Assembly: GCA_963702915.1 (NCBI GenBank)
Contig: OY969770.1
Span: 4,768,817-4,832,816, forward strand
Direction of reading: 5' to 3'
DNA: 64,000 nt
Source: Candidatus Acidiferrales bacterium
GTDB lineage: Bacteria; Acidobacteriota; Terriglobia; Acidiferrales; UBA7541
Part shown: in pieces, positions 1-64,000 of the stretch
Layout: every line of letters begins with the position of its first letter
Position numbering within the stretch: position 1 is the first letter of the stretch
Position numbers and translations under genes: made by a program
The notes under the pieces: model-generated
What the model saw: the letters and a program-made list of their open reading frames with translations, nothing else
What the model was told of the DNA's origin: nothing
Database searches by the model: none

Positions 1-842
1 TCGATGATGGGATTGATTTCGACGATTTCCATGGAGACCATGGCTTCGCTGTCCGCAATCATTTCCATTGCGAGGTGGGCTTCGCGATAGGTGACGCCGC
101 CGCGAACGGGAGTGCCGACACCGGGAGCGTCGCTGGGGTCGAGGAAATCCATGTCCAGGCTGACGGTGACGCCTTCGGTATCGTCCATGGCGAATTTGAG
201 GGCGTCGGCCATAACCTCGCGCATGCCGCGTTCGTCAATATCGCGCATGGTGAAGGTTCTGACCCCCAGTTTTTTGATGAACTTTTTTTCGTGGGAATCC
301 AAATCGCGCACGCCGACTAAAACTACATTTTGCGGCTCGATCTTCGGCTTGTAGCCGAAGAGGTCGTGAAGTTCGGGAACGCCGTAACCGAGGATGCCGG
401 CCAGGGGCATGCCATGGACGTTGCCGGAGGGCGAACTTTCCGGGGTGTTCATGTCGCTATGGGCATCCAGCCAGATACAGCCAATCTGCTTTTTCTCTTT
501 GCGGAAATGGTTGGCAACTCCGCTGGTGGAACCCGCGGCGATGGAATGGTCTCCGCCGAGGATGAGGGGCATGAAGCCTTCTTCGAGGGATTTTTGGACG
601 GCGAGGCCCAGCTCCTTGCAAGTGTCGGCGATTTCATCCACATACCTGGCGCGTTTCTCGCCGATGGGCATTTCTTCGGCTTGTTTCACGGCGAGGTTGC
701 CGATGTCTTCGACTTGATGGCCGAGCTGCTTGATGCGGGATTGCAGGCCGGCAACGCGCAGGGCGGAGGGGCCCATATCCACGCCGCGGCGGCTGGCGCC
801 GAGGTCCATGGGTACGCCGATGATGCGGATTTTTTGAGGCAT
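1..842 (-). CDS. rocF: Arginase (3' end runs off the window)
   Basis: Not in the ORF track because no stop lies in the window. Manual minus-strand translation from ATG at 842: MPQKIRIIGVPMDLGASRRGVDMGPSAL...LGGDHSIA...WLDAHSDMNTPESSPSGNVHGMPLA...SLDMDFLDPSDAPGVGTPVRGG, carrying the ureohydrolase Mn-binding motifs. Confidence 0.93.
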   Translation of the reverse strand, partial: MPQKIRIIGVPMDLGASRRGVDMGPSALRVAGLQSRIKQLGHQVEDIGNLAVKQAEEMPIGEKRARYVDEIADTCKELGLAVQKSLEEGFMPLILGGDHSIAAGSTSGVANHFRKEKKQIGCIWLDAHSDMNTPESSPSGNVHGMPLAGILGYGVPELHDLFGYKPKIEPQNVVLVGVRDLDSHEKKFIKKLGVRTFTMRDIDERGMREVMADALKFAMDDTEGVTVSLDMDFLDPSDAPGVGTPVRGGVTYREAHLAMEMIADSEAMVSMEIVEINPII

Positions 843-1023
843 AAAAGTTCTCAATTCGCCGAAAGTGGCGAGTGACGAGTGGCCCTTCGCGGAAAGCACT
901 CAGGGTAAACGAGAGGCAAAAGCAAAGCGACTCTCGACGAGGGCCAGAGCACCCGGACGCTCAGCAGGGATTTGAACCGCACGCGATGCAAGGGAGTACG
1001 GGAAATGCCGAATCTACCCGGTA

Positions 1024-2325
1024 TTAAGGATATACCCGGTAAATCATCCGGGGGAAGGGGATGACTTCGCGGATGTGCTCGGTGCCGGTGATCCAGGCGA
1101 CGGTGCGCTCGAGGCCGAGGCCAAAACCGGCGTGAGGGACGCTGCCAAAGCGGCGGAGGTCGAGGTACCACTGGAAGGATTCAATAGGTAAGTTGTTTTC
1201 TTTCAGGCGTTTAACTAGAAGGTCGTAGTCGTGGATGCGCTGGCTGCCGCCGATGATTTCGCCGTAGCCTTCGGGGGCGAGCATGTCGAAGGAGAGCGCC
1301 AGGTCGGAGCGCTGGGCGTCGGGCTGCATGTAGAAGGCCTTTATGGCTGCGGGGTAGTGATGGACCATGACGGGACGGCCGAACTCGTTGGAGATGATGG
1401 TTTCTTCGTCGCCGCCGAAGTCGTCGCCAAACTTGGCGGGGTTGCCGTGCTTTTGGAGGACGGCAACGGCTTCTTCGTAGGTGATACGGGGGAAAGGCGG
1501 CTTGATGTTTTCGAGTTTCTTGATGTCGCGCTTGAGAGTCTCGAGTTCGCGGGACTTGTTTTTGACGACACCTTGCACGATGGCGCTGACGAGACCTTCG
1601 CCGAGGTCCATCATGTCGTTGAGTTCGGCGTAGGCGGCTTCGGGCTCGAGCATCCAGAATTCGGTGAGGTGGCGGCGAGTTTTGGATTTTTCGGCGCGGA
1701 AAGTGGGGCCGAAGGTGTAGACCTTGCCGAGGGCCATGGCGGTGGCCTCGATGTAGAGCTGGCCGCTTTGCGTGAGATAGGCTTTCTGGTCGTCGATGTA
1801 GTTCACTTCAAAGAGAGTGCTGGTGCCTTCGCAAGCGGCGGGGGTGAACATAGGGGCGTCGGTGAGGGTGTAGCCCTGGGAGTCCATGAATTCACGGGCG
1901 GAGCGGACGGCTTCGGCGCGGATGCGCAGGATAGCGGCCTGGCGCGGGGTGCGGATCCAGAGGTGGCGCTGGTCGAGAAGGAAATCCACACCATGCTCTT
2001 TGAGTTGGATGGGGAAGGGCGTGGACTCCGGAACTTTCTGGACGATTTGGATTTTGCTGACGCCGATTTCGTAGCCGCCGGGGGCGCGCTGCTCGGCGCG
2101 GATTTTGCCGGTGACGATGACGCTGGATTCCTGGGTGAGACCTTTGAGGGCCTCGAAGGCTTCGGGATTTTCTTTCAGGGAGCAAACGCCCTGAATGATG
2201 CCGGTACCGTCACGAAAGATGGGGAAGAGGAGTTTGCCGGATTCGCGGAGGTTGTAGAGCCAGCCGCGGATGGTGACTTCCTGGCCGTCATATTGGCCTG
2301 CGTGCTCGATGGTGATGATGGTCAT
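1024..2325 (-). CDS. asnS: Asparagine--tRNA ligase
   Basis: N-terminal OB fold; class IIb motifs [16 protein letters not shown] and [20 protein letters not shown]; YLTQSGQLY. Confidence 0.95.
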
Positions 2326-2435
2326 GGTGAGGTTCTCTGTTGTGAGTTCAAACGAACAGTTTAGCAGAGAAGAGGCAGGTTCTCAGGTTTGGGAAACGGT
2401 GAAGAAGCATGGGGCGCGATTGGGCGGTACGGGAT

Positions 2436-2678
2436 TCAATCGCCGAGGACTTCCCATTCGTCCTCATCATTGGCAGGGGAGATTATGTCGCCGATGATCT
2501 TGCAGGAACCCTTCATTGAGCCGAATAACTTGGCGCGGTCTACCGAGGGGCTCGGAGGAACAATTTCTGCGATGGGCTTGCCATAGCGAGTGATGCGAAT
2601 GGGCCGGCGAGTGCGGCGCACGCGTTCAAGCAGAGCGCAGCACTTGGCCCTGAATTCGGAGATAGTGACTTCGATCAT
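2436..2678 (-). CDS. Phd/YefM-family (prevent-host-death) antitoxin, no adjacent toxin
   Basis: 80 aa with VTISEFRAKCCALLERV...PIRITRYGKPIAEIVP pattern and an acidic tail. Confidence 0.85.
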   Translation of the reverse strand: MIEVTISEFRAKCCALLERVRRTRRPIRITRYGKPIAEIVPPSPSVDRAKLFGSMKGSCKIIGDIISPANDEDEWEVLGD

Positions 2679-2759
2679 CAGCGCAGCCTCAAACCGTAGG
2701 ATTGACTATGTCAGAAAGAAGGTCAATCGGGGATTTTGTCGGAGCAGGCGTCCGGTCTA

Positions 2760-3275
2760 CTATTCGCAGCCCTCGATGTACTGGATGGCGTCAAAGCGGC
2801 CAGCATAGTACATCGTGATCTTCTTGCCGTCGGTTTCAAAGCGAATGCCGAAGTGACCGTCGAGCGACCTGGCGGTCAAATAGTGGCCACCCTCGTCCCC
2901 AGTGTAGGCATGTGGCTTGATCTTCAGCCTGCTGCCGTACACCTGCAATGCGTGTTTCTCCAGATCACCGACCTGAATTCCCATAGTCGTCCGCACCCCG
3001 GGTTCGCTCACCTCAATGCGTCCAAGCCGCCCATCCAGCATCATGAATGTCAGCTTGGGCTGCTTCTTCGGGCTTTCGTAGAAGCACGCTCTTTCATCTT
3101 TTTCGGTTGGCATGACGAATTTTTCGTGGAGAAGCGCGTTCAGCTGGGAAAGACTCATGCCTATTTTGACTGGGCCCGCCCCATCTTCGCGAATCACCCA
3201 AGAGTCATCGGCGAAGGCAACGACGACCGTCACTAAGGCCAGGGCAGTGAGGAATGTCAGGCGGCGTGTGTTCAT
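2760..3275 (-). CDS. Secreted hypothetical protein
   Basis: Signal-peptide-like N-terminus (MNTRRLTFLTALALVTVVVAFA); globular composition; no family recognised. Confidence 0.75.
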   Translation of the reverse strand: MNTRRLTFLTALALVTVVVAFADDSWVIREDGAGPVKIGMSLSQLNALLHEKFVMPTEKDERACFYESPKKQPKLTFMMLDGRLGRIEVSEPGVRTTMGIQVGDLEKHALQVYGSRLKIKPHAYTGDEGGHYLTARSLDGHFGIRFETDGKKITMYYAGRFDAIQYIEGCE

Positions 3276-3548
3276 GGAAGAAATTGTACGCCGTAATTAA
3301 GCGGGGCGAATCGGCATTCGCAACGATGGCAATCTACTAGGCACTCCCGCCCCGCCCAAATTGCATATAATTGCATCGATTTAACATTGAGTATCTGCGA
3401 GGTCGAGAGCGGGGGAGAGGAAAATCTTGCAGACGCGAGGGCGAGTTTGGAATAGAGTATGGGTTGTCAGGCCTGAGATGAATCAACACAAAATTCGGAG
3501 AGCAGCCAAGAACTTGGAGTGGGTGTGTGCTGCGGTCAGGGAGGGCCA

Positions 3549-5096
3549 GTGGAGAATCGGGAAAAGTCTGAGGTAGAAGGCGGAGTATCGCGGCGCAAAT
3601 TCATCGGACAAACGGCGGCAGCGGCGCTGGGATTTACGATTGTGCCGCGGCGGGTGTTGGGAGGCGTGGGGTATGTTCCGCCGAGCGACAAAGTGAACAT
3701 TGCGTTTATCGGCGTGGGGGCGCAGGGTTTGCGCGTGATGCTACATTTTTTGAAGGAGCCCGACGTGCAGGGCGTGGCGGTATGCGATTGCAATAAATCC
3801 GGGGCGAACTATCCGCAATGGGGCACACACGAGTTTCGCGATTCCGTGCGGAAGCTGCTGGGCGTAGACAGCGGATGGGATTGGCTGAGCCCGGACGAGC
3901 CGCTGGAGTTGACGCATGCATTGCACGTGACGAGCGGAGTGGCGGGGCGCGAACCTTGCCAGAAGATTGTGGACGGGTACAACGGGACACAAAAGCGCTC
4001 TGGCGAATCTCGCGGCTGCGCGGCTTACAGCGATTTCCGGGTATTGCTGGAGAAGCAGAAAGACCTGGACGCCGTGGTGGTGTGCACGTCGGACAATTTG
4101 CACGCGGCGATATCCGCCGCGGCGATGAAGAAGCACAAGCATGTGTTTTGCCAGAAGCCTTTGACGCACACGATCTATGAGGCACGGCGAATTGCCGAGA
4201 TCGCGCGGGAGACAGGCGTGGCAACGCAGATTGCCGTGGGAAACCAGGCTTCGGAAGCTACGCGGTTGCTTTGCGAATGGATTTGGAGTGGCGCGATTGG
4301 TCCGGTGCGGGAGGTGAAGAACTGGTCGAGCCGTCCTTACTGGGCGCAAGGAGTGGACCGGCCGAAGGAAGTGGAAGCGGTGCCAGAAGGATTGGATTGG
4401 AACCTGTGGCTGGGGCCGGCGCCGGAGCGCCCATACAATCACGTTTACCTGCCGTTTGCATGGCGTGGGTGGGTGGACTTCGGATGCGGCGCGCTGGGCG
4501 ATATGGGCTGCTACAGCTATGACACGATCTTCCGCGTGTTGAAACTGGAAGCGCCGGTAAGCGTGGAGGCAAGTTCCACCGAACGCTACCCGGAGACTTA
4601 TCCGCAGGCTTCGATCATACGCTACAACTTTGCGGCGCGCGGAGAGATGCCGCCGGTGAAATTCACGTGGTATGACGGCGGTTTGAAACCGGAGCGGCCG
4701 GAGGAACTGGAAGAAGGACGTCCGTTGAAGGGAGACGGTGAAGAGGATGAAGGGCTGCTGTTCGTGGGAGACCGCGGGAAGATTCTTTGCTCGTTCAATG
4801 GTGAGAATCCGAAGCTGATTCCGCAGGCGAAGATGGATAGCTTTCAACAGCCGCCGAAGACTTTGCCGAGGTCACCCGGCAACGAGAGGGAATGGCTGGA
4901 CGCCTGCAAAGGCGGGAAGGACAAGCCGGGCGGGAACTTCGAGTTTTCGGGGAAGGTTACGGAAACATTGCTGCTGGGGAATGTGGCCTCGCAGATGGGA
5001 GAGAAACTCAGTTGGGATCGAGGCAATTTGAAGGTTAGCTCCGAGGCTGGGCAGAAGTTGGTGCGTCCGGAGCGGCGAAGCGGGTGGGAGCTGTAG
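3549..5096 (+). CDS. Gfo/Idh/MocA-family oxidoreductase with twin-arginine signal
   Basis: SRRKFI Tat motif; Rossmann IAFIGVGAQG; HVFCQKPL; GALGDMGCY. Start moved to GTG 3549 (ORF track 3519). Confidence 0.9.
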   Translation: MENREKSEVEGGVSRRKFIGQTAAAALGFTIVPRRVLGGVGYVPPSDKVNIAFIGVGAQGLRVMLHFLKEPDVQGVAVCDCNKSGANYPQWGTHEFRDSVRKLLGVDSGWDWLSPDEPLELTHALHVTSGVAGREPCQKIVDGYNGTQKRSGESRGCAAYSDFRVLLEKQKDLDAVVVCTSDNLHAAISAAAMKKHKHVFCQKPLTHTIYEARRIAEIARETGVATQIAVGNQASEATRLLCEWIWSGAIGPVREVKNWSSRPYWAQGVDRPKEVEAVPEGLDWNLWLGPAPERPYNHVYLPFAWRGWVDFGCGALGDMGCYSYDTIFRVLKLEAPVSVEASSTERYPETYPQASIIRYNFAARGEMPPVKFTWYDGGLKPERPEELEEGRPLKGDGEEDEGLLFVGDRGKILCSFNGENPKLIPQAKMDSFQQPPKTLPRSPGNEREWLDACKGGKDKPGGNFEFSGKVTETLLLGNVASQMGEKLSWDRGNLKVSSEAGQKLVRPERRSGWEL

Positions 5097-5105
5097 TCTC
5101 GCAGA

Positions 5106-5165
5106 CCTCAGGGGTTAAAACCCCTGGGTGGCAAGGGCTCTTCGGCACGGCTGAAGCCGTGCCCT
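5106..5165. repeat. Double-hairpin REP-like element, family A
   Basis: caggggt-TAAA-acccctg plus ggcacggc-TGAA-gccgtgcc; other copies at 15060, 25701 and 37593. Confidence 0.88.
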
Positions 5166-5294
5166 GACGGGACCTTTATAGGAAACGGTCCGAAACAGTT
5201 TTGGCAGGACGGCAGGAGCAGGGAACAGAACAATTTTGTGAATGCCCACTTGAGCGGAGAGGGATTTGTTAGCGAAAGGGGCAAGGAGGCTTCG

Positions 5295-6158
5295 ATGAGT
5301 GAGATTTCAAGAAGAGAGTTTTGCAGAACGGCAGCGACACAGGCGGCCGTGGTGGGCTTGCTGGGCGCAGGCGCGCTGAAGTTGCGTGCGAATCCGCTGG
5401 GCTTGCCAATTGGGTGCCAGACTTGGCCTGTCCGGGACATGATCGCGAAGGATTTTCCGGGGACCATCAAGGTGCTGGCCGCGGCTGGATTTCAAACCGT
5501 TGAGCTTTGTTCGCCGGTGGGTTACGCCGATTCGGGGTTTGCGGGTCTCGCGAAATACAAGGGCACGGAGCTTAGGAAGATTTTGAGCGATGCGGGTGTG
5601 AGCTGCATCAGTTCGCATTTCGGCATCGAGGAACTCCGGAAGGACATGGCGGGGCGGATTGCCTGGGCAAAAGATGCAGGCTTGACGCAAATGCTGGTGC
5701 CAAGCTTGGACGCGCCGTTGAAGCCGACGATGGACGATGTGAAGAAAGCGGCGGAAGAATACAACAAGATGGGGGAACAGTCGGCGAAAGCGGGAATCCA
5801 GCAGGGATTGCACAACGAGGGATTTGAGTTGTCGAAGGTGGACGGGAAGCGGACGTATGACGTGTTGTTCGGGCTGCTTGATCCGAAGCTGGTGAAGTTC
5901 CAGTTCCAGGTTTCCACTATCAGCGAGGGCTACGACGCCGCGGAATACTTCACGAAATACCCGGGGCGCTTCATTTCGATGCACGTGCAGGGGTGGAACG
6001 CGGCGACGAAGAAGATCATGGCGGTGGGACAGGATACTTTGGATTGGAAGAAGATTTTTGCGGCGGCGAAAATTGGCGGGATTAAGAACTACTTCGTGGA
6101 AATGGACCTGGAAAAGATGAAAGCCAGCGTGCCGTATTTGCGGGGACTGACGGTTTGA
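5295..6158 (+). CDS. Sugar-phosphate isomerase/epimerase-like TIM barrel (AP endonuclease 2 family), Tat signal
   Basis: SRREFC Tat motif; GLHNE and SMHVQG..YFVE metal-site pattern; AGGAGG RBS before ATG 5295. Confidence 0.85.
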   Translation: MSEISRREFCRTAATQAAVVGLLGAGALKLRANPLGLPIGCQTWPVRDMIAKDFPGTIKVLAAAGFQTVELCSPVGYADSGFAGLAKYKGTELRKILSDAGVSCISSHFGIEELRKDMAGRIAWAKDAGLTQMLVPSLDAPLKPTMDDVKKAAEEYNKMGEQSAKAGIQQGLHNEGFELSKVDGKRTYDVLFGLLDPKLVKFQFQVSTISEGYDAAEYFTKYPGRFISMHVQGWNAATKKIMAVGQDTLDWKKIFAAAKIGGIKNYFVEMDLEKMKASVPYLRGLTV

Positions 6159-6362
6159 GGAAGCTGCTTCTATTGAAATGATTATGGATCGGAGATTGTA
6201 AAAAGGTTGGAGCGACCGAACGACGGGTCAGTGTTCGGGAAGCTCAGAGTGAGGACGCTTTCCTGCAATTGAGGGCATTTGCCAGAGCATGTGGTCCCTG
6301 CTTGTCCGGTAAGGGCTATCGGATTATGCAGTCGCAGGTACTTCTCCAGGGGGTTCTGAGGC

Positions 6363-6368
6363 TATAAT
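6363..6368 (+). promoter_or_regulatory. -10 box (TATAAT) 10 nt before the kinase ATG; near-leaderless start
   Basis: gcTATAATccgtgcacttATG; no Shine-Dalgarno sequence. Confidence 0.55.
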
Positions 6369-6378
6369 CCGTGCACTT

Positions 6379-9027
6379 ATGACCTTCGCCTCCGGCTCAA
6401 GGCTCGGACCGTATGAGATTGTTGGACCGCTTGGCGCAGGCGGGATGGGAGAAGTGTATCGCGCGAAGGATACACGGCTGGGACGCGAAGTAGCGATCAA
6501 GGTGCTGCCGAAGGAGATGTCGGCGGATGCAGGACAGAAGCAACGGTTTGAGCGCGAAGCGAAGACAATTTCCGGATTGAATCACCCGAACATATGTGTC
6601 TTGCATGATGTGGGCAGTCAGGAGGGTGTGGACTACCTGGTCATGGAACTGGTGGATGGAGAGCCGTTGTCGAAACGGCTGGAAAAAGGCCCGCTGCCAC
6701 TGGAGCAGGTTCTGAAATATGGCTCCCAGATTGCGGATGCGCTGGATAAGGCGCATCGAGCGGGGATCGTGCACCGAGATCTGAAACCAGGAAACATCAT
6801 GCTGACGGCGAGCGGGGCCAAGTTGCTGGATTTCGGGTTGGCCAAGCCCGCAGCGAGAAGCGCGAGTTTAGTGACGTTGACCGCAATGTCGCCCGCGAGT
6901 TCTCCGGTGACCGAAGCAGGGATGGTGGTGGGAACATTCCAATATATGTCGCCTGAGCAGGTGGAAGGAAAAGAGGTGGACGTCCGGAGCGACATATTCT
7001 CGTTGGGCGCGGTGCTGTACGAAATGGTGACGGGGAAGCGCGCATTCGAAGGCAAGAACCAGTTGAGCGTGGCGAGCGCGATCATGGAAAGGCAGCCGGA
7101 GCCAATCAGCGCGATCAAACCACTCTGGCCACGCGGGGTGGACCATGTCATCCGGAAATGCCTGGCAAAAGAGCCGGCCAGGCGCTGGCAGAGCGCCGGC
7201 GATGTTTCAAGCGAGTTGCAATGGGCGGGAGAAAGCGGAGTAGGGGAAAGCGGGACCGCCGTTGTGGGAGTGAAGGTGAGGCAAATAAGCTGGTTGCCTT
7301 GGGTGCTGAACGGTTTGCTGGCGGTAGGGCTGCTGGTGGCGGTGTTTGGAATGCGCACTTCGCGGCCGGCGGAACAGGCGGAGTATTTTTCCGCGCCGTT
7401 CAACTTTCCGGTGAACAGCATGGCCATTGCGCCAAACGGGCATACGGTGGCGATCGCGGCGGAAGGCGAATCGGGAAAGAAGAGCGAATTGTGGCTCTAT
7501 GAAGTAGGTTCGCGAGAGGTGAGGAGCCTGCCGGACACGGAGGGAGCGAGTTTCCCGTTCTGGTCGTCGGATGGAAAATCGATTGGTTTCTTTGCGAGCG
7601 GAAAACTGAAGAAGCTGGAGCTGGGAGGCGGACCGGTTCAGACGCTATGCGATGCGCCGTCGGGGCGAGGAGGAACCTGGAATCGGGAGGGGGTGATCCT
7701 GTTCACGCCGAGCGGGCGGCTGGGAGAGGTGGTGAATCGAATCTCTGCGGGAGGCGGAACGTTGACACCGGTGACGACGCTGGATCTGGCGAGGAAGGAA
7801 ACGAGTCACCGCTGGCCGGAGTTTTTGCCAGACGGGAAACATTTCCTGTTTATGGCGTTTACCGTAGCGGGGCAAACGGGCACGGACGCCATATTTGTCG
7901 GATCGCTGGATTCCAAGGAGATCAAGAAGCTGACGGACGCGACGTCGAATGCGAGTTACGTCGCGCCGGGATACCTGGTATTTGCGCGAGACCGGACGCT
8001 GTTTGCCCAGAAATTCAATGTCGGAAAGCTGGAGATGGAAGGGGAACCAGTCCCAATCCTGCCGGGTGTGCGCTATGTGCCGCGAATTGCGCACTCGGTC
8101 TTCGCGGTAAACAGTGGAAGCGTGCTGCTGTCGCAGGGAGGAAACTCTGTGGCGCTTTCGCGGCTGGTCTGGTTTGACCGGAGCGGGAAGGAAATCGGGG
8201 CGGTCGGAAATGCGGAGGAGTTCGCGAATGTGGCGCTCTCGCCGGACGGAAAATCGGTGGCGGTGGATAAGACGGACCAGGTGAATCAAAACACGGACAT
8301 TTGGGTGTACGACGTTCAGGGAACGAGAGTCAAGAGATTGACGTTCGATCCGGCGATTGACGCCATGCCCATGTGGAGTCCGGATGGAACCAAGTTGGCG
8401 TTTACTTCCAGCCGCGGGCAGCTTTTCGACATCTATATCAAGCCGGCGGACGGGTCGCAGGATGAAAAACCGGTGGAGGCGACGGCCAATGTGGATAAGT
8501 ATCCGCATGATTGGTCGAAGGACGGGAAATATTTTCTGTATTTGCGCGGCACGGAACTTTGGACGCTCAGTTATCCGGAACTGAAAAGTCAACCCTTCCT
8601 GAAGGGGAATTTTGCATATCGGAGCGGCCAATTCTCCCCGGACGGGAAATGGGTGGCGTACTCATCGAACGAGAGCGGGAAGTGGGAGGTGTACGTGACT
8701 TCCTTTCCTGAAGCAAATGGAAAGTGGCAGGTTTCGAACGGAGGCGGTCTGCAGCCGAGATGGCGCAAAGATGGAAAGGAGCTGTTTTACTTTTCGGCGG
8801 ACGGAAAACTGATGGCTGTGCCGATAAAGGCGGGGATAGGATTTGACGCAGGTGCGCCGTTGGTGCTGTTTCAGGCAGATGAAAAGGAGCCGGTAGCGAC
8901 GTCCGAACAGATCATGTATGACGTGAGCAAAGATGGGCAGAAATTCCTGATCAACACGCAAGTGAGAAACGGGGGGACTCAGCCGATGAGCGTGGTGATG
9001 AATTGGGATGCAGTGTTGAAGAAGTAG
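6379..9027 (+). CDS. Ser/Thr protein kinase with TM segment and C-terminal TolB/PD40-like beta-propeller
   Basis: GAGGMGEV, VAIK, HRDLKPGN, DFG and GTFQYMSPEQ are intact; repeated SPDG/WSxDG blades. Confidence 0.93.
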   Translation: MTFASGSRLGPYEIVGPLGAGGMGEVYRAKDTRLGREVAIKVLPKEMSADAGQKQRFEREAKTISGLNHPNICVLHDVGSQEGVDYLVMELVDGEPLSKRLEKGPLPLEQVLKYGSQIADALDKAHRAGIVHRDLKPGNIMLTASGAKLLDFGLAKPAARSASLVTLTAMSPASSPVTEAGMVVGTFQYMSPEQVEGKEVDVRSDIFSLGAVLYEMVTGKRAFEGKNQLSVASAIMERQPEPISAIKPLWPRGVDHVIRKCLAKEPARRWQSAGDVSSELQWAGESGVGESGTAVVGVKVRQISWLPWVLNGLLAVGLLVAVFGMRTSRPAEQAEYFSAPFNFPVNSMAIAPNGHTVAIAAEGESGKKSELWLYEVGSREVRSLPDTEGASFPFWSSDGKSIGFFASGKLKKLELGGGPVQTLCDAPSGRGGTWNREGVILFTPSGRLGEVVNRISAGGGTLTPVTTLDLARKETSHRWPEFLPDGKHFLFMAFTVAGQTGTDAIFVGSLDSKEIKKLTDATSNASYVAPGYLVFARDRTLFAQKFNVGKLEMEGEPVPILPGVRYVPRIAHSVFAVNSGSVLLSQGGNSVALSRLVWFDRSGKEIGAVGNAEEFANVALSPDGKSVAVDKTDQVNQNTDIWVYDVQGTRVKRLTFDPAIDAMPMWSPDGTKLAFTSSRGQLFDIYIKPADGSQDEKPVEATANVDKYPHDWSKDGKYFLYLRGTELWTLSYPELKSQPFLKGNFAYRSGQFSPDGKWVAYSSNESGKWEVYVTSFPEANGKWQVSNGGGLQPRWRKDGKELFYFSADGKLMAVPIKAGIGFDAGAPLVLFQADEKEPVATSEQIMYDVSKDGQKFLINTQVRNGGTQPMSVVMNWDAVLKK

Positions 9028-9213
9028 AACACGACCGACGGTTCAGAGCTGCCAACCGCAAACAGAGTCAAGAGTTCAAGCCGATCACAAAGTGAGATTC
9101 CTGGTGATGCCTCCGTCCGGGTCAGTGGGATGGGGTGATTTGTATGCGGGTAGGGCACTCGCATGGATGAATATGGATAGGCGAGTAGTTGTGACGATAT
9201 GATCCGGGGACTT

Positions 9214-9309
9214 ATGACACTGGCCGCTGGAACAAAACTGGGGCCGTATGAAAATGTGCGGCCGATCGGCGCGGGCGGGATTGGAGAATTGACTACATCT
9301 CTTCTTTGA
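9214..9309 (+). pseudogene. 31-codon stub of a second Ser/Thr kinase N-terminus
   Basis: MTLAAGTKLGPYENVRPIGAGGIGELTTSLL* resembles MTFASGSRLGPYEIVGPLGAGGMGEV of the upstream kinase. Confidence 0.75.
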
Positions 9310-9342
9310 GGAAGAGAGTTTGGTGGTGGGGTTTACGGCGTA

Positions 9343-9371
9343 AAAGCGGTGGCGAGCCGCCGCACTCCAAA
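9343..9371 (-). repeat. GGAG-type REP-like palindrome
   Basis: Minus strand reads tttGGAGtgcggcggctcgccaccgcttt. Confidence 0.65.
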
Positions 9372-9428
9372 CTATGCCACACATTAAAATGGAATAGGGC
9401 TGATCAGATTGAGAGTAGTGGAATGTTG

Positions 9429-10259
9429 TTAGGGGATACGAGCCGCGAGTTTTGTGGCGCGGGATACGGCTACTTGGGAATCGGGGAGGTTCGCGTAGCC
9501 TGCTACGTAGCGGCCTTTGCGGAAGATGCAGATGCTTTCCAGATACTGGGTTTTAGCCTGAAAGGCTTCGTCGGCGACCTTTGCGGGTGACGCGCCGGGA
9601 AAACGTGCCTGGACTTTTTTGAAGGTCTCCGCGGCTGATTCGGGCGAGGATTCCAGAACGATGAATGCCTGTCCTTGCGTGTACTTTGCCACGTAACCGC
9701 GCTTCAACTGCCGCAGACCCAGGACGCTTTCTGGAACCAATCGGACCGAGGTGAGGTTCTCCTTGGGAAACCAGTGCAACGCTTCCGGGGGAGTGCTGCG
9801 GCCTTCGAGCAGCGCTTCCATCTTTGCCGCAAAGGCGTGCAGGACTGACGTGTGATCGCCTTCGGGACTCGCGGCGATTTCCACGTAGAACTTGCCTTTC
9901 GCGAAACTGGCGCGGCGAGGCTGGACTTGCCCGCCCATGGCTATGTTGGCGATGGGTTGGTTGGGATCGCTGTTGGAAGCAAACATTCCGTAGGCCAGAT
10001 CGGAATCTTCCATTTCCGATACATCAATCACTAGCTTTTTGTCGCCAGAGGCGCAGGTGATGCCCTGCATGCGCACGAATCCATAGAGCAGATAGCTTTC
10101 TGCGTTGCCATCCATGTACTCGTAGAGATTGTCGGCGGTATATTCGCGCTTCGTTCCGGACTGTTCCCAGCCGGGAACCAAGTGGCAGTTGAGGTATTCC
10201 TGCGCGCCGGCTGCACTTGCAAAAAAAAGGACGAGCGGCAGGACGAGTTTGATTCTCAT
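9429..10259 (-). CDS. Secreted protein, DUF6599-like
   Basis: Signal peptide; NLYEYMDGNAESYLLYGF motif recalled from this family; start overlaps the AKR stop. Confidence 0.65.
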   Translation of the reverse strand: MRIKLVLPLVLFFASAAGAQEYLNCHLVPGWEQSGTKREYTADNLYEYMDGNAESYLLYGFVRMQGITCASGDKKLVIDVSEMEDSDLAYGMFASNSDPNQPIANIAMGGQVQPRRASFAKGKFYVEIAASPEGDHTSVLHAFAAKMEALLEGRSTPPEALHWFPKENLTSVRLVPESVLGLRQLKRGYVAKYTQGQAFIVLESSPESAAETFKKVQARFPGASPAKVADEAFQAKTQYLESICIFRKGRYVAGYANLPDSQVAVSRATKLAARIP

Positions 10260-11422
10260 GCAAACAATTCTTGGGCGCGGCTCATGCGGTCAAAAACGTG
10301 GACGCCGTGAGGGCACTTGACGGTGCACTCATCGCAGTCGCCGCAACGCACGATCTTCTGCGCGACCGGCAGTTCCTGAAATCGTTCGCGGCCGAGCGCG
10401 AACTGGCCGTAGCCCTCGGCGTAGGTAAGGAAGCGCAGCGTGTCCTGGATCGGCAGCCCTTTCGCGCAAGTGCCTTCACAGTCTCCGCACAAGCGGCAAT
10501 ACAGCGGCGAGATTATCTCAAGCTTGGTGGCCAACAACTTCTCGTCTGTGCCGCCGAAGGGCTGTGCCATGGCCTTCAGATTTTCTTCCAACTGGTCCAT
10601 GTCCGTCATGCTGGGGATGGTTGTGGACACATTGGGGTTCTTCAGTGTCCACTTGAGCGCGGAAAGGAGGGCCCCCTCGCGATGTAGCTTCTCGAAAGCG
10701 GGATCTCCCGGTTTCAGGCTGCGGAAACCACCCGCCATCACTTTCATACCCACAACGCCCAAATTGCCCTTGGCGGCGGCTTCCACGGCCTGCTCCATGC
10801 CGCTATCCATGGTGAAGTTGTACGCCACCAGGACCACGTCGAACACGCCCTTCTGCGCCAGCCAGGGCAAGAGTTCCTTCTGGCCTGTATGCGTGCTGAC
10901 GCCGGCGAAGCGGATTTTTCCCTGCTTCTTGGCGATTTGCTGCGCTTCCATCAGGTCATCATGAACATCGGCCGGGCTGTCCTTGCCATGCAGGTACCAG
11001 ATGTCCACGTAATCCGTGCCGAGTTCCTGCAAGCTGGTGTCGAGTTCCTTCAATGCGGCTTCCTTATCCGGTGCGCCCGACTTCGTGGACAGTACGATCT
11101 GTTTACGCTTGCCTTTGAGCGCGGCGCCGACCATTTTCTCGTTGTTGCCGTGCTGATAGCCGCGCGCGGTGTCGAAATAGTTGATTCCCAGGTCCGCGGC
11201 GCGCGTAATCACGCTTGGATCGGAAGTAATCATGCAGCCGAATCCCAGGGTGGTGACTTTCAACCCCGTTTTGCCAAGGGTTCGGTAGTCCAGCTGAACG
11301 GGGCAATTGATGCTTGTAGGGGGCTTCTCGGACTGAAACAGTCCTACTTTGCTGGTCAAACCGAGTATTGGCAGAGCCAAGCCGGCGGATAAGAAACCAC
11401 GCCGCGATGTGTCGTATGTCAT
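10256..11422 (-). CDS. Aldo/keto reductase with C-terminal 4Fe-4S dicluster, Tat-like signal
   Basis: GFG, YFDTARGY, STK, YVDIWYLH; CRLCGDCEGTC and CGDCDECTVKCP; SRRGFL. Start moved to ATG 11422 after GGAGG. Confidence 0.9.
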   Translation of the reverse strand: MTYDTSRRGFLSAGLALPILGLTSKVGLFQSEKPPTSINCPVQLDYRTLGKTGLKVTTLGFGCMITSDPSVITRAADLGINYFDTARGYQHGNNEKMVGAALKGKRKQIVLSTKSGAPDKEAALKELDTSLQELGTDYVDIWYLHGKDSPADVHDDLMEAQQIAKKQGKIRFAGVSTHTGQKELLPWLAQKGVFDVVLVAYNFTMDSGMEQAVEAAAKGNLGVVGMKVMAGGFRSLKPGDPAFEKLHREGALLSALKWTLKNPNVSTTIPSMTDMDQLEENLKAMAQPFGGTDEKLLATKLEIISPLYCRLCGDCEGTCAKGLPIQDTLRFLTYAEGYGQFALGRERFQELPVAQKIVRCGDCDECTVKCPHGVHVFDRMSRAQELFA

Positions 11423-11494
11423 AGGAAGCCTCCGTTCCACCGACTACAATTGAAGATACCCTAGTCGTACGCGAGGGCAGTGACGGAGGACACA

Positions 11495-12631
11495 GTGGAT
11501 TTCTCACGTAGACACTTTTTCCAGCTAGCCGGGGCCGCGGGGGTCCTGTTGTGTTCCAAAGGTTCGAAGGGGTCGGAGCTATCTTTCCCGGAATCGTCCG
11601 GAGGAACTTCTCCAGCGAAAACCGCGCCGCCCATTTTTCCCTATCCGGAACGTTCCAAGGTTGCGCTGACCCACGGGGAGAACCGGCGGAAGAACGTTTT
11701 CGACGCTTTGGCGAGCATTGATGAAGAGGTTAAGGCGGGACTTCAACGGAAGAAATACGTCCTCATTAAGCCGAACAACGTCTCAACCGAAAAGCAGTTG
11801 GCATCCACACACGTGGACGCCATCAACGGGATTTTGGATTATCTCGCCCCGCGTTTCCGTGGTCCGGTGATGATTGCGGAATCCTCGGCGGGCGACACGC
11901 TGGAGGGTTACAGCAACCTGGGCTACAAGCCGCTGGAGAAGGATTGGCGCGCGCAGCAATTGAGTCTGGTGGACCTGAACCGGGAAGCGAAATATGAGAC
12001 GCACACGCTGATTGACTATGACCTGCACATTACACCCGTGCGTTTGGCTGCCAGGCTGTTCGATCCCGATGCATATGTGATTTGTTGCGCGGTCATGAAG
12101 ACGCACAACGCTGCGGTCGCTTCACTTTCCGTGAAAAATATGGCGCTCGGTGCGCCTTTGCATAGTCCTCCCGGCGACGGGCACTGGAGCGATAAGCGCA
12201 AGTACCATGTCGGTGTGCGCCAGATGCAATACAACATCATGCTCACGGCTCAGAAGATGCGGCCATTCTGGGGCGCGACGGTCATTGACGGCTACGAAGG
12301 TATGGAAGGAAATGGCCCTACGTCCGGCACACCGGTGAATTCGCGCCTGGCCATTGCTTCGACGGACTACATCGCGGCGGATCGCGTTGGCCTGGAAGTG
12401 ATGAGCATTAACAGCCAGTGGCCCGGGTACCTGGTTTACTGCGGCCAAATGGGGCTGGGCCAGTATGACTTGTCGAAGATCGACGTAATCGGGTCGTCAA
12501 TCGCGTCGGTGCAGAAAAAATACCGGCTGCATGCGGACATAGATCGGGAACTGCAGTGGATGGGACCGATGGAAGATTTGCCGCCAAAACTGGGCAGGCT
12601 CGATGAGAAGAGCGAATTCGTTTATGGATGA
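11495..12631 (+). CDS. DUF362 domain-containing protein, Tat signal
   Basis: SRRHFF; VLIKPN, VMKTH, SVKNMALG, VIDGYEGMEGNGP, AADRV motifs. GTG 11495 follows GGAGG (ORF track 11480). Confidence 0.8.
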   Translation: MDFSRRHFFQLAGAAGVLLCSKGSKGSELSFPESSGGTSPAKTAPPIFPYPERSKVALTHGENRRKNVFDALASIDEEVKAGLQRKKYVLIKPNNVSTEKQLASTHVDAINGILDYLAPRFRGPVMIAESSAGDTLEGYSNLGYKPLEKDWRAQQLSLVDLNREAKYETHTLIDYDLHITPVRLAARLFDPDAYVICCAVMKTHNAAVASLSVKNMALGAPLHSPPGDGHWSDKRKYHVGVRQMQYNIMLTAQKMRPFWGATVIDGYEGMEGNGPTSGTPVNSRLAIASTDYIAADRVGLEVMSINSQWPGYLVYCGQMGLGQYDLSKIDVIGSSIASVQKKYRLHADIDRELQWMGPMEDLPPKLGRLDEKSEFVYG

Positions 12632-12671
12632 GCGGCGTTCCCGAGGATGAAGAGGCTGAGATAGAGTCGCC

Positions 12672-13055
12672 TCACGTTACGTTCGCTGGGGTAGCACTCG
12701 GCGACATTTGTTGTCTGGATGCGACTAGGCCACCTGCCGCACCGCCTAGGATTTTCAAGGCATGAGCCAGGATGTATTGCCAAGGTTCGGGTTGGCCTTT
12801 GGTCAAACCGACGTAGATGAGTGTGGCGACTACTCCAACCAGAATTCCGTGCAAGACGAAGTGCGAATTGACCTTGCGCGAGACCCAGACAGCGAATAGG
12901 AAGCAGGCCACTAGAGAAGCGGGTGGTGCGACGTAGAGTAAGGGGTGCTGGCCCCATAACATTAAGACAGGAATTACGACGACGAAAACGGAGAATTCGG
13001 CTAGAAAGCCGCCCGCCAAGGCGCGTACCCAGTGGATTCTGCCAGAGGAACTCAT
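12672..13055 (-). CDS. Small four-TM membrane protein (TIGR04086-like)
   Basis: Four hydrophobic segments, HGILVG motif; start moved to ATG 13055. Confidence 0.65.
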   Translation of the reverse strand: MSSSGRIHWVRALAGGFLAEFSVFVVVIPVLMLWGQHPLLYVAPPASLVACFLFAVWVSRKVNSHFVLHGILVGVVATLIYVGLTKGQPEPWQYILAHALKILGGAAGGLVASRQQMSPSATPANVT

Positions 13056-13256
13056 CTGCACTCTCCCGCTTGAATTAGCAATGGAGCGGAATTGTAGCGC
13101 GAAAAGACATCCGAGGACGACCAAGTTCCGAATCGTCGCTGGCTGGCGCTCAGTGTAAAGAGGCGACCGCAATACCAGAACCACAACTTAATTATTTATT
13201 TCACCCAATATAATTACGTCTCACATGTACCGCAGGCATCTTGCTGGCAAGGAAAT

Positions 13257-13330
13257 CGCCGCCAAGATGGCGGCGCTACAGAGTGGCGACGGGACGTTTA
13301 AGGCGCCCGCCTCAGAAGGCGGCCGCTACA
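13257..13330 (-). repeat. Two tandem GTAG-type REP-like palindromes
   Basis: Minus strand reads GTAGcggccgccttctgaggcgggcg and GTAGcgccgccatcttggcggcg. Confidence 0.8.
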
Positions 13331-13352
13331 AGAGAACCGGACGATACTGACG

Positions 13353-14225
13353 TTAGTTGGAGTTGGACCAATCTTCTTCTAGGCGGCCCAGGGACTTGTG
13401 TGCGGCTTGGAGTTGATCGGCTAGGGGCGGGGCTTCGGGGCCGGATTTTTCTTTTAGTTCGAGGGTTAGGGGAAGATCGGCGGCGGCGGAAGCGGATTTT
13501 AGGATGGCTACGGCGGAGGGCCAATTGATGGTGCCTTCGTAGGGCGGGAGATGCTCGTCCTTTTCGCCGTGATTGTCGTGGATATGGGCGCTTATGACTC
13601 GATCGCGGAGGGAGTCGAAGGCTATAGCGATGCGGGTGTCTACGGGGCCTTCGGCTAGATTGGCGTGACCGATGTCGAAATTGAAGCGGACGGTAGTGAG
13701 GCGGGTTTCGTCCACAAAATTGCGGAGGTAGACGGGATCGCCCATTTCGCTGGGAGTGTTTTCGAGGCAGATGGTGACGCCGGCGTGGCGGGCGTGCAGG
13801 GTGAGATGTTCGAGGGAGCTGAAAGCGGCGTCGCGTTTGCGCGGGTCGGCGGTTTCGCGGGAGCCGCCCATGTGCAGGATCATGCGAGGGAAGGGGAGAT
13901 CGTCGGCGACGTCGAGGACGCGCTTCAGCTCGTCCATGGCTTCGATGCGGCGGACGCGTTCGACTTCGCAGATGGAGAGGGGCGTGCCGCCTTCGCGATT
14001 GAGGCTGAGGTCGCGGCTGGTGGGTGCATGGAGGGAAGCGAGTTGGAGGTGGCGATCAGCGAGGGATTGGGCGGTGGTGCGGACTTCCTGGGGGTTGGCG
14101 TAGTCGAAGTGGCTGCGGGTGGCGAAGATTTCGATGGCTTGAAAGCCGGAGGAGGAGATTTGGCCGAGGAGTTCGGGAGTTAGTTTTTTGGAGACGAAGA
14201 GGTAGGTGGAGAGGATTCGGAGCAT
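13353..14225 (-). CDS. Sugar-phosphate isomerase/epimerase-like TIM barrel
   Basis: IEIF, SLHAP, CLEN, NFDIGHAN, HIHDNHGEKDEHLPP motifs; start moved to ATG 14225. Confidence 0.85.
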   Translation of the reverse strand: MLRILSTYLFVSKKLTPELLGQISSSGFQAIEIFATRSHFDYANPQEVRTTAQSLADRHLQLASLHAPTSRDLSLNREGGTPLSICEVERVRRIEAMDELKRVLDVADDLPFPRMILHMGGSRETADPRKRDAAFSSLEHLTLHARHAGVTICLENTPSEMGDPVYLRNFVDETRLTTVRFNFDIGHANLAEGPVDTRIAIAFDSLRDRVISAHIHDNHGEKDEHLPPYEGTINWPSAVAILKSASAAADLPLTLELKEKSGPEAPPLADQLQAAHKSLGRLEEDWSNSN

Positions 14226-14436
14226 AGGTGGTGGGGATATTTTAGCGTGAAATTGGAGATTGCAGAGGGATTCCTCCATCCTGGTGCAACACGCGGGCGC
14301 CGATGAAACCGAGGGCCGGAGGTGATGGCCGCTGGTTGCCACGATCCCTCCGCCACATGGCCGACGTTCGCGCGGCGCGAACGAAAGACCAGGTCGGCCA
14401 TTCCGGTCGGGATGACGGGCTCTGCGTTGGGTGCCA

Positions 14437-16329
14437 CTAATAGCCGAGGGCGGAGCCGTTATCGCGGGGGTCGGCTGCGCCGCAACGGTCGCCGGATTTA
14501 GGGTCGATGCCGATGGCGTTGATCAGACCGATGTGGCCTTTGCGCTTGACGGCGTGGCCGCGCTGCTCGAGTTGCTCCTCCATTTCTGGCGAGAAGAGCT
14601 TTTCCATTTGGATTTCATCGGGGAGCCACTGGTGATGGAAGCGCGGGGCGTTGATGGCGGACTGCGCGTCCATACCGAGGCGCATCCAGTTCAAGATGCT
14701 GAGCAGGGTTACGGAAATGATGGTGGGACCGCCAGGGGAGCCGGTGACGAAGCTGAGCTGGCCATCGCGTACAAGAATGGTGGGCGTCATGGAGCTGAGG
14801 GGACGTTTGCCGGGGCCGATGGCGTTGGCTTCGGATTGAATTAGGCCGAAGAGGGCATTGGGGACACCAGGTTGTGTGGTGAAATCGTCCATCTCGTCGT
14901 TGAGAAGGAAACCGGCGGAAGAGGTGACGTGAGAGCCAAAACTGCCGTTGAGCGTGGTGGTGCTGGCGACGGCGTTGCCGGCGGCGTCCACGACGGAGAA
15001 ATGCGTGGTGTGCGGGCCTTCCCCGAGGCTGATGATGACTTGTGGCATAAGCCCACGCTCCTCAGGGGTTAAAACCCCTAAATCTGCGAGGCCTTTCGGC
15101 ACGGCTGAAGCCGTGCCCTCCCCGGAACTATCCACCAAACGTCCTCTCGTACAAAGGCCTTGATTGCAGACGTGGGGAGTGCCCGCATGGATGAGTTTGC
15201 TGGAGGAGGCGTGGAGGGGATCGATGGTGGCGAACAATTCTTTGGCGTAGCAGGGATCGGTGAGGCCAGCGACGGGAACATTGGCGAAATCGGGATCGGC
15301 AAGATAGGCGGCGCGATCGGCGAAGATGCGGCGCATAACTTCGACGACGAGGTGGACGCTTTGGGGATCGTGCCAGCCTTTGAGCGGCACATCCTGGAGC
15401 ATGTTGAGGCCTTCGATGATGGCGACGCCACCGGAGCTGGGGGGCGGAGAGGAGAGGACTTCCCAGCGATGAGAATCGATGGTGTAGCTGGCACGGAGGA
15501 CATCGCGGATTTTGGGTTGGTAATGCGCGAGGTCATCGAGAGTGATGAGGCCATCCAATGCGGCCATGTCGCGAGCGAGCATTTGTGCCGTTTCGCCTTG
15601 ATAGAACTCGGCAGGGCCATTTTTGGCGATGCGTTTGAGAGTGGCGGCGAGTTCGGGTTGGCGCAGCGTGTCTCCGGCGTGAAAGAGATTGCCACCGTTC
15701 AGGAAAATGCGGCTGCTCATGGAGAAGCGTTGCAGGTCGTGACGCTCTTTCTGGAATTCACGGACGAGTTTTTCGCTGACGGGAAAACCTTGTTCGGCGA
15801 GGAGGATGGCGGGTTGCATAACGTCGGCGAGCTTCATGGTGCCGTGCGTTTTCAGCGCAAGGGCGAGGCCTGCGACGGTGCCGGGAATGGCGACGGAACG
15901 ATAGCCGATGGTGGAGGCGGTTTCGTCCAGCTTGCCATCGGGTCTGATGTACATGTCGCGGGTTGCTTTTGCGGGAGCGGTTTCGCGGTAATCGAAGAAG
16001 GTGGTTTTGCCGCTGGCGAGGCGCACGAGCATGAAGCCGCCACCACCGATATTCCCGGCGGCGGGTTCGACGACGGCGAGGGCGAAGGCGGTGGCGACGG
16101 CGGCGTCAATGGCATTGCCACCGCGTTTCAGGATTTCCACGCCGGCTTGTGAGGCGAGCGGCTCGTCGGTGGCCACCATGCCGTGGGAACCGCGGACAGG
16201 TTCGCGCGGCCAGTCTTTCGGGATATTGAAGTGGTCGCGGAATTCGGCGGCGGATTGCGCGGCGGAAGGGGTTGAGAAGAGAATGGGTGAGAAAAGAGCG
16301 GTGGCTACGAAGAGAAGAGTGCGTTTCAT
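14437..16329 (-). CDS. ggt: Gamma-glutamyltransferase with an in-frame palindromic-element insertion
   Basis: GGNAIDAAVA, GIGGGG-like NIGGGGF, DYRE, autocleavage site H-TTHFS, NDEMDDF, LSSMTP, GSPGG; signal peptide. Confidence 0.93.
   Translation of the reverse strand: MKRTLLFVATALFSPILFSTPSAAQSAAEFRDHFNIPKDWPREPVRGSHGMVATDEPLASQAGVEILKRGGNAIDAAVATAFALAVVEPAAGNIGGGGFMLVRLASGKTTFFDYRETAPAKATRDMYIRPDGKLDETASTIGYRSVAIPGTVAGLALALKTHGTMKLADVMQPAILLAEQGFPVSEKLVREFQKERHDLQRFSMSSRIFLNGGNLFHAGDTLRQPELAATLKRIAKNGPAEFYQGETAQMLARDMAALDGLITLDDLAHYQPKIRDVLRASYTIDSHRWEVLSSPPPSSGGVAIIEGLNMLQDVPLKGWHDPQSVHLVVEVMRRIFADRAAYLADPDFANVPVAGLTDPCYAKELFATIDPLHASSSKLIHAGTPHVCNQGLCTRGRLVDSSGEGTASAVPKGLADLGVLTPEERGLMPQVIISLGEGPHTTHFSVVDAAGNAVASTTTLNGSFGSHVTSSAGFLLNDEMDDFTTQPGVPNALFGLIQSEANAIGPGKRPLSSMTPTILVRDGQLSFVTGSPGGPTIISVTLLSILNWMRLGMDAQSAINAPRFHHQWLPDEIQMEKLFSPEMEEQLEQRGHAVKRKGHIGLINAIGIDPKSGDRCGAADPRDNGSALGY
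15060..15119. repeat. Family A element inside the ggt CDS
   Basis: cctcaggggttaaaacccct...tcggcacggctgaagccgtgccct. Confidence 0.9.
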
Positions 16330-16457
16330 GATGAAGAGAAAACACTAAGGGATTCTGGGGAGAGGGTCAAGGAGGATGGAGAGAAGCAAGAAGGAAAGAG
16401 GTAATGAAGCAAAGAAATAAAGAAACAGAGAAGAAACGTAGGAAGAGAAACCCAATA

Positions 16458-16569
16458 GCACAGTCAGGAGTGACTGTGCCACAGGCTGAGTGGAGAAAAG
16501 GCACGGAGCTCCCGCCAGAATGTGGCGGGCCCAGTGCTACAGGCGCCAATCTAAAGATTGGCCACTACT
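16458..16569 (-). repeat. Mosaic of three REP-like palindromes (GTGG/GTAG/GTAG)
   Basis: gcacagtcaggagtgactgtgccac; cccgccagaatgtggcgggcccagtgctac; gccaatctaaagattggccactac. Confidence 0.8.
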
Positions 16570-16615
16570 CTTCAACCGGGGGAGTGAAGATTGCGAAGTG
16601 GGGAGTACACACAAA

Positions 16616-17488
16616 CTACTCTTCGAGGAATTCGATTTGGGGAGGGCCGGGGAGTAGGCCGGCGGCGGTGCCGCGTTCGATGAAGGCGCGGACGGCTTTC
16701 TTGCCTTTTTCGCCGTAGCCGAGGGTCCACTTGTTGACGTACATGCCGACGAACTTGTCGGCGAGTTCGGGATCCATATCGCGAGCAAATTGCATAGCGT
16801 AGTTGAGGGCTTCTTCGCGATGTTCGAGGCCGTAGGTGACGCTGTCGCGAATGGTTTTGGCAATCAAGCGGCCGAGGTCGGGACCAAGTGCGCGGCGGAC
16901 GGCGTTGCCGCCGAGTGGGAGGGGAAGAGCGGTTTGTTCCTGCCACCAGATGCCGAGATCAATGACGCGATGCAGGCCGAGTTGCGGGAAGAAGAGCTGG
17001 CCTTCATGAATGAGCAGACCGGCTTCAACCACATTGTTCTTGACGGCTTCAATGATTCTGTCGAAGGGCATAACGACGGCTTCAAAATCGGGCTCAAAAA
17101 GCTTCAAGGTGAGATAGGCGGAAGTTTTCAGGCCGGGGACGCCAATGCGCCTGCCCTTGAGCTCCTGGGGCTTCAGGGAATTTGTGGAGACGACGATGGG
17201 GCCGTAACCTTCGCCGAAGCTGGCGCCTGTATCGAGGAGGATGTAATTGTCGCGCAGGGAAGGATAAGCGGCAAAGCTGAGGGCGGTGACGTCGTAGGTT
17301 TCCGAAAGGGCGGCTTCATTGAGGGCCTGGATATCGGAAAGGACGTGCGTGTATTTATAGCCCGGAGTGGGGAGCTTATGGGTGGCCAAGGCATAAAACA
17401 TGAAGGCGTCGTCAGAATCGGGAGAGTGGGCGAGCTTGATCTCGCGGGGTTCCTTCTCGGTCTTGGATGCCGTTTGTGTTCCAGCCAT
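16616..17488 (-). CDS. mqnD: 1,4-dihydroxy-6-naphthoate synthase (MqnA/MqnD/SBP family)
   Basis: AHSPDSDDAFMFYAL, GLLIHEG, DLGIWW, LPLPLGG motifs. Confidence 0.8.
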   Translation of the reverse strand: MAGTQTASKTEKEPREIKLAHSPDSDDAFMFYALATHKLPTPGYKYTHVLSDIQALNEAALSETYDVTALSFAAYPSLRDNYILLDTGASFGEGYGPIVVSTNSLKPQELKGRRIGVPGLKTSAYLTLKLFEPDFEAVVMPFDRIIEAVKNNVVEAGLLIHEGQLFFPQLGLHRVIDLGIWWQEQTALPLPLGGNAVRRALGPDLGRLIAKTIRDSVTYGLEHREEALNYAMQFARDMDPELADKFVGMYVNKWTLGYGEKGKKAVRAFIERGTAAGLLPGPPQIEFLEE

Positions 17489-17835
17489 AGGGATTAAGGT
17501 TCCTCAGCCCCGGGGGAAGCACGCAGAGTGGGCTCGACACCTGTACGACGCTCCAGTGAGAAAGGATAGGTGGGTCGAGCGACGTTGGGACGAGCGTGGC
17601 TTTCGGCCGGGCTAACAGTTGCAGGAGAGAGACTAGCATAGACGGGGGGGCAAATAAACAGGCTGGGAGTCGGACGGGGAGAGGAAGTAAAGGAGGTAAA
17701 CGACAAGAAGAACTTCTTGCTGCGCGGTGCGAGAGCGTAAGAGCTAAGAAGTATAAAAGTGTAAGGGTATAAGAGTATAAGAGTGAAACGGTGCGACCGT
17801 GCAAGAGTTTGGAAGGGTAAGAGGGGGAGCGGGGG

Positions 17836-18927
17836 TTAGACGGCGGAGACTAGATGGGCTATGGCGTCCTCGAAGGTCACTTTGCCGTCGAGATAGGGCT
17901 GCCAATAGACGACCAGGAGGCGAGAATACTCTTGCCAGCCGCGCTGGGTGAGTTTTTCGCGCAGACCAGGAGGGACAGTGGAGGCGGTGTGGCGCTCGGC
18001 GGGGATGTCACCTTGTAGCGTATCATCCTGTGCGCCTTGGAGGACTGGGCGGAGGACTTCACTGGTTGTGAAAAAGATCAGGGCGTGCCAGAGGTCGCGC
18101 GGGATGGGTTTGTCGCGCTGGCGGCACTCGCGGGAGATGGCATCTTCGACGGGGCGAGCGATATCGTGAGAAGCCTCGTGGAAGAGGACCTCGAGGGCTT
18201 CGGGGCCCTGGTTGCGAGGATCCGTGCTGGCGATGGTGACGCGAAGAGGGTCGAGGGTGGTGTAAGCGCCGGCGGAGTTGGCGAAGGCGCAGACTTCAAC
18301 GCGGATTTTGTCCTTGGGCCATTTGGATTGGTATATATCGGCGAGGCGCTCGGAGAGACCCACGCCCTGTTCGCGGACGAGAGGAGCGACGCGCACGACC
18401 CAGCGGCGATTGGCGCGATCATGGTCGGGCCACCAGTGGGCCCGATAGATGGGAGCGGCGGCTTCCAGAATGATGCCGACATTTCCGGGAAGGCCGGCGT
18501 CGCAGGCGCGATTCTTCCTGCCGGTGAGTTCGTTGCAATCCTCAAAATCGCCGAGCTGGTCTTTCAAGAGAATCAGATCAATGTTAATGAGGAGATCTTT
18601 GGGAGAGTAGTTCGAAACGTAATAGGAAACGGCTTGATCCCAGATGCGCTGCTCGGCGGGGGAAAGAACAGGCTGAGAGCCGGGTGCCAGTTTTAGCACG
18701 GGTCCAGAGGGCTTGGCGGTGGTGTCGCGCGCGTCTTTGGCGGCTTCGCGGGCCCTGGCTTCGTGATAGAGGAAGTGATGGAGATTGACCCAGAAGCCGC
18801 TGTGAAACTCAAAGACTGGCAAGGGACCATAAATGGAGTCGACCTGTTGCGGGAAAGACAGGGGAGCGGCGGCGGAAAGGAGGCCGAGGGTAAAGAAGAC
18901 GAAACCGCGAAAAAGGGCAAGGCGCAT
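17836..18927 (-). CDS. Secreted hypothetical protein with HExxH motif (possible zinc peptidase)
   Basis: Signal-like N-terminus from ATG 18927; LFHEASH. Confidence 0.65.
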   Translation of the reverse strand: MRLALFRGFVFFTLGLLSAAAPLSFPQQVDSIYGPLPVFEFHSGFWVNLHHFLYHEARAREAAKDARDTTAKPSGPVLKLAPGSQPVLSPAEQRIWDQAVSYYVSNYSPKDLLINIDLILLKDQLGDFEDCNELTGRKNRACDAGLPGNVGIILEAAAPIYRAHWWPDHDRANRRWVVRVAPLVREQGVGLSERLADIYQSKWPKDKIRVEVCAFANSAGAYTTLDPLRVTIASTDPRNQGPEALEVLFHEASHDIARPVEDAISRECRQRDKPIPRDLWHALIFFTTSEVLRPVLQGAQDDTLQGDIPAERHTASTVPPGLREKLTQRGWQEYSRLLVVYWQPYLDGKVTFEDAIAHLVSAV

Positions 18928-18980
18928 ATACGAAAAGGGAATGGTAGCGTACTTCCGGGTTGCGGCGAAAGGAAGCTGGG

Positions 18981-19310
18981 TCAAAATTCCTGATTGGATT
19001 CGGTCAACCAACGGTCGAGGATAGCTCGTTGTTCCGCAGACACCTCGACAAAGGCCACGCCCATGCCCAGACCGTAGCTGACGTAGACGACACGGCCGAG
19101 GGCTTCAAAGATTTCGTTGTGATGGGTGATACGCAGGCGGACCTGGGAACCCTGGGGGACGGGATTGAGTGTATCAATGTAGCAGCCGGTGCGGCTGATG
19201 TCAGAAGTGCGCGCAGTGAGGCGAGCGCCGCGAGGGAGTTCCACCACATCCGCGGCCAACACCATCTGGTATCGTGGCGCACTTCGCCGCTCTACCGTTA
19301 CATCCGGCAT
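18981..19310 (-). CDS. PilZ domain protein
   Basis: RRSAPRY (RxxxR) and DISRTG (DxSxxG); start moved to ATG 19310. Confidence 0.88.
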   Translation of the reverse strand: MPDVTVERRSAPRYQMVLAADVVELPRGARLTARTSDISRTGCYIDTLNPVPQGSQVRLRITHHNEIFEALGRVVYVSYGLGMGVAFVEVSAEQRAILDRWLTESNQEF

Positions 19311-19499
19311 CTCGCATCTCCAGTCAAACCGGCCGAGGCTGGTTTGTCTGCCGAGAGAGGCGCAAAGCACACAAGCGCGTGCTTCGCCGGAAGCCGGATG
19401 GTCCCCCTTCATTTTGGCGCGAGGAGAAATGGGTCGCAAGAGCAGCGATGCGATTCAGGCGAAAGGGTCAACGGCAATGTTTCAATTCGGGGCAGTACT

Positions 19500-20420
19500 T
19501 TAGTGAACGGTCGGATCGGTGATGCTGCCAATTGCGCCGTGACGGTCTGCGCCGTGGAGGGCGCCCGAGGAATCGCGGAAAAAGGAAAGTTTTCCGGTGC
19601 GGCCGTATTCGATGGGGATAGCGGCGAGTTCGTATTTTGCGGGAGCGCCCGTGGTATTTGCGCCGACGACGACATAGCGGAAGGAGTAACCATCTTTGCG
19701 GCCTTCGGCGAACTCACGCGTAATCAAATCGGCCTTTTCGCTCTTGGCCTGGCCCTGAGTTGGGGGGCCGAGTACGGCCAAAGCTTCGGGGAGGCGCGTA
19801 TAGGTTCTGCGATACGTCTCGATGGCCGCAGACAATTGCTTCATGGAATCGATGGCGGAGCGTTCATTTTTCGAGATTTCGGCGCGATCCCACTCCTCGC
19901 CGAGGGAGGGCAGATCGAGGAAGAGGAGGCCGAGGGAGAGCAGTTTCCACTGTCCGGCTTCGCGAACGAGAGTGATGAGGACGCGATGAGAGTCCGGGTC
20001 AACCGGAGCGGCGGCATCGCCGATGGTGAGAGGGAGATATGCGAGGTTTTCACGCAGTTCAGGCTTGCCGATATGCATTTTCGTGCTGACATCCGGAGTA
20101 ACGCAAAAAACGTTAAGACCGCCGGAGTCATCGAATTCGGCGCGAGGCTGACCGGGATTGTCCAGGAGGACGAAGCGCTTGAGGAAGGTGGAGCGGGTGG
20201 CAGGGGTCAACCGGGTAAAGGCCTCTGCATTGCGAACGGTGAGGAAGCGGGCAAAGTCCGTGGAATTCTGCGAGCAAGCGGCGATCAAAGTGTCGCGTAA
20301 AGTGAGAGCAGGGTCAGCGGGAACATCCGACTGAGCAAGCGCGCTGGAAGAAGCAGGACAAAGGAGGAAAGTAAGGAGGGAGAGACGAAGACACCAACGC
20401 AGAGACTTCCGATCGAGCAA
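19500..20420 (-). CDS. Secreted hypothetical protein with pilin/pseudopilin-like C-terminal domain
   Basis: TTG 20420 after GAGAGGA; signal peptide; C-terminal GYSFRY...YELAAIPIEYGRTGKLSFFRD resembles acidobacterial pilin-like domains. Confidence 0.6.
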   Translation of the reverse strand: MLDRKSLRWCLRLSLLTFLLCPASSSALAQSDVPADPALTLRDTLIAACSQNSTDFARFLTVRNAEAFTRLTPATRSTFLKRFVLLDNPGQPRAEFDDSGGLNVFCVTPDVSTKMHIGKPELRENLAYLPLTIGDAAAPVDPDSHRVLITLVREAGQWKLLSLGLLFLDLPSLGEEWDRAEISKNERSAIDSMKQLSAAIETYRRTYTRLPEALAVLGPPTQGQAKSEKADLITREFAEGRKDGYSFRYVVVGANTTGAPAKYELAAIPIEYGRTGKLSFFRDSSGALHGADRHGAIGSITDPTVH

Positions 20421-20430
20421 GACGTTCCTC

Positions 20431-20781
20431 TCAATTCCTGGCAGTTTCCAGGAGCGCAGCAATATTTTTTGTAAACTCAGAACGCGGCAAAACATCCGAA
20501 CAGCCAGCAGACCGGGCCATCGCTGCAAGTTCCACCTGCACGTGGGATAAGAAAGCTACCACGGGCAGGTCCTTGTGAGTTGCGCGAAGATGCTCAATGG
20601 TTGCCACGGGGCTGCTGCGCGCGTTCAGATCAATGATAACAAGTTTGGTAGGGGGATCGAGCAGGTTGAGAAGGGCTTCGCCGGTCGTGGCCACTTGAAA
20701 ATCCACGCCCAATTGTTTGGCGGTCTCCGCAATTTTCATCTGAAAGAAGAGATCGTCCATTAGGGCAACGGCACGTCCCAT
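20431..20781 (-). CDS. Stand-alone, atypical response-regulator receiver domain
   Basis: DD pair and VIIDL phosphoacceptor position; the conserved Lys-Pro appears replaced (LPRS). Start moved to ATG 20781. Confidence 0.7.
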   Translation of the reverse strand: MGRAVALMDDLFFQMKIAETAKQLGVDFQVATTGEALLNLLDPPTKLVIIDLNARSSPVATIEHLRATHKDLPVVAFLSHVQVELAAMARSAGCSDVLPRSEFTKNIAALLETARN

Positions 20782-20923
20782 GGGTGTGCCTCCTGTGAGC
20801 GATGCGTCCCGCCGGACTTTTCCAGGGTGGCCCACCAGCATACAATCAGCGTGCTCCGATGAGAAGGGCGATGCAAGCAATTTCCCGAGTGTTCATGAAG
20901 AAGCGGATTGACGAGGGCGTGTT

Positions 20924-21226
20924 ATGACGGAGCATCCTGAAGAGCAACGCCTGGCGAGGGCAGAACCACTAGAGGTAACGCTGTACACGCGGCCGGGATG
21001 TCATTTGTGCGAAGAAGCGAAGGCGGTGATGGAGCCGCTGCTTGTAGAGTTCGGCGCAAAACTGTGCGAAGTGAATATTGCGGGTGATGCGGCGCTTGAG
21101 GAGCAGTTCGGGTTGGACATTCCGGTGGTGTTTGTTGGATCGCGGAAGGCGGCGAAGCATCGCGTGGAGAGGGAGCAGTTTCGACGGCAGTTGATGGAGG
21201 CGCGGGAGAAAAAAGACGGCGGGTAG
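20924..21226 (+). CDS. Glutaredoxin-like protein (DUF836 type)
   Basis: LYTRPGCHLCE and DIPVV. Confidence 0.88.
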   Translation: MTEHPEEQRLARAEPLEVTLYTRPGCHLCEEAKAVMEPLLVEFGAKLCEVNIAGDAALEEQFGLDIPVVFVGSRKAAKHRVEREQFRRQLMEAREKKDGG

Positions 21227-21238
21227 GGATTCGGGAGG

Positions 21239-21437
21239 GGACCGCGTCCGAAGGCGGTCCTAACGGGAGTGAAGTGGCGAAAAGCGAATTAAGCCCACAA
21301 GCAAAAGACATATGTGGATAACCAACCCAAGACCCAGGCACACACTCCGTGCCTGGGGCAACCGGCTTCCTTCGCCGATCAGGAGATCGGCGTTCCCAGA
21401 AAAACCCAAGAGCACAGTCAGGAGTGACTGTGCTACA
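21239..21437. repeat. Mosaic of three different hairpin repeats between convergent genes
   Basis: ggaccgcgtccgaaggcggtcc; ccaggcac-acactcc-gtgcctgg (also at 61274-61313); gcacagtcaggagtgactgtgctac (also at 16458 and 56990). Confidence 0.8.
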
Positions 21438-21451
21438 GGCTACATCAGTAT

Positions 21452-21895
21452 TTACTCGGAGGTATCGGGGCTGTGGGCGCCTACGGTTTCGTCCGGATCG
21501 TCCCCGGGACGGCCTTGAAGGCGGTCGTAGACACTGATCTGGCTGACGGAGCCGAGAGCCTCGTTGTAAAAGGTGGGGATGCCGAGGGCGGTGCGGAGTT
21601 CTTCGTTGAACTTGCGCAAATTGGCGAGTTGAGGAGCAAGAGCGGGATACTTAACGTTATCGTCGGTGAGCAGGAATTTCTGATAGCCGGCGTCCCAGAG
21701 ACGGGTGAATCGGCCGTTGAGCATGATGGAGGGAAGAATGGTCATCTGGAAGTGGCCGTCGGGAACCTGGCGGAACTCGGCGCCGCAACCGTATTTTTCC
21801 ACGCGGACAACGCCACGCGTGCTGCCCACGCCAAAGCCGAGGGCGGCGAGACTGTCCATGGATTTCTTTTCAAAACGTTCATCGACGTTCCACAT
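21452..21895 (-). CDS. Hypothetical protein
   Basis: 147-aa ORF with normal composition bounded by REP cluster and peptidase gene; no family recognised. Confidence 0.6.
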   Translation of the reverse strand: MWNVDERFEKKSMDSLAALGFGVGSTRGVVRVEKYGCGAEFRQVPDGHFQMTILPSIMLNGRFTRLWDAGYQKFLLTDDNVKYPALAPQLANLRKFNEELRTALGIPTFYNEALGSVSQISVYDRLQGRPGDDPDETVGAHSPDTSE

Positions 21896-21944
21896 AATGA
21901 TTCCAGAGTACGATTCCTGGCGTTAGGTGTAAAGGACGAGGCGA

Positions 21945-24260
21945 TCAAGGCGCTGTGGCAGGCAGGTGCTCTTCGAGATAGCGCGTGAGCAAGGAGTAGA
22001 GATGATAGTGAGTGCCTTCGCCTTCGGAAAGGGAGTGGGTGCGACCGGGGTACTCCATGAAATCGAAAGGTTTGCCGAGTTCGACGAGGCGATTGAGGAG
22101 CAGTTCGGTGCCCTGGTAGTGGACATTGTCGTCGCCGGGGCTATGGACGATGAGGAGATTACCGCGGAGGCCTTCGGCAAAATTAATAGCGGAGGAAGCC
22201 TGATAGCCGGCGGCGTTTTCTTTCGGTAAGCCCATGTAACGCTCCTGGTAAATGGTGTCGTAAAGGCGCTGGTCGGCGACGGGAGCGACGCTCATACCCA
22301 CCTTGTATAAGTCGGGAGAACGAAACATGAGATTCAGCGTGTTCGTGCCGCCACCGCTCCAACCCCACACGGCGACGCGTGAAGAATCGAGGAAGGAATA
22401 GGTGCGCTCGAGCTGCTGGAGGGCGGCAGCTTGCTCCTTTGAAGAAAGCACGCCGACGGAACCGTAAATGATTTTTCGCCAGTCGCGGCCGCGCGGAGCT
22501 GGTGTGCCGCGGTTGTCAATGCTGAGGACCACGTAGCCTTGCTTGGCGATGAAACGATGGAAGAGCACTTCCGTGCCGCCCCAGGAATCGAGGACGGTTT
22601 GTCCGGCGGGTTCGCCGTAAACATAGACGAGGACCGGATATTTCTTAGCGGCGTCGAAATTGTCCGGCTTGAGCATCCAGGCATCGAGAACAACGCCACC
22701 GCCGATATCCACCTTCAAGAATTGCGCCAGCTGGGAGAACGTGGATTTCAATTGCGTGCGAAGGGAGGCGTTGTCTTCGAGGGTCCGCTGGAGATGCTGA
22801 CTGGGAAACTGAACGAGTTCGACGACCGGCGGATTGCCGAAGCTGGAAGCGGTGTGCAGCGCCCAATGAAAGTCGGGAGAAACGTCGTACTCGTGCCAGC
22901 CGGGCTGGTCCGCGGGGGTAAGACGCTCGGGTGTGCCAGTGCCATCGAGCTTGCTGCGATAGAGGTAGCGTTGCGTGGGGTTGTCGGGCGAGGCAAGGTA
23001 GTAGAGCCACTCATCGTTGGGATCCGCGCGCACAACGGAGATGACATCGAAGGCGCCGGGAGTGGCGAGGTGAATTTGTTTGGTGTCGCGTGAAACTGTG
23101 TAAACATGGCGCCAGGAGTCGCGTTCACTAAGCCAGAGAAATTCCTTCCCGTTGTGCAGCCACTCCAGATCCGGCACTACATCGACCCACGCCGAATCAT
23201 GCTCGCTGAGCAGAAAAGTGGTGACGCCGGAGTTGGCATCGGCAAGAAGGACGTCGTTGGTGTCTTGCCGGCGATTCAGATGCTGGATGATAAGAGAATC
23301 GGGATTTTCCGCCCACTCCATCGAAGCGATATAGCTGGTATCGGGGTCGCCGGTGACTTGCATCCATTTCGTTTTGCCGCCGGTGGAAGAGACTACGCCA
23401 ATGCGCACCAAAGAATTTGGCGTTCCCGGCTGCGGGTAGGGGATTTCCTTCGCGAGCGGATAGACGCCGAATTGCGGATAGGGAATATGGGTGACGACTT
23501 CGTAGGGAGCGCCGACGTTGTAAAGAAGGGGAAAATTGCGAACGGTGCTGGTGTTGAATTGCCAATAGGCGATGCGCTTTCCATCGGGACTCCAACGGAA
23601 GGCATCGCGGATGTCCAATTCTTCCTCGTAGACCCAGTCGGAAGTGCCGTTGATGATGGTGGGGGAGCCGTCGCGGGTAAGCTGTGAAATGGAACCGCGC
23701 GCAACGTCCTGCACGTAGAGATTGTTGGCGTGAACGTAGGCGACCTTTTTGCCGTCGGGGGAGAATTTCGCGAACATCAGGGAAGAAGATTCAAAGTCGC
23801 CGCCGAGTTTGCGTAGCGTTTTTGCCTGGCGATCGAAAACCCAGTAATCGCCACGAGTGTTTCTGCGCCAGACGCGCTTGGTGTTGGCGTAAATCAGAAG
23901 GCGATTCAGGTCCGAAGACCAATCGTAATCCTCGATGGTTAGCGGCTCTTTCGCGCCGTGGGGCGTGAGATCGGAAGCGGAAACGAGAATTTGGCGGCGG
24001 CCGGTAGCCGAATCGTACTGCACAAGTTCGCGGACACCTTTTGCAGACGGGGAGGGCTCAAGCGTTGTAAAAGCCTGGCCGTCGTTCAACCAGCGTGAGG
24101 GGCCGAAGGACCGGGCAGAGAATTCGAGTTTGAGGAAAACGCGGCGGAGGAAATCGTTGTTATCCGGCGCGTTCTGGGCGGACGCAGCAGGTGCAGCGAG
24201 GAGTGCTGCGGCGAAGAGTGCCGTAGGAGCAAGCACGAAGAGAAACTTGCGTCGGTTCAT
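21945..24260 (-). CDS. S9-family peptidase (dipeptidyl peptidase IV-like)
   Basis: DPP IV N-terminal propeller (DWVYEEE); GWSGG nucleophile, DDNV Asp, THSL His. Start moved to ATG 24260. Confidence 0.92.
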   Translation of the reverse strand: MNRRKFLFVLAPTALFAAALLAAPAASAQNAPDNNDFLRRVFLKLEFSARSFGPSRWLNDGQAFTTLEPSPSAKGVRELVQYDSATGRRQILVSASDLTPHGAKEPLTIEDYDWSSDLNRLLIYANTKRVWRRNTRGDYWVFDRQAKTLRKLGGDFESSSLMFAKFSPDGKKVAYVHANNLYVQDVARGSISQLTRDGSPTIINGTSDWVYEEELDIRDAFRWSPDGKRIAYWQFNTSTVRNFPLLYNVGAPYEVVTHIPYPQFGVYPLAKEIPYPQPGTPNSLVRIGVVSSTGGKTKWMQVTGDPDTSYIASMEWAENPDSLIIQHLNRRQDTNDVLLADANSGVTTFLLSEHDSAWVDVVPDLEWLHNGKEFLWLSERDSWRHVYTVSRDTKQIHLATPGAFDVISVVRADPNDEWLYYLASPDNPTQRYLYRSKLDGTGTPERLTPADQPGWHEYDVSPDFHWALHTASSFGNPPVVELVQFPSQHLQRTLEDNASLRTQLKSTFSQLAQFLKVDIGGGVVLDAWMLKPDNFDAAKKYPVLVYVYGEPAGQTVLDSWGGTEVLFHRFIAKQGYVVLSIDNRGTPAPRGRDWRKIIYGSVGVLSSKEQAAALQQLERTYSFLDSSRVAVWGWSGGGTNTLNLMFRSPDLYKVGMSVAPVADQRLYDTIYQERYMGLPKENAAGYQASSAINFAEGLRGNLLIVHSPGDDNVHYQGTELLLNRLVELGKPFDFMEYPGRTHSLSEGEGTHYHLYSLLTRYLEEHLPATAP

Positions 24261-24425
24261 CAGATTCAACCAGGAATGAATTTGTACGAGCAAGACTGCG
24301 GGGATTGTATACCAAGAAGTCTTTAGCGCGAATCCTTTCTCGGAGTTCGATGCGTGCATTGGGTGGGAGACGATTGGCTTCTCCGAAGCGGGGAGCACAG
24401 GTAGAATATTCATTAGAGGAACATT

Positions 24426-25610
24426 ATGGCCACCAAGACACCGCCGTTGACCGGGCACCCTCCGGCAGCGAGCCTGACGAATGAAGAAATCCTGCGATAC
24501 AGCCGGCACCTGATCATGCCGGAAGTAGGCATGGAGGGTCAGCTGAAACTGAAAGGCGCAAAAGTGCTGCTGATCGGGACGGGCGGCTTGGGTGCGCCGC
24601 TGGGGCTGTACCTGACGGCTGCGGGAGTGGGCAAGATCGGGCTGGTGGATTTCGATGTGGTGGATTTCACGAACCTGCAACGGCAGGTGACGTTTGGAAC
24701 CAGTGACGTGGGCAAGCCGAAAACCGAAGCGGCGAAGGCGCGCCTGAGCAACCTGAATCCCGACGTGGAAATCGCGACGTACGAAACGAAGTTGACCAGC
24801 GAGAATGCCCTGGAGCTGTTCAAGGATTACGACGTCATCGCGGACGGCACCGACAATTTCCCCACGAGATATCTGGTGAACGACGCTTGTATTCTGCTGG
24901 GCAAGCCGAATGTTTACGGGTCCATTTTCCGATTTGAAGGGCAGGTGACGGTGTTCGGGATGCCGGATGGCCCGTGCTATCGCTGCCTGTATCCGGAGCC
25001 GCCCCCGCCGGGGCTGGTGCCTTCGTGCGCGGAGGGCGGAGTGCTGGGTGTGCTCCCCGGGATTATCGGTTCACTGCAGGCGATGGAAACGATCAAGCTG
25101 ATCCTGGGCCGGGGAGACTCCCTGGTGGGAAGGCTGCTGCTGTTCGATGCGCTGGCGGTGAAGTTTCGGGAACTGAAGCTGCGCAAGAACCCACATTGCC
25201 CGATGTGCGGAACGCATCGCAAAATTCACGAGTTGATTGATTACAACGAGTTTTGCGGCATACGGGGAGAAGAAGAGCCGGAAGTGAATCTGCACGTACC
25301 GGAAATTACGCCGCACGAGCTGAAGGAGCGGCTGGACCGGGGCGACGAATTGTTCATTCTGGATGTTCGCGAGCCGCATGAATACCAGATCTGCAATTTG
25401 AAGGGACACTTGATCCCCCTGGGCGAATTGCCGCGGCGCGTGCATGAACTGGACTCTTCGCATGAAATTGTGGCGCATTGCCGGAGCGGGAAGCGTTCGG
25501 CGGAAGCGGTGGATTTTTTGCGCAAAGCGGGGTTCCGCAAGGTGTTGAATTTGCGCGGTGGCATCCTGTCGTGGTCCACGGAAGTGGATCCGAGCATGCC
25601 ACGCTACTAA
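24426..25610 (+). CDS. moeB: MoeB/ThiF adenylyltransferase fused to a rhodanese domain (MoeZ type)
   Basis: RYSRH, GTGGLG, NLQRQ, CYRC and CPMC zinc pairs, C-terminal HCRSGKRS. Confidence 0.9.
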   Translation: MATKTPPLTGHPPAASLTNEEILRYSRHLIMPEVGMEGQLKLKGAKVLLIGTGGLGAPLGLYLTAAGVGKIGLVDFDVVDFTNLQRQVTFGTSDVGKPKTEAAKARLSNLNPDVEIATYETKLTSENALELFKDYDVIADGTDNFPTRYLVNDACILLGKPNVYGSIFRFEGQVTVFGMPDGPCYRCLYPEPPPPGLVPSCAEGGVLGVLPGIIGSLQAMETIKLILGRGDSLVGRLLLFDALAVKFRELKLRKNPHCPMCGTHRKIHELIDYNEFCGIRGEEEPEVNLHVPEITPHELKERLDRGDELFILDVREPHEYQICNLKGHLIPLGELPRRVHELDSSHEIVAHCRSGKRSAEAVDFLRKAGFRKVLNLRGGILSWSTEVDPSMPRY

Positions 25611-25700
25611 GGATTGCGTCTTTGACGCGCTGTCGGCGAACCGCGCCTCGCAATTGCTTGAGCCTAATTCACAAATCAGAAAAGGTGTGAACCCTCGATT

Positions 25701-25760
25701 CCTCAGGGGCTGAAGCCCACGCTCTCTAAGGATTTTTCGGCACGGCTGAAGCCGTGCCCT
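25701..25760. repeat. Family A element
   Basis: cctcaggggctgaagccc...tcggcacggctgaagccgtgccct. Confidence 0.88.
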
Positions 25761-25864
25761 CCCGGTAATCACTCGTGAGATGGTTGGTTGAAATTCTTGA
25801 GGCAGATGGATATCTTGGGGGAGCTATTACGCCGTTAAATTGAGGTTGCTGGACGGAGGATACC

Positions 25865-26095
25865 TTGGCAGGCACGAAAGTCACCATATTTAATAATGGG
25901 CCGCTGCGCATCGAAGGGGATTTTGAGATTGTGGATCAGGAAGGAAAAGCGTTCGGGCTGGGAGGGCGGACGGCGATTTCGCTCTGCCGCTGCGGCCATT
26001 CGAGCAATTCGCCGTTTTGCGATGGAACGCACAAACGGCAGAGTTTTGCGAGCGCAGTGAGCGCGCGGGACCTCCCAGAGACGCCAAAGCCCTGA
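25865..26095 (+). CDS. CDGSH iron-sulfur domain protein
   Basis: CRCGHSSNSPFCDGTH; GGAGGA RBS before TTG. Confidence 0.9.
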   Translation: MAGTKVTIFNNGPLRIEGDFEIVDQEGKAFGLGGRTAISLCRCGHSSNSPFCDGTHKRQSFASAVSARDLPETPKP

Positions 26096-26377
26096 AAAGG
26101 TGCCTCATCCCAAGTTGAGACAGTCTCAGGATGAGATTTTGCACATATTTGAGCATTTCTTGTCTAAACCCCTGCTAACTCTCTGGATACATTCACGATA
26201 ATGCTCCAAAATAGGACATAGGAGCGCGGATTGGCGTCTCGGAGTGTGTCTCAAGTGGAACGCCGCCTTCCAGATGTTCCAGCAAATAATTCATTTTGAG
26301 TAGGTTACGAACATGCCTGAGGCACTCCAAAAGGGCCTGGACGTGCATTCTCCGGTATTGCCGGTTTTCTCTGGCAA

Positions 26378-27718
26378 TTGGGGGATGTTTTGGGAGATTG
26401 GGCCAATATCACGGGGTTTTTCCGCAAGGACCGCGGGCACTTGCCTGCTGTGGCTTATAGCCTCTTGGCGGCATTCTTCGTTGGCGTAGTTCTATACGCG
26501 CGGCACTCCCACGTTTCCGGTTCACCCAATACATACCTTTATCTGGAAGTAGGCGGGTCGTTGCTGTGTTTCTGTTATGCGGCGAATGCGCTGGTGCGCT
26601 TCCGGGGAACGCACGATCGCATCGCACTGATCCTGGCGTTTGGGTTTGTGCTATCGGGGATGATCGAAACGCTGGGCTACTTTGGATTGAGCGATCTGCT
26701 GCGGCTCGGCCCGGTGGCGCTTTCGCACGTACCGATAGGCTGGATGGTGGGGCGGACTTTGTTGGCGGTGTTGCTGCTGGCGGCGCTGGCGGTGGAGCGG
26801 TTCATCCCCACGGCGCGGCAACCGAGCCGGGAAACTGCCGGAGCATTGTTTGTTGTGGCAGCCGCCGCTTATGTGACGAGCGCTGCGTTTATCGCCGCGC
26901 CGGCCACGCCGGTGGCGCAGGCGGGCGCACTTTTCTCGCGGCCATGGGAAGCATTGCCGGGTGGCTTGTTTGTGCTTGCCGCGATTTTCTTTTACCGCAG
27001 GTTCCAGCAGGCCAAGAAGAGCGACAGCGACTCGTCCCTGTACGACTATTCGCTGTTCCTTGTGGCGCTGCTGAACGCCAGTTGCCACCTGGCGGCAACG
27101 TTCTCGCAACGCCTTTTCGACGGACCTTTTTTCCTAGCGGAACTGAGCAAAGTGGCCAGCTATTCCGTGATGCTGTGCGGCGCGCTGATTGATCAGGCAC
27201 GTCTGTTTGACCAAGTGCGCACGCTGGCAGTAAGTGACCCACTGACGGGGCTGGCAAATTACCGGCGGCTGATCGCAGTGATCGAATCGGAGCTGGACCG
27301 CTCTCGCCGGACGCACCGCGCGTTCAGCGTCGTGCTGATGGATATGGATGGCCTGAAGAGCATCAACGACCGTTTCGGGCACCTGGTGGGCAGCCGTTCG
27401 CTGGTGCGCCTGTCCAAGATTTTGCGCAATCATTCGCGAGCGATTGATACGGCCGCCCGGTACGGCGGGGACGAATTCGCGCTGGTGCTGCCGGAAGCGC
27501 CGCGAGATATCGCGTTGCGGGTGTCGTCGCGGATTCGGGAACGGTTGGCGACGGAAGCCGAAGAGCCCGCCCTGTCGGTCAGCGCGGGAATCGCCGCGTA
27601 TCCCGAGGATGGCGACACACCGGAAAAGCTTTTGGGCGCCGCGGACCGCGCACTTTATCGCATGAAACACCGCGGCAGCGCCATGAATTCGATTGCACGC
27701 ATCGCCGCGTGCCTGTGA
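26378..27718 (+). CDS. Membrane-anchored diguanylate cyclase (multi-TM sensor plus GGDEF)
   Basis: About eight hydrophobic segments; DPLTGL; RYGGDEF; I-site RAID. Start uncertain. Confidence 0.88.
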   Translation: MGDVLGDWANITGFFRKDRGHLPAVAYSLLAAFFVGVVLYARHSHVSGSPNTYLYLEVGGSLLCFCYAANALVRFRGTHDRIALILAFGFVLSGMIETLGYFGLSDLLRLGPVALSHVPIGWMVGRTLLAVLLLAALAVERFIPTARQPSRETAGALFVVAAAAYVTSAAFIAAPATPVAQAGALFSRPWEALPGGLFVLAAIFFYRRFQQAKKSDSDSSLYDYSLFLVALLNASCHLAATFSQRLFDGPFFLAELSKVASYSVMLCGALIDQARLFDQVRTLAVSDPLTGLANYRRLIAVIESELDRSRRTHRAFSVVLMDMDGLKSINDRFGHLVGSRSLVRLSKILRNHSRAIDTAARYGGDEFALVLPEAPRDIALRVSSRIRERLATEAEEPALSVSAGIAAYPEDGDTPEKLLGAADRALYRMKHRGSAMNSIARIAACL

Positions 27719-27730
27719 GATGGATGAGCC

Positions 27731-28048
27731 ATGACGCCCAGAGACATCCATCCCCACCCGCGCCGGGAAAAGCGGATTCAGATGGAAGTTCCAGTGATTC
27801 TGGAAGGGCATCGGCATCTTCCGGGCGCGGAAGCCACGTTTACGGAAAACGTCAGCGCCAAAGGTGCACGCGTGGTGAGCATACGCCGCTGGGACAAGAA
27901 TGCCCGGCTGGTATTTGCGTCGCGTACAGGAGAGTTTCGCTCCGCAGCACGGGTAGCATACTGCCATCCCAACCACGGTGAAGGATACGCGGTTGGGCTG
28001 GAGTTCCTGGAGCCGCAAGGGCGATGGGTAGTTGAATCTGCAAATTAG
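27731..28048 (+). CDS. PilZ domain protein
   Basis: RREKR and NVSAKG. Confidence 0.85.
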   Translation: MTPRDIHPHPRREKRIQMEVPVILEGHRHLPGAEATFTENVSAKGARVVSIRRWDKNARLVFASRTGEFRSAARVAYCHPNHGEGYAVGLEFLEPQGRWVVESAN

Positions 28049-28441
28049 CTTGACAAGTTCAGGCGAGCGGATAGGAGGGAACTGCTGGAATATTCTTTAA
28101 GGAAGAAAGTTACAAGCGCAAGAGAGCGCCGAACGGGTCGAGAAGGAGCCGTTCGGCGCTTTCCCTTTTTGGGGATGGTGAAGGTTTCGAGATAAAGAGA
28201 GATTTCTCACTCCGCAGACTCCGTTCGAAATGACGGGATGCCGCTTATCCCGGAGGTGTGCCCTCTGCGGAACTATGGACAAAAAGCCGTACCCTCAAAC
28301 ACCTTCAAGACAACTACAGGAGATTCGGCCCGCGAGGTGGCAGTGTCTCCGGGGTCACATTTGGCGGCAGGGGAATGGTTGTATACTCGGTGCAGAAATT
28401 TTGCGTTCTTTACGTTTTCTTCATTGAGGGAGGCTCATCCG

Positions 28442-29422
28442 TTGAAAATTCTAGTGACCGGCGCGGCAGGCTATATCGGGAGCATCTGCGCGGAAGTATT
28501 ACTGGCGCGCGGCCATCAGGTGATTGCGCTCGACAATTTGCAGGAAGGGCACCGCGCCGCCGTACCGCCGGCAGCGATTTTCTGCCAGGCGGACCTGGCG
28601 ATTCGTTCACAAATCGAAGAGGTCTTTTCCACGCACAAAATGGATGCGGTGATGCATTTTGCCGGGGAAGCGCTGGTGGCCAAGTCGGTGCGTGAGCCCA
28701 GCACATTTTATGCGGCAAATGTGGGATGCGGAGTCAACCTGCTGGACGCGATGGTGCGCCACGGGGTCAACAAATTCATTTTTTCTTCGACGGCGGCGAC
28801 GTATGGCGAGCCGGAAGTGATCCCGATTCCCGAGGATCACCGCAAAGCGCCCATCAATCCGTATGGCAAATCAAAGTTGAGGTTCGAAGAAATATTGGGG
28901 GATTACCGGACGTACACCGGGCTGAAGTTCGTGGCGCTGCGGTATTTCAATGCCGCGGGAGCCACCGTGGAGCGCGGTGAAGCGCATCGCGTGGAGACGC
29001 ACCTGATTCCGCGAGTGCTGGACACGGCGCTGGGCGCGATCCCGCAACTGGAAATTTTCGGTTTCGACTATCCGACACCCGACGGGAGCTGCGTGCGCGA
29101 TTACATTCACGTGCTGGACATTGCGGATTCGCACATACGCGCGCTGGAAGAGATCGAACGCGTGCCAGGGGAAGCGTTTAACGTGGGCAATAGCCAGGGC
29201 TTCAGCAATCTGGAAGTGGTGAAGATGGCGGAGAAGATTACCGGGCGGGAAATTGCGTACAAGCTTTCGCCGCGACGGCCGGGCGACCCGGCGGTGCTGG
29301 TGGCCAGCAACGAAAAGTTGAAGAAGGCATTGGGGTGGGAGCCGAAACATTCTTCGCTGGAGGAGATATTGCAGTCGGGGTGGGATTGGCGGAGGAAGTT
29401 TCCGCACGGGTATGCGAACTGA
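28442..29422 (+). CDS. galE: UDP-glucose 4-epimerase
   Basis: TGAAGYIGS, FSSTAATYG, YGKSK, LRYFN, CVRDYIHV. Start moved to TTG 28442. Confidence 0.93.
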   Translation: MKILVTGAAGYIGSICAEVLLARGHQVIALDNLQEGHRAAVPPAAIFCQADLAIRSQIEEVFSTHKMDAVMHFAGEALVAKSVREPSTFYAANVGCGVNLLDAMVRHGVNKFIFSSTAATYGEPEVIPIPEDHRKAPINPYGKSKLRFEEILGDYRTYTGLKFVALRYFNAAGATVERGEAHRVETHLIPRVLDTALGAIPQLEIFGFDYPTPDGSCVRDYIHVLDIADSHIRALEEIERVPGEAFNVGNSQGFSNLEVVKMAEKITGREIAYKLSPRRPGDPAVLVASNEKLKKALGWEPKHSSLEEILQSGWDWRRKFPHGYAN

Positions 29423-29469
29423 GTTGAGACGTCGAAAAACCTTCGAGGAGGTTTAGATTGTGCGGACAT

Positions 29470-29495
29470 GGGGCGCAGCAGTGCTGCGCCCCTAC
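29470..29495 (-). repeat. GTAG-type REP-like palindrome overlapping the GT4 stop codon
   Basis: Minus strand reads GTAGgggcgcagcactgctgcgcccc; its TAG is the stop at 29492-29494. Confidence 0.75.
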
Positions 29496-30595
29496 GGGGC
29501 CGGGGCTGGATGGGGTTTGGTTAGGACTTCGTCGTAAACTTGGAGAGTTTTTTCGACCATGCGATCGGCGGAGAAATTTTCCGCGATGCGGATGCGTGCG
29601 GCTTGACCCAAGCTCTGGGCAAAGGCGCGATCTTCCAGGATGCGCTTCACGGCGGCGCAGATTTCCAGCACATCGGGGCCGGAAACGATTAGACCACTTT
29701 GGCCATCAACGATAATCTCCGTCAAAGCGCCGCGGCGGAAGGCGATGGAAGGGATTTCGTGGGCCATGGCGGCCAGCAGGGAATTGTTCAAGGCTTCAAA
29801 GAACGAGGGGAGCAGGAAAATATCCAAGGCGGCGTAAGCAGATTCCACGTCTTTTACGAACCCGGCAAAGATGACGGCTTGCGTCACGCCAAGTTCCCGT
29901 GCCAAAGATTCCAACTTGCCGCGAGAGGGACCATCGCCAGCGAGCAAGAGGCGTATCTCCGGATAATCCTTTCGCAATTCGGCGACGGCGCGGATGAGCC
30001 ATTCCTGGCCCTTATCGGGGAGCAGAACACCCACACAACCGAGGAGGGGAGCGTTATCGGATACTCCCCAACGGCGACGGGCTTGCGAGCGCTGTGCGGA
30101 AGAAAATCGCTCGGGGATTATGGTGCCTTCATAGACCACGCGGAGTTTTTCAACTGGCACGCCGGAAGCGGCGGCCTGATCCGCTACCCAGTGAGAATTG
30201 GCCAAGATGAGGGATGTGGCGCGATACTTGGCCTGCGAAATCCAATTCTTGCCGATGGGAAAGCCAACACGGCGGGAAGCGAGAAAAGGAACGCTCCAGT
30301 GGGCGCCAGCAAGCCACGCGGCCGACACCGCATGAGCTTCGTTGGCATGGACGAGATCGATTCTTCCGGATGAGAGGAGTTTGCGAATTGCAAGGGCAGC
30401 GGAGAGACGGAAATAGCCACGCGAACAGTAGTGCACGTAGTAACCAGCCTTGCGGGCGCGGTGAGCCAACACAGAACTCCGCGGGGCCAGAAGCTCCGCC
30501 GCATGGCCATGTTCGTACAATCCACGGAGAAGAAGAAACGCCTGGTTCTGGCCACCGCGCCACTGGGGCTCCAGATCGACGATCAGAGGAATCAT
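29492..30595 (-). CDS. Glycosyltransferase family 4 (GT-B)
   Basis: WRGGQ, DKGQEWL, GDGP, EALNNSLLAAMA in place of the E-x7-E motif. Confidence 0.88.
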   Translation of the reverse strand: MIPLIVDLEPQWRGGQNQAFLLLRGLYEHGHAAELLAPRSSVLAHRARKAGYYVHYCSRGYFRLSAALAIRKLLSSGRIDLVHANEAHAVSAAWLAGAHWSVPFLASRRVGFPIGKNWISQAKYRATSLILANSHWVADQAAASGVPVEKLRVVYEGTIIPERFSSAQRSQARRRWGVSDNAPLLGCVGVLLPDKGQEWLIRAVAELRKDYPEIRLLLAGDGPSRGKLESLARELGVTQAVIFAGFVKDVESAYAALDIFLLPSFFEALNNSLLAAMAHEIPSIAFRRGALTEIIVDGQSGLIVSGPDVLEICAAVKRILEDRAFAQSLGQAARIRIAENFSADRMVEKTLQVYDEVLTKPHPAPAP

Positions 30596-30600
30596 CCTGG

Positions 30601-31152
30601 CTAAGTCTGACTCAGAACGGCCTTGGGAAGAAAGCTCAATCGGATGGTGCTGCCGCCCATGCGGAACTCAGCGCCGTCCTGCAAGAATGCGGCGCGGACA
30701 CGCTCGCCCTCGAAGAAAGTGCCGTTCGTGGAGTCGAGATCCTTCAGGTTGACGGAGTGCTCACGAACCTCCAGCACACAATGGTGGCGGGAAATCTCCG
30801 GATCCTCCAGAGGAAGGTCAGCGCCCTTGCGTCCGATGACGGTGCGGGGATTGCTGAGCGTGAATGATTTGCCTTTGGAGGGGCCAGTGGAAACGGTCAG
30901 CACGACATCGGCATCAGCGGGGAGACGCAAGCTCTCGTCAACCGGTGGCAAGCGAAGCCTGGCGGTGGAGGCGTTGGCACGGGCGAAGGAGGGCATCGGA
31001 GAGATCACCACGGTTTCGTCGGCCCGGCGTTTGACTTCCACGATGGTGGTTTGACCGCAACGGGTGCAGCGGAACTGCACCTTGGCGTGCTTCGCCACGA
31101 CATCGTCCTTCAATAAATGCTGCTGTCCACAATGCACGCAACCGGTTTGCAT
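30601..31152 (-). CDS. Zinc-ribbon plus FHA domain protein
   Basis: CVHC/CTRC; IGR...ISRHH...STNGT FHA motifs. Confidence 0.9.
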   Translation of the reverse strand: MQTGCVHCGQQHLLKDDVVAKHAKVQFRCTRCGQTTIVEVKRRADETVVISPMPSFARANASTARLRLPPVDESLRLPADADVVLTVSTGPSKGKSFTLSNPRTVIGRKGADLPLEDPEISRHHCVLEVREHSVNLKDLDSTNGTFFEGERVRAAFLQDGAEFRMGGSTIRLSFLPKAVLSQT

Positions 31153-31399
31153 ACTTCTAATTTACCATGGAGGGCGGGGGGCGAATGTTTTGGGCGAGGC
31201 GCCTTTGCGGGAAGCGTTACTGCGGTGGTTTACTCAGTGTCAAAGCGGCCGCTACAAAGATAAGAGAAACCCCCTGAACCGATCTAAAAAACGGCCAGTA
31301 CATTAGGATTGCTTCTCGGCTGGGGAGGAATGTGGTTTGGCCGGGTGATGCGGCAGGTGTGCTACGATATAGGATTCAAGATAAGGCAGGAGAGCGCAC

Positions 31400-32122
31400 G
31401 TGTCTGAACACATATCGCGAAAAGAGCTGAAGCAGGACAAAGTCCGGGAAACATTCGAGCACGGCGCAGAAGCGGTATTGACGCACACGCGGCTTGCTTC
31501 GATCGGGCTGCTGGTGGTGATCGTGGTTGCGGCCGGGTACCTGGGCTGGAAATTGTACTCGGACCGGCAGAATGCGCAGGCGCAGGCTGCTTTCGACGAT
31601 GCCATAAAGATCTTCAACGCGCCACTGACGACTTCGGGCCAGCCGACGTTGCCGGGCGAACTTACCTACGCGGATGCGACACAAAGATCGCAGGATGCAG
31701 AGACCAAACTGGCGGTGGTGGCCGACAAATACCCACACACGAATTCGGGGAAACTGGCGCGTTACTACGCCGCGTTATGCCTGATGGACCTGGACCGCTT
31801 GAACCAGGCGTCCGAAGAATTGAAAGGAATGGATACGAGTTCGGACAAGGAACTTGCAGCACTGGCGCAATATCAAGAAGCGTTGATAGCGGAGCGCACC
31901 GGGAAGGATGCCGATGCGGTAAAGATATTGCGCACGCTTTCCAATTCCGGCTCTGTCCTGGTGCCGAAGCCGCTGGTGCTGCTGGAACTGGCGGGTGTAC
32001 TGCGGCAGAGCGACCCTAAACAAGCAGCGAGCGTGTACGACCAGATCAAGAAGGATTATCCAAACACAGCAGTGGCGGACGAAGCCGACCGCGGCCTGGG
32101 AACGATTACGCCGAAATCCTGA
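31400..32122 (+). CDS. Membrane-anchored TPR protein (YfgM-like)
   Basis: SRKELKQD N-terminus, single TM, helical repeats. Confidence 0.8.
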   Translation: MSEHISRKELKQDKVRETFEHGAEAVLTHTRLASIGLLVVIVVAAGYLGWKLYSDRQNAQAQAAFDDAIKIFNAPLTTSGQPTLPGELTYADATQRSQDAETKLAVVADKYPHTNSGKLARYYAALCLMDLDRLNQASEELKGMDTSSDKELAALAQYQEALIAERTGKDADAVKILRTLSNSGSVLVPKPLVLLELAGVLRQSDPKQAASVYDQIKKDYPNTAVADEADRGLGTITPKS

Positions 32123-32193
32123 GGCGGAGCGGCGCTGAGAATTCGCCGGGAGGTCCGGCCATCAACACACCGCGTCCAGCCGCACCCTGGGCG

Positions 32194-33336
32194 ATGCAGC
32201 CGTCTTCATCGCGCGGCCGGAAGATTCCAGAAGCAGTACATCCCTACCGAAGCGAATACGCACGAGACCGCGACCGCATCGTGCACTCGCGCGCCTTCCG
32301 CCGCCTGGAAGCCAAGACACAAGTTTTCACGACGCGCTTCTCCGATCATTTCCGCAATCGCTTGACGCACACGCTGGAGGTTGCGCAGATCGCGCGGACG
32401 GTGGCGGCAGCATTAGGGCTGAATGCCGAACTGGTGGAATCGCTGGCCCTGGTACACGATATCGGCCACCCTCCATTTGGACACGCCGGCGAACGCAAGC
32501 TAAATGAGTTGATGAAAGCGCATGGAGGGCGGTTCAACCACAATCTACACGCGCTACGAATCGTGGAGCATTTCGAGCAGCGATATATAGGGTTCGAGGG
32601 ACTGAACCTGACGTTTGAGGTACGCGAAGGAATCGTGAAACACTCTCGCGATTACAACGTGGCGGAATTTCCCGAGCTAGCAGAGTATTTGCTGGAACTG
32701 CGTCCGCCGCTGGAATCGCAGCTCATTGATTGGGTGGATGAAATTGCGTACAACACCGCCGACCTGGACGATGCGCTGGAAGCGAACCTGCTGGACGTCG
32801 AGGTGCTTTGCCACGAAGTGCCATTTTTCGGAGCGTTCTATACGCAGGTCGAAGCTGAACATCCGCAGGCGCGGGCCAAGCTGAAGTTCAACGAGGCGCT
32901 GCGGCACGTTGTGGATCACCTGGCGAGCGACCTAATTGCGAATACCGAGCTCATGGTGCGGAATTCGCGGGCGCACACCGTGGAAGACATACGCCGCGCT
33001 CCCGTGCGGCTGGCGCGTTTCAGCGAAAAGGTGCGCGGGCAAAATGCCCAGCTCAAAGGCTTTCTGTTCGCGCGTATTTACAATCATCCGTCGATCACGG
33101 AGGATTGCAACCGTTCCATTCAATGCCTTGAGGAGCTTTTTGCGTTCTACCTGCAGCGGCCCGGTTCCATGCCAGAAATTTACGAAGAGCTGGCGCGCAC
33201 AACCGCGCGGCATATTATTGTGTGCGACTACGTCGCCGGGATGACCGATCAATTTTTGCTGCGGCAGCATCACGAGCACCTGCGAGTTTCCGGCTCCGCG
33301 GCGACTTCAACCGGGGGCTCGGCGCAGATAGAATGA
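32194..33336 (+). CDS. dgt: Deoxyguanosinetriphosphate triphosphohydrolase (HD family)
   Basis: RDRDRI..SRAFRRL..KTQVF, RLTHTLEV, HDIGHPPFGHAGE, DYVAGMTD. Confidence 0.93.
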   Translation: MQPSSSRGRKIPEAVHPYRSEYARDRDRIVHSRAFRRLEAKTQVFTTRFSDHFRNRLTHTLEVAQIARTVAAALGLNAELVESLALVHDIGHPPFGHAGERKLNELMKAHGGRFNHNLHALRIVEHFEQRYIGFEGLNLTFEVREGIVKHSRDYNVAEFPELAEYLLELRPPLESQLIDWVDEIAYNTADLDDALEANLLDVEVLCHEVPFFGAFYTQVEAEHPQARAKLKFNEALRHVVDHLASDLIANTELMVRNSRAHTVEDIRRAPVRLARFSEKVRGQNAQLKGFLFARIYNHPSITEDCNRSIQCLEELFAFYLQRPGSMPEIYEELARTTARHIIVCDYVAGMTDQFLLRQHHEHLRVSGSAATSTGGSAQIE

Positions 33337-35066
33337 AGCGGGCTACGGGAGTGCGAAAGATGGCTGGTTGGCGCAAGCTGATGCCGCTTGTTGTGATGTC
33401 GCTAGCGGCTTGCTGCGTGCCCTTGCGCGCACAGATTCCCGGTGTGACGCCAGCCGCTACACCTGCCGCTGCGCAACCCAGCGTTCCAGCGGACCCGTTG
33501 GGGCGCGAAAATCCGCGTGGATGCATTCTGGGATTCATTAAGGCGGCGCAAGAAGAACGTTACAGCGTGGCAGTGCAGTATTTTCAGCCGGCAACGGGAC
33601 GGCACCGCCCGGATGCCGAAGAGGAAGAAGAGCTGGCTTCGCAACTGCTGACTATCCTGAATCAGAAATATGTAGGGCCACTCGACCTCATAAGCAGCGA
33701 TCCGCTAGGCCGGCTGGATGATGGCCTACCGGCGGATCAAGAAAGGGTCGGCGTAACGGCCGAGACCAAAGACAGCTTCGCAATCCTGCTGGCCCGGCAA
33801 GAAGACGAAGCGGGCCACAAGCTCTGGTACATTTCGCGCGCGACGCTGGCTGAAGTACCCAAGGTCTATGATTCGCTAACGTTCCCGGAGGTGGAAAAGA
33901 AAATACCGGAGTATTTGGTGGAACACCGAATTCTGTACATGCCACTGTGGCAGTGGATGGCAATCTTGCTATTGTTGCCGACTGCCCTGGTGGCGGCGCG
34001 GCTGCTGACGAAAGGAGCGGAACTGCTGACGGGGTTGTGGCGGAAGTTGCGCAAGCTGCCGCCGCAGGAGAGCGAGCCGCTAATGAGGTTCGGGCCTGGG
34101 ACCTTAGGGCTCGCCGTGCTGATTCACTATACGTTGGTGGACTACATCGGCACATCGCTTTTGTATCGCATCTATTACCGGCGCTTGATCTGGATCTTTC
34201 TGGCGATTGCGTTCTACTGGATTTTGACACGGATCACGCGCGCGCTGTCTGCGAGGATCGGCAGAAGCCTCACGAGCCGTGGGATGTACGCGGAACGCTC
34301 GATCGTTTCGCTGATCCGGCGGTTCGTGGAAGTGACCATCTTCATTATTCTGGGCCTGATCATGCTACACGGCATGGGATTTGATGTATCCACTGCGCTG
34401 GCGGGAGTGGGCATCGGGACACTTGCTCTGGGGCTTGGCGCGCAAAAAACATTTGAAAACATGTTTGGCGGCGTGTCGGTGGTCTTCGACAAGGTGATCC
34501 AGATCGGCGACCTGTGCAAGGTAAACAATCAGTTGGGAGTGGTGGAGGATATCGGGCTGCGATCCACCCGGTTGCGTACGCTGGACCGGACGCTGCTTTC
34601 GATCCCCAACGGGATTATGGCGTCTTCCACGGTTGAAAATCTGCGATTCCGGGACAAATTTCTTTGCAACCAGATAGTTCGTTTGCGCTATGACCTCTCG
34701 CCAAATCATGTGCGCGCGGTGCTGGAGGAGATGCGCGGCGTGCTGAAACAGAATGTCAAGGTGGAAGGTGCGTCAGCGCGCGTGAATTTCCTGCGATTTG
34801 CGGAATACGCGCTGGAAGTCGAATTGTACTGCTACATTCTGGAGCGCGGCTATGATGCGTATCTAATGACGCAGGAGGCGTTGCTGCTGGAGATTATGGA
34901 GACGCTGGAGAGAACAGGAGCGGTGGTGGCGCTGCCGTCGCAAACGACCCTGGTCACGAAGGATTCCTGGATTGATGAAGAGAAAGCGAAAGCGGTGCAG
35001 GCGGCCATCGAAAAGGCCAGGGAAAAGGACGGCACGGGGCCGCCGGTGAAACCGGCTACATCTTGA
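33333..35066 (+). CDS. MscS-family mechanosensitive channel with large periplasmic N-terminus
   Basis: DPLGR.NPRG, GIGTLALGLGAQ, VEDIGLRSTRLRT, IPN. Start ATG 33333 overlaps the dgt stop. Confidence 0.9.
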   Translation: MKRATGVRKMAGWRKLMPLVVMSLAACCVPLRAQIPGVTPAATPAAAQPSVPADPLGRENPRGCILGFIKAAQEERYSVAVQYFQPATGRHRPDAEEEEELASQLLTILNQKYVGPLDLISSDPLGRLDDGLPADQERVGVTAETKDSFAILLARQEDEAGHKLWYISRATLAEVPKVYDSLTFPEVEKKIPEYLVEHRILYMPLWQWMAILLLLPTALVAARLLTKGAELLTGLWRKLRKLPPQESEPLMRFGPGTLGLAVLIHYTLVDYIGTSLLYRIYYRRLIWIFLAIAFYWILTRITRALSARIGRSLTSRGMYAERSIVSLIRRFVEVTIFIILGLIMLHGMGFDVSTALAGVGIGTLALGLGAQKTFENMFGGVSVVFDKVIQIGDLCKVNNQLGVVEDIGLRSTRLRTLDRTLLSIPNGIMASSTVENLRFRDKFLCNQIVRLRYDLSPNHVRAVLEEMRGVLKQNVKVEGASARVNFLRFAEYALEVELYCYILERGYDAYLMTQEALLLEIMETLERTGAVVALPSQTTLVTKDSWIDEEKAKAVQAAIEKAREKDGTGPPVKPATS

Positions 35067-35115
35067 GAATAAATCGCGCGACTAGTTCTAGAGAAGGCGG
35101 CGGGGAAAGGTTAGA

Positions 35116-36810
35116 ATGCAAACATTTGCACCCGCTAAGACGATGAAGACCGAGCGCCGCAAGAAAGTTCGCAATCGCCCACGCAGCCTTGTCTACGTTG
35201 AGCTGGAATCCGCAAACGGCGGCATGATGCGCGACCTTTCGGAAGAAGGATTTGCGCTGCGGGCGATGCTGCCTTTGCAGGCAGGCCACAAGACACAGTT
35301 TGCATTTTCATTGGATGGGACAAGCCGCATCAGCGGAGAAGGGCGGATCGCCTGGATTAAGGAAGATGGCCGGGTGGCGGGGATCGAATTCTGCGGAATA
35401 ACGCAAAGCGCCCGCGAAGAAATTCGCGGATGGCTAGGCGAGGTTGAGCGGCCCGTCGCGCAGGAACGTAGGCCGGAAGCTTTGGGCGTTTCGGAGGTGT
35501 CAACACTGGAAGAATTGCGGACGGAGGCGCGCAGGTCGCTTGCGCAGGTTGCCACTCCGAAGGTGAAGCCGGTGGAGGTGGCGCCACACCGTGAGGCGGA
35601 AGTTACGCCCGGTCCCGTTGCCAAAGTGGCACCGCTGGAAGAACGGCGAGAGGAAATTCGTTCCGAACCTCTGAGGATTGCCATTCCCCCAACAAAGCCG
35701 GTCGAGGCGGCGACGCCCAGTGAGCCGGAAGTTGCGCCCGCTCCCATTGCCAATGTGACTCCACCGGAAGAGCGGCTAGAGGAGATTCATATTGGCCCTC
35801 CGAGGATTGCGATTCCCTCGATTAAGCAGGTTGAGGCGACGCCACCGCGTGAACAAGAGATCGCGCCGACGCCTGTTGTCAAAGTGACTCCGCCAGAAGA
35901 GCGGCGAGAAGAAGTTCATGCCAGTCTTCCGCGAATGGCGATACCTACGGTTAAGTCTGCTGAGACAGTGCCTGAAGCTGTGACAGTGAAGAGTTCGGCT
36001 GCCGTTCCTGAGACGACCTTGCGCGAAGAGCAGCAGGAGGAACGGCGTTTCACATTGCCACGCGTCTTGCTTACGTCGGTAGGGTCCGCGGGGAGTGCCG
36101 AATTGGCGGAAGTGCCTGTCGAGAGTGTGGCCGCGCCCAGCCCGGAACCACAAAGCGAACCGCGGGACGTCTGGGAGGAAACGGCGCCGGTGGGAGTTGT
36201 GGAACCTCTGCCTGCAGAAAGCACACTGGAGCCGCTGGCGGAAGTGGAAGCGGAATCCGAATTCGGCGAAAGGATCGAGGAACCGCGGTGGGCGCGATTC
36301 ACATTGACGAAGGCGATCGGAATCATGGTGCTGCTAGTGCTGATCGGTGGGACGGTGGTGGGGCACCGTCAAGTGGGTCACGCTTTAATCTGGGTGGGGC
36401 AAGCGATTGCGGGTGATGGAACGCCTCCTTCGCACTCATTAGTGAACAAGCCTCTTGAGCCCACAAATCAAAAGCCGGCAAGTGCATTACGAGATTCGTC
36501 GCCCGCTGCGCCAGCGGGTTCCGTGGGAGCGACCGGGGATAACGGCCAACAGGAATACGAACGAGCGGAGGAGATGCTTAAGGATAGGAAGCGGGAGGCG
36601 GAGACCGGTGAGGCAGTGCAGTTGCTCTGGTTGGCGGCACAGAAAGGAAATGTGAACGGCATGGTTACCCTTGCGGAGCTTTACCGAAGGGGACGAGGGG
36701 TAAGAAAGGACTGTACCCAGTCGCGCATTTTTCTCTCCACCGCAGCGCTAAAAGGAAGCGTTGAAGCGCGGGAGCAACTGGGCAAGCTGGCGCAGGAAGG
36801 CTGTGAGTGA
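35116..36810 (+). CDS. PilZ domain, Pro/Glu-rich repeat linker, TM segment and SEL1-like C-terminus
   Basis: DLSEEG PilZ motif; three 43-aa repeats; AAQKGNVNGMVTLAELYRRGRGVRKD. Confidence 0.8.
   Translation: MQTFAPAKTMKTERRKKVRNRPRSLVYVELESANGGMMRDLSEEGFALRAMLPLQAGHKTQFAFSLDGTSRISGEGRIAWIKEDGRVAGIEFCGITQSAREEIRGWLGEVERPVAQERRPEALGVSEVSTLEELRTEARRSLAQVATPKVKPVEVAPHREAEVTPGPVAKVAPLEERREEIRSEPLRIAIPPTKPVEAATPSEPEVAPAPIANVTPPEERLEEIHIGPPRIAIPSIKQVEATPPREQEIAPTPVVKVTPPEERREEVHASLPRMAIPTVKSAETVPEAVTVKSSAAVPETTLREEQQEERRFTLPRVLLTSVGSAGSAELAEVPVESVAAPSPEPQSEPRDVWEETAPVGVVEPLPAESTLEPLAEVEAESEFGERIEEPRWARFTLTKAIGIMVLLVLIGGTVVGHRQVGHALIWVGQAIAGDGTPPSHSLVNKPLEPTNQKPASALRDSSPAAPAGSVGATGDNGQQEYERAEEMLKDRKREAETGEAVQLLWLAAQKGNVNGMVTLAELYRRGRGVRKDCTQSRIFLSTAALKGSVEAREQLGKLAQEGCE
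35566..35952 (+). repeat. Three tandem 129-bp (43-codon) intragenic repeats
   Basis: AAG codon recurs at 35566, 35695, 35824 and 35953; unit approximately KPVE..P.....V.P.P.AKV.PPEER.EEI...PRIAIP. Confidence 0.85.
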
Positions 36811-36883
36811 TTTAGAGAGAAGCGAGAACGGGGTGCTGACGCACTGTTCAGCGGGATGAGATGAAATAACGAAGTCCAGGAGG

Positions 36884-37513
36884 ATGACTGTGTACTGTTC
36901 CAAATGTGGTGCGATGCTGAGCACGGATGCCACGTACTGCGTGTCGTGCGGAGCACCGGCGGTGCGAACGATGATTGCGGCAACGCCATCGCCAGTCGTG
37001 CCGGCAAACGTGGGAGTTGCTGGGTTCAGCACGACGCAGAGTATGACGTATGCGGGATTCTGGTTGCGGTTCGTGGCGCATCTGATTGATGGACTGATAT
37101 TGAGTGTGGGCGTATTCGCACTCGTGATTCCTCTGATTTTCCTGACGGGGCTGGCAGCAACGTTGGAGAACCTACCTCACTATTCAAGCGAGCAGCCGAG
37201 CCCGGCGGCAGTTGCGGGAATCGTAGCGCTGGTACTTACGTTTATCGCGGTCGGAATGTTGCTGCAATGGCTGTACTGCGCCTATTTGGAGAGCGGAGAA
37301 AAGCAGGCGACCTGGGGCAAACAGGTGATGGGATTGTACGTGACGGACGTCGCGGCGAACCGTATCTCGTTTGGCAGGGCTTCCGGGCGATATTTCGCGA
37401 AGATCGTTTCCGGGTTGATACCGCTGGGGATCGGGTACATCATGGCGGGATTCACGGAGAGGAAGCAAGCGCTACACGACATGATCGCGGGATGCCTGGT
37501 GCTGCGGCACTAG
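36884..37513 (+). CDS. RDD-family membrane protein with N-terminal zinc ribbon
   Basis: CSKCG/CVSCG; YAGFWLRFVAHLID; KQALHDMIAG. Confidence 0.9.
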   Translation: MTVYCSKCGAMLSTDATYCVSCGAPAVRTMIAATPSPVVPANVGVAGFSTTQSMTYAGFWLRFVAHLIDGLILSVGVFALVIPLIFLTGLAATLENLPHYSSEQPSPAAVAGIVALVLTFIAVGMLLQWLYCAYLESGEKQATWGKQVMGLYVTDVAANRISFGRASGRYFAKIVSGLIPLGIGYIMAGFTERKQALHDMIAGCLVLRH

Positions 37514-37592
37514 TGTTGAGTGCCGGGAATACTAATAAAGAGTGCGGAGTGCTTAGGGGCTTAAGAGTCTGTGTGAGAACTAGAAAAACGGC

Positions 37593-37653
37593 CCTCAGCG
37601 GCTAAAGCCGCAGCGCAAATGCAACAGTTACGGCATGGCTGAAGCCATGCCCT
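37593..37653. repeat. Family A element between convergent genes
   Basis: cctcagcggctaaagccgc...ggcatggctgaagccatgccct, with compensatory changes. Confidence 0.85.
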
Positions 37654-37677
37654 GACGAAAAAAATGTGGGTTAGGCG

Positions 37678-38379
37678 TCAGACGGGCGCGAGAGTCTGGT
37701 CAACGATGCGGCCATCGAAGAGATGCAAGGTGCGTTCAGCATGATGGGCGTAGCGCGGGTCGTGCGTGACCATGCAAATTGTCGCGCCATTGGAGTGAAG
37801 TTCCTTTAGCAGGTCCATCACCGCATCTCCGTTTTTGGAATCCAGATTCCCCGTGGGCTCATCGGCGAGAAGAATCAGGGGATCGCCAACGAGGGCGCGA
37901 GCGACGGCGACGCGCTGTTGCTGACCGCCAGAGAGCTGCGCGGGATAGTGCTTGGCGCGGTGGGCCATTTCGACGCGCTCGAGGGCGGATTGCACTTTTT
38001 CCTTGCGTTCGGCGGAGGCCATGCCGCGATAAGTGAGGGGGAGTTCGACGTTTTCATAGACAGTGAGATCGCCAATGAGGTTGAAGGCCTGGAAAATAAA
38101 GCCGATTTCGCGGTTGCGGATACGCGAGCGGTCGCTGAGCTTGAGGCTGGAAACGGGATTACCGTTGAGGAGGTAGTCGCCCTCGGTTGGCGAATCCAGC
38201 AATCCCAGAATAGCGAGCAGAGTGGATTTGCCGCATCCGGAAGGGCCGGCAATCGCGAGATATTCACCCTTTTTGATTTCCATATCAATTTGGGCCAGGG
38301 CGTGCGTTTCCAGCTCGTCGGTGAAGAAGATTTTGCTGACGCCTTGCATTTTGATGAGCGTGCCGTTTGTTGAAGTCAT
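37678..38379 (-). CDS. ABC transporter ATP-binding protein (LolD/MacB type)
   Basis: [29 protein letters not shown]. Confidence 0.95.
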
Positions 38380-38609
38380 TGAAGTGCCTCCGGTAGAGCG
38401 GAAAGTTGTAAGTTATAAGTTTTCAGTTTTAAGTTTCCGAGAAGAGCGAGCGGACAGAAGCGCGAACTGAGGAGCGCGGAGAAAAGGATCGGTGGCGTTA
38501 GAGCACATGAGCGCACGCTTGCAAAGCAAGGGCGAGGCGCCCTCAGGCGCATGGGCGGGGTTGAGTAGGAAGTGAGAAGCATGAGTAAGCCGTTCAAAAA
38601 AATTGCTCC

Positions 38610-39878
38610 TTAGCGCAAGCGAATGCGGTCAAAAGCATCCCAATTGGACATATCCGAAAGAATGACTTTGTCTCCCGGTTTCAAGCCCTGGAGAATCTCG
38701 ACGGTGTTGACAGAGGTTTTGCCGAGCTTGACGTTTACGCGGACAGCTTCCGCGCCGTCATCGGAAAGTTTAAACAGGCCAACAGTGCTTTCGGCTTGGC
38801 CATGAACGGGGCGGCCCACGTAGAGGACGTCCTTGAGATTTTCAATCTGGATGGTGCCATCAACGCTGAGGTCAGGGCGCGCGCCTTGCGGAAGCGGGTC
38901 GCTGATTTGCACGTCAACCGTGACAGTGCCGTTTTGCACGGAGGGGTCGATGCGGGAGACGCGGCCCTGGACAATGCCGTTTCTGGTGTCAACGGAGGCT
39001 AGCTGGCCGATGACCACATCCTTGGCTTGCGTTTCAGCGATTTTGATTTCGGCCTTGAGGTGCTTGGGATCGGCAACGCGGGCAAGGTTGGTGCCAGGCG
39101 TGACGTGTTGGCCGACTTCGACAGGGACGACCTGGAGAACGCCTTGGAGGCCGGCGCGAAGATGAAGCGCATCGGCTTCGCTGCGTTTAAGGTCGTAGAG
39201 GGCGCGCTGCTGATCAACGTGAGATTGCTGAGCCATGAGGCGAGCCTTTGCGGAGTCCGCGGCGTTGGCCGTGCGGTCTTCTTCAAGCTGCAGGCGAATC
39301 GCGAGCTGTTCTTCTTTTACTTTTGATAATTGCGCGGTGACGTCCGGGCTCAGGCCTTCGGCGCGGAGTTTTTCATCCACTTCATGCTGAATTTTGGCTT
39401 GCTCGTATTCGCTGCGGACGGAGGCAGTGGCGGCCTTCTGGTTGAGGAGTTCGCTGTTGAGTTGAACGCGAAGGTTTTCATAGTCGGCCTGCGCCGCTTT
39501 CAACTGATATTCGGAGTCCAGAAGGTCACGCTGCAATTCGGGATTGCTGAGTTCCAGGATGACGCTGCCCGGCTGAACGAGGGCGCCGGGATGGAGGATT
39601 ATGCGATCGACCCGGGAATCGGTCTGCGCGGGAAGCCAGCGAATGTCCTCGGGGACCAGAGTGCCGATGCCGTGTACCTCGATGAGCAGCGGCCCGCGTT
39701 TCACCTCGTCGGTATAGACAGTGGCTTTATCCACGGATGGAGCAGCCTGGTGAAGACGCGATACGCCGAAGGTTACGCCTGTGACGGAAACGATGGCAAT
39801 GGCGGCGTAGACAATGCGGCGAATCTTTTTGGCGCGTGCGTTGGATGGGCGTTGGATATCCATAGTCGTTTGGCTCAC
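38610..39878 (-). CDS. Periplasmic adaptor subunit (HlyD/MacA-like)
   Basis: N-terminal TM, coiled-coil hairpin, lipoyl-like VEVGQHV.PG, GLKPGDKVI. Confidence 0.9.
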   Translation of the reverse strand: MSQTTMDIQRPSNARAKKIRRIVYAAIAIVSVTGVTFGVSRLHQAAPSVDKATVYTDEVKRGPLLIEVHGIGTLVPEDIRWLPAQTDSRVDRIILHPGALVQPGSVILELSNPELQRDLLDSEYQLKAAQADYENLRVQLNSELLNQKAATASVRSEYEQAKIQHEVDEKLRAEGLSPDVTAQLSKVKEEQLAIRLQLEEDRTANAADSAKARLMAQQSHVDQQRALYDLKRSEADALHLRAGLQGVLQVVPVEVGQHVTPGTNLARVADPKHLKAEIKIAETQAKDVVIGQLASVDTRNGIVQGRVSRIDPSVQNGTVTVDVQISDPLPQGARPDLSVDGTIQIENLKDVLYVGRPVHGQAESTVGLFKLSDDGAEAVRVNVKLGKTSVNTVEILQGLKPGDKVILSDMSNWDAFDRIRLR

Positions 39879-42520
39879 TCACAGCGTAACGCAGTTGTCG
39901 GGTCAATGCGCGTGGCCCGAAGCGCGGGGAGATAGCCCGCGAGAATGGCGACGGCCAACAGGAGGAGCAGAACTCCCAGGAAAGTAGCGGGGTCGGTCGG
40001 CTCAGTTTTGAAAAGGAGCGAGGCGATGAGTTTAGAGGCGGCGAAAGAGGCCAAGGCGCCAATGGCAATGCCGAAGAGCGCGAGGCGAAGAGTTTTTGTG
40101 AGAACGCCGAATTGAATTCGCGCGGGCGTGGCGCCAAGAGCCATGCGAATGCCGATTTCCTGAGTTTGGCGCGTGACGGAATAGGAGATAACGCCGTAAA
40201 TGCCGAGGGCGGCAAGAACGAGGCCGAGCGCGGCGAAGATGGCGACGAGGAGGACGAAGAAACGGCGGGGAGAGACGGAGCGGTCAACAAGCTGCTGAAT
40301 TGGCCGGAACTCCGTTGCTGGCTGCTCTGGATTCAGATTGCGCAGTGTGCTCATTACGGCGGGGGCGAGTGAAGGTGGTGGGAGTTGCGTGCGCACCACA
40401 AGCTCCGCTCCTTCCGGCAGATGCTGGGTTACAGGCACCAAGACTGCAGGGCTGGAGGCATCCTCCAAACTACTTTCGCGGACATCGGCAACTACTCCGA
40501 CAACACGACTATCCGTATCCCCAATACCTTGAGCCAGACGCCCAATGGGATCTTCGCCCGGCCACTCGCGGCGAGCCGCGGCTTCATTGATGATGATGAC
40601 GGGTTCGCTGGTGTCTGAATCCTGCCATGTGAAGTCGCGGCCCTTGATCAAATGCATGCCCATCGCCGTGAGGTAGCCTGGCGTGACAACATAGACAAAG
40701 GCATCGTCGTTTTCATCCTTGGAGTAGACCCTGCCCTTGGCCTGAAGGTCCCAGCTGCGGTTACGGTCGAGGGGAAGCATGTCGGAGATTCCAGCGGCCT
40801 GAACTCCCGGGATCGCGTTTACGCGCTGCAACATATCTTGCAGGATAACGCCACGGCGGGCCGCGCTGCCGCCATCGTCGTAATCTACCTTGATGGCGGC
40901 CGCGTGGCTAGGTTGGAAACCGAGGTCGACGTCAAGCAAGCGGAGGAAACTGCGAAGGAAAAGGCCAGCGCTGACGAGGAGGATGCAAGCCAGGGCTACT
41001 TCCGAAACGACCAACACGGAACGCATACGTCCGTGCTCGCGACCTTCGCTGGAACCACGGCCCGCATCCTTGAGAGATTCCTGCAAGTTGCCACTGGAGA
41101 GGGTGAAGCCGGGAGCGAGACCAAACAGAAGGCCGACGATGAGAGTGAATAGCAAGGTCCAGACGAGGGCGGCGCCGTCCACGCGGATGCCAGTGAGAAG
41201 AGGAACAGCGATGGAGCCTTGATGAGCGAGATACAAAGTGACGGCGAAGGACAAGGCGATGCCGAGGAGCGCGCCAAACGTGGAGAGTACAAGACTTTCG
41301 GTAAGAAGCTGTCGAATGAGACGGCCGCGGCTGGCACCGAGAGCGCCACGCAAAGCGAACTCCTTCTGGCGGGAAGCGAGGCGCGCGAGGAGGAGATTGG
41401 AGAGATTGACGCACACGATGAGGAGAATCAGCGCGACGGCGCCCCAAAGCACTAACAAGGAGCGGCGAAGTTTACCGGTGATATGGTCCTGCAGGCCCGA
41501 GATGGTAGTTTTGAGATCGGTGCTCCAATTTTCGTTATCGGCACCCGGGAGCTTCGGGAGAAGGATGTTTGCCTCAGCTTGCGCCTGGGACACCGTTATG
41601 CCCGGTTTGAGTCGTCCGACGAGAGAGAGCACGTGACCCCAATTGCGAATGTCATCCATGGCAACGGGACGGAAGAAATCCATTCTAGAGCCCGGGGCGA
41701 AGACTGCGCCGAAATCGAAAGAAGCGGGAAGCACGCCGACGACGGTTGCGGAAACCTTATCGAGTTGAATGGCTTGGCCAACGATTGCGGGATTCCCAGC
41801 AAATTGACGCTGCCAGAAAAAGTAACTCAGTAACACGGCGGGCTTACCGCCCTTGACGCACTCCTCGTGAGTAAACAGGCGGCCGAGCGCGGGTTGAATG
41901 CCCAGAGTTTGGAAGAAAGTTCCGTCCACCCAAACAAATGAAACGGGCCTAGGCTCGCCACTGGTCATCAGCTTGGTCTCGGAGACGGAGTAGTAGGGAA
42001 CGAATGCAGTCACCTGTTGAAAGGAACGGTTGCTGTGCTGGAATTCCTGAAAGGCATCGATCAGGTAAGTGACATCGGAAAGACCGCCCTGACCATTGTT
42101 ACCGGCCAGCCAGACAAGCTGCTCCGAATGCGGGAAAGGCAAGGGACGGAGGAGGAGCGTATTGACGACGCTGAAGACGGCGATGTTTGCGCCGATGCCG
42201 AGAGCAAGGATGAGGATGGCGATTGAGGTGAAGGCGCGATCCTTGCGAAGAGTGCGAAACGTGTAGCGCAGATCCTGGAACAGGACCTCGTGAACAGGGA
42301 CGCCGCGGGAATCGCGATGGTTTTCCTTGGCTTGTTGCGTGCCGCCGAAATGGATGAGGGCATGGCGGCGGGCTTCGGCGGGGGCCATACCATTTCGCCG
42401 ATTTTCTTCAATGGCCAGTTCGAGATGGGAAGCCATTTCGGCTTCGAGATCGCGGTCGAGTTGCTTGCGGCGAAAGAGTGCGGCGAAGCGGAGAAAGAGT
42501 TGGCGAAGGCGGTCGATCAT
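39875..42520 (-). CDS. ADOP-type duplicated MacB-like permease no. 7 with prefix domain
   Basis: Two MacB-FtsX halves, EIGIRMALGA, terminal DP..ALR.E; start moved to ATG 42520. Confidence 0.92.
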   Translation of the reverse strand: MIDRLRQLFLRFAALFRRKQLDRDLEAEMASHLELAIEENRRNGMAPAEARRHALIHFGGTQQAKENHRDSRGVPVHEVLFQDLRYTFRTLRKDRAFTSIAILILALGIGANIAVFSVVNTLLLRPLPFPHSEQLVWLAGNNGQGGLSDVTYLIDAFQEFQHSNRSFQQVTAFVPYYSVSETKLMTSGEPRPVSFVWVDGTFFQTLGIQPALGRLFTHEECVKGGKPAVLLSYFFWQRQFAGNPAIVGQAIQLDKVSATVVGVLPASFDFGAVFAPGSRMDFFRPVAMDDIRNWGHVLSLVGRLKPGITVSQAQAEANILLPKLPGADNENWSTDLKTTISGLQDHITGKLRRSLLVLWGAVALILLIVCVNLSNLLLARLASRQKEFALRGALGASRGRLIRQLLTESLVLSTFGALLGIALSFAVTLYLAHQGSIAVPLLTGIRVDGAALVWTLLFTLIVGLLFGLAPGFTLSSGNLQESLKDAGRGSSEGREHGRMRSVLVVSEVALACILLVSAGLFLRSFLRLLDVDLGFQPSHAAAIKVDYDDGGSAARRGVILQDMLQRVNAIPGVQAAGISDMLPLDRNRSWDLQAKGRVYSKDENDDAFVYVVTPGYLTAMGMHLIKGRDFTWQDSDTSEPVIIINEAAARREWPGEDPIGRLAQGIGDTDSRVVGVVADVRESSLEDASSPAVLVPVTQHLPEGAELVVRTQLPPPSLAPAVMSTLRNLNPEQPATEFRPIQQLVDRSVSPRRFFVLLVAIFAALGLVLAALGIYGVISYSVTRQTQEIGIRMALGATPARIQFGVLTKTLRLALFGIAIGALASFAASKLIASLLFKTEPTDPATFLGVLLLLLAVAILAGYLPALRATRIDPTTALRCE

Positions 42521-42633
42521 GATTTGGTTTCCTCTCCCCTTGGTATGGCGGAGACATGAGCCATCGCGGACGGCAACTTTTGCGAGAGACCCTGCAGCTG
42601 GAGAATCGTTGATGGATGGGTTCTCGTGTCCAT
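42517..42633 (-). pseudogene. 38-aa mini-ORF, probable remnant of a PadR C-terminus
   Basis: MDTRTHPSTILQLQGLSQKLPSAMAHVSAIPRGEETKS* resembles the padR tail QRLSIVMSRVLAMPEEEAES* and has the same tcATGA overlap with the next permease. Confidence 0.55.
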
Positions 42634-42636
42634 GGT

Positions 42637-45315
42637 TCACTCGTACCTTAGTGCGATGACGGGATCAACGCGGGTGGCGCGATGCGCAGGGACGTAGCAC
42701 GCCAGCAAGGACACGGCTGCGAGCAACAGGCTGACCGCCGCAAGAGTGAGAGGATCCGAGGGGCGCACGCCGAAGAGCATGCTGGCCATTAGGCGCGTCA
42801 ATGCGAGTGCGGCGGCCAAGCCAATCCCAATTCCCAACAGGACCATTTTACCCGCCTGGCCCAACACCATACGGAAGACGTTGGCCCGTTCCGCGCCGAG
42901 GGCCATGCGAATGCCAATTTCGTGGGAACGCTGGCCTACGACATAGGAAATCACCCCGTAGATGCCGATCGAGGAGAGCAGCAAAGCGAGGGCAGCAAAC
43001 GCACCGAGGAGAATCATGGCAAAGCGCTGCGAGGCGAGGGAATCGGAAATCACGTCGCTCATTGTTTTCGTCCCATAGATGACAATCTGTCTGTTTACGC
43101 CCTGCACCGCATGGCTGAGGGAACTCATATTGGCAATCGGGGCGTCCTTGGTGCGTATCACTACGCCCGCACTATGGTCGAAGAGTGAGACAACAGAATC
43201 GGGGGTTTGCAATAATGGGAAATAACACTCCGCCTGAATATGCTCGGCATCGTCATCCAAGCTCCACTGCTTCACGTGGCCAACGATCCCGACGATTTCC
43301 GGGCTGGTGTTGACAATATCGAGATTGACGTGTTTTCCGATGGGATCCTGGCCTGCAAAGTACTGTTTCGCAAACTGTTCGTCGATCACGATCACAGGTG
43401 ACGAGTTTTCGTTATCGGAGTCAGTGAGGAACCGGCCGCGCTTCAACGGGATTTTCATAACATCCAGATAATCCGGTTCGGTAACGTAGAGGAGCGACGA
43501 CTTCATGTCTTGCATGGAGGCTGGCTTGGCCTCTCCTTCCAACCAGAAAGGGAGTTCCGAATCGCCTCTCAAAGGGGAGGCACCGACGGTGAGCGAAACA
43601 GATTGGACACCGGGAACGGCGCTAATGACGTCGTGAAGCTGGCGAAAGGCAGCGCGAGTGGCAGAAGGCGTAGAACCAAATGGATTGGCAGAGGCGAGAT
43701 TAAAACTTACGGCGTTGTGGGGATCAAATCCGGGCTTCACGCTCCAGAGCAGGGCCAAGCTGCGAATCATCAATCCAGCGCCGACGAGCAAGACCACGGC
43801 CAGCCCTATCTCCATCGCCACGAAGGCGCTCTGTGTGCGGTGGCGTGCCCCGCTTCCACCGCGTCCGCCTTGCTGCAGCGTTTCCTGGATGTCGGTCCGG
43901 GAAGCCTTGAATGCCGGCACCAGGCCAAACAGAATACCGGCAAAGGTAGAGGCAGCGAGGGTGAAGATGAAAACGCGAGCATCAAGATGAATGTCGCCAG
44001 CGCGCGGGAGAGCTTCCGGGAGAACCTTGAGTGCCGCCTGTGTGCCCCACGCAGCAAGAAACGTGCCTAATGTGCCGCCTGCGAGAGCGAGCAAAATGCT
44101 CTCCGTCAGAAGTTGGCGAACAACCCGGCCGCCACTGGCTCCGAGAGCGGTTCGAACGGCGAACTCCCTGGTTCTTCCTGTCGAGCGCGCCAGAAGCAAG
44201 TTTGCAACGTTTGCGCAAGCGATGAGGAGCACAAAGCCCACGGCGGCGAGAAGCATGAGGAGAAACGGCCGGATATCACCGACCATGTTTTCTTTCAGGG
44301 AGATGAGCGCGACGCCAGAATTCTTATCGATGTCGGGATAGACTTCGGCAAGGTGGGCCGCGATTGCACTCATGTCTGAATCTGCCTGGGCGAGAGTGAC
44401 ACCCGGCCGCAATCTTCCTATGGCGTCCATGCCCATGCTGGCGCGGCGATCACGGAACAAGGGCAGGTTCCACTGGCCGATGGGGACGTAAACATCGTCG
44501 TCGGATTGAAAATTGCCGCTTTGATAGTGAAAGCTCGCGGGAATCACGCCGGTGATGGTGTAGAGGATTCCGTTCAGAGTAATGGATTTTCCGACGACGG
44601 CAGAAGAAGAGTCGAACTTACGATTCCACAAGCCTTCGCTGATGAGGGCGACGGGGGCTCCGCCCAGCTGATCTTCCTGGTCGGTGAAGACGCGGCCGAT
44701 GAGGGGCTTGACGCCGAGGATCGTGAAAAAGGGCGCCGAAATCATGTTCGCTTTCAGGCGCTCCGGATCACCCATTCCGGTAAGGTTGAAACTATCCGAG
44801 CGGAAGGCGGCAAGATCGGAGAAAGAATGGTTGAAGCGGCGCCAATCCAGGAAATTTGGATAAGAGATAGAAGAGAATTTGAAGTCAGGAGTTTTGGCGT
44901 AAAGTGCGACCAGGCGATCGGGGTGATTGAAGGGCAAGGGATTCAACAGCACTCCATTGACAACGGAAAACAGCGCGGTGTTGGCGCCGATACCCAAAGC
45001 CAGCGTAAGAATGGCGATGGCGGTAAAACCAGGATTTTTGCGGAGCATGCGAAGGGCGAAACGCAAATCCTGGAGAAGGACTTCCACGGCGGGAAGGCCG
45101 CGGGAGTCGCGGACGGTTTCTTTGGTTTGTTGCAGGCCGCCGAGTTTGAGGAGGGCCTGGCGATGTGCTTCTTCCGTGGCCATACCGTTTTGGCGATTTT
45201 CTTCGATGGCCAGATCGAGGTGGGAGGCCATCTCGGCTTCGAGGTCTTGGTCGAGTTGTGCGCGGCGGAAGAGCGAGGCGAAGCGCAGGAGGAATTGGCG
45301 TAGGCGATCGATCAT
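42637..45315 (-). CDS. ADOP-type permease no. 6
   Basis: Prefix domain, GANTALFSVV, duplicated MacB/FtsX halves, DPVIALRYE. Confidence 0.93.
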   Translation of the reverse strand: MIDRLRQFLLRFASLFRRAQLDQDLEAEMASHLDLAIEENRQNGMATEEAHRQALLKLGGLQQTKETVRDSRGLPAVEVLLQDLRFALRMLRKNPGFTAIAILTLALGIGANTALFSVVNGVLLNPLPFNHPDRLVALYAKTPDFKFSSISYPNFLDWRRFNHSFSDLAAFRSDSFNLTGMGDPERLKANMISAPFFTILGVKPLIGRVFTDQEDQLGGAPVALISEGLWNRKFDSSSAVVGKSITLNGILYTITGVIPASFHYQSGNFQSDDDVYVPIGQWNLPLFRDRRASMGMDAIGRLRPGVTLAQADSDMSAIAAHLAEVYPDIDKNSGVALISLKENMVGDIRPFLLMLLAAVGFVLLIACANVANLLLARSTGRTREFAVRTALGASGGRVVRQLLTESILLALAGGTLGTFLAAWGTQAALKVLPEALPRAGDIHLDARVFIFTLAASTFAGILFGLVPAFKASRTDIQETLQQGGRGGSGARHRTQSAFVAMEIGLAVVLLVGAGLMIRSLALLWSVKPGFDPHNAVSFNLASANPFGSTPSATRAAFRQLHDVISAVPGVQSVSLTVGASPLRGDSELPFWLEGEAKPASMQDMKSSLLYVTEPDYLDVMKIPLKRGRFLTDSDNENSSPVIVIDEQFAKQYFAGQDPIGKHVNLDIVNTSPEIVGIVGHVKQWSLDDDAEHIQAECYFPLLQTPDSVVSLFDHSAGVVIRTKDAPIANMSSLSHAVQGVNRQIVIYGTKTMSDVISDSLASQRFAMILLGAFAALALLLSSIGIYGVISYVVGQRSHEIGIRMALGAERANVFRMVLGQAGKMVLLGIGIGLAAALALTRLMASMLFGVRPSDPLTLAAVSLLLAAVSLLACYVPAHRATRVDPVIALRYE

Positions 45316-45665
45316 GACTCGGCCTCCTCTTCTGGCATGGCGAGGACGCGGCTCATTACGATAGAAAGCCGTTGCCAGTAAGCGGCGTCTTCAGAGAGCT
45401 GTTTGCGGCCGCGTTTGGTAATGGAATAAAACTTGGCCTTGCGATTGTTGTCAGAGACGCCCCATTCGGCGGAGATCCAGCCGCGCTGTTGCAGACGGAC
45501 GAGAGAGGCGTAGATGGTGCCCTGATTCAGGAGGACTTGATCGCCGCTGACCTGTTCGATGCGCCGGGCAATGCCGTAGCCGTGGAGAGGACCCAGGGCG
45601 GCGAGGGTTTGCAGGACCATAAGGTCGAGGGTGCCCTGAAGAAGGTCGAGTTTGGAGTCGCTCAT
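45312..45665 (-). CDS. PadR-family regulator (acidobacterial type)
   Basis: LLQGTLDLMVL, LHGYGIARRIEQ, GTIYASL.RL, NNRKAKFYSIT; GGAGG RBS before ATG 45665. Confidence 0.93.
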   Translation of the reverse strand: MSDSKLDLLQGTLDLMVLQTLAALGPLHGYGIARRIEQVSGDQVLLNQGTIYASLVRLQQRGWISAEWGVSDNNRKAKFYSITKRGRKQLSEDAAYWQRLSIVMSRVLAMPEEEAES

Positions 45666-45673
45666 GAGGCCTC

Positions 45674-45723
45674 CTGTGTGATGACCACATGAAGATAACA
45701 TTGCTTCTGTGGGGATGCCACAG
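45674..45723. promoter_or_regulatory. Paired 6-5-6 palindromic operator candidates upstream of padR
   Basis: CTGTGT-GATGA-CCACAT (45674-45690) and CTGTGG-GGATG-CCACAG (45707-45723). Confidence 0.6.
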
Positions 45724-45789
45724 GAAGCCGGGAACGGCGGGCGGGAGGCCGATACTTCCCGGCCGCGGAATTCGGATTGGCATCGGAGG

Positions 45790-45881
45790 AACACGAGGGC
45801 GAGGAGGACAACGATGGCGAATCCTGGAATCGTGCGTAATTTCCTCAAGGCGTAACGGTTGTCCTTCCAGAAAAATTCCAT
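45790..45881 (-). pseudogene. Fragment of an ADOP permease N-terminus
   Basis: MEFFWKDNRYALRKLRTIPGFAIVVLLAL matches the LLQD.RFALRMLRK.PGF...L.LAL segment of the neighbouring permeases. Confidence 0.7.
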
Positions 45882-46111
45882 GGAGCCCTCATGTGGCGTT
45901 GCCGATTTCGGGTTATCCGTTTGCAGTTCCATCTCTTTCATGCCTCAGCCGCGGATCCTGTTCCAGAGGCAATGCGGGGTACATTCTCGATTGCCCTTAT
46001 TTCTAGATACGCAAGGGAGCGGAATTTGTTCAGCGCGGACGAAAGGAATAGGCTGCCCAGGATGCGAATATGAAACTGAGTTCCGCAGAGTGGTGAATTC
46101 CTGGGCAGGCG

Positions 46112-48793
46112 TCACTCGTACCTTAGGGCGATCATGGGATCGATGCGGGTGGCGCGGCGCGCGGGGAGCCACGCGGCGAGAAGGGCCGGCACCATGAGCA
46201 CGACGATTGCGCCGCCGTAGATCTGCGGGCTCCAGGCGGTTACGCCATAGAGAAACCCGCCCACCGTCTTCGCCAGGGCGAGCGAGGCGGCGACGCCACA
46301 GGCGAGCCCCGAGAAAGCAATGCCCAGAGTTCGCCACAGTTCCAACCTCAACAGGTCAGCACTCTTTGCGCCAAGCGCCATGCGGATGCCAAATTCCCGC
46401 GTGCGCTGGGCGATGGAAAGCGAAGCAATGCTGAATAGCCCCAATGTCGCGAGGAAGAGAGCGGCGGCCGCGAAAGCAGACAGCAAGACAACTCCGAAAC
46501 GGCGGTCGAGCGTAGTGGATTGCAGCAGGCGCTCCATGAGTTGGGGATGACTGACGGCCTGCTGCGGGTCAAGGCGCCAGACGGTTTGTTCAACAATGGG
46601 CAAAATGGCGGCCGGATCGATGCGCGTGCGAATCATGAACTGGTCGCTCCAAGGGTTGGCGGCCAGCGGTTGATAAAACTGCATTCTGGGCTCGCGCTCA
46701 AGAGAGCCGTCGTGGATGTCTTCAACCACTCCGACCACCGTGAGTGGCGGGTTATCGCCATCCCGGAACTGCTTGCCTACTGCGTCTTCGTTCGGCCACA
46801 GATTTGAGGCCATCTTGCGGTTGACGATGGCAAATCCATTTGGTTCGTCTTCGCGGAATTCGCGACCTGCAACTAGCGGGATGCGCATGGTCCGAAAGTA
46901 GCTGGCGTCCACCATGCGGTACTCGGCGCCCTCTCTCTCGCTGGCAGGAGAAGGACCGGCGACAGCATGCACATCATGAATATCCAATTCGCCGGTCAAG
47001 GGAACGTGGTTAATGACTGCGGCGGACTCTACGCCGGGGATGTTGCGGAATGCCGCGAGGAGTTCCTGAAGGTGGGCGAGCCGCTTTGTCGCGTCTTCGT
47101 TTGTTTTGGGATTCAGATCGACGGAAATGTTCAGGACGTTGTGAGGATCAAATCCGGGATTTACGCGGATTACGTTCGTGAAGCTTTGGATGAGAAGGCC
47201 AGCGCCGATTAGGAGAACCGTAGACACGCCAATCTGCATCGCCATCAGAATGGATTTTAGTCGCTTCGTGCGGCGATCGGTGGTGGCGGTGCGGCCCTCG
47301 CTGCGGAGCAAGGAAATGATCGCGGAGTGTGGGAGAACAGCCAGGGGCAGGGCTCCGAAGCCGATTGAGATGATGAAAGAAAGGGCCACGAGAAGGAGGG
47401 TAACGTGAAAGTCGATGCTGAGATCGTAAAGACGGGGCAGGCGAGCAGCGGCAACGTTTCGGATAAGAGAAAGAGCTGACATGCACAGCGGGAGGCTAAG
47501 AAAGGCGGCGCCGGCAACCAGCAGAGCTTGCTCGGCGAGATTTTCGCGGAAGAGTCGCCAACGAGTGGCACCGAGTGTCTCTCGTACGACAAACTCGCGC
47601 AGGCGCGCGACATTGCGGGTGAGGAGCAAATTCCCGAGATTGAAGAGGACGAGAGCAAGGAGTAGGCCGACGGCAGCGAGGAGCATCCAGAGTGCTTCGC
47701 GAATACCCCAAGACATTGACTCCCGCAGGGGCACGACCTGGACGCGCAGACTTGCGATCATTTGTTCAATCATGTCGCGGTAAGAGGGAACCTGGAGTTC
47801 CTCCTCGCGGAGGAGTTGAACCGCGCTGGCTTGGAACATTGCGGCGGCGCGCTGAGTGGTCACATCGTCCTTGAGGCGACCCAGCACGAAATAGTTGAAA
47901 TTACCCTGTTCGACGGCCTTCTCGGTAACTGGCAACGGGGTCCAGAACTCCGCTTGCTCGGGCGCCCAGGACATGATGCTGCGAATGTCGGCGAGGCGAG
48001 GAAAATCGAACCGTGGCGGCATGACCCCGACAACCGTTAACAGGGCGTCCCTCATCCGAATCGATCTGCCTACTACGCTTGGATCAGCCGCGAAAGCCCT
48101 CACCCACAGCTGATGGCTGAGAATGATGACATCCTCGTGGCCTGGGGTGGCATCCGCGGCCACGAAACCGCGACCGAGGAAAGGCCGCAACGCGAAGACG
48201 TCAAAGAACTCAGCGGTGACGCGAACACCATAGATTTTTTCGGCCTGTCCTTTTCCAAGAAGGACACAGTCCGCCGTGTCGAAGGCGGCGGCGTGTTCAA
48301 ATAGGCCGGACTGCTGCCAGCGCTGAAACTCGCCTAGAGTAGCGACGCTGGGGGTGGAACCAAGAGCCGGGAGCATCTGGGAAACTGTGACGACGCTATC
48401 GGAATGGGGGAAGTTCAATGGGCGGAGTATCACAGTTTGTACGAGGGCGAAAATCGTGTTCACCGCAGTCAAACCTAAAGCGAGAGTCAGCACCGCGATC
48501 GCAGTAAACGCGGGAGACTTGCGCAGCATGCGGAGGGCGAAGCGCGCGTCTTGAAGAAGTGTCTCGAGGAACGGGAAGGTGCGTTGGTCGCGGACGGATT
48601 CTTTGGTTTGCTCGAGGCCGCCGAGGGAGAGGAGGGCTTGGCGGCGGGCTTCGGCGGGGGACATGCCGATGCGGAGATTATCGGCGATGTGCATTTCTAG
48701 GTGGCTGGCGAGTTCGTCTTGCAGATCGCGATCAAGTTTGTTTTTGCGGAAGAGGTTGCGGAGGCGGAGAAAGAAAGTTCGCAGGGTTTTCAT
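46112..48793 (-). CDS. ADOP-type permease no. 5
   Basis: Prefix domain, duplicated MacB/FtsX halves, DPMIALRYE. Confidence 0.93.
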   Translation of the reverse strand: MKTLRTFFLRLRNLFRKNKLDRDLQDELASHLEMHIADNLRIGMSPAEARRQALLSLGGLEQTKESVRDQRTFPFLETLLQDARFALRMLRKSPAFTAIAVLTLALGLTAVNTIFALVQTVILRPLNFPHSDSVVTVSQMLPALGSTPSVATLGEFQRWQQSGLFEHAAAFDTADCVLLGKGQAEKIYGVRVTAEFFDVFALRPFLGRGFVAADATPGHEDVIILSHQLWVRAFAADPSVVGRSIRMRDALLTVVGVMPPRFDFPRLADIRSIMSWAPEQAEFWTPLPVTEKAVEQGNFNYFVLGRLKDDVTTQRAAAMFQASAVQLLREEELQVPSYRDMIEQMIASLRVQVVPLRESMSWGIREALWMLLAAVGLLLALVLFNLGNLLLTRNVARLREFVVRETLGATRWRLFRENLAEQALLVAGAAFLSLPLCMSALSLIRNVAAARLPRLYDLSIDFHVTLLLVALSFIISIGFGALPLAVLPHSAIISLLRSEGRTATTDRRTKRLKSILMAMQIGVSTVLLIGAGLLIQSFTNVIRVNPGFDPHNVLNISVDLNPKTNEDATKRLAHLQELLAAFRNIPGVESAAVINHVPLTGELDIHDVHAVAGPSPASEREGAEYRMVDASYFRTMRIPLVAGREFREDEPNGFAIVNRKMASNLWPNEDAVGKQFRDGDNPPLTVVGVVEDIHDGSLEREPRMQFYQPLAANPWSDQFMIRTRIDPAAILPIVEQTVWRLDPQQAVSHPQLMERLLQSTTLDRRFGVVLLSAFAAAALFLATLGLFSIASLSIAQRTREFGIRMALGAKSADLLRLELWRTLGIAFSGLACGVAASLALAKTVGGFLYGVTAWSPQIYGGAIVVLMVPALLAAWLPARRATRIDPMIALRYE

Positions 48794-48862
48794 TGGTGGG
48801 CCTCACTCGTACCTTAGGGCGATCATGGGATCGACGCGGGTGGCGCGGCGCGCGGGGATGTA
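48781..48862. repeat. 82-bp junction repeat (copies at 48781, 51463, 54124; 3' part also at 46112)
   Basis: By eye: 1 mismatch between 48781 and 51463, 4 mismatches to 54124. Spans a stop codon, a 9-nt spacer and the next start codon. Confidence 0.9.
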
Positions 48863-51475
48863 GCAGGCAAGCATGGAGACGACTATGAGGAGGAGAGGCA
48901 CGGCGATAAAAGTGGCGGGGTCGGTGGCCGCAATGCCGTACAGGAGGTGGCGGATGAAATGCACGGCGAAGAAAGAAGCCAACAGCCCAACGGCTACGCC
49001 AATCAAGGTCAGATAAGCCCCTTGGCGCAGCACCATTCGTGAAATGCTTCCACGCTGCGCGCCAAGGGCGATACGAATGCCCATTTCCCGGGTGCGCTGT
49101 ACGACGGAGTAGGAAATGACGCCATAGAGGCCAATTGCGGTTAATACAAAGGCCAAGGCGGCAAAGATACCGAGGAGGAGTGCCTCGAAACGAGGCGCCG
49201 AGATAGAACCACTGACGTACTCATCGAGGGTTCTGACTTCGCGCAGGGGAAGGTCCTTGTCCATGGAACTGACGAGGGAACGCATGGTGGGGACAAGCGA
49301 ATTGGGATCCATCGCAGTGCGGACCACAATCGTTGTCTCGCCAAAGAAATCGACGGGAGTTTGGGGAGCATAAACCTCGGGGACTGCCGTGTCGCCAATG
49401 CCGCTGGATTTCACATCGGCGATCACGCCAACGATCTCGCGGGCGGGAGCTTCCTGGCTATCGCCAAAAGAGATGCTCGGCGTAATTTTGCGGCCCAATG
49501 GGCTTTCGCCGTGGAAGATTTGGCGCGCGAGCGTTTCATTCACAATGGCAAGTGGCGGGCCGCCTTGTTCATCCTGGGGAGTAAAAGTGCGGCCCTGGAG
49601 AAGTCTGATACCCATGGTGTTGAAGTAGTGCGATTCAACAATGCGAAACGCGACACGCGGACGCTGCGAACTGGGAACTGGCTGGCCGAGAACCTCGAGC
49701 GTGGCGAAGGCGCTCTGGTCTTCGTTCAAGGGCAGGCCGAAGATGGCGCTGGCGGATTTCACGCCGGGCAGCACTCTGGCCGATTGTAAGAGTTCGCGAA
49801 CGAAAGCGGAGCGTTGAGGGCCCGGGTGGCGGTTGGAAGGCACATCGAGCAGAAAAGTGAGAACGTGGTCTGGGCGGAAGCCCGGATCGACGCGCAGCAG
49901 GCGATTGAAGCTGCGCAAAAGCAGGCCTGCGCCAATCAGCAACACGAACGCTATTGCCAGTTGGGAGATCACGAGAGCGCCGCGCAGGCGGACGGCACTC
50001 GGTCCCGTGCTGGAGCCCCGTGCGTACTCACTCAAAACTTGGCTGGGATTGGAATGGGAAGCTTGAAAAGCCGGCGCGAGGCCAAAGAGGATGCCGGCAG
50101 CAAGGGCAACGAAGAATGTGAACGCCAGCACGCGGAAATCGAGGCCGATCTCCGATGTGCGTGCCAACCCTTCCGGCGCCATGGAGACAAGTGCAGTCGT
50201 TGCCCAATGAGCAAACAAAAGTCCCAGAGCTCCGCCGAAGAATGACAGGAGTATGCTTTCCGCAAGGAGTTGCCGGACGATGGCCCAGCGGCCAGCGCCC
50301 AGGGCAGAGCGGATGGTGAACTCCTTCTGACGCACAGTCGCGCGAGCGAGCAAAAGACTGGCAACATTGGCGCAGGCAATGAGCAACACAAAGGCAACGG
50401 CCCCCAGAAGGATCATCAGCACCGGACGCATGTCGCCAGCGATTTGTTCGGACTCTGATTGAATCTCCACGCCCCGAGGACGATTTTCAGGATATTGCCG
50501 ATTCAACTGTTGCTGGACAAAGAGGACATCGGACTGCGCCGCAGGAATTTGGATGTCCGGTTTGAGACGAGCGACGACCCAGAGATAAGAGGCGCCGCGT
50601 TGCGCAGCCATCGGTATTTTGCCGCGCAGGTCATGGGCCATGGTGATCCATAATTCCACGCGATCTTTCTCCACCGGAAACTGGAAACGCGGAGGCATGA
50701 CTCCGACAACGGAGTACTTGCTGTCATCCAAAGTCAAAGCGCGGCCAAGCACGTGGGGATCTCCGCCGAAGTGGCTTTGCCAGAACTCATAGCTGAGAAT
50801 GACCGGCATATTGTCGCCGCCGGGACGATCTTCCTGCACAATAAAAGTTCTGCCGAGGGCGGGCGAGGCACCCAGCAAGAAAAACAGATTCGCGGAAACT
50901 TCAACACTCCGGATGCTTTCAGGTTGATCGCCGCTGGTGTAGGTGAGATTAGTGACGGTCCAGACGGACATGGCTTCGAAGGAATGGCTTTGCGCGCGCC
51001 AGTCGAGAAACGAAGGGTAGGAAATGTCTCCGCCTTGGGTTGCATCTTTGAGGTCGATGGAACGAACCGCGACCAGACGGGCGGGATCGTGAAATGGCAA
51101 CGGACGAAGAACAACGGCATCAAGAACACTGAAGATGGCGGTGTTGGCACCGATGGCGAGGGCCAGCGTGAGAATGGCAATGGCGGTAAAGCCGGGATTT
51201 TTGCGGAGCATGCGGAGGGCGAAGCGTGAATCTTGGAGGAGGGACTCAAGAAGAGGGAAGGTGCGCTGATCGCGGACGGATTCTTTGGTTTGTTCGAGGC
51301 CACCGAGAGAGAGGAGGGCATTGCGGCGGGCTTCGACGGGGGACATGCCGAAGCGGAGATTATCGGCGATGTGCAAATCGAGGTGGGCGGCCAACTCATC
51401 GTGCAATTCGCGATCGAGCTTGTCCTTGTGTAGGAAGTCGCGGAGGCGGAAGAAAAAAGTGCGCAGGGTTTTCAT
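48803..51475 (-). CDS. ADOP-type permease no. 4
   Basis: Same architecture, DPMIALRYE. Confidence 0.93.
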   Translation of the reverse strand: MKTLRTFFFRLRDFLHKDKLDRELHDELAAHLDLHIADNLRFGMSPVEARRNALLSLGGLEQTKESVRDQRTFPLLESLLQDSRFALRMLRKNPGFTAIAILTLALAIGANTAIFSVLDAVVLRPLPFHDPARLVAVRSIDLKDATQGGDISYPSFLDWRAQSHSFEAMSVWTVTNLTYTSGDQPESIRSVEVSANLFFLLGASPALGRTFIVQEDRPGGDNMPVILSYEFWQSHFGGDPHVLGRALTLDDSKYSVVGVMPPRFQFPVEKDRVELWITMAHDLRGKIPMAAQRGASYLWVVARLKPDIQIPAAQSDVLFVQQQLNRQYPENRPRGVEIQSESEQIAGDMRPVLMILLGAVAFVLLIACANVASLLLARATVRQKEFTIRSALGAGRWAIVRQLLAESILLSFFGGALGLLFAHWATTALVSMAPEGLARTSEIGLDFRVLAFTFFVALAAGILFGLAPAFQASHSNPSQVLSEYARGSSTGPSAVRLRGALVISQLAIAFVLLIGAGLLLRSFNRLLRVDPGFRPDHVLTFLLDVPSNRHPGPQRSAFVRELLQSARVLPGVKSASAIFGLPLNEDQSAFATLEVLGQPVPSSQRPRVAFRIVESHYFNTMGIRLLQGRTFTPQDEQGGPPLAIVNETLARQIFHGESPLGRKITPSISFGDSQEAPAREIVGVIADVKSSGIGDTAVPEVYAPQTPVDFFGETTIVVRTAMDPNSLVPTMRSLVSSMDKDLPLREVRTLDEYVSGSISAPRFEALLLGIFAALAFVLTAIGLYGVISYSVVQRTREMGIRIALGAQRGSISRMVLRQGAYLTLIGVAVGLLASFFAVHFIRHLLYGIAATDPATFIAVPLLLIVVSMLACYIPARRATRVDPMIALRYE

Positions 51476-51484
51476 TGGTGGGCC

Positions 51485-54136
51485 TCACTCGTACCTTAGG
51501 GCAATCATGGGATCGACGCGGGTGGCGCGGCGCGCGGGGATGTATGTGGCAAGAAGCGCGGCCAGCAAAAGAACCGCCGCAACGATGGAGATGGCAACGG
51601 GATCAATCGCGGTCACTTCATACAAGACGGACTTCATAGTGCGACCGACAAAGTAGGTGCCAGCCAAGCCCAGGAGCAATCCGGCTAAGGCAAGCAGCAT
51701 CCCTTCCTGAAGGACCATGCGAAGCACCTGGCTGGAATCCGCGCCCAGGGCCATGCGCAGGCCGATTTCGTGGGTTCGTTGAGCCACTGCAAAAGACATG
51801 ACGCCATAGATGCCGATGGCCGCAAGGATGAGGGCGACGCCGGCAAACGCGGCAAAGAGCACGGTGGCGAAGCGATCGTCGGCCAAGGATTCGGCGACGA
51901 GTTGATCCATGGTGCGCACCTGGTCGAGGGGGAGATCGGAATCGAGAGATTGCACGGCAGCGGTAACAGCGGTGGTGACGGTTGCAGGATCGACGGTGGT
52001 GCGCACCGCAATGCTGGCCGAGGGCCAGGGGCTTTGCCAGAAAGGGACGTTGATTTCGGGGAAGCCTTCGTTGCGAACGCCACCATTGTGGACATCGCGA
52101 TAGACGCCGACGATATGCCATTGGATGGGCCGGCCAGGACTAGTCGCGCCAGGAATCAACTCTCGCACGACGACGATTTGGGAGAGCGGGTCCAGGTTGG
52201 AGAAGTACTTTTTCGCGAAAGTCTCATTCACGACGGCGACGGGCAGCCCGCCGGCCACGTCCTGTTCAGTGAAGCCGCGTCCCATAGCGAACTGAATCCC
52301 AAAGGTTTGGAAATATTCGGGAGTGACCATGCTGAATCCGGCGCTGGGATGCGAGGCAGGATCACCAGTGGGTTGACCAAGGATGCTGAAGGGCATGTCG
52401 TCTCTGTCGCCGACAAGGGGCATGCCGGTGGAAGCGGAAGAGGAGTAGATTCCGGGAACGGCGGCAATCCTGTCCAGCAGTTGACGGTAAAAGGAGGCAG
52501 TCTGTTCGGAATTAGAAAAGCGGCCCTCGGGAACGGGCAAATCGAAAGTGAGAACGTGGTCCTGGCGAAAACCGAGATCGACGCGAGTCAGTTTCCAGAA
52601 GCTATGAATGACAAGTCCGGCACCGGCAAGCAGAGTCAGCGCCAGGGCAAACTCGAGCACGACAAGAGCGCGGCGCACTCCGTGACGTCCGGAAGTGGAA
52701 CCGGAGCGTCCACCCTCTTTCAAAACTTCAGCGAGATCCGAGTGAGACCCCTGCCAAGCCGGAACGCAGCCAGCCAGAACGCCGGCCAGAAGGGTTGCCA
52801 GCAAGGTGAAAAGCAGGACCGGCAAATTCAAGCGCACGTCCGCTTCGGTGGGAATGGAAAACGGTGGCAGAAGAACGAGGATGAACTTAAGCAAAATCGC
52901 CGCGAGGGCAACTCCCAAGACGCCGCCGATGGATGCCAGAGCAAGGCATTCGGCGAGGAATTGCGAGAAGAGTTGCCAGCGGGTTGCGCCGAGAGAAGCG
53001 CGAACGGCCAGTTCTTTTTGGCGTATGGAGCCGCGAGTGAGCAACAAGTTGGCGACGTTGACGCAAGCGATTAGCAAGACAAAGCCGACGGCGCCGAGGA
53101 GCAACCAGAGATTTTTAATGGTGTCACGGCTCGTAAAGGCATTCTGGAGAGGTACGACACTGGCGCCCCAGTTCTTGTTAGAAAGAGGATAAACCTCAGC
53201 GATGTGGCGCGTGACGGAGTCCATGTCGGCGTTGGCTTGCTGGAGGGTGACGCCGGGTTCAAGGCGGCCGATGAGCAAGAGCCAATGGTAGTCGTGGTTG
53301 ATCTGGTCTGGCTTGAAGGCCAGGGGAAGAAACAGGTGGGATTCAAAGCGATCGGACATGCCGGCAGCGACGACGCCAACCACGGTGTAGGGTATGCCGT
53401 TCAGGGGGATTTGCTGGCCCAGGATGTGGGGATCGCTGCCGAAGCGCTCTTGCCAAAGGTGATGGGTCATGATGACGACGTGCTCATTGCCGGGCTGCGC
53501 TTCTTCGGGGAGGAAGTCGCGGCCAAGAGCCAGCGGTATTCCCTGCATATCGAAGAAGCCAGGCGTTGTGATGCGGGCTTGCAAGACTTCCGGGTGACTG
53601 GAAGTGGAAAGTGTGAAACGGTCGCTGCTCATGGCGATGAGATCCTGGAAGACCGAATTCTGGCGCTTCCAATCCAAATAATCGCCGGCGGAAACGCTGT
53701 TGTTGTGATCGTTGACCCGCGACCAGACCATGACAAGCTGGTCGGGATTCGGATAAGGCAAGGGAGCAAGCAGGGTGGCATAGACGACAGAGAAGATGGC
53801 GGTATTGGCGCCGATGCCGAGGGCGAGGGTGAGAACGGCGACGGCGGTGAACGCGGGGCTCTTGCGCAAAAGGCGGAAACCAAAACGTAGATTGCGGAAG
53901 AGAGACTCGATGGCGGTTGCGCCGCGGAGTTCGCGGACGGATTCTTTGGTTTGCTCGAGGCCGCCTAGTTTCAGGAGGGCTTGGCGGCGGGCATCGGCGG
54001 GGGACATGCCTGCGCGGAGGTTGTCGGCGATGTGCATTTCGAGGTGCGTGGCGAGTTCGTCGCGCAATTCGCGGTCGAGCTGCCCTTTGTGGAAGAGGTC
54101 GTGGATGCGGGCGACAAAGGTTCGCAGTGTTTTCAT
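51485..54136 (-). CDS. ADOP-type permease no. 3
   Basis: Same architecture. The second ATG (54136, MKTLRT) matches the paralogous junctions; the ORF track uses 54142. Confidence 0.92.
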   Translation of the reverse strand: MKTLRTFVARIHDLFHKGQLDRELRDELATHLEMHIADNLRAGMSPADARRQALLKLGGLEQTKESVRELRGATAIESLFRNLRFGFRLLRKSPAFTAVAVLTLALGIGANTAIFSVVYATLLAPLPYPNPDQLVMVWSRVNDHNNSVSAGDYLDWKRQNSVFQDLIAMSSDRFTLSTSSHPEVLQARITTPGFFDMQGIPLALGRDFLPEEAQPGNEHVVIMTHHLWQERFGSDPHILGQQIPLNGIPYTVVGVVAAGMSDRFESHLFLPLAFKPDQINHDYHWLLLIGRLEPGVTLQQANADMDSVTRHIAEVYPLSNKNWGASVVPLQNAFTSRDTIKNLWLLLGAVGFVLLIACVNVANLLLTRGSIRQKELAVRASLGATRWQLFSQFLAECLALASIGGVLGVALAAILLKFILVLLPPFSIPTEADVRLNLPVLLFTLLATLLAGVLAGCVPAWQGSHSDLAEVLKEGGRSGSTSGRHGVRRALVVLEFALALTLLAGAGLVIHSFWKLTRVDLGFRQDHVLTFDLPVPEGRFSNSEQTASFYRQLLDRIAAVPGIYSSSASTGMPLVGDRDDMPFSILGQPTGDPASHPSAGFSMVTPEYFQTFGIQFAMGRGFTEQDVAGGLPVAVVNETFAKKYFSNLDPLSQIVVVRELIPGATSPGRPIQWHIVGVYRDVHNGGVRNEGFPEINVPFWQSPWPSASIAVRTTVDPATVTTAVTAAVQSLDSDLPLDQVRTMDQLVAESLADDRFATVLFAAFAGVALILAAIGIYGVMSFAVAQRTHEIGLRMALGADSSQVLRMVLQEGMLLALAGLLLGLAGTYFVGRTMKSVLYEVTAIDPVAISIVAAVLLLAALLATYIPARRATRVDPMIALRYE

Positions 54137-54145
54137 TGGCATGCC

Positions 54146-56794
54146 TCACTCGTACCTTAGGGCGATCATGGGATCGACGCGGGTGGCGCGGCGCGCGGGG
54201 ATGTAGGTGGCGAGGAGTGCCACAGCAGTCAGTATTAGCGACAGAGCGACAAAGGTGAATGGATCTCTAGGGGTGACACCGTACAGTAAGCTTGCGAGTA
54301 GGCGAGTGAGCGAGAATGCAGCAAGAATCCCAGCGCCTAGACCGATTATGGTGAGCATCAGTCCTTCTCTGACCACCATCCGCAAGATGTCTCCGCGTGT
54401 GGCTCCTAGGGCCGTGCGAATGCCGATTTCGTGTGTCCGCTGACTGACTGAATAGGAAAACACACCGTAGATGCCTACTGCTGAGAGCACCAGGGCAATG
54501 ACGGCGAAGATGCCCAGCATCGAGGCGGAAACGTGTTGCCGCCAAATCGATTCGGAAACAACGTTTTCCATGGTTCGTATCTGGATCACTGGCTGGTCAT
54601 GGTCGATTTCCGAGACGGCGTGACGTACGTCGGCGGCAATCTGCATAGGGTCCGAGGCTGTGCGGACGACGAAGGTGATCAAGAACGAGGCGAAGGGGCG
54701 CTGTCCATACGGCATATATACTTCCTCCTCTGGCGGCGATTCGACCGAGTTCTGCTTGGAATCCGCAACGACGCCCACAATTAAAGCGGGAACGTCATGC
54801 GGGCAAGCGCCAAGAACTTGCGTGCTCACGGGGTCTTTTCCGGACCAATGGCTGTGCGCCATGGTTTCGTTGACGATGCGAACGCAGGGAGCACCTTGCT
54901 GGTTGTCGGCCTGGGTGAAATCACGTCCCTCTTTTAGAGGGATCCCCATAGCCTGAAAATACCCGGGACTTACGGCGCGAGCTGCAACCATGCTGCCACC
55001 GGTACTGTCCCGTGAATTCGGGGGAGCGGGAAAGTCGATCATGGTTTGAAATCCCGTTATCGGCAGGTTATTCACCATTCCTGCGGACTTCACGCCAGGG
55101 ATGCCTTGGATACGCTCGAGCACGCTATTGTAAAAGGCCACAGACTGCGGGCCCTGCTCATACTTGTAGTTCGCCAGCGGCACTCGCACTGTCAGAACAT
55201 GTGCACGATTGAAGCCCATGGGGGTCGCCTCAAGGCGCCGGAAGCTTTGAATCATCAATCCGGCTCCGATCAGCAGGACCAGGGCCAATGCCACTTCCAC
55301 AGCAACGAGCGCGCGCTGAAGCCATGATCGCCGCGTGCCAGATCCCGAGGTCCCGCCGCGTTGTTTGAGCGATTCATTCAGATCGAGACGGGAGACGCGT
55401 AGAGCGGGTAGCAAGCCCACGGTGATTCCCGTGAACAACGAGAGGGCTACGGTAAAGCCGAGGACGGGGAGATTAATCGAGATGTGGCGCAAAGCTTGGG
55501 TTTCCACCAAGCTGAACTTGGGCAATAGGTTTAAGATCATGGCAACCCCTGATGACGCCAACACAAGGCCCAAGACGCTGGCGGCTCCCGCGAGCAGCAC
55601 AGCCTCGACAACCAGTTGCCGAATCAATGTCATGCGGCCAGCGCCCAAGGCGGCTCGAATGGCCATCTCTCCTTGCCGGGTAGTGGCGCGAGCGAGAAGC
55701 ATGCTGGTCACGTTGGAGCAGACGATTAGGAGCACAAAGACCACGGCTCCCAGGAGAGCGAAAATAGCCGAGCGAAGGATCCCGCCGATTTCCCCGCTCT
55801 TGAAAGGTTCCACAGAAGCGGTCAGGCCACCGTTGGTGTCGGGGTACTGCATGGCAAGCCTGCGAGCAACCAGGTCCATTGCGGCTTGAGCTTTTTTCAA
55901 GGTGATGTCCCCTTTGAGGCGGGCGATCACTTCGATGGCGCGGAGCTTGCGGTTGTTTTCCTCAGCGACGCTAGTGATGAGAGGAACCCATACTTGGGTG
56001 TTGGGGTCTGGAAATTCAAGATTAGCAGGAGCGACGCCAATTACCGTGTAGGGCTTGCCGTCGAGGGCCACGGTCTTGCCGATGATTTTGGGGTCGGCGG
56101 CGAAATGGCTGTGCCAATAATCTTCACTCAGGAGTACGGACTGGGTTTCATTCACCGCAAAGTTGCGTCCGAGGATTGCGTTGGCTCCCAGCAGATGAAA
56201 AAGATTGGTAGACACTTGGGAGACCCACACCTCATCCGGGTCCCCGACGCCTGTTAGTACGAGGAACTTCCACGACTCATACGCGGCTAGGTCCTCAAAA
56301 ACTTGGGGCTTGGTCTGCGCCTGCCAGTCATGGAAGTCCGCCGTGGAAACCGAATCTGGTACGCCTTGTGGGTTTCGTGCCCTGATTTCGACGAGTTGGG
56401 CCGGATTATGATAGGGCGTTCCGTGCAACAGCACGGTGTCAACGATGCTGAACACGGCTGTCGTGCCACCGATTCCCAACGCCAAAGTAACCACGGCCAC
56501 AGCCGTAAACCCGGGACTGCGGCGCAATTGGCGCAAGCCATAGCGCACGTCCTGGAGGAGTGTTTCAAAAAATGGGAAGGCGCGCTGGTCACGGACGGAT
56601 TCTTTGGTTTGCTCGAGGCCGCCGAGTTTTAGGAGGGCGATGCGGCGAGCTTCTTCGGGGGGCATGCCGGAGCGGAGGTTGTCGGCGATGTGCATATCGA
56701 GATGACTGGCTAGCTCATCGTGCAGATCGCGATCGAGCTGTTCTTTTTGGAACAGATTACGCAGGCGGAAGAAAATGGTGCGCATGGAGTTCAT
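54146..56794 (-). CDS. ADOP-type permease no. 2
   Basis: Same architecture, DPMIALRYE. Confidence 0.93.
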   Translation of the reverse strand: MNSMRTIFFRLRNLFQKEQLDRDLHDELASHLDMHIADNLRSGMPPEEARRIALLKLGGLEQTKESVRDQRAFPFFETLLQDVRYGLRQLRRSPGFTAVAVVTLALGIGGTTAVFSIVDTVLLHGTPYHNPAQLVEIRARNPQGVPDSVSTADFHDWQAQTKPQVFEDLAAYESWKFLVLTGVGDPDEVWVSQVSTNLFHLLGANAILGRNFAVNETQSVLLSEDYWHSHFAADPKIIGKTVALDGKPYTVIGVAPANLEFPDPNTQVWVPLITSVAEENNRKLRAIEVIARLKGDITLKKAQAAMDLVARRLAMQYPDTNGGLTASVEPFKSGEIGGILRSAIFALLGAVVFVLLIVCSNVTSMLLARATTRQGEMAIRAALGAGRMTLIRQLVVEAVLLAGAASVLGLVLASSGVAMILNLLPKFSLVETQALRHISINLPVLGFTVALSLFTGITVGLLPALRVSRLDLNESLKQRGGTSGSGTRRSWLQRALVAVEVALALVLLIGAGLMIQSFRRLEATPMGFNRAHVLTVRVPLANYKYEQGPQSVAFYNSVLERIQGIPGVKSAGMVNNLPITGFQTMIDFPAPPNSRDSTGGSMVAARAVSPGYFQAMGIPLKEGRDFTQADNQQGAPCVRIVNETMAHSHWSGKDPVSTQVLGACPHDVPALIVGVVADSKQNSVESPPEEEVYMPYGQRPFASFLITFVVRTASDPMQIAADVRHAVSEIDHDQPVIQIRTMENVVSESIWRQHVSASMLGIFAVIALVLSAVGIYGVFSYSVSQRTHEIGIRTALGATRGDILRMVVREGLMLTIIGLGAGILAAFSLTRLLASLLYGVTPRDPFTFVALSLILTAVALLATYIPARRATRVDPMIALRYE

Positions 56795-56884
56795 GGCGCT
56801 GCCACCGGAGTGAGTGATTCGTGACTTGTGGATCGTGATTCGTGGAAGCGAAAACCAAGATGAGAGATAAGAAAGTTGGTGTGG

Positions 56885-57016
56885 TTAGGTCGTAAGAGCC
56901 CACCCTTACACACCAAGGGTGGGGCACCCTCAAGATCATTGGAGATGAGGCGTGACTGGGAAAACTCAAGAGCACGGAGAAACCCAAGAGCACAGACAGG
57001 AGTGTCTGTGCCACAG
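56885..57016. repeat. Composite repeat, partner copy at 60531-60636
   Basis: Identical 23-mer ttaggtcgtaagagcccaccctt, shared ggggcaccctcaaga and the acag..a.gagtgtctgtgc hairpin. Confidence 0.8.
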
Positions 57017-57059
57017 GAAGCTGGATGCTGCGAGGGGAAAAACAAGGCGCGCGGTTGGG

Positions 57060-57764
57060 TCATGGAGCACCGTGGGCGGAGGCAGTTGGTTTTTCGGGGA
57101 GGAGCCAGCCATCGGCTAGTTGCAGGATGCGATTGCCGTAGCCGGCGTTTCTTTCGGAATGCGTGACTTGAATGATGGTGGTGCCGGCGTCATTGAGTTT
57201 CTTGAAGAGCTGCATGATTTCTTCGCCTTGCGTGGAATGGAGATTGCCGGTGGGCTCATCGGCGAGAATGAGCTTGGGATTCTGGATGACAGCGCGGGCC
57301 ACGCCGACGAGTTGCTGCTGGCCGCCGGAGAGCTGACTGGGGAAGAGATCTTTTTTGCCGACGATGTTGAAGCGATCGAGAGCGTCGCAGACGAGGCTGG
57401 CACGTTCCTTTTGCGGGATGTTTTTGTAGGAGAGTGGGATTTCAAGATTTTCGTAAACGGTGAGATCGTCGATGAGGTGGTAAGACTGAAAGACGAAACC
57501 GATGTTGTACTTGTGCAGTTCGTTTCGCTGTTTGACGCTCAGTTTATGGACGGGCTGATCGAGGAAAAAGTATTCGCCGGACCAGGCGGAATCCAACATG
57601 CCGAGGATGCTGAGGAGGGTGGATTTGCCAGCGCCGGAAGGGCCCATGAAGGTGACGAATTCGCCAGGCTGGATTTCCAGAGAGATGCGGCGGAGGACAT
57701 AGAATTTCTGCGCGCCAGCGGGGTAGGATTTTTCGATGCTGCGAAGTTGGATGAGTGGCTGCAC
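57060..57764 (-). CDS. ABC transporter ATP-binding protein (LolD/MacB type)
   Basis: [29 protein letters not shown]. Confidence 0.94.
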
Positions 57765-57776
57765 GGGGTCTCCTTT

Positions 57777-60488
57777 TTATTCGTAACGAAGAGCAATGAT
57801 GGGGTCGACGCGGGTGGCGCGGCGCGCGGGGAGATAGGCTGCGAGGGCGGCGGAACTGAAGAGAACGAGTGCGGCGGCGGAAAACGTTATGGGATCGGAG
57901 GGCTTCAATTCGTAGAGCATGGATTGGAGAAGCTTGGTCATAGCGATAGCCAAACCTAGGCCAATGGCGGTGCCTACACCGACGACAGCGAGAATTTGGC
58001 GCAGAATCAGCCAGAGAACGTTTTGGCGAGTGGCGCCCAGAGCGATGCGGATGCCAATTTCGCGGGTCCGGCGCAGCACGGTGAAAGCAACAACACCGTA
58101 GATGCCGATGGCGGCGAGAAAGGTGGCCAAGAAGCCGAACAGGCTGGTGAGCCAGCTCACGAGGCGATCCTGGGTGAGGGACTCGTCGATTTGGGTGGAA
58201 AGTGTCTTCACCTCATAGAGGGGAAGATTGGGATCGACTTGATGAACCTGATCGCGAATCAGTTCAGCGGACTTTATGGGATCGCCGACAGTCTTGATGT
58301 GCAGGGTCAGGTCGAACAAATGCGGAATTTGGGAGAGAGGGACGTAAAAGTGGAGACGGGAGTGTTCCTTGAGATTTACGTACTTTGCGTCCCTGACGAC
58401 GCCGACAATTTCGATGGTTGGCTTGGCGCCGGGAGTGTCATTTGTGTCGATGTGCTTGCCGAGGGGGTTGCGGTCACCGAAGAAGTAGTGAGCCATGGAT
58501 TCGTTGATGACGGCAACTTTGGGAGACGTGGCGAGGTCGGTTTCGGAGAACTCGCGACCGGAGGTGATAGGAATGCCGAGGGTTTTGAAGTAATCGCTGG
58601 AAACAGCGGCGGCGTTGGGGTTCATGGTTTCGCCGTCGCGGGGCTGGTAGCCTTCGACGATGACGCTTTCGGTGTCCCATCCGCCGGAGATGGGAGAGTA
58701 GGTGGCGAGGCTGGCGGAGCGCACACCAGGAGTGGAGCGCACACGCTCGAGTATTTCGTTGAAAAGATTCCGGACGCGATCGGGGGAATACTGATTCAAG
58801 GAAGGGTCGAGATTGGCCAGGAGGATATTCTCCTTTGCGAAGCCGGGGTCCATGGTGCGGAGATTTCTGAGGCTGTGCAAAAACAATCCAGCGCCGATAA
58901 GAAGGGGAAGGCACAGAGCGACCTGAAGAGCGAGCAAGAGCGATCGAAGATTAAATAGATAGGCCCCTTGAACAATCGAAGGAGCTTCTCCCCGCATTAC
59001 ATCGGAAAGGGGCGAGCGCGATGCGCGGAGGCCCGGGGCCAGGCCGATGAACAGACCCATCAGAATAGCCACGCCCAAGGCAAAGCCGAAGCTGCCCAGG
59101 TTTAGCGGCTGCTGGAGATTGGTTTGAAAATCGGCAGGAAGAAAAGCAACCAGGGCAGACTTTGACCAGAAGGCGACAATCACGCCCGCCGCGCCGCCAG
59201 CAAACGAAGTGATGACGCTTTCCGTGAGCCATTGTTGCAGGAGGCGCGATTGAGTAGCACCGAGGGCCAAGCGCACAGCGGTTTCTGACTTGCGCGCCAC
59301 GGTGCGAGCAAGAAGCATGTTGGCGAGGTTGGCGGTGAGAATCAGAAGAACAATCGTGGTGACCGCCAAGAGCAAGAAGAGGGGGCGGCGGAATTGCTGT
59401 TGCATATGCAGAAATCCGCGGCTGCCATCGGTCAATTTCAGTTGTACGCGAAGGAATCTTTCGTGGTCAAGGGCGCTGCCGGTGGACAATTGCGACACTT
59501 CCGCAGCGCGAAGTTGGTGAAAGAGAATTTCCATCGAGGCTTGAGCCTGGGCGAGAGGAACATCAGGTTTGCGGCGGCCCATGACGGTCAACCAGCGGTA
59601 CGCGCGGCTTTGCAAGCGGTTAAAGGGAAGAGGAACGAAGAGGGGCGTCATCTTAAAGGGCACCTGCACGGCAGGATTGTTGGACAAGTCGGTGCCATAG
59701 AAACCGGGCGGAGTGACGCCAATGACGATGAAGGAATGGTCGTTGAGAATGATCTTGCGATTCACGATGGACGCATCACTCCCGAAACGAAGCTTCCAGA
59801 AATCGTAACTGATTACCGCGACGGGAGATGCGTTTTGATTTTCGTCGTCGGCGTCGTCAAGCAAACGGCCAATCCATGGGCGAACGCCGAGGACGGAGAA
59901 ATAGTCACCGGAGACCAGTTCGCCACGAACGCGTTCGCTGGCGCCCTGGAAGACGAGGTTCATGGGAACGCCGCTGCGAGCGACGAGGCCGGACAAGACA
60001 TCATTTTTGCCGCGCAGATCGCGATACATAGGATAGGAAAAGGAAAAGTTGGAGTAGCCGTAGCCTTCGCTGGAGGAAAGCAGGGCGAGCTCCTCAGGGT
60101 TGTGGACCGGCAACGGGCGGCTCAGGACAGACTGCATGAGAGAGAAGATGGCAGCATTTCCGCCGATACCGAGGGAAATGGTGAGGATGGCGACGACGGT
60201 AAAGGCAGGAGATTTGCGGAGCATGCGGAGGGCGAAGCGCACGTCTTGCAGGAGGGATTCAAGGAAGGGGAAGGTGCGTTGATCGCGGACGGATTCTTTG
60301 GTTTGTTCGAGGCCACCGAGGGTGAGGAGCGCGATGCGACGGGCTTCTTCTGGGGTCATTCCGGAACGGAGATTGTCTGCGATGTGCATTTCTAAGTGAC
60401 TGGCGAGTTCGTCTTGCAGATCGCGATCGAGCTGTTCTTTGCGGAACAGGTTGCGGAGGCGCTGGAACCAGATGCTTAGAGGTCTCAT
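57777..60488 (-). CDS. ADOP-type permease no. 1
   Basis: Prefix domain, duplicated MacB/FtsX halves, DPIIALRYE. Confidence 0.93.
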   Translation of the reverse strand: MRPLSIWFQRLRNLFRKEQLDRDLQDELASHLEMHIADNLRSGMTPEEARRIALLTLGGLEQTKESVRDQRTFPFLESLLQDVRFALRMLRKSPAFTVVAILTISLGIGGNAAIFSLMQSVLSRPLPVHNPEELALLSSSEGYGYSNFSFSYPMYRDLRGKNDVLSGLVARSGVPMNLVFQGASERVRGELVSGDYFSVLGVRPWIGRLLDDADDENQNASPVAVISYDFWKLRFGSDASIVNRKIILNDHSFIVIGVTPPGFYGTDLSNNPAVQVPFKMTPLFVPLPFNRLQSRAYRWLTVMGRRKPDVPLAQAQASMEILFHQLRAAEVSQLSTGSALDHERFLRVQLKLTDGSRGFLHMQQQFRRPLFLLLAVTTIVLLILTANLANMLLARTVARKSETAVRLALGATQSRLLQQWLTESVITSFAGGAAGVIVAFWSKSALVAFLPADFQTNLQQPLNLGSFGFALGVAILMGLFIGLAPGLRASRSPLSDVMRGEAPSIVQGAYLFNLRSLLLALQVALCLPLLIGAGLFLHSLRNLRTMDPGFAKENILLANLDPSLNQYSPDRVRNLFNEILERVRSTPGVRSASLATYSPISGGWDTESVIVEGYQPRDGETMNPNAAAVSSDYFKTLGIPITSGREFSETDLATSPKVAVINESMAHYFFGDRNPLGKHIDTNDTPGAKPTIEIVGVVRDAKYVNLKEHSRLHFYVPLSQIPHLFDLTLHIKTVGDPIKSAELIRDQVHQVDPNLPLYEVKTLSTQIDESLTQDRLVSWLTSLFGFLATFLAAIGIYGVVAFTVLRRTREIGIRIALGATRQNVLWLILRQILAVVGVGTAIGLGLAIAMTKLLQSMLYELKPSDPITFSAAALVLFSSAALAAYLPARRATRVDPIIALRYE

Positions 60489-60530
60489 CGTTACGGCTCC
60501 GAGAGAGCAGAGAGAAGAGAGACTATGACG

Positions 60531-60636
60531 TTAGGTCGTAAGAGCCCACCCTTCGCAAAAGGCGCGAAGGATGGGGCACCCTCAAGAACAGGGGAATGGC
60601 GGCGTGACGAAGAACAGCCAAGAGTGTCTGTGCTAC
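60531..60636. repeat. Composite repeat, partner copy at 56885-57016
   Basis: Same blocks in the same order and orientation as the 56885 copy. Confidence 0.8.
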
Positions 60637-60657
60637 CGGATTCCCGAGCAACGCGCT

Positions 60658-61002
60658 TCATGAAGGCTGCTCCTTGGTGGTCAAGAAGCGGGCGAGGATG
60701 GCGGTGGTCTGCTGCCATTCGCGGGCTTCTTTATCGAGTTGCTTGCGGCCGGTGCGCGTGAGTTTGTAATACTTGGCTTTGCGATTGTTGTCGGAGACGC
60801 CCCACTCGGAGGCGATGTAGCCTTCCTGCTCGAGTTTGAGGAGGGCGGGATAGAGCGTGCCGTAATTGACAGAGAGGAGATCGCCGCTGGTCTGCTCGAT
60901 GCGGCGAGCGATGCCGTAGCCGTGAAGCGGGCCGAGCGATTCGAGAGTTTTCAGGACCATCAAGGCCAAGGTGCCTTGCCAGACGTCGGGTTTGTTGGAC
61001 AT
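60658..61002 (-). CDS. PadR-family regulator (acidobacterial type)
   Basis: QGTLALMVL, LHGYGIARRIEQ, GTLYPAL, NNRKAKYY. Confidence 0.94.
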   Translation of the reverse strand: MSNKPDVWQGTLALMVLKTLESLGPLHGYGIARRIEQTSGDLLSVNYGTLYPALLKLEQEGYIASEWGVSDNNRKAKYYKLTRTGRKQLDKEAREWQQTTAILARFLTTKEQPS

Positions 61003-61009
61003 GGTGCTC

Positions 61010-61060
61010 CTATGGGAAAGCCATAGAGAAGCTACGCCAACTCCTATGGGAAAGCAATAG
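61010..61060. promoter_or_regulatory. Paired 6-5-6 palindromic operator candidates upstream of padR
   Basis: CTATGG-GAAAG-CCATAG (61010-61026, perfect) and CTATGG-GAAAG-CAATAG (61044-61060). Confidence 0.7.
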
Positions 61061-61394
61061 GGAATTGCAGCCTCAAATTTGAAGTCAGGGAGCGATTCAT
61101 CGCACAGAATACGTGCGATGGAAAACCGTACCTCCGCTCCGGGACGGCAAAAGGCGCCGTCCCTCCGGTCGGAATGACAAGGTTTGGGAGTTGGATGGCG
61201 TGGTTGGGGACAGATTGGCGTCCTATCCGTCTGAACCCAAAAGAACGGTCGCTTTGAAGCTCAGGGCAAGAGGAACCCAAGACCCAGGCACACACTCCGT
61301 GCCTGGGGCAACCAGCAAGTCAGGTGATTCTTCGCGCGCAGGAGGAAAAGCGGGGGTAAGGTATAATGCCGCACTGGGGAAGTTGCAGCGAAAC

Positions 61395-62441
61395 ATGACG
61401 CAAAAGAGAAATAGGGGAAAAGCGTCGGCGAAGACGCGCATGCGGAAGCGTTTGCGGTTCGCGAAGACACGTCTGCACGAACTGTGGATGATCGCGAAGG
61501 CGCTGACGGATACGAAGCACCCGATCCTGGTGCATATCATCCCAATGCGGCGCTGCAATCTGGATTGCACGTATTGCAACGAGTACGACGATGTGTCCAA
61601 GCCGGTGCCGCTGGAGGAGATGAAAGAGCGGCTGGACATTCTGGCGGACATGGGCACAACGATCATCACCATCAGCGGCGGCGAACCTCTGATGCATCCG
61701 GAACTGGACGAAATCGTCCGGCACACACGAAAACGCGGGATGATGGCGGGGCTGATCACGAATGGATTCTTCCTGAACAAAGAGAGGATTGAACGACTGA
61801 ATGAGGCCGGGCTGGAACACCTGCAGATCAGCATTGATAACGTGGTGCCGGACGAAGTCTCCAAGAAAAGCTTGAAAACGCTGGACGGACGACTGGAGAT
61901 GCTCTCGGAGTTCGCGGTATTTCAGGTGAACATTAATTCGGTGCTGGGCGGAGGAGTGAAGAACCCGGAAGATGCGCTGACGATTGCGCACCGCGCAGTG
62001 GAGCTGGGGTTCACGAGCACGGTGGGGATCATCCACGACCACGACGGTCAATTGAAGCCGCTGGGGAAACGCGAACAGGAAATTTTTGAAGAGATCATGA
62101 CACTGGGTAAGCGTTCGTTTTCGCGGTTCAATGAATTTCAGCACAACGTGGCGAGGGGAAGAGAGCACGATTGGAAATGCCGGGCGGGCTCGCGCTACCT
62201 GTACATTTGCGAGAATGGGCTGGTGCACTGGTGCTCGCAGCAACGAGGGTATCCGGGGATTCCACTGAAGGAATATACGACGGAACGGCGGCACCGGGAG
62301 TATTACACGCACAAGGGATGTGCGCCGAGGTGCACGGTGAGCTGCGTGCAGCAGGTGGGGATCCTGGATAACTGGCGGGGAGCGCAGACGCTGCAGCCGC
62401 AGCCGGCGGGCCAGGCGGACCTGGTACAGATTGCGAAGTAA
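61395..62441 (+). CDS. Radical SAM protein with Cys-rich C-terminal extension
   Basis: [18 protein letters not shown]; C-terminal [15 protein letters not shown]. Start moved to ATG 61395, downstream of TATAAT at 61362. Confidence 0.9.
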
Positions 62442-62517
62442 AGATTTTTTCGCAAAGCGCCTTGGACGCGGTTGCAAGAAAATCCCAATTAACCTCTAAG
62501 TCCGAAGTTGAAGAGGG

Positions 62518-62672
62518 ATTCCTCCGCTCCGGGACGGCAAAGGGCGCCGTCCCTCCGGTCGGAATGACACGTTTTGTTGATAGGTTGATGGAGGGGAATG
62601 CAAATTCGGAGTTGAAGAGAGATTCCTCCGCTCCGGTGGGGCCAAAAGCGCCGTCCCTTCGGTCGGAATGAC
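62518..62672. repeat. Two tandem GATyyCTC...CGGTCGGAATGAC elements (family E)
   Basis: gattcctccgctccgggacggcaaagggcgccgtccctccggtcggaatgac and a variant; related copies at about 61128-61178, 14343-14416 and 28200-28235. Confidence 0.85.
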
Positions 62673-62816
62673 ACATTTTGGAGGCGTGAGAATACACTTT
62701 CGAGTTTCAAAATAGAGAAACGGATAGAGCGTGCCAGTGAGAGGCGGAGTTGCAATCCTCGCACATTCGATGGGCGTGCCGTTGACGTTCGGCGTAGGGT
62801 TTAAAAAGATATAGGA

Positions 62817-63770
62817 ATGGCCACCCCAGCAATTGAGATAGAACACCTGTCGAAGGAATATCCTTACGGGTTCTTGAATCTGAAGAAGAAAAAATCATTG
62901 GAAGACCTGAGCATGCAGGTCGAAACCGGCGAAGTGTTTGGCTTTCTGGGGCCAAACGGGGCCGGAAAATCCACGACCATCAAGCTGCTGATGCGCTTGA
63001 TTTTCCCGGATGGAGGAACGGCACGAATCCTGGGGAAATCAATCGACGACGTTTCCATGCACCGGGATATCGGATATTTGCCGGAACAGCCGTATTTCTA
63101 CGACTACCTGACGGCGGCAGAACTGCTGGATTACTTCGCGCGCTTTTACGGATTGACGGCGGCGGACCGGCAAACACGCGTGCAGAACATGCTGAAGAAG
63201 GTGGGACTGGAAACCGCGAAGAAAATTCAATTGCGGAAGTACTCGAAGGGCATGCTGCAACGCGTGGGGCTGGCGCAAGCGATTCTTCATGACCCGCAGG
63301 TGGTGGTTCTTGACGAGCCGATGTCCGGGCTGGACCCGATGGGGCGCCGCGAGGTACGGGACATCATCCTGGAATTAAAGAAGGAAGGGCGGACAGTGTT
63401 TTTTTCCACGCATATTCTTTCCGACGCGGAAGTGTTGTGCGACCGGGTGGGTGTGATTGTGGGCGGAAAGCTGCGCGGCGTGGGCGCGCCGGAAGAAATC
63501 GTGGGAATCAAGACAGAGGGAATGGAAATATTGTTCGAGGTGGCGGATGGGACAAATCTGCCGCTGCTGGCCAAGGCGACACGGTCAGGGGAGTGTTACC
63601 GCTTGCAATTTCCCGAGGAGGAGCTGTACGGAATCACTGACCAACTAAAGGCGGCGGGCGCGCGAATTCTTTCCGTGGCGCAGATCAAGCCGACGCTGGA
63701 AGACTTCTTCATGAACCTGGTGGAGGCGGACCGGGCGCAGGCGAACGCGGTCGAGGTGAGCGGAAAATGA
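62817..63770 (+). CDS. ABC transporter ATP-binding protein (ABC-2 type)
   Basis: GPNGAGKS, YSKGMLQR, LDEPMSGLDP, STH. Confidence 0.95.
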   Translation: MATPAIEIEHLSKEYPYGFLNLKKKKSLEDLSMQVETGEVFGFLGPNGAGKSTTIKLLMRLIFPDGGTARILGKSIDDVSMHRDIGYLPEQPYFYDYLTAAELLDYFARFYGLTAADRQTRVQNMLKKVGLETAKKIQLRKYSKGMLQRVGLAQAILHDPQVVVLDEPMSGLDPMGRREVRDIILELKKEGRTVFFSTHILSDAEVLCDRVGVIVGGKLRGVGAPEEIVGIKTEGMEILFEVADGTNLPLLAKATRSGECYRLQFPEEELYGITDQLKAAGARILSVAQIKPTLEDFFMNLVEADRAQANAVEVSGK

Positions 63771-64000
63771 ATAACGTGCGGACGGTGGCTGCGAATACGT
63801 TTCGGGAAGCGGTGCGGGACCGCGTGCTTTATAACCTGGTATTTTTCGCGCTGCTGATGATGGGAGCGGCGATCCTGGTGGGTCAGATTTCCATTGGGAT
63901 TGAGGAGAGCGTAATCATCAGCCTGGGATTAACGGCGATTTCGGTGGTCGGGCTGTTCATTGCGATGTTTATCGGCGTGGGGCTGGTGTCCAAGGAGATG
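63767..64000 (+). CDS. ABC-2 type permease (partial, runs off the window)
   Basis: Manual translation MNNVRTVAANTFREAVRDRVLYNLVFFALLMMGAAIL...; start overlaps the ATPase stop. Confidence 0.85.
   Translation, partial: MNNVRTVAANTFREAVRDRVLYNLVFFALLMMGAAILVGQISIGIEESVIISLGLTAISVVGLFIAMFIGVGLVSKEM

Follow-up and report, generated by a model that had tools for sequence, protein, structure and literature searches.

The ggt gene and its product

The stretch of DNA analysed here, referred to as the window, is 64,000 nucleotides long and carries on its minus strand a gene, ggt (14437–16329), for a gamma-glutamyltransferase (GGT) precursor of 630 amino acids. The product matched PF01019 over residues 65–625 (543.6 bits) and scored 489.7 bits on TIGR00066, whose cut-off is 357.85. 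The sequence around the scissile bond reads ...CTRGRLVDSSGEGTASAVPKGLADLGVLTPEERGLMPQVIISLGEGPH-T441-THFS, confirming the H-TTHFS motif that a first-pass annotation had placed at the catalytic threonine. The codon for Thr441, the catalytic nucleophile and site of autocleavage, is at 15007–15009 on the minus strand. In alignment Thr441 falls opposite Thr391 of the E. coli enzyme (2E0W), where the small chain of 2DBU begins, and it is invariant among 30 aligned sequences. All of the invariant columns of this alignment, which by construction includes GGT itself, are intact in the protein, among them Thr441-Thr442-His443 and Gly533-Gly534. With the family models passed and the catalytic threonine and invariant residues present, the protein is a member of the gamma-glutamyltransferases (T03, Ntn hydrolases). 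Only one other GGT-like gene, 29% identical, was found in the genome (485062–486639).

An in-frame insert before the autocleavage site

Alignment of the DNA with six close orthologues showed a single clean gap of 93 nt opposite window positions 15046–15138. The net insert of 31 amino acids (LVDSSGEGTASAVPKGLADLGVLTPEERGLM, minus strand, residues ~398–428) leaves the reading frame of ggt unbroken, as the first-pass annotation had stated, and its limits are uncertain by a few bases. At the protein level the insert was absent from 21 of 21 aligned orthologues, the closest of which are 84–89% identical. The loop of the close orthologues aligned (top identities 81–89%) is 31 residues shorter than that of GGT, and among them no equally long loop was seen without the element. 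At the same site, orthologues that are more distant but otherwise conserved carry 15–20 extra residues of their own, unrelated in sequence.

The E. coli precursor 2E0W aligns to residues 43–384 and 437–623 of GGT and the insert falls between these, in the linker preceding the scissile bond. In an AlphaFold model (pTM 0.84), residues 390–439 have pLDDT values below 50. The insert therefore sits in a linker before Thr441 that varies in length among orthologues and is predicted to be disordered, in agreement with the flexible segment proposed at first.

The recognisable core of the insert, at 15058–15131, is a two-hairpin repeat of family A on the plus strand, antisense to ggt. It was found with nhmmer at 60–75 bits and with blastn, whose matches to other copies covered 15060–15122 and extended up to 15131. 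Hairpin 1 (AGGGGTTAAAACCCCT, 15064–15079, plus strand) is preceded by a conserved CCTC at 15060–15063. Hairpin 2 (GGCACGGCTGAAGCCGTGCC, 15098–15117, plus strand), with an 8-bp stem and a 4-nt loop, is conserved more strongly than any other part, both in the family and in the transposase flanks described below. Both hairpins are perfect. The spacer between them differs, as judged by eye, from the subfamily consensus at 6 of 17 positions, which indicates that the copy is not brand new. A weak leftward extension of the nhmmer match to 15030, into conserved ggt, overlapped codons conserved in all orthologues and was judged to be due to chance.

The element had been described as a repeat of ~60 bp. 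It is indeed a real dispersed repeat, but its recognisable length is about 70–75 nt within the net insert of 93 nt, and ~20 nt at the edges of the insert have no recognisable origin in the element. The encoded peptide had been placed about 15 residues before the threonine, which was close: the peptide encoded by the element spans residues 403–424 and ends 16 residues before Thr441, while the whole insert ends 12 residues ahead of it.

The repeat family in the genome

Iterated nhmmer searches of the single-contig 5.56-Mb genome gave 94 matches, i.e. about 90 copies. Within the window a single repeat family joins positions 5136, 15090, 25731 and 37624, and a 59-mer from the ggt copy gave no chance matches in 100 shuffles. 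Membership of one family, claimed earlier for intergenic copies at 5106, 25701 and 37593 together with the ggt copy, was borne out. These three copies, all on the plus strand, lie between long open reading frames, just past the 3' ends at 5096, 25610 and 37513. The copy at 5104–5169 starts 8 nt past the stop of the ORF at 3519–5096, that at 25700–25764 is downstream of the ORF at 24426–25610 and that at 37591–37658, of a GCGG/CATGG subfamily, is between convergent ORFs. The ggt copy is 90% identical to the nearest other copy and differs from every one of them.

The unit consists of CCTCAG-hairpin 1, a spacer of 15–25 nt and hairpin 2 (GGCACGGCTGAAGCCGTGCC)-CCT. Subfamilies exist, including one of ~11 full-length copies of 133–145 nt with terminal inverted hairpins. 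The terminal inverted repeats of these copies (CTAGAAGyTATCTCATAAAT...ATTTATGAGATGGCTTCTAG) are not recognisable in the ggt copy, from which the outer terminal hairpins are absent. Inspection of the ends of ~10 full-length copies revealed no consistent target-site duplication, and no target motif for the element was found. A search for a longer autonomous element with the terminal repeats of the full-length subfamily gave only element-sized pairs. No Rfam family reached its gathering threshold anywhere in the window, and near the element there was just a snoRNA match at chance level. Elements of the IS200/IS605 type are expected to show a strand bias relative to the direction of replication. 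The counts of copies by strand were 25/21 and 4/12, and the cumulative GC skew, with its minimum at 0.83 Mb and its maximum at 5.54 Mb, did not form a clean two-arm pattern.

Association with a REP-associated tyrosine transposase

A Y1_Tnp gene is present at genome positions 1115799–1116248 with inverted family-A units on both sides, an association not seen in the first-pass annotation. Its product scored 109.6 bits on NCBIfam NF047646, the model for REP-associated tyrosine transposases (cut-off 80), and the sequences PDHFH and YIWENP, corresponding to the HUH and Y..NP motifs of the RAYT family, to which it belongs, are visible in it. The same layout of a transposase gene between inverted units was observed at 4 of 21 homologous loci of relatives, from two families of the order. 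Of 80 homologous loci from different Terriglobia species, 49 have inverted units on both sides of the gene and a further 9 have a unit on one side.

Both hairpins were found in 103 of 107 transposase-flank units. Of the 856 stem pairs in these 107 units 846 are preserved, and compensatory variants occur, for example GGCACGAC/GTCGTGCC. GTAG is absent from the foot of the hairpin in this family; CGTC (as CCCTGACG) occurs in 43 of the 107 units, including both flanks in the genome under study, TTCA takes its place in 41, and the ggt copy reads CCCTCCCC at this tetranucleotide position. The repeat flanks, as an inverted unit, a transposase gene of the REP-associated tyrosine type (Y1/HUH, IS200/IS605-like) that is conserved across the class Terriglobia, and for this reason the element is of the REP/TIRtron type and not an orphan palindrome. 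By analogy with this enzyme family, the two-hairpin unit would be mobilised by the transposase. An origin of the repeat from ggt itself was ruled out, given orthologues that lack it and a family that is class-wide and transposase-linked.

Other genes carrying in-frame copies

Only one of the six frames of the 133-nt consensus is free of stops, reading RSHLINGFREGTASAVPKSSGNSGVLTPEV.... This frame (GTASAVP...GVLTPE) is the one used in ggt and also in genes for a dnaE-family polymerase, a sulfite/nitrite reductase, a PMT-family glycosyltransferase and a membrane protein. A fifth additional gene, purL, has a copy read in the other open core frame. The in-frame copies, in ggt and at least five other genes, add ~20–30 amino acids without breaking their host genes and, for each of the six genes, comparison of orthologues found empty sites in relatives. 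The description of the element as RPE-like and peptide-creating, made from the ggt copy, is borne out by these genes. The purL copy is common to a sister species (G005) and absent from three other relatives (G023, G017 and G012). This distribution shows long-term tolerance. This older copy has lost its hairpins and retained the peptide.

Several other candidates were examined. A pilin-like gene (genome 4405468–4406994) and a DinB-like gene (229308–231002) were rejected as in-frame hosts since the copy is upstream of the real start. The ORFs at 3143549, 5212085, 3112208, 4424502 and 2296800 have the look of non-coding sequence by composition. In an HlyD-family gene (832883–834232) and a TPR gene (1921170–1922672) the copy is at or before the signal peptide and the sister genome differs there.

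Consequences of the insertion for GGT

The results make it very probable that a REP-like mobile repeat inserted into ggt and was kept because it is harmless there, GGT being presumed functional. If the transposase acts like others of its family, the unit would move as single-stranded DNA, by cut-and-paste or by copying, with the hairpins as the sites of action. Insertions into genes would survive only where the copy is read in its single stop-free frame and meets a region of the protein that tolerates extra residues. The ggt copy lies antisense and adds 31 residues to a naturally length-variable, predicted-disordered linker and, after self-cleavage at Thr441, this linker with its insert would become the C-terminal tail of the large subunit. 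Since the linker appears tolerant and variable, GGT is, judging from the sequence, most likely still made, self-processed and active with a functionless passenger peptide.

The linker must, however, be positioned for autoprocessing, and an addition of 31 residues ending 12 residues upstream of the autocleavage threonine, in a segment aligned with the pre-cleavage linker of the E. coli enzyme, could slow or block maturation. The gene may be a young pseudogene whose precursor never matures as the scissile bond is mispositioned. The frame would then be intact by chance, the element being stop-free in that frame, and for a recent insertion the survival of the frame would reveal little of function. 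The perfect hairpins of the ggt copy would fit a recent insertion, and the distant paralogue at 485062–486639 could be invoked, although at just 29% identity it is an unlikely replacement. We regard inactivation as rather improbable. GGT has the shared residue at every invariant column of the 30-sequence alignment of which it is part, distant and otherwise conserved orthologues carry 15–20 unrelated residues at the same site, the diverged spacer shows that the copy is not brand new, and an equivalent insert persisted in the essential purL across a speciation.

A different proposal would be that the hairpins are kept for a role as nucleic acid within ggt, either in the mRNA, where their structure could pause ribosomes or make the transcript more stable, or as an internal regulatory site. 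The 93-nt insert folds far better than shuffled sequences (−45.1 kcal/mol, z = −4.2; none of 200 shuffles matched it) and its hairpins are perfect although the spacer has diverged. However, this structure is common to every copy of the family wherever it is located and recognition by the transposase accounts for it, the older purL copy keeps the peptide without the hairpins, and nothing comparable was seen in ggt of any relative aligned. Such a role is therefore considered very unlikely. Least likely of all is that the repeat was put into ggt by a mis-join or a long-read consensus error. The element is a multi-copy repeat and so a candidate for such errors, but conserved GGT sequence is colinear and in frame on both sides, within the one contig of a single-contig genome, which is not what a mis-join would give. 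Furthermore, the length of the insert is divisible by three, the ggt copy is unlike every other copy, and the same arrangement occurs in five other genes, for one of which it recurs in the sister genome, assembled independently. The frame is thus very unlikely to be an assembly artefact, and the harmless in-frame insertion remains the preferred explanation.

Selfish palindromic repeats decorating proteins are not peculiar to reduced intracellular genomes, as they are seen here in a free-living soil acidobacterium with a large genome, and in this case the likely mobilising enzyme of the decorating repeat can be named. For annotation, the odd low-complexity loops in conserved acidobacterial proteins (GTASAVP...GVLTPE and similar) are explained, with the warning that they derive from a repeat and are not functional motifs. 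For enzymology, the gene offers a natural experiment on the amount of added sequence that an Ntn hydrolase can accept in its pre-cleavage linker. A bolder and distinctly speculative view is that a class-wide acidobacterial transposase is still mobilising its own flank and repeatedly decorating housekeeping enzymes, as a living palindrome-into-protein system. The flank has a single open frame and, in many copies, a foot of the CGTC type similar to that of the orphan CGTC repeats, Rickettsia RPE-4 and RPE-6 among them. If true, RPE-type coding insertions would gain the enzyme that they have lacked, and the origin and tolerance of coding inserts could be studied in a tractable model. The housekeeping enzymes that can be named in this connection are GGT, the DnaE-family polymerase, PurL and sulfite reductase.

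Comparison with known repeat systems

REPs (repetitive extragenic palindromes), and REPtrons or TIRtrons with RAYT or TIRYT tyrosine transposases, are reportedly the subject of work by Nunvar (2010), Bertels & Rainey (2011) and Ton-Hoang (2012). The acidobacterial family resembles them in its short dispersed hairpin repeats, mostly just past gene ends, in the single Y1/HUH transposase gene between inverted copies whose product passes the REP-associated model, in stems maintained through compensatory changes and in occasional intragenic in-frame copies. It differs in that the unit comprises two different tandem hairpins (~66 nt) rather than a single palindrome of 20–40 nt, in lacking the GTAG tag, with a CGTC-like tag (CGTCAG before hairpin 2) in just 43 of 107 flank units, and in that one subfamily has added outer terminal hairpins to give a MITE-like form of 133–145 nt. 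Acidobacterial TIRYT genes have already been listed for Terriglobus, Koribacter, Acidobacterium and Granulicella, and the 'double palindromic TIRs' mentioned in the legend to Figure 9 of the same paper (PMC3733652) are probably the present two-hairpin family.

The Rickettsia palindromic elements (RPE; Ogata et al. 2000, 2002, summarised in PMC10969869) were the precedent cited in the first-pass annotation. The likeness holds, as in both cases a palindromic repeat that keeps a single frame open is found in frame in several unrelated housekeeping genes, at sites compatible with the fold, where it lengthens the protein by a conserved peptide some tens of residues long. The likeness claimed is one of how the elements work rather than of membership in an RPE family. 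The present host is of a different phylum, lives freely in soil and has a genome of 5.6 Mb instead of a reduced intracellular one. A cognate transposase can be identified, whereas the CGTC-tagged repeats, including RPE-4 and RPE-6, are without one (PMC3733652), and ~6–10% of the acidobacterial copies are intragenic against nearly half in three RPE families. Rickettsia is also not the sole precedent, since intragenic in-frame REP copies, including some in DnaE/DnaE2-type genes, have been published for Opitutus terrae and Thauera as well as Rickettsia conorii (Di Nocera 2013, PMC3733652).

In-frame fusions are also made by bacterial MITEs such as ERIC, BOX, QMITE1 and the Anabaena MITEs (PMC10969869). 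Like these, the acidobacterial repeat is a short non-autonomous element that fuses in frame with host ORFs, and its full-length subfamily has terminal inverted repeats of ~25 nt. Unlike them, it gave no sign of a target-site duplication, the terminal repeats are not recognisable in the ggt copy, and its probable partner is a Y1/HUH transposase that would act on hairpins and not a DDE transposase. The literature searched contained no coding insertions of the acidobacterial family and no mention of ggt as a host gene. Descriptions of intragenic REPs and of acidobacterial 'TIRtrons' were available by 2013 and the ggt element is a further case; with it, in-frame repeat insertion, best known from Rickettsia, is now documented at the level of sequence in Acidobacteriota.

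The ggt gene and its insert

The ggt gene (window 14437..16329, minus strand) is an open reading frame for a 630-residue gamma-glutamyltransferase, GGT, which matches PF01019 in Pfam over residues 65-625 with 543.6 bits and scores 489.7 bits on the NCBIfam model TIGR00066 (cut-off 357.85). A single further GGT-like gene occurs in the genome and shares 29% identity with it. Across window ~15040-15160 the peptide reads ...NQGLCTRGRLVDSSGEGTASAVPKGLADLGVLTPEERGLMPQVIISLGEGPH-TTHFS and the plus strand carries two perfect hairpins, hairpin 1 in CCTCAGGGGTTAAAACCCCT (15060-15079) and hairpin 2 in CGGCACGGCTGAAGCCGTGCCCT (15097-15119). The first-pass annotation had claimed a palindromic element inserted in frame here, with further copies lying between genes. 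Both points held: a repeat finder links the ggt copy to the same repeat, family A, near 5136, 25731 and 37624, and these three copies are situated between long ORFs, directly after the ORF ends at 5096, 25610 and 37513. Alignment of the four copies gave 41 invariant columns, mainly in or near the two hairpins, and the exact 59-mer of the ggt copy had no chance match in 100 shuffles. Upstream of ggt, ∼115 nt from its start codon, lies a copy of a second palindromic family, described below.

Orthologues were sampled as 80 loci from a scan of species-representative genomes; all 80 are from Acidobacteriota-type metagenome bins, the closest being labelled Candidatus Acidiferrum, Acidoferrales or gp2. 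Close orthologues have 596-601 residues versus 630 here. Protein alignment with 21 orthologues and DNA alignment with six showed a single clean gap where this ggt has window 15046-15138, amounting to 93 nt or 31 codons, with the sequence conserved and colinear on either side. The first-pass annotation would have been contradicted by orthologues having an equally long homologous loop without the element; none of those aligned has one. The distant orthologues L036, L038 and L045 carry their own, unrelated 15-20 additional residues at the same site and thus the loop is naturally variable in length.

Position of the insert in the protein

On GGT, the E. coli T391A precursor (2E0W) covers residues 43-384 and 437-623, and the start of the mature small subunit (chain B of 2DBU) falls at residue 441, identifying Thr441 as the nucleophile. 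By alignment, the insert (residues ∼398-428) is thus placed in the linker ahead of the scissile bond. As established for the GGT family, the large subunit would keep this linker as its C-terminal tail upon cleavage. An AlphaFold2 model built with 30 sequences had a pTM of 0.84, and pLDDT fell below 50 solely at residues 1-34 and 390-439. The invariant columns of the 30-sequence alignment, which contain the residue of this GGT by construction since it is part of the alignment, cover Thr441, Thr442, His443, Gly533 and Gly534.

Family A in the genome and its transposase

The source genome is one contig of 5,556,121 bp with 57% G+C, in which iterated nhmmer found 94 family-A matches. In the conserved core of ∼70 nt, CCTCAG precedes hairpin 1, a spacer of variable length (15-25 nt) leads to hairpin 2, and CCCTGACG or CCCTCCC follows. 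There are three subfamilies, GGGG/TTAAAA, GCGG/CATGG and CCGGGG, with the ggt copy in the first. This type has ∼11 full-length copies of 133-145 nt with added outer inverted hairpins, CTAGAAGyTATCTCATAAAT ... ATTTATGAGATGGCTTCTAG. The full-length profile matches the ggt copy at its centre only, and the two ends of the 93-nt insert, ∼14 nt and 7-16 nt long, are not assignable to the element. A search of Rfam gave no family matching the element. An exact 20-23-mer of family A was present in 24 of 41 relatives. A phylum-wide sample yielded it in 8 of 12 genomes from a second family of this class and in the single other genome of the same family; all 137 genomes belonging to the phylum's other classes lacked it. 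Copies are most numerous in the source genome.

A REP-associated tyrosine transposase gene (genome 1115799-1116248, minus strand) is bracketed by complete, inverted family-A units, hairpin 2 outermost, at 1115723-1115795 and 1116251-1116315. The protein is a Y1_Tnp member with the motifs PDHFH and YIWENP and scores 109.6 bits on NF047646 of NCBIfam against a cut-off of 80. The same arrangement was found in two genomes of other families (61% identity) and two of the same genus, one of these loci having the compensatory stem variant GGCACGAC/GTCGTGCC. Among 80 homologous Terriglobia loci, each from a different species, hairpin 2 was inverted on both flanks at a fixed distance at 49 and present on one flank at 9 more. 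Hairpin 1 was also found in 103 of the 107 flank units; 846 of 856 stem positions were paired, several variants being altered on both sides. The bracketed transposase is a REPtron architecture, or a TIRtron where the flanking repeats are long. Transposase paralogues or lineages each have their own hairpin 2 stem (GGCACGAC/GTCGTGCC versus GGCACGGC/GCCGTGCC), suggesting co-variation of enzyme and repeat. This pairing was noted at L119 (contig C29 of the sister-species genome G005) and in 17 of the 107 flank units (loci L129-L208).

A Pfam search found eight Y1_Tnp genes in the genome. The seven further Y1/HUH genes lie at 2291841-2292305, 5366257-5366877, 2137965-2138597, 236281-237012, 13445-14008, 1192755-1193330 and 245020-245880; two among those tested pass NF047646, at 85 and 110 bits. 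These genes may pair with the genome's remaining repeat families. The window holds a second palindromic family (AGCACAGTCAGGAGTGACTGTGC...) at 16444-16487, 21398-21441, 56976-57019 and 60611-60640 (∼90 blastn matches in the genome), and a third family (CCTCCGCTCCGGGACGGCAAAGGGCGCCGTCCCTCCGGTCGGAATGACA) at 61108-61186, 62498-62576 and 62602-62680 (∼54 matches).

Other genes with in-frame copies

Six-frame translation of the 133-nt consensus met stops in five frames; the sole frame open throughout encodes RSHLINGFREGTASAVPKSSGNSGVLTPEVHLLVARSIYEITS, and this is the frame in which ggt reads family A. A second frame, SGVKTPEF..FGTAEAVPS, is open in the core only. All copies were screened for long spanning ORFs and the candidates checked by Pfam and against same-genus genomes, with several copies at or before start codons left out of the count. 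The first-pass annotation had proposed looking for in-frame copies elsewhere in the genome, and five more genes have one, each with an empty site in relatives. A DnaE-family polymerase (222603-226484) has a full-length element between its HHH_6 and OB-fold domains, absent from G005. A sulfite/nitrite reductase (794089-796347) has a ∼175-residue insert splitting the NIR_SIR domain, absent from all 12 matching same-genus relatives; at least three dispersed families are combined in it as a mosaic: A, one of ∼65 copies that encodes SRHSERSPRSEESLLDL and one of ∼50 copies that encodes CHSDRSDPAFSSAPLFGAPGRGAEESL. A PMT-family glycosyltransferase (1648028-1649785) has 30 residues that are absent from G005, the matches in relatives G023 and G015 being likewise ∼30 residues short, and a membrane protein (1881114-1882847) has ∼22 residues absent from G005. 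In purL (3530544-3533030) a degenerate copy of 23 residues is read in the other open frame; it is absent from relatives G023, G017 and G012 but present in G005, demonstrating that an essential enzyme can retain an insert of this kind across speciation.

The reductase insert also holds a duplicated PDRRSPFADR motif. The DnaE-family gene, apparently missing from some relatives, contains besides family A two SGEWRVA(S/R) stretches, one ...IPRLRADENHRPSAPFDCAQGKRDDKS stretch and a Ser/Thr-rich run, which look like more repeat-derived inserts. Family-A copies in open frame adjoin, on one side or the other, the predicted signal peptides of an HlyD-family adaptor (832883-834232) and a TPR protein (1921170-1922672), where they may either provide the start codon or extend the N-terminus.

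Origin of the insert

A passenger insertion is the best reading, in which a hairpin repeat linked to a transposase would have inserted into a tolerant GGT linker, would be read through in its only open frame and would then not have been selected against. By analogy with the IS200/IS605 and RAYT literature, transposition would proceed by single-stranded DNA and hairpin recognition without target duplication; inspection of the ends of ∼10 full-length copies found no target duplication.

In the strongest competing reading, autoprocessing is blocked by the insert and ggt is a young pseudogene. Given that the site is naturally variable in length and the rest of the protein fully conserved, this is improbable. 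Action of the insert at the nucleic-acid level is a minor alternative: the 93 nt fold with -45.1 kcal/mol (z = -4.2), as expected for any family-A copy. It is also a minor possibility that the 31 additional codons are an assembly artefact.

Comparison with known systems

Intragenic in-frame REPs and MITEs are also known in Opitutus, Thauera and others, with DnaE/DnaE2 genes among the hosts (PMC3733652, PMC10969869). That transposases of this type form a sharply delimited group in Terriglobus, Koribacter, Acidobacterium and Granulicella has already been described, and a Figure 9 legend names 'double palindromic TIRs' among the repeats flanking TIRYT genes (PMC3733652). These are likely the two-hairpin unit of family A. 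For CGTC-tagged repeats, RPE-4 and RPE-6 among them, there is stated to be no associated transposase (PMC3733652). In family A, CTGACG (the CGTC foot on the other strand) follows hairpin 2 at the transposase flanks of the source genome and in 43 of the 107 flank units, whereas TTCA takes its place in 41 and the ggt copy has neither. The tag is thus inconstant, and family A is a possible member of the CGTC superfamily. Relative to the literature searched, what is new is the phylum, ggt as a host gene with the insert beside the autoprocessing site, how many housekeeping genes are decorated in an organism that lives freely, and how clearly the coding repeat is tied to a conserved transposase. The likeness to Rickettsia palindromic elements is functional: family A does in coding genes what those elements do.

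Follow-up and report, generated by a model that had tools for sequence, protein, structure and literature searches.

In the orphan-module arrays of polymorphic toxins (Rhs, CdiA-CT), a conserved core/CT boundary lets homologous recombination swap variable modules. Duplicated prokaryotic genes may also evolve in concert by gene conversion, as do tufA/tufB and the amoCAB copies (surveyed by Wang & Chen 2018, PMC6053082). In soil Acidobacteria, few gene expansions that lack an explanation are as large as that of the ADOP permeases, and a cluster of 10 ADOP paralogues has been described in Psychroflexus torquis (Ward et al. 2009, as cited in PMC3914696). A literature search on ADOP junctions or recombination turned up descriptive mentions only.

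The locus described here has the general form of the known ADOP clusters (TIGR03434): tandemly duplicated MacB/FtsX-type permeases accompanied by PadR regulators and ABC ATPases. A sequence-only reading of it had pointed to near-identical DNA at the joints between otherwise dissimilar permease genes. We followed this up by comparing the locus with four relatives, G005, G004, G017 and L055, and by searching for permease cores in 120 genomes of the genus.

Layout of the locus

The window is a stretch of 64,000 nucleotides from a Candidatus Acidiferrales bacterium whose genome is a single contig; positions are window coordinates. All the array genes are on the minus strand, as are the flanking features given in this section. 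The ADOP permeases are labelled A to G, B-E being the four neighbouring genes flanked by copies of the 82-bp block discussed below. A PadR1-containing ORF (60658-61260; Pfam PadR), orthologous in G005, G004 and L055 at 85-95% nucleotide identity, lies upstream of permease A (57777-60488; core about 57838-60162; 909 bits against TIGR03434), the first gene after it. Between A and B is a MacB/LolD-type ABC ATPase (57060-57764; NCBIfam DarD, MacB and LolD ATPase models), the sole ATPase adjoining permeases A-E. It has 96-97% amino acid identity in G004, G005 and L055 and served as the orthologous anchor for the comparison of relatives. There follow B (54146-56794; core about 54226-56448), C (51485-54136), D (48803-51475; orthologues in G005 and L055) and the mosaic gene E (46112-48793; core about 46186-48480). 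The homologous start of C, MKTLRTF, is at 54136, and an additional in-frame ATG at 54142 has arisen via spacer substitutions. Beyond E, a PadR2-containing ORF (45312-45941) carries an acidobacterial PadR domain in its C-terminal half (TIGR03433, 129.6 bits) and opens the following unit, PadR2-F-G-HlyD-ATPase2. The two permeases of that unit, F (42637-45315) and G (39875-42520/42640), each have an orthologue in G005, and neither shares in the homogenisation of the B-E tails.

The four consecutive genes had been read as ADOP permeases, and they are: A-G score 747-986 bits against the 803-position TIGR03434 model (curated cut-off 622.3 bits), covering it from position 1 or 2 to 803, as full-length ADOP proteins do. 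Gene D has MacB_PCD in two stretches and FtsX in two stretches (Pfam), the duplicated ADOP architecture, and the C-terminal half aligns with residues 391-663 of MacB (5LIL), up to its end. With one ATPase between A and B and a second, together with an HlyD adaptor, after G, these permeases are not ATPase-less 'orphans'. That word is a historical label for ADOP and lies outside the HMM definition.

Junctions and 5' prefixes

The 82-bp block consists of the last 19 codons of one gene (YIPARRATRVDPMIALRYE), a TGA stop, a 9-nt spacer and the start of the next gene, ATGAAAAC(C/A)CTGC. The spacer is GGCCCACCA at two junctions and GGCATGCCA at one. A genome-wide fuzzy regex search reproduced the positions and mismatches that had been counted by eye: the reference copy at the D-E junction (48781-48862, minus strand), the C-D junction (51463-51544, minus strand; one mismatch) and the B-C junction, with the B tail, TGA, 9-nt spacer and C start (54124-54205, minus strand; four mismatches). 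The search found no further copies in 5,556,121 bp. The block's coding part also ends gene E, as had been noticed (46112-46171, minus strand; 97% identical over 60 nt), where no ADOP gene lies downstream; in the partial copy at 46090 every one of the 14 mismatches falls in the non-coding or next-gene part. Identity begins abruptly 61 nt upstream of the stop codon, and beyond the 82 bp some 80-90% identity persists across the first ~300 nt of the next gene. The cores are as divergent as the first reading supposed, with pairwise identities among B-E of 37-45% in protein and 49-54% in DNA.

At every junction a Shine-Dalgarno-like GAGTGAGG, overlapping the stop codon, is followed by 7 nt and ATG. 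Where one ADOP gene follows another in G005, G004, G017 and L055, the TGA stop and the 9-nt spacer length are found again, though the spacer letters differ. The block's last ~15 nt and the spacer length, kept across four genomes, probably reflect translational coupling, so part of the identity need not stem from conversion.

The second conserved element is the 5' 'permease prefix' (NF038403 perm_prefix_1; repeat family D1), at 48480-48793 in E, 51160-51475 in D, 53820-54136 in C, 56450-56794 in B and 60163-60488 in A, all on the minus strand. The prefixes are mutually 74-84% identical and contain block 2, a shorter repeat claimed to recur in five genes. An exact pattern match does place it in all of A-E (E 48591-48622, D 51273-51304, C 53934-53965, B 56592-56623, A 60286-60317), with a copy at 45110 in F differing at four positions. 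Synonymous-codon identity is 0.6-0.83 in the prefixes versus 0.35-0.45 in the cores, and the prefixes contain synonymous runs of 13-17 codons (permutation p 4e-4 to 9e-3). Whole-prefix dS among the paralogues, at 0.7-1.0, is not below orthologue divergence, which argues that the prefix overall has not been recently homogenised and that only sub-tracts have. The prefix of gene C in L055 is a mosaic (maximum chi-square 44.8, p ≤ 1e-4). We do not offer it as a clean B/C hybrid proving a single unequal crossover: despite the significant breakpoint its 5' part is mixed, with 20 B-like and 16 C-like sites. Similarly, blastn HSPs extending into the next gene suggested positional orthology of prefixes (B with D', E with C'), but we do not claim it, because the prefixes are 70-84% alike and their tree is an unresolved star.

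Concerted evolution of the tails

With only about 16 synonymous sites in the tail, no single pairwise dS is precise, but among B-E these values are 0.00-0.14, against at least 1.6 (saturated) in the cores. Junction and core dS are therefore unequal; the first reading had named equality of the two as a finding that would count against it. The tail of D has a dS of 0.00 to its paralogue B and 1.24 to its own orthologue, D' in G005. Orthologue dS is 0.6-0.9 against G005 and 0.35-0.45 against L055. The synonymous states also go with the genome rather than with the gene: each of the four tails here has GCG/GAT, whereas GCC/GAC is found in C' of G005 and in the three tails of L055, the closest relative. 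The tails of B-E show concerted evolution, with paralogues closer than orthologues. The near-zero tail dS, the genome-specific states common to paralogues and the identical spacer together form a gene-conversion signature at the junctions.

Given the same peptide and the codon usage of the genome, the probability of matching 19 of 19 codons is 3e-9, and the tail contains the rare codons CTA (4%) and AGG (5%). The 3'-terminal runs of 17-19 consecutive identical synonymous codons in B-D and B-E were matched by none of 5000 permutations (p ≤ 2e-4). The same tail peptide is encoded in further tandem ADOP arrays of this genome and of G010, G001 and G017, but the tails there are not homogenised. Chance, codon bias or protein constraint alone is thus excluded by the probability of 3e-9 and by ADOP tails in this genome and in relatives that encode the same peptide with other codons.

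Array content in relatives

Between the ATPase and PadR2 there are four genes here (B-C-D-E), three in G005 (D'-C'-X) and one in G017 (X). L055 has C-D-Y-X, its available sequence ending inside X. The orthologues of C and D in G005 and L055 are 79-93% identical overall (C 86% in nucleotides in G005 and 93% in amino acids in L055; D 87% in amino acids in L055). Their order is reversed in G005, where D' precedes C', while in L055 D follows C as it does here. The array therefore expands, contracts and reorders, as had been proposed, and its content is not identical across relatives. Downstream of E, 45794-46111 (minus strand) is homologous to the C'-X intergenic region and the first ~117 nt of X in G005 (blastn HSP W 17815-18207 against G005 14486-14878, 77%). 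G005, G017 and L055 all carry the 2.5-kb body of X, which is absent here.

Mosaic genes and replaced cores

On the evidence of its phylogenies, gene E is a mosaic. Its core is sister to a paralogue at genome position 2,929,043 (76% nucleotide identity, 100% support in the core tree), while its prefix and tail are of the array type, and the prefix tree rejects a clade of E with that paralogue (dlnL 83, AU p reported as 1e-164).

Cores have been replaced at three positions, A, the first gene after the ATPase and the last gene, where orthologous flanks enclose unrelated cores of 2.2-2.4 kb. The conserved flanks are the ~300-nt 5' prefix and 65-90 nt of tail. At the A locus all three pairwise comparisons gave the same pattern: 88-95% identity in PadR and ATPase, 73-88% in the prefix and 87-92% in the tail, against about 45% in the core. 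In G005, G004 and L055 the gene in A's position is not orthologous to the core of A, and a clade of the three positional A cores is rejected (dlnL 375, AU p 6e-5). The B locus shows the same replacement pattern, and no orthologue of core B above 44% identity was found among 120 genomes of the genus. L055 carries an unrelated core, Y, at the E position within conserved flanks: a colinear match of 5,641 nt (87.8%) stops 313 nt into E/Y, the cores are about 40% identical, and the tail and downstream sequence are again 88-90% identical. The swapped unit is the entire permease body, with eight TM and both periplasmic domains, and not the substrate-binding core alone as first suggested.

No recombinase, integrase or transposase domain was found among the large ORFs of the window, and the DNA at the junction folds into an attC-like structure no better than shuffled sequence (z -0.52 and -0.07); such a structure was rejected on these scores. 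The integron hallmarks, an adjacent tyrosine recombinase and structured attC-type sites, are thus not found here, in keeping with the proposal that no dedicated recombinase is at work. An RNA element at the junction was likewise rejected: its fold is not significant against shuffles (z +0.66), and Rfam gave no match at E ≤ 1 across 38-64 kb.

Discussion

The near-identical junctions probably arose through recent gene conversion, or unequal homologous recombination, among the tandem ADOP paralogues. The paralogues agree at synonymous and non-coding positions and in genome-specific states, E is a mosaic, cores have been replaced with breakpoints in the gene ends, and copy number and order differ between relatives. 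RecA-type homologous recombination as the driving process, like the order of cause and effect and any adaptive gain, is our inference. Turnover of an array by recombination is clear here and involves no new kind of machine, gene conversion and non-allelic homologous recombination being textbook mechanisms.

The probable course of events starts from two end modules in each ADOP gene that are kept similar by protein constraint. One is the ~300-nt 5' prefix, a probable cytoplasmic N-terminal domain with TM1; the other, the 3' tail of ~60 nt, matches the very end of MacB at its C-terminus. After the tail comes the fixed 9-nt spacer, and the Shine-Dalgarno-like motif overlaps the stop codon. Because the ends stay similar, the general recombination machinery could pair genes that are otherwise unalignable. 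The ends would then be homogenised within a genome, in this case after the split from the nearest sampled relatives, and crossovers in them would delete, duplicate, reorder or replace permease bodies of 2.2-2.4 kb. The proposal that the junctions act as homology arms for crossover or conversion holds in part. The conversion signature and the core swaps with breakpoints in conserved ends speak for it, but between genomes the breakpoints fall in the broader prefix of ~300 nt and in a tail of 65-90 nt, not in the 82-bp block itself, and the 82-bp identity may be a product of recombination rather than its cause. The orthologue comparisons gave no sign of selection keeping the arms identical.

Selection on the nucleotide sequence for translational coupling, through the Shine-Dalgarno-like motif, the 9-nt spacer and an unstructured initiation region, could produce similar junctions with no recombination between paralogues. 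The constant motif and distance to ATG would fit such selection, as would the recurrence of spacer and stop in the four relatives and the preference of the rare AGG for tails closely preceding another ADOP gene. We nevertheless consider coupling improbable as the main cause: orthologous or analogous junctions in the relatives differ at many synonymous sites and in spacer letters, the 45 nt farthest from the next start are equally identical, and E retains its tail with no gene following. The genome-specific synonymous states common to paralogues also oppose it, orthologue dS of tail and prefix is not consistently below that of the core, and the junction folds no better than shuffled sequence. 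It is still harder to credit a recent tandem duplication of the genes followed by very fast divergence of the cores under diversifying selection, with the ends left unchanged. Tandem arrangement and identical ends would be expected, but core dS is saturated, and C and D have orthologues at 79-93% in G005 and L055, so these paralogues are older than those species; recent whole-gene duplication is rejected on these two grounds. The core of E, moreover, has its nearest relative at another place in the genome, and that of B has no relative above 44% in the 120 congeners. We give equally little credence to a collapse or mis-join in assembly as the source of the repeats and gene order. Repeats could in principle mislead an assembler, and a contig of the fragmented relative G004 ends just after such a junction, but here the perfect repeat is only 82 bp, surrounded by unique 2.2-kb cores in a single-contig genome, and cannot cause a collapse of the kind the first reading allowed for. 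An independent metagenome contig of 479 kb also shows C and D in this order, colinear and with the junction between them.

Horizontal import of foreign ADOP alleles into conserved flanks, with junction identity as a by-product, deserves more weight as the main source of the replacements and array differences, though on balance we think it somewhat doubtful. No donor for core A, B or Y turned up in the array or genome concerned or among the 120 congeners, and the A' core of G005 is closest to a gene elsewhere in G017. These three cores are no less likely to have come in from other lineages than to derive from a resident library, and a purposeful 'cassette library' is unsupported. Exchange within the genome is needed, on the other hand, to account for the reversed order of C and D, for the relationship of E to a resident paralogue and for the genome-specific homogenisation of tails. 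Import and intragenomic exchange are not mutually exclusive, and homology arms are common to both routes.

More speculatively, and in our view unlikely as it stands, ADOP loci might form a homology-armed plug-in system in which prefix and tail dock to the shared ATPase and to regulatory partners and double as universal recombination arms, so that any body from the very large ADOP pan-genome could be inserted into an expressed, coupled slot. Soil Acidobacteria would then be able to turn over efflux or export specificity rapidly without a recombinase, and homogenisation would raise the local rate of exchange. The three independent core replacements within orthologous flanks, across four close genomes, are compatible with such a system.

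Under conversion and recombination between paralogues, the locus shows how an ADOP array changes: the conserved cytoplasmic end modules stay, and the whole permease bodies enclosed by them are swapped rather than diverging slowly in place. Such exchange explains how unrelated permeases come to occupy the same slot beside ATPases that are 96-97% identical. Orthology calls and short-read assemblies of such arrays are unreliable, and tracking array variants in populations would be a simple way of asking whether diversifying selection acts on the transporter repertoire.

The papers found on ADOP clusters describe paralogue expansions only; junction homogenisation, mosaicism and core replacement are unreported in them. 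The array resembles integron cassettes in its head-to-tail promoterless cassettes with short conserved boundaries, but it has no integrase and no folded attC-like site, its boundaries are coding sequence and its exchange is homology-dependent. With the Rhs and CdiA-CT arrays it has in common conserved borders, tandem variable cassettes, the lack of a dedicated recombinase and a content that varies between close relatives. Each ADOP cassette, however, is a complete, translationally coupled and presumably expressed gene with two conserved ends, and the array has neither silent fragments nor toxin/immunity pairs, nor any sign that switching is selected. The likeness to tufA/tufB and amoCAB lies in paralogues that are nearer to each other than to their orthologues, in synonymous and non-coding identity, and in the homologous recombination inferred from them. 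In those systems whole genes are homogenised, whereas here only short ends are (~60 nt, and parts of ~300 nt), around bodies of ~40% protein identity, and conversion in the array is coupled to the turnover of those bodies.

Locus layout

Every gene of the array locus lies on the minus strand. In order of transcription, a PadR ORF (PadR1, 60658-61260) is followed by ADOP permease gene A (57777-60488), an ABC ATPase (57060-57764) and, after a 265-nt gap holding a terminator-like hairpin, the run of permease genes B (54146-56794), C (51485-54136/54142), D (48803-51475) and E (46112-48793). Beyond a further gap come a second PadR ORF (PadR2, 45312-45941), permease genes F (42637-45315) and G (39875-42520, longest ORF up to 42640), an HlyD-type adaptor (38610-39878) and a second ATPase (37678-38379). 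The permeases of the locus are full-length TIGR03434 proteins, and the genome encodes 15 ADOP paralogues.

Two starts need comment. Substitutions in the B-C spacer (GGCCCACCA to GGCATGCCA, 54136-54148) create an extra in-frame ATG 3 nt past the B stop, which gives C two candidate starts, 54142 (MPMKTL...) and the homologous 54136 (MKTL...). The longest ORF of G opens with a GTG overlapping the F stop codon, and the conserved start (MIDRLRQ...) lies about 120 nt downstream (42520-42640); this interval, which has an orthologous counterpart in the congener G005, possibly contains a leader or a short ORF ahead of G.

The intergenic regions carry repeats of their own. The ATPase-B gap (56858-57037) and the PadR1-A gap (60504-60640) share a composite of small palindromes of about 160 nt, 76-83% identical, such as GCCCACCCTT...AAGGGTGGGGC and GCACAGACA...TGTCTGTGC. 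One hairpin, at 56989-57012, also scores as a terminator behind the ATPase. Compared with the congeners G005 and G004, in which PadR and the permease start overlap, the PadR1-A copy is inserted sequence. Three copies (61108-61186, 62498-62576 and 62602-62680; 78-85% identical) of a repeat of about 79 nt with the palindrome CCGGGACGGCAAAGGGCGCCGTCCC are probably a REP/MITE-like intergenic element.

Junctions between divergent permeases

Fuzzy searching across all 5.56 Mb of the genome recovered the 82-bp junction block of the sequence-only reading (the last 19 codons, TGA, a 9-nt spacer and the next gene start) at 48781, 51463 (1 mismatch) and 54124 (4 mismatches), and no further copies. Its coding part also closes gene E, and the second, internal block occurs in A-E exactly as described. 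The supposedly divergent cores are indeed divergent: the permease proteins are only 37-45% identical to each other. The 82-bp block encodes YIPARRATRVDPMIALRYE, the C-terminus across the ADOP family, which aligns to the final residues of MacB in 5LIL. Identity sets in sharply 61 nt ahead of where the stop codon ends, spans the non-coding spacer, and persists at 80-90% over roughly 300 nt of the following gene. In this 5' prefix synonymous similarity is elevated (0.6-0.83), with significant identical-codon runs for D-E, A-D and C-E, but the whole-prefix dS is 0.7-1.0 and the similarity of the prefix as a whole is not recent.

Constraint or chance alone was ruled out as the source of the block identity. 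ADOP paralogues not belonging to the B-E run (partly also F) use other codons for a nearly identical tail peptide. Under genome codon usage, where the tail codons CTA and AGG have a usage of 4-5%, a second gene would match the same 19 tail codons with P = 3e-9. At conserved residues, codon identity runs at 0.35-0.45 through the cores, and over the last 13-20 codons it is 0.96 within B-E against 0.53 in pairs with A, F or G. Junction and core dS, which the sequence-only reading had proposed comparing, are far from equal: 0.00-0.14 in the tails, on only about 16 synonymous sites, and at least 1.6 in the cores (Nei-Gojobori). The 3'-end runs of 17-19 synonymously identical codons arose in 0/5000 permutations.

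The tails evolve in concert. The D tail matches the tail of paralogue B at every synonymous site, yet has a dS of 1.24 to its own orthologue D' in G005. Two synonymous sites have GCG and GAT in each of the four tails here, and GCC and GAC in all three tails of the metagenome contig L055 and in C' of G005. Tail homogenisation is therefore lineage-specific, and in this genome later than the divergence from L055. Tails are not homogenised in other tandem ADOP arrays, whether these lie at other sites of this genome or in the relatives G010, G001 and G017, which makes the process local and historical rather than a general sequence requirement.

Translational coupling would also constrain a junction, and GAGTGAGG + 7 nt + ATG, with a TGA stop and 9-nt spacer, recurs at the ADOP-to-ADOP junctions of all five genomes. 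However, the junction letters vary between these genomes, so coupling probably governs the spacer length and the final ~15 nt. It leaves other features unexplained: the 45 nt farther upstream are equally identical, no gene follows the tail of E, each genome shares its own synonymous states among its tails, and orthologue dS is not lowered in the arms (prefix and tail). An assembly error behind the array is unlikely: the repeat is only 82 bp between unique cores, and the C-D order is reproduced on an independent contig (L055). Structured RNA or DNA at the junction was rejected, folding being no better than in shuffles as either, and the junction matched no Rfam family.

Array content in relatives

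Using the neighbouring ATPase as anchor, we recovered the orthologous locus from three congeners, all different species from this genome, and one metagenome contig. ATPase amino acid identity to this genome is 96-97% in G005 and G004 (a fragmented assembly), 88% in G017 and 96% in L055 (479 kb); orthologue dS is 0.35-0.45 for L055 and 0.6-0.9 for G005. Gene content after the ATPase differs in every relative. Here it is B-C-D-E and then PadR2, in G005 D'-C'-X and then PadR2, in G017 X alone and then PadR2, and in L055 C-D-Y-X; in G004 an unrelated gene precedes one with a C-like start (MKTLRIFFARIHD) at the contig end. C and D are true orthologues between genomes (79-93% identity), and their order is inverted in G005 relative to this genome. 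At 45794-46111 lies a 5'-end remnant of X, a prefix-less ADOP gene whose 2.5-kb body is deleted here. X is intact at the same position in G005 and G017, and likewise in L055, where the available sequence stops within it. Two further metagenome contigs from more distant relatives (L059 and L068, ATPase 83-84% identical) have another gene order, with C-like cores (66-70% amino acid identity) upstream of the ATPase, which hints at positional shuffling on longer time scales too, orthology being uncertain at such distance.

Core replacement

The E core has 76% DNA identity to a paralogue 1.9 Mb away (next best match 46%); the first ~330 nt and the last ~60 nt of the gene belong to the array type. 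A core tree joins E and this paralogue with full support; the prefix tree rejects the pairing (dlnL 83). The E region and that of Y in L055 form a colinear 5,641-nt match (87.8%) that breaks off after 313 nt of the gene; identity is ~40% between the cores and 88-90% over the final ~75 nt and downstream sequence. At the A position, PadR1 and the ATPase have 88-95% identity among this genome, G005 and G004; within the permease, identity is 73-88% over the first ~270-300 nt, 87-92% over the last ~65 nt and, in 3/3 comparisons, ~45% in the 2.35-kb core. Topology testing rejects a common clade for the three cores (dlnL 375, p 6e-5), and the nearest relative of the G005 core sits elsewhere in G017. 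The first position after the ATPase (B, D' and G004-8536) likewise has conserved ends and a divergent core; no relative of core B above 44% was found in 120 genomes of the genus. These alignments indicate core replacement at three positions: A, the first after the ATPase, and the last.

Mosaicism extends further. The L055 C prefix switches affinity between B and C of this genome at ~nt 150-206, with a max chi-square of 44.8 (p<=1e-4); the 5' portion is mixed, not cleanly B-like. Elsewhere in this genome, outside the window, the two distant ADOP paralogues at C1:2,929,043-2,931,760 and C1:2,887,892-2,890,624 have sister prefixes (100% support) and cores in different major clades, a further prefix/core mosaic. 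Between G (39875-42640) and its G005 counterpart G' (L021/L022 joined, 20412-23093), segments of 85-90% alternate with segments of 47-60% nucleotide identity, which suggests more internal mosaicism, in periplasmic domains.

Mechanism and known systems

The reading supported by these comparisons is homology-dependent exchange anchored in both conserved end modules. Gene conversion accounts for the identical junctions, and unequal or double crossover in prefix and tail for gene deletion (X here, and B, which L055 lacks), the reordering of C and D and the replacement of whole permease bodies. The incoming E core may derive from a resident paralogue, and those of A, B and Y, for which no donor is in sight, may come from other lineages; either route would run through the same arms. 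RecA-type recombination is the presumed agent and, as the sequence-only reading anticipated, recombinase and transposase domains are absent from the window's large ORFs. The proposal of that reading that junctions are homology arms fits the conversion at junctions, the expanding, contracting and reordering arrays and the replaced bodies. The 82-bp stretch of perfect identity may now also make exchange at this locus more frequent.

Among known systems, the orphan-module arrays of Rhs/CDI toxins come closest as an analogy; the ADOP array is not integron-like. The papers found on ADOP clusters describe paralogue expansion alone (PMC3914696). Concerted evolution with non-allelic homologous recombination is a known process (PMC6053082). 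Here it is confined to short modules at the ends of genes that cannot otherwise be aligned, and it is tied to cassette-like turnover. The process is known; the clean replacement of cores at three positions is the point of note.
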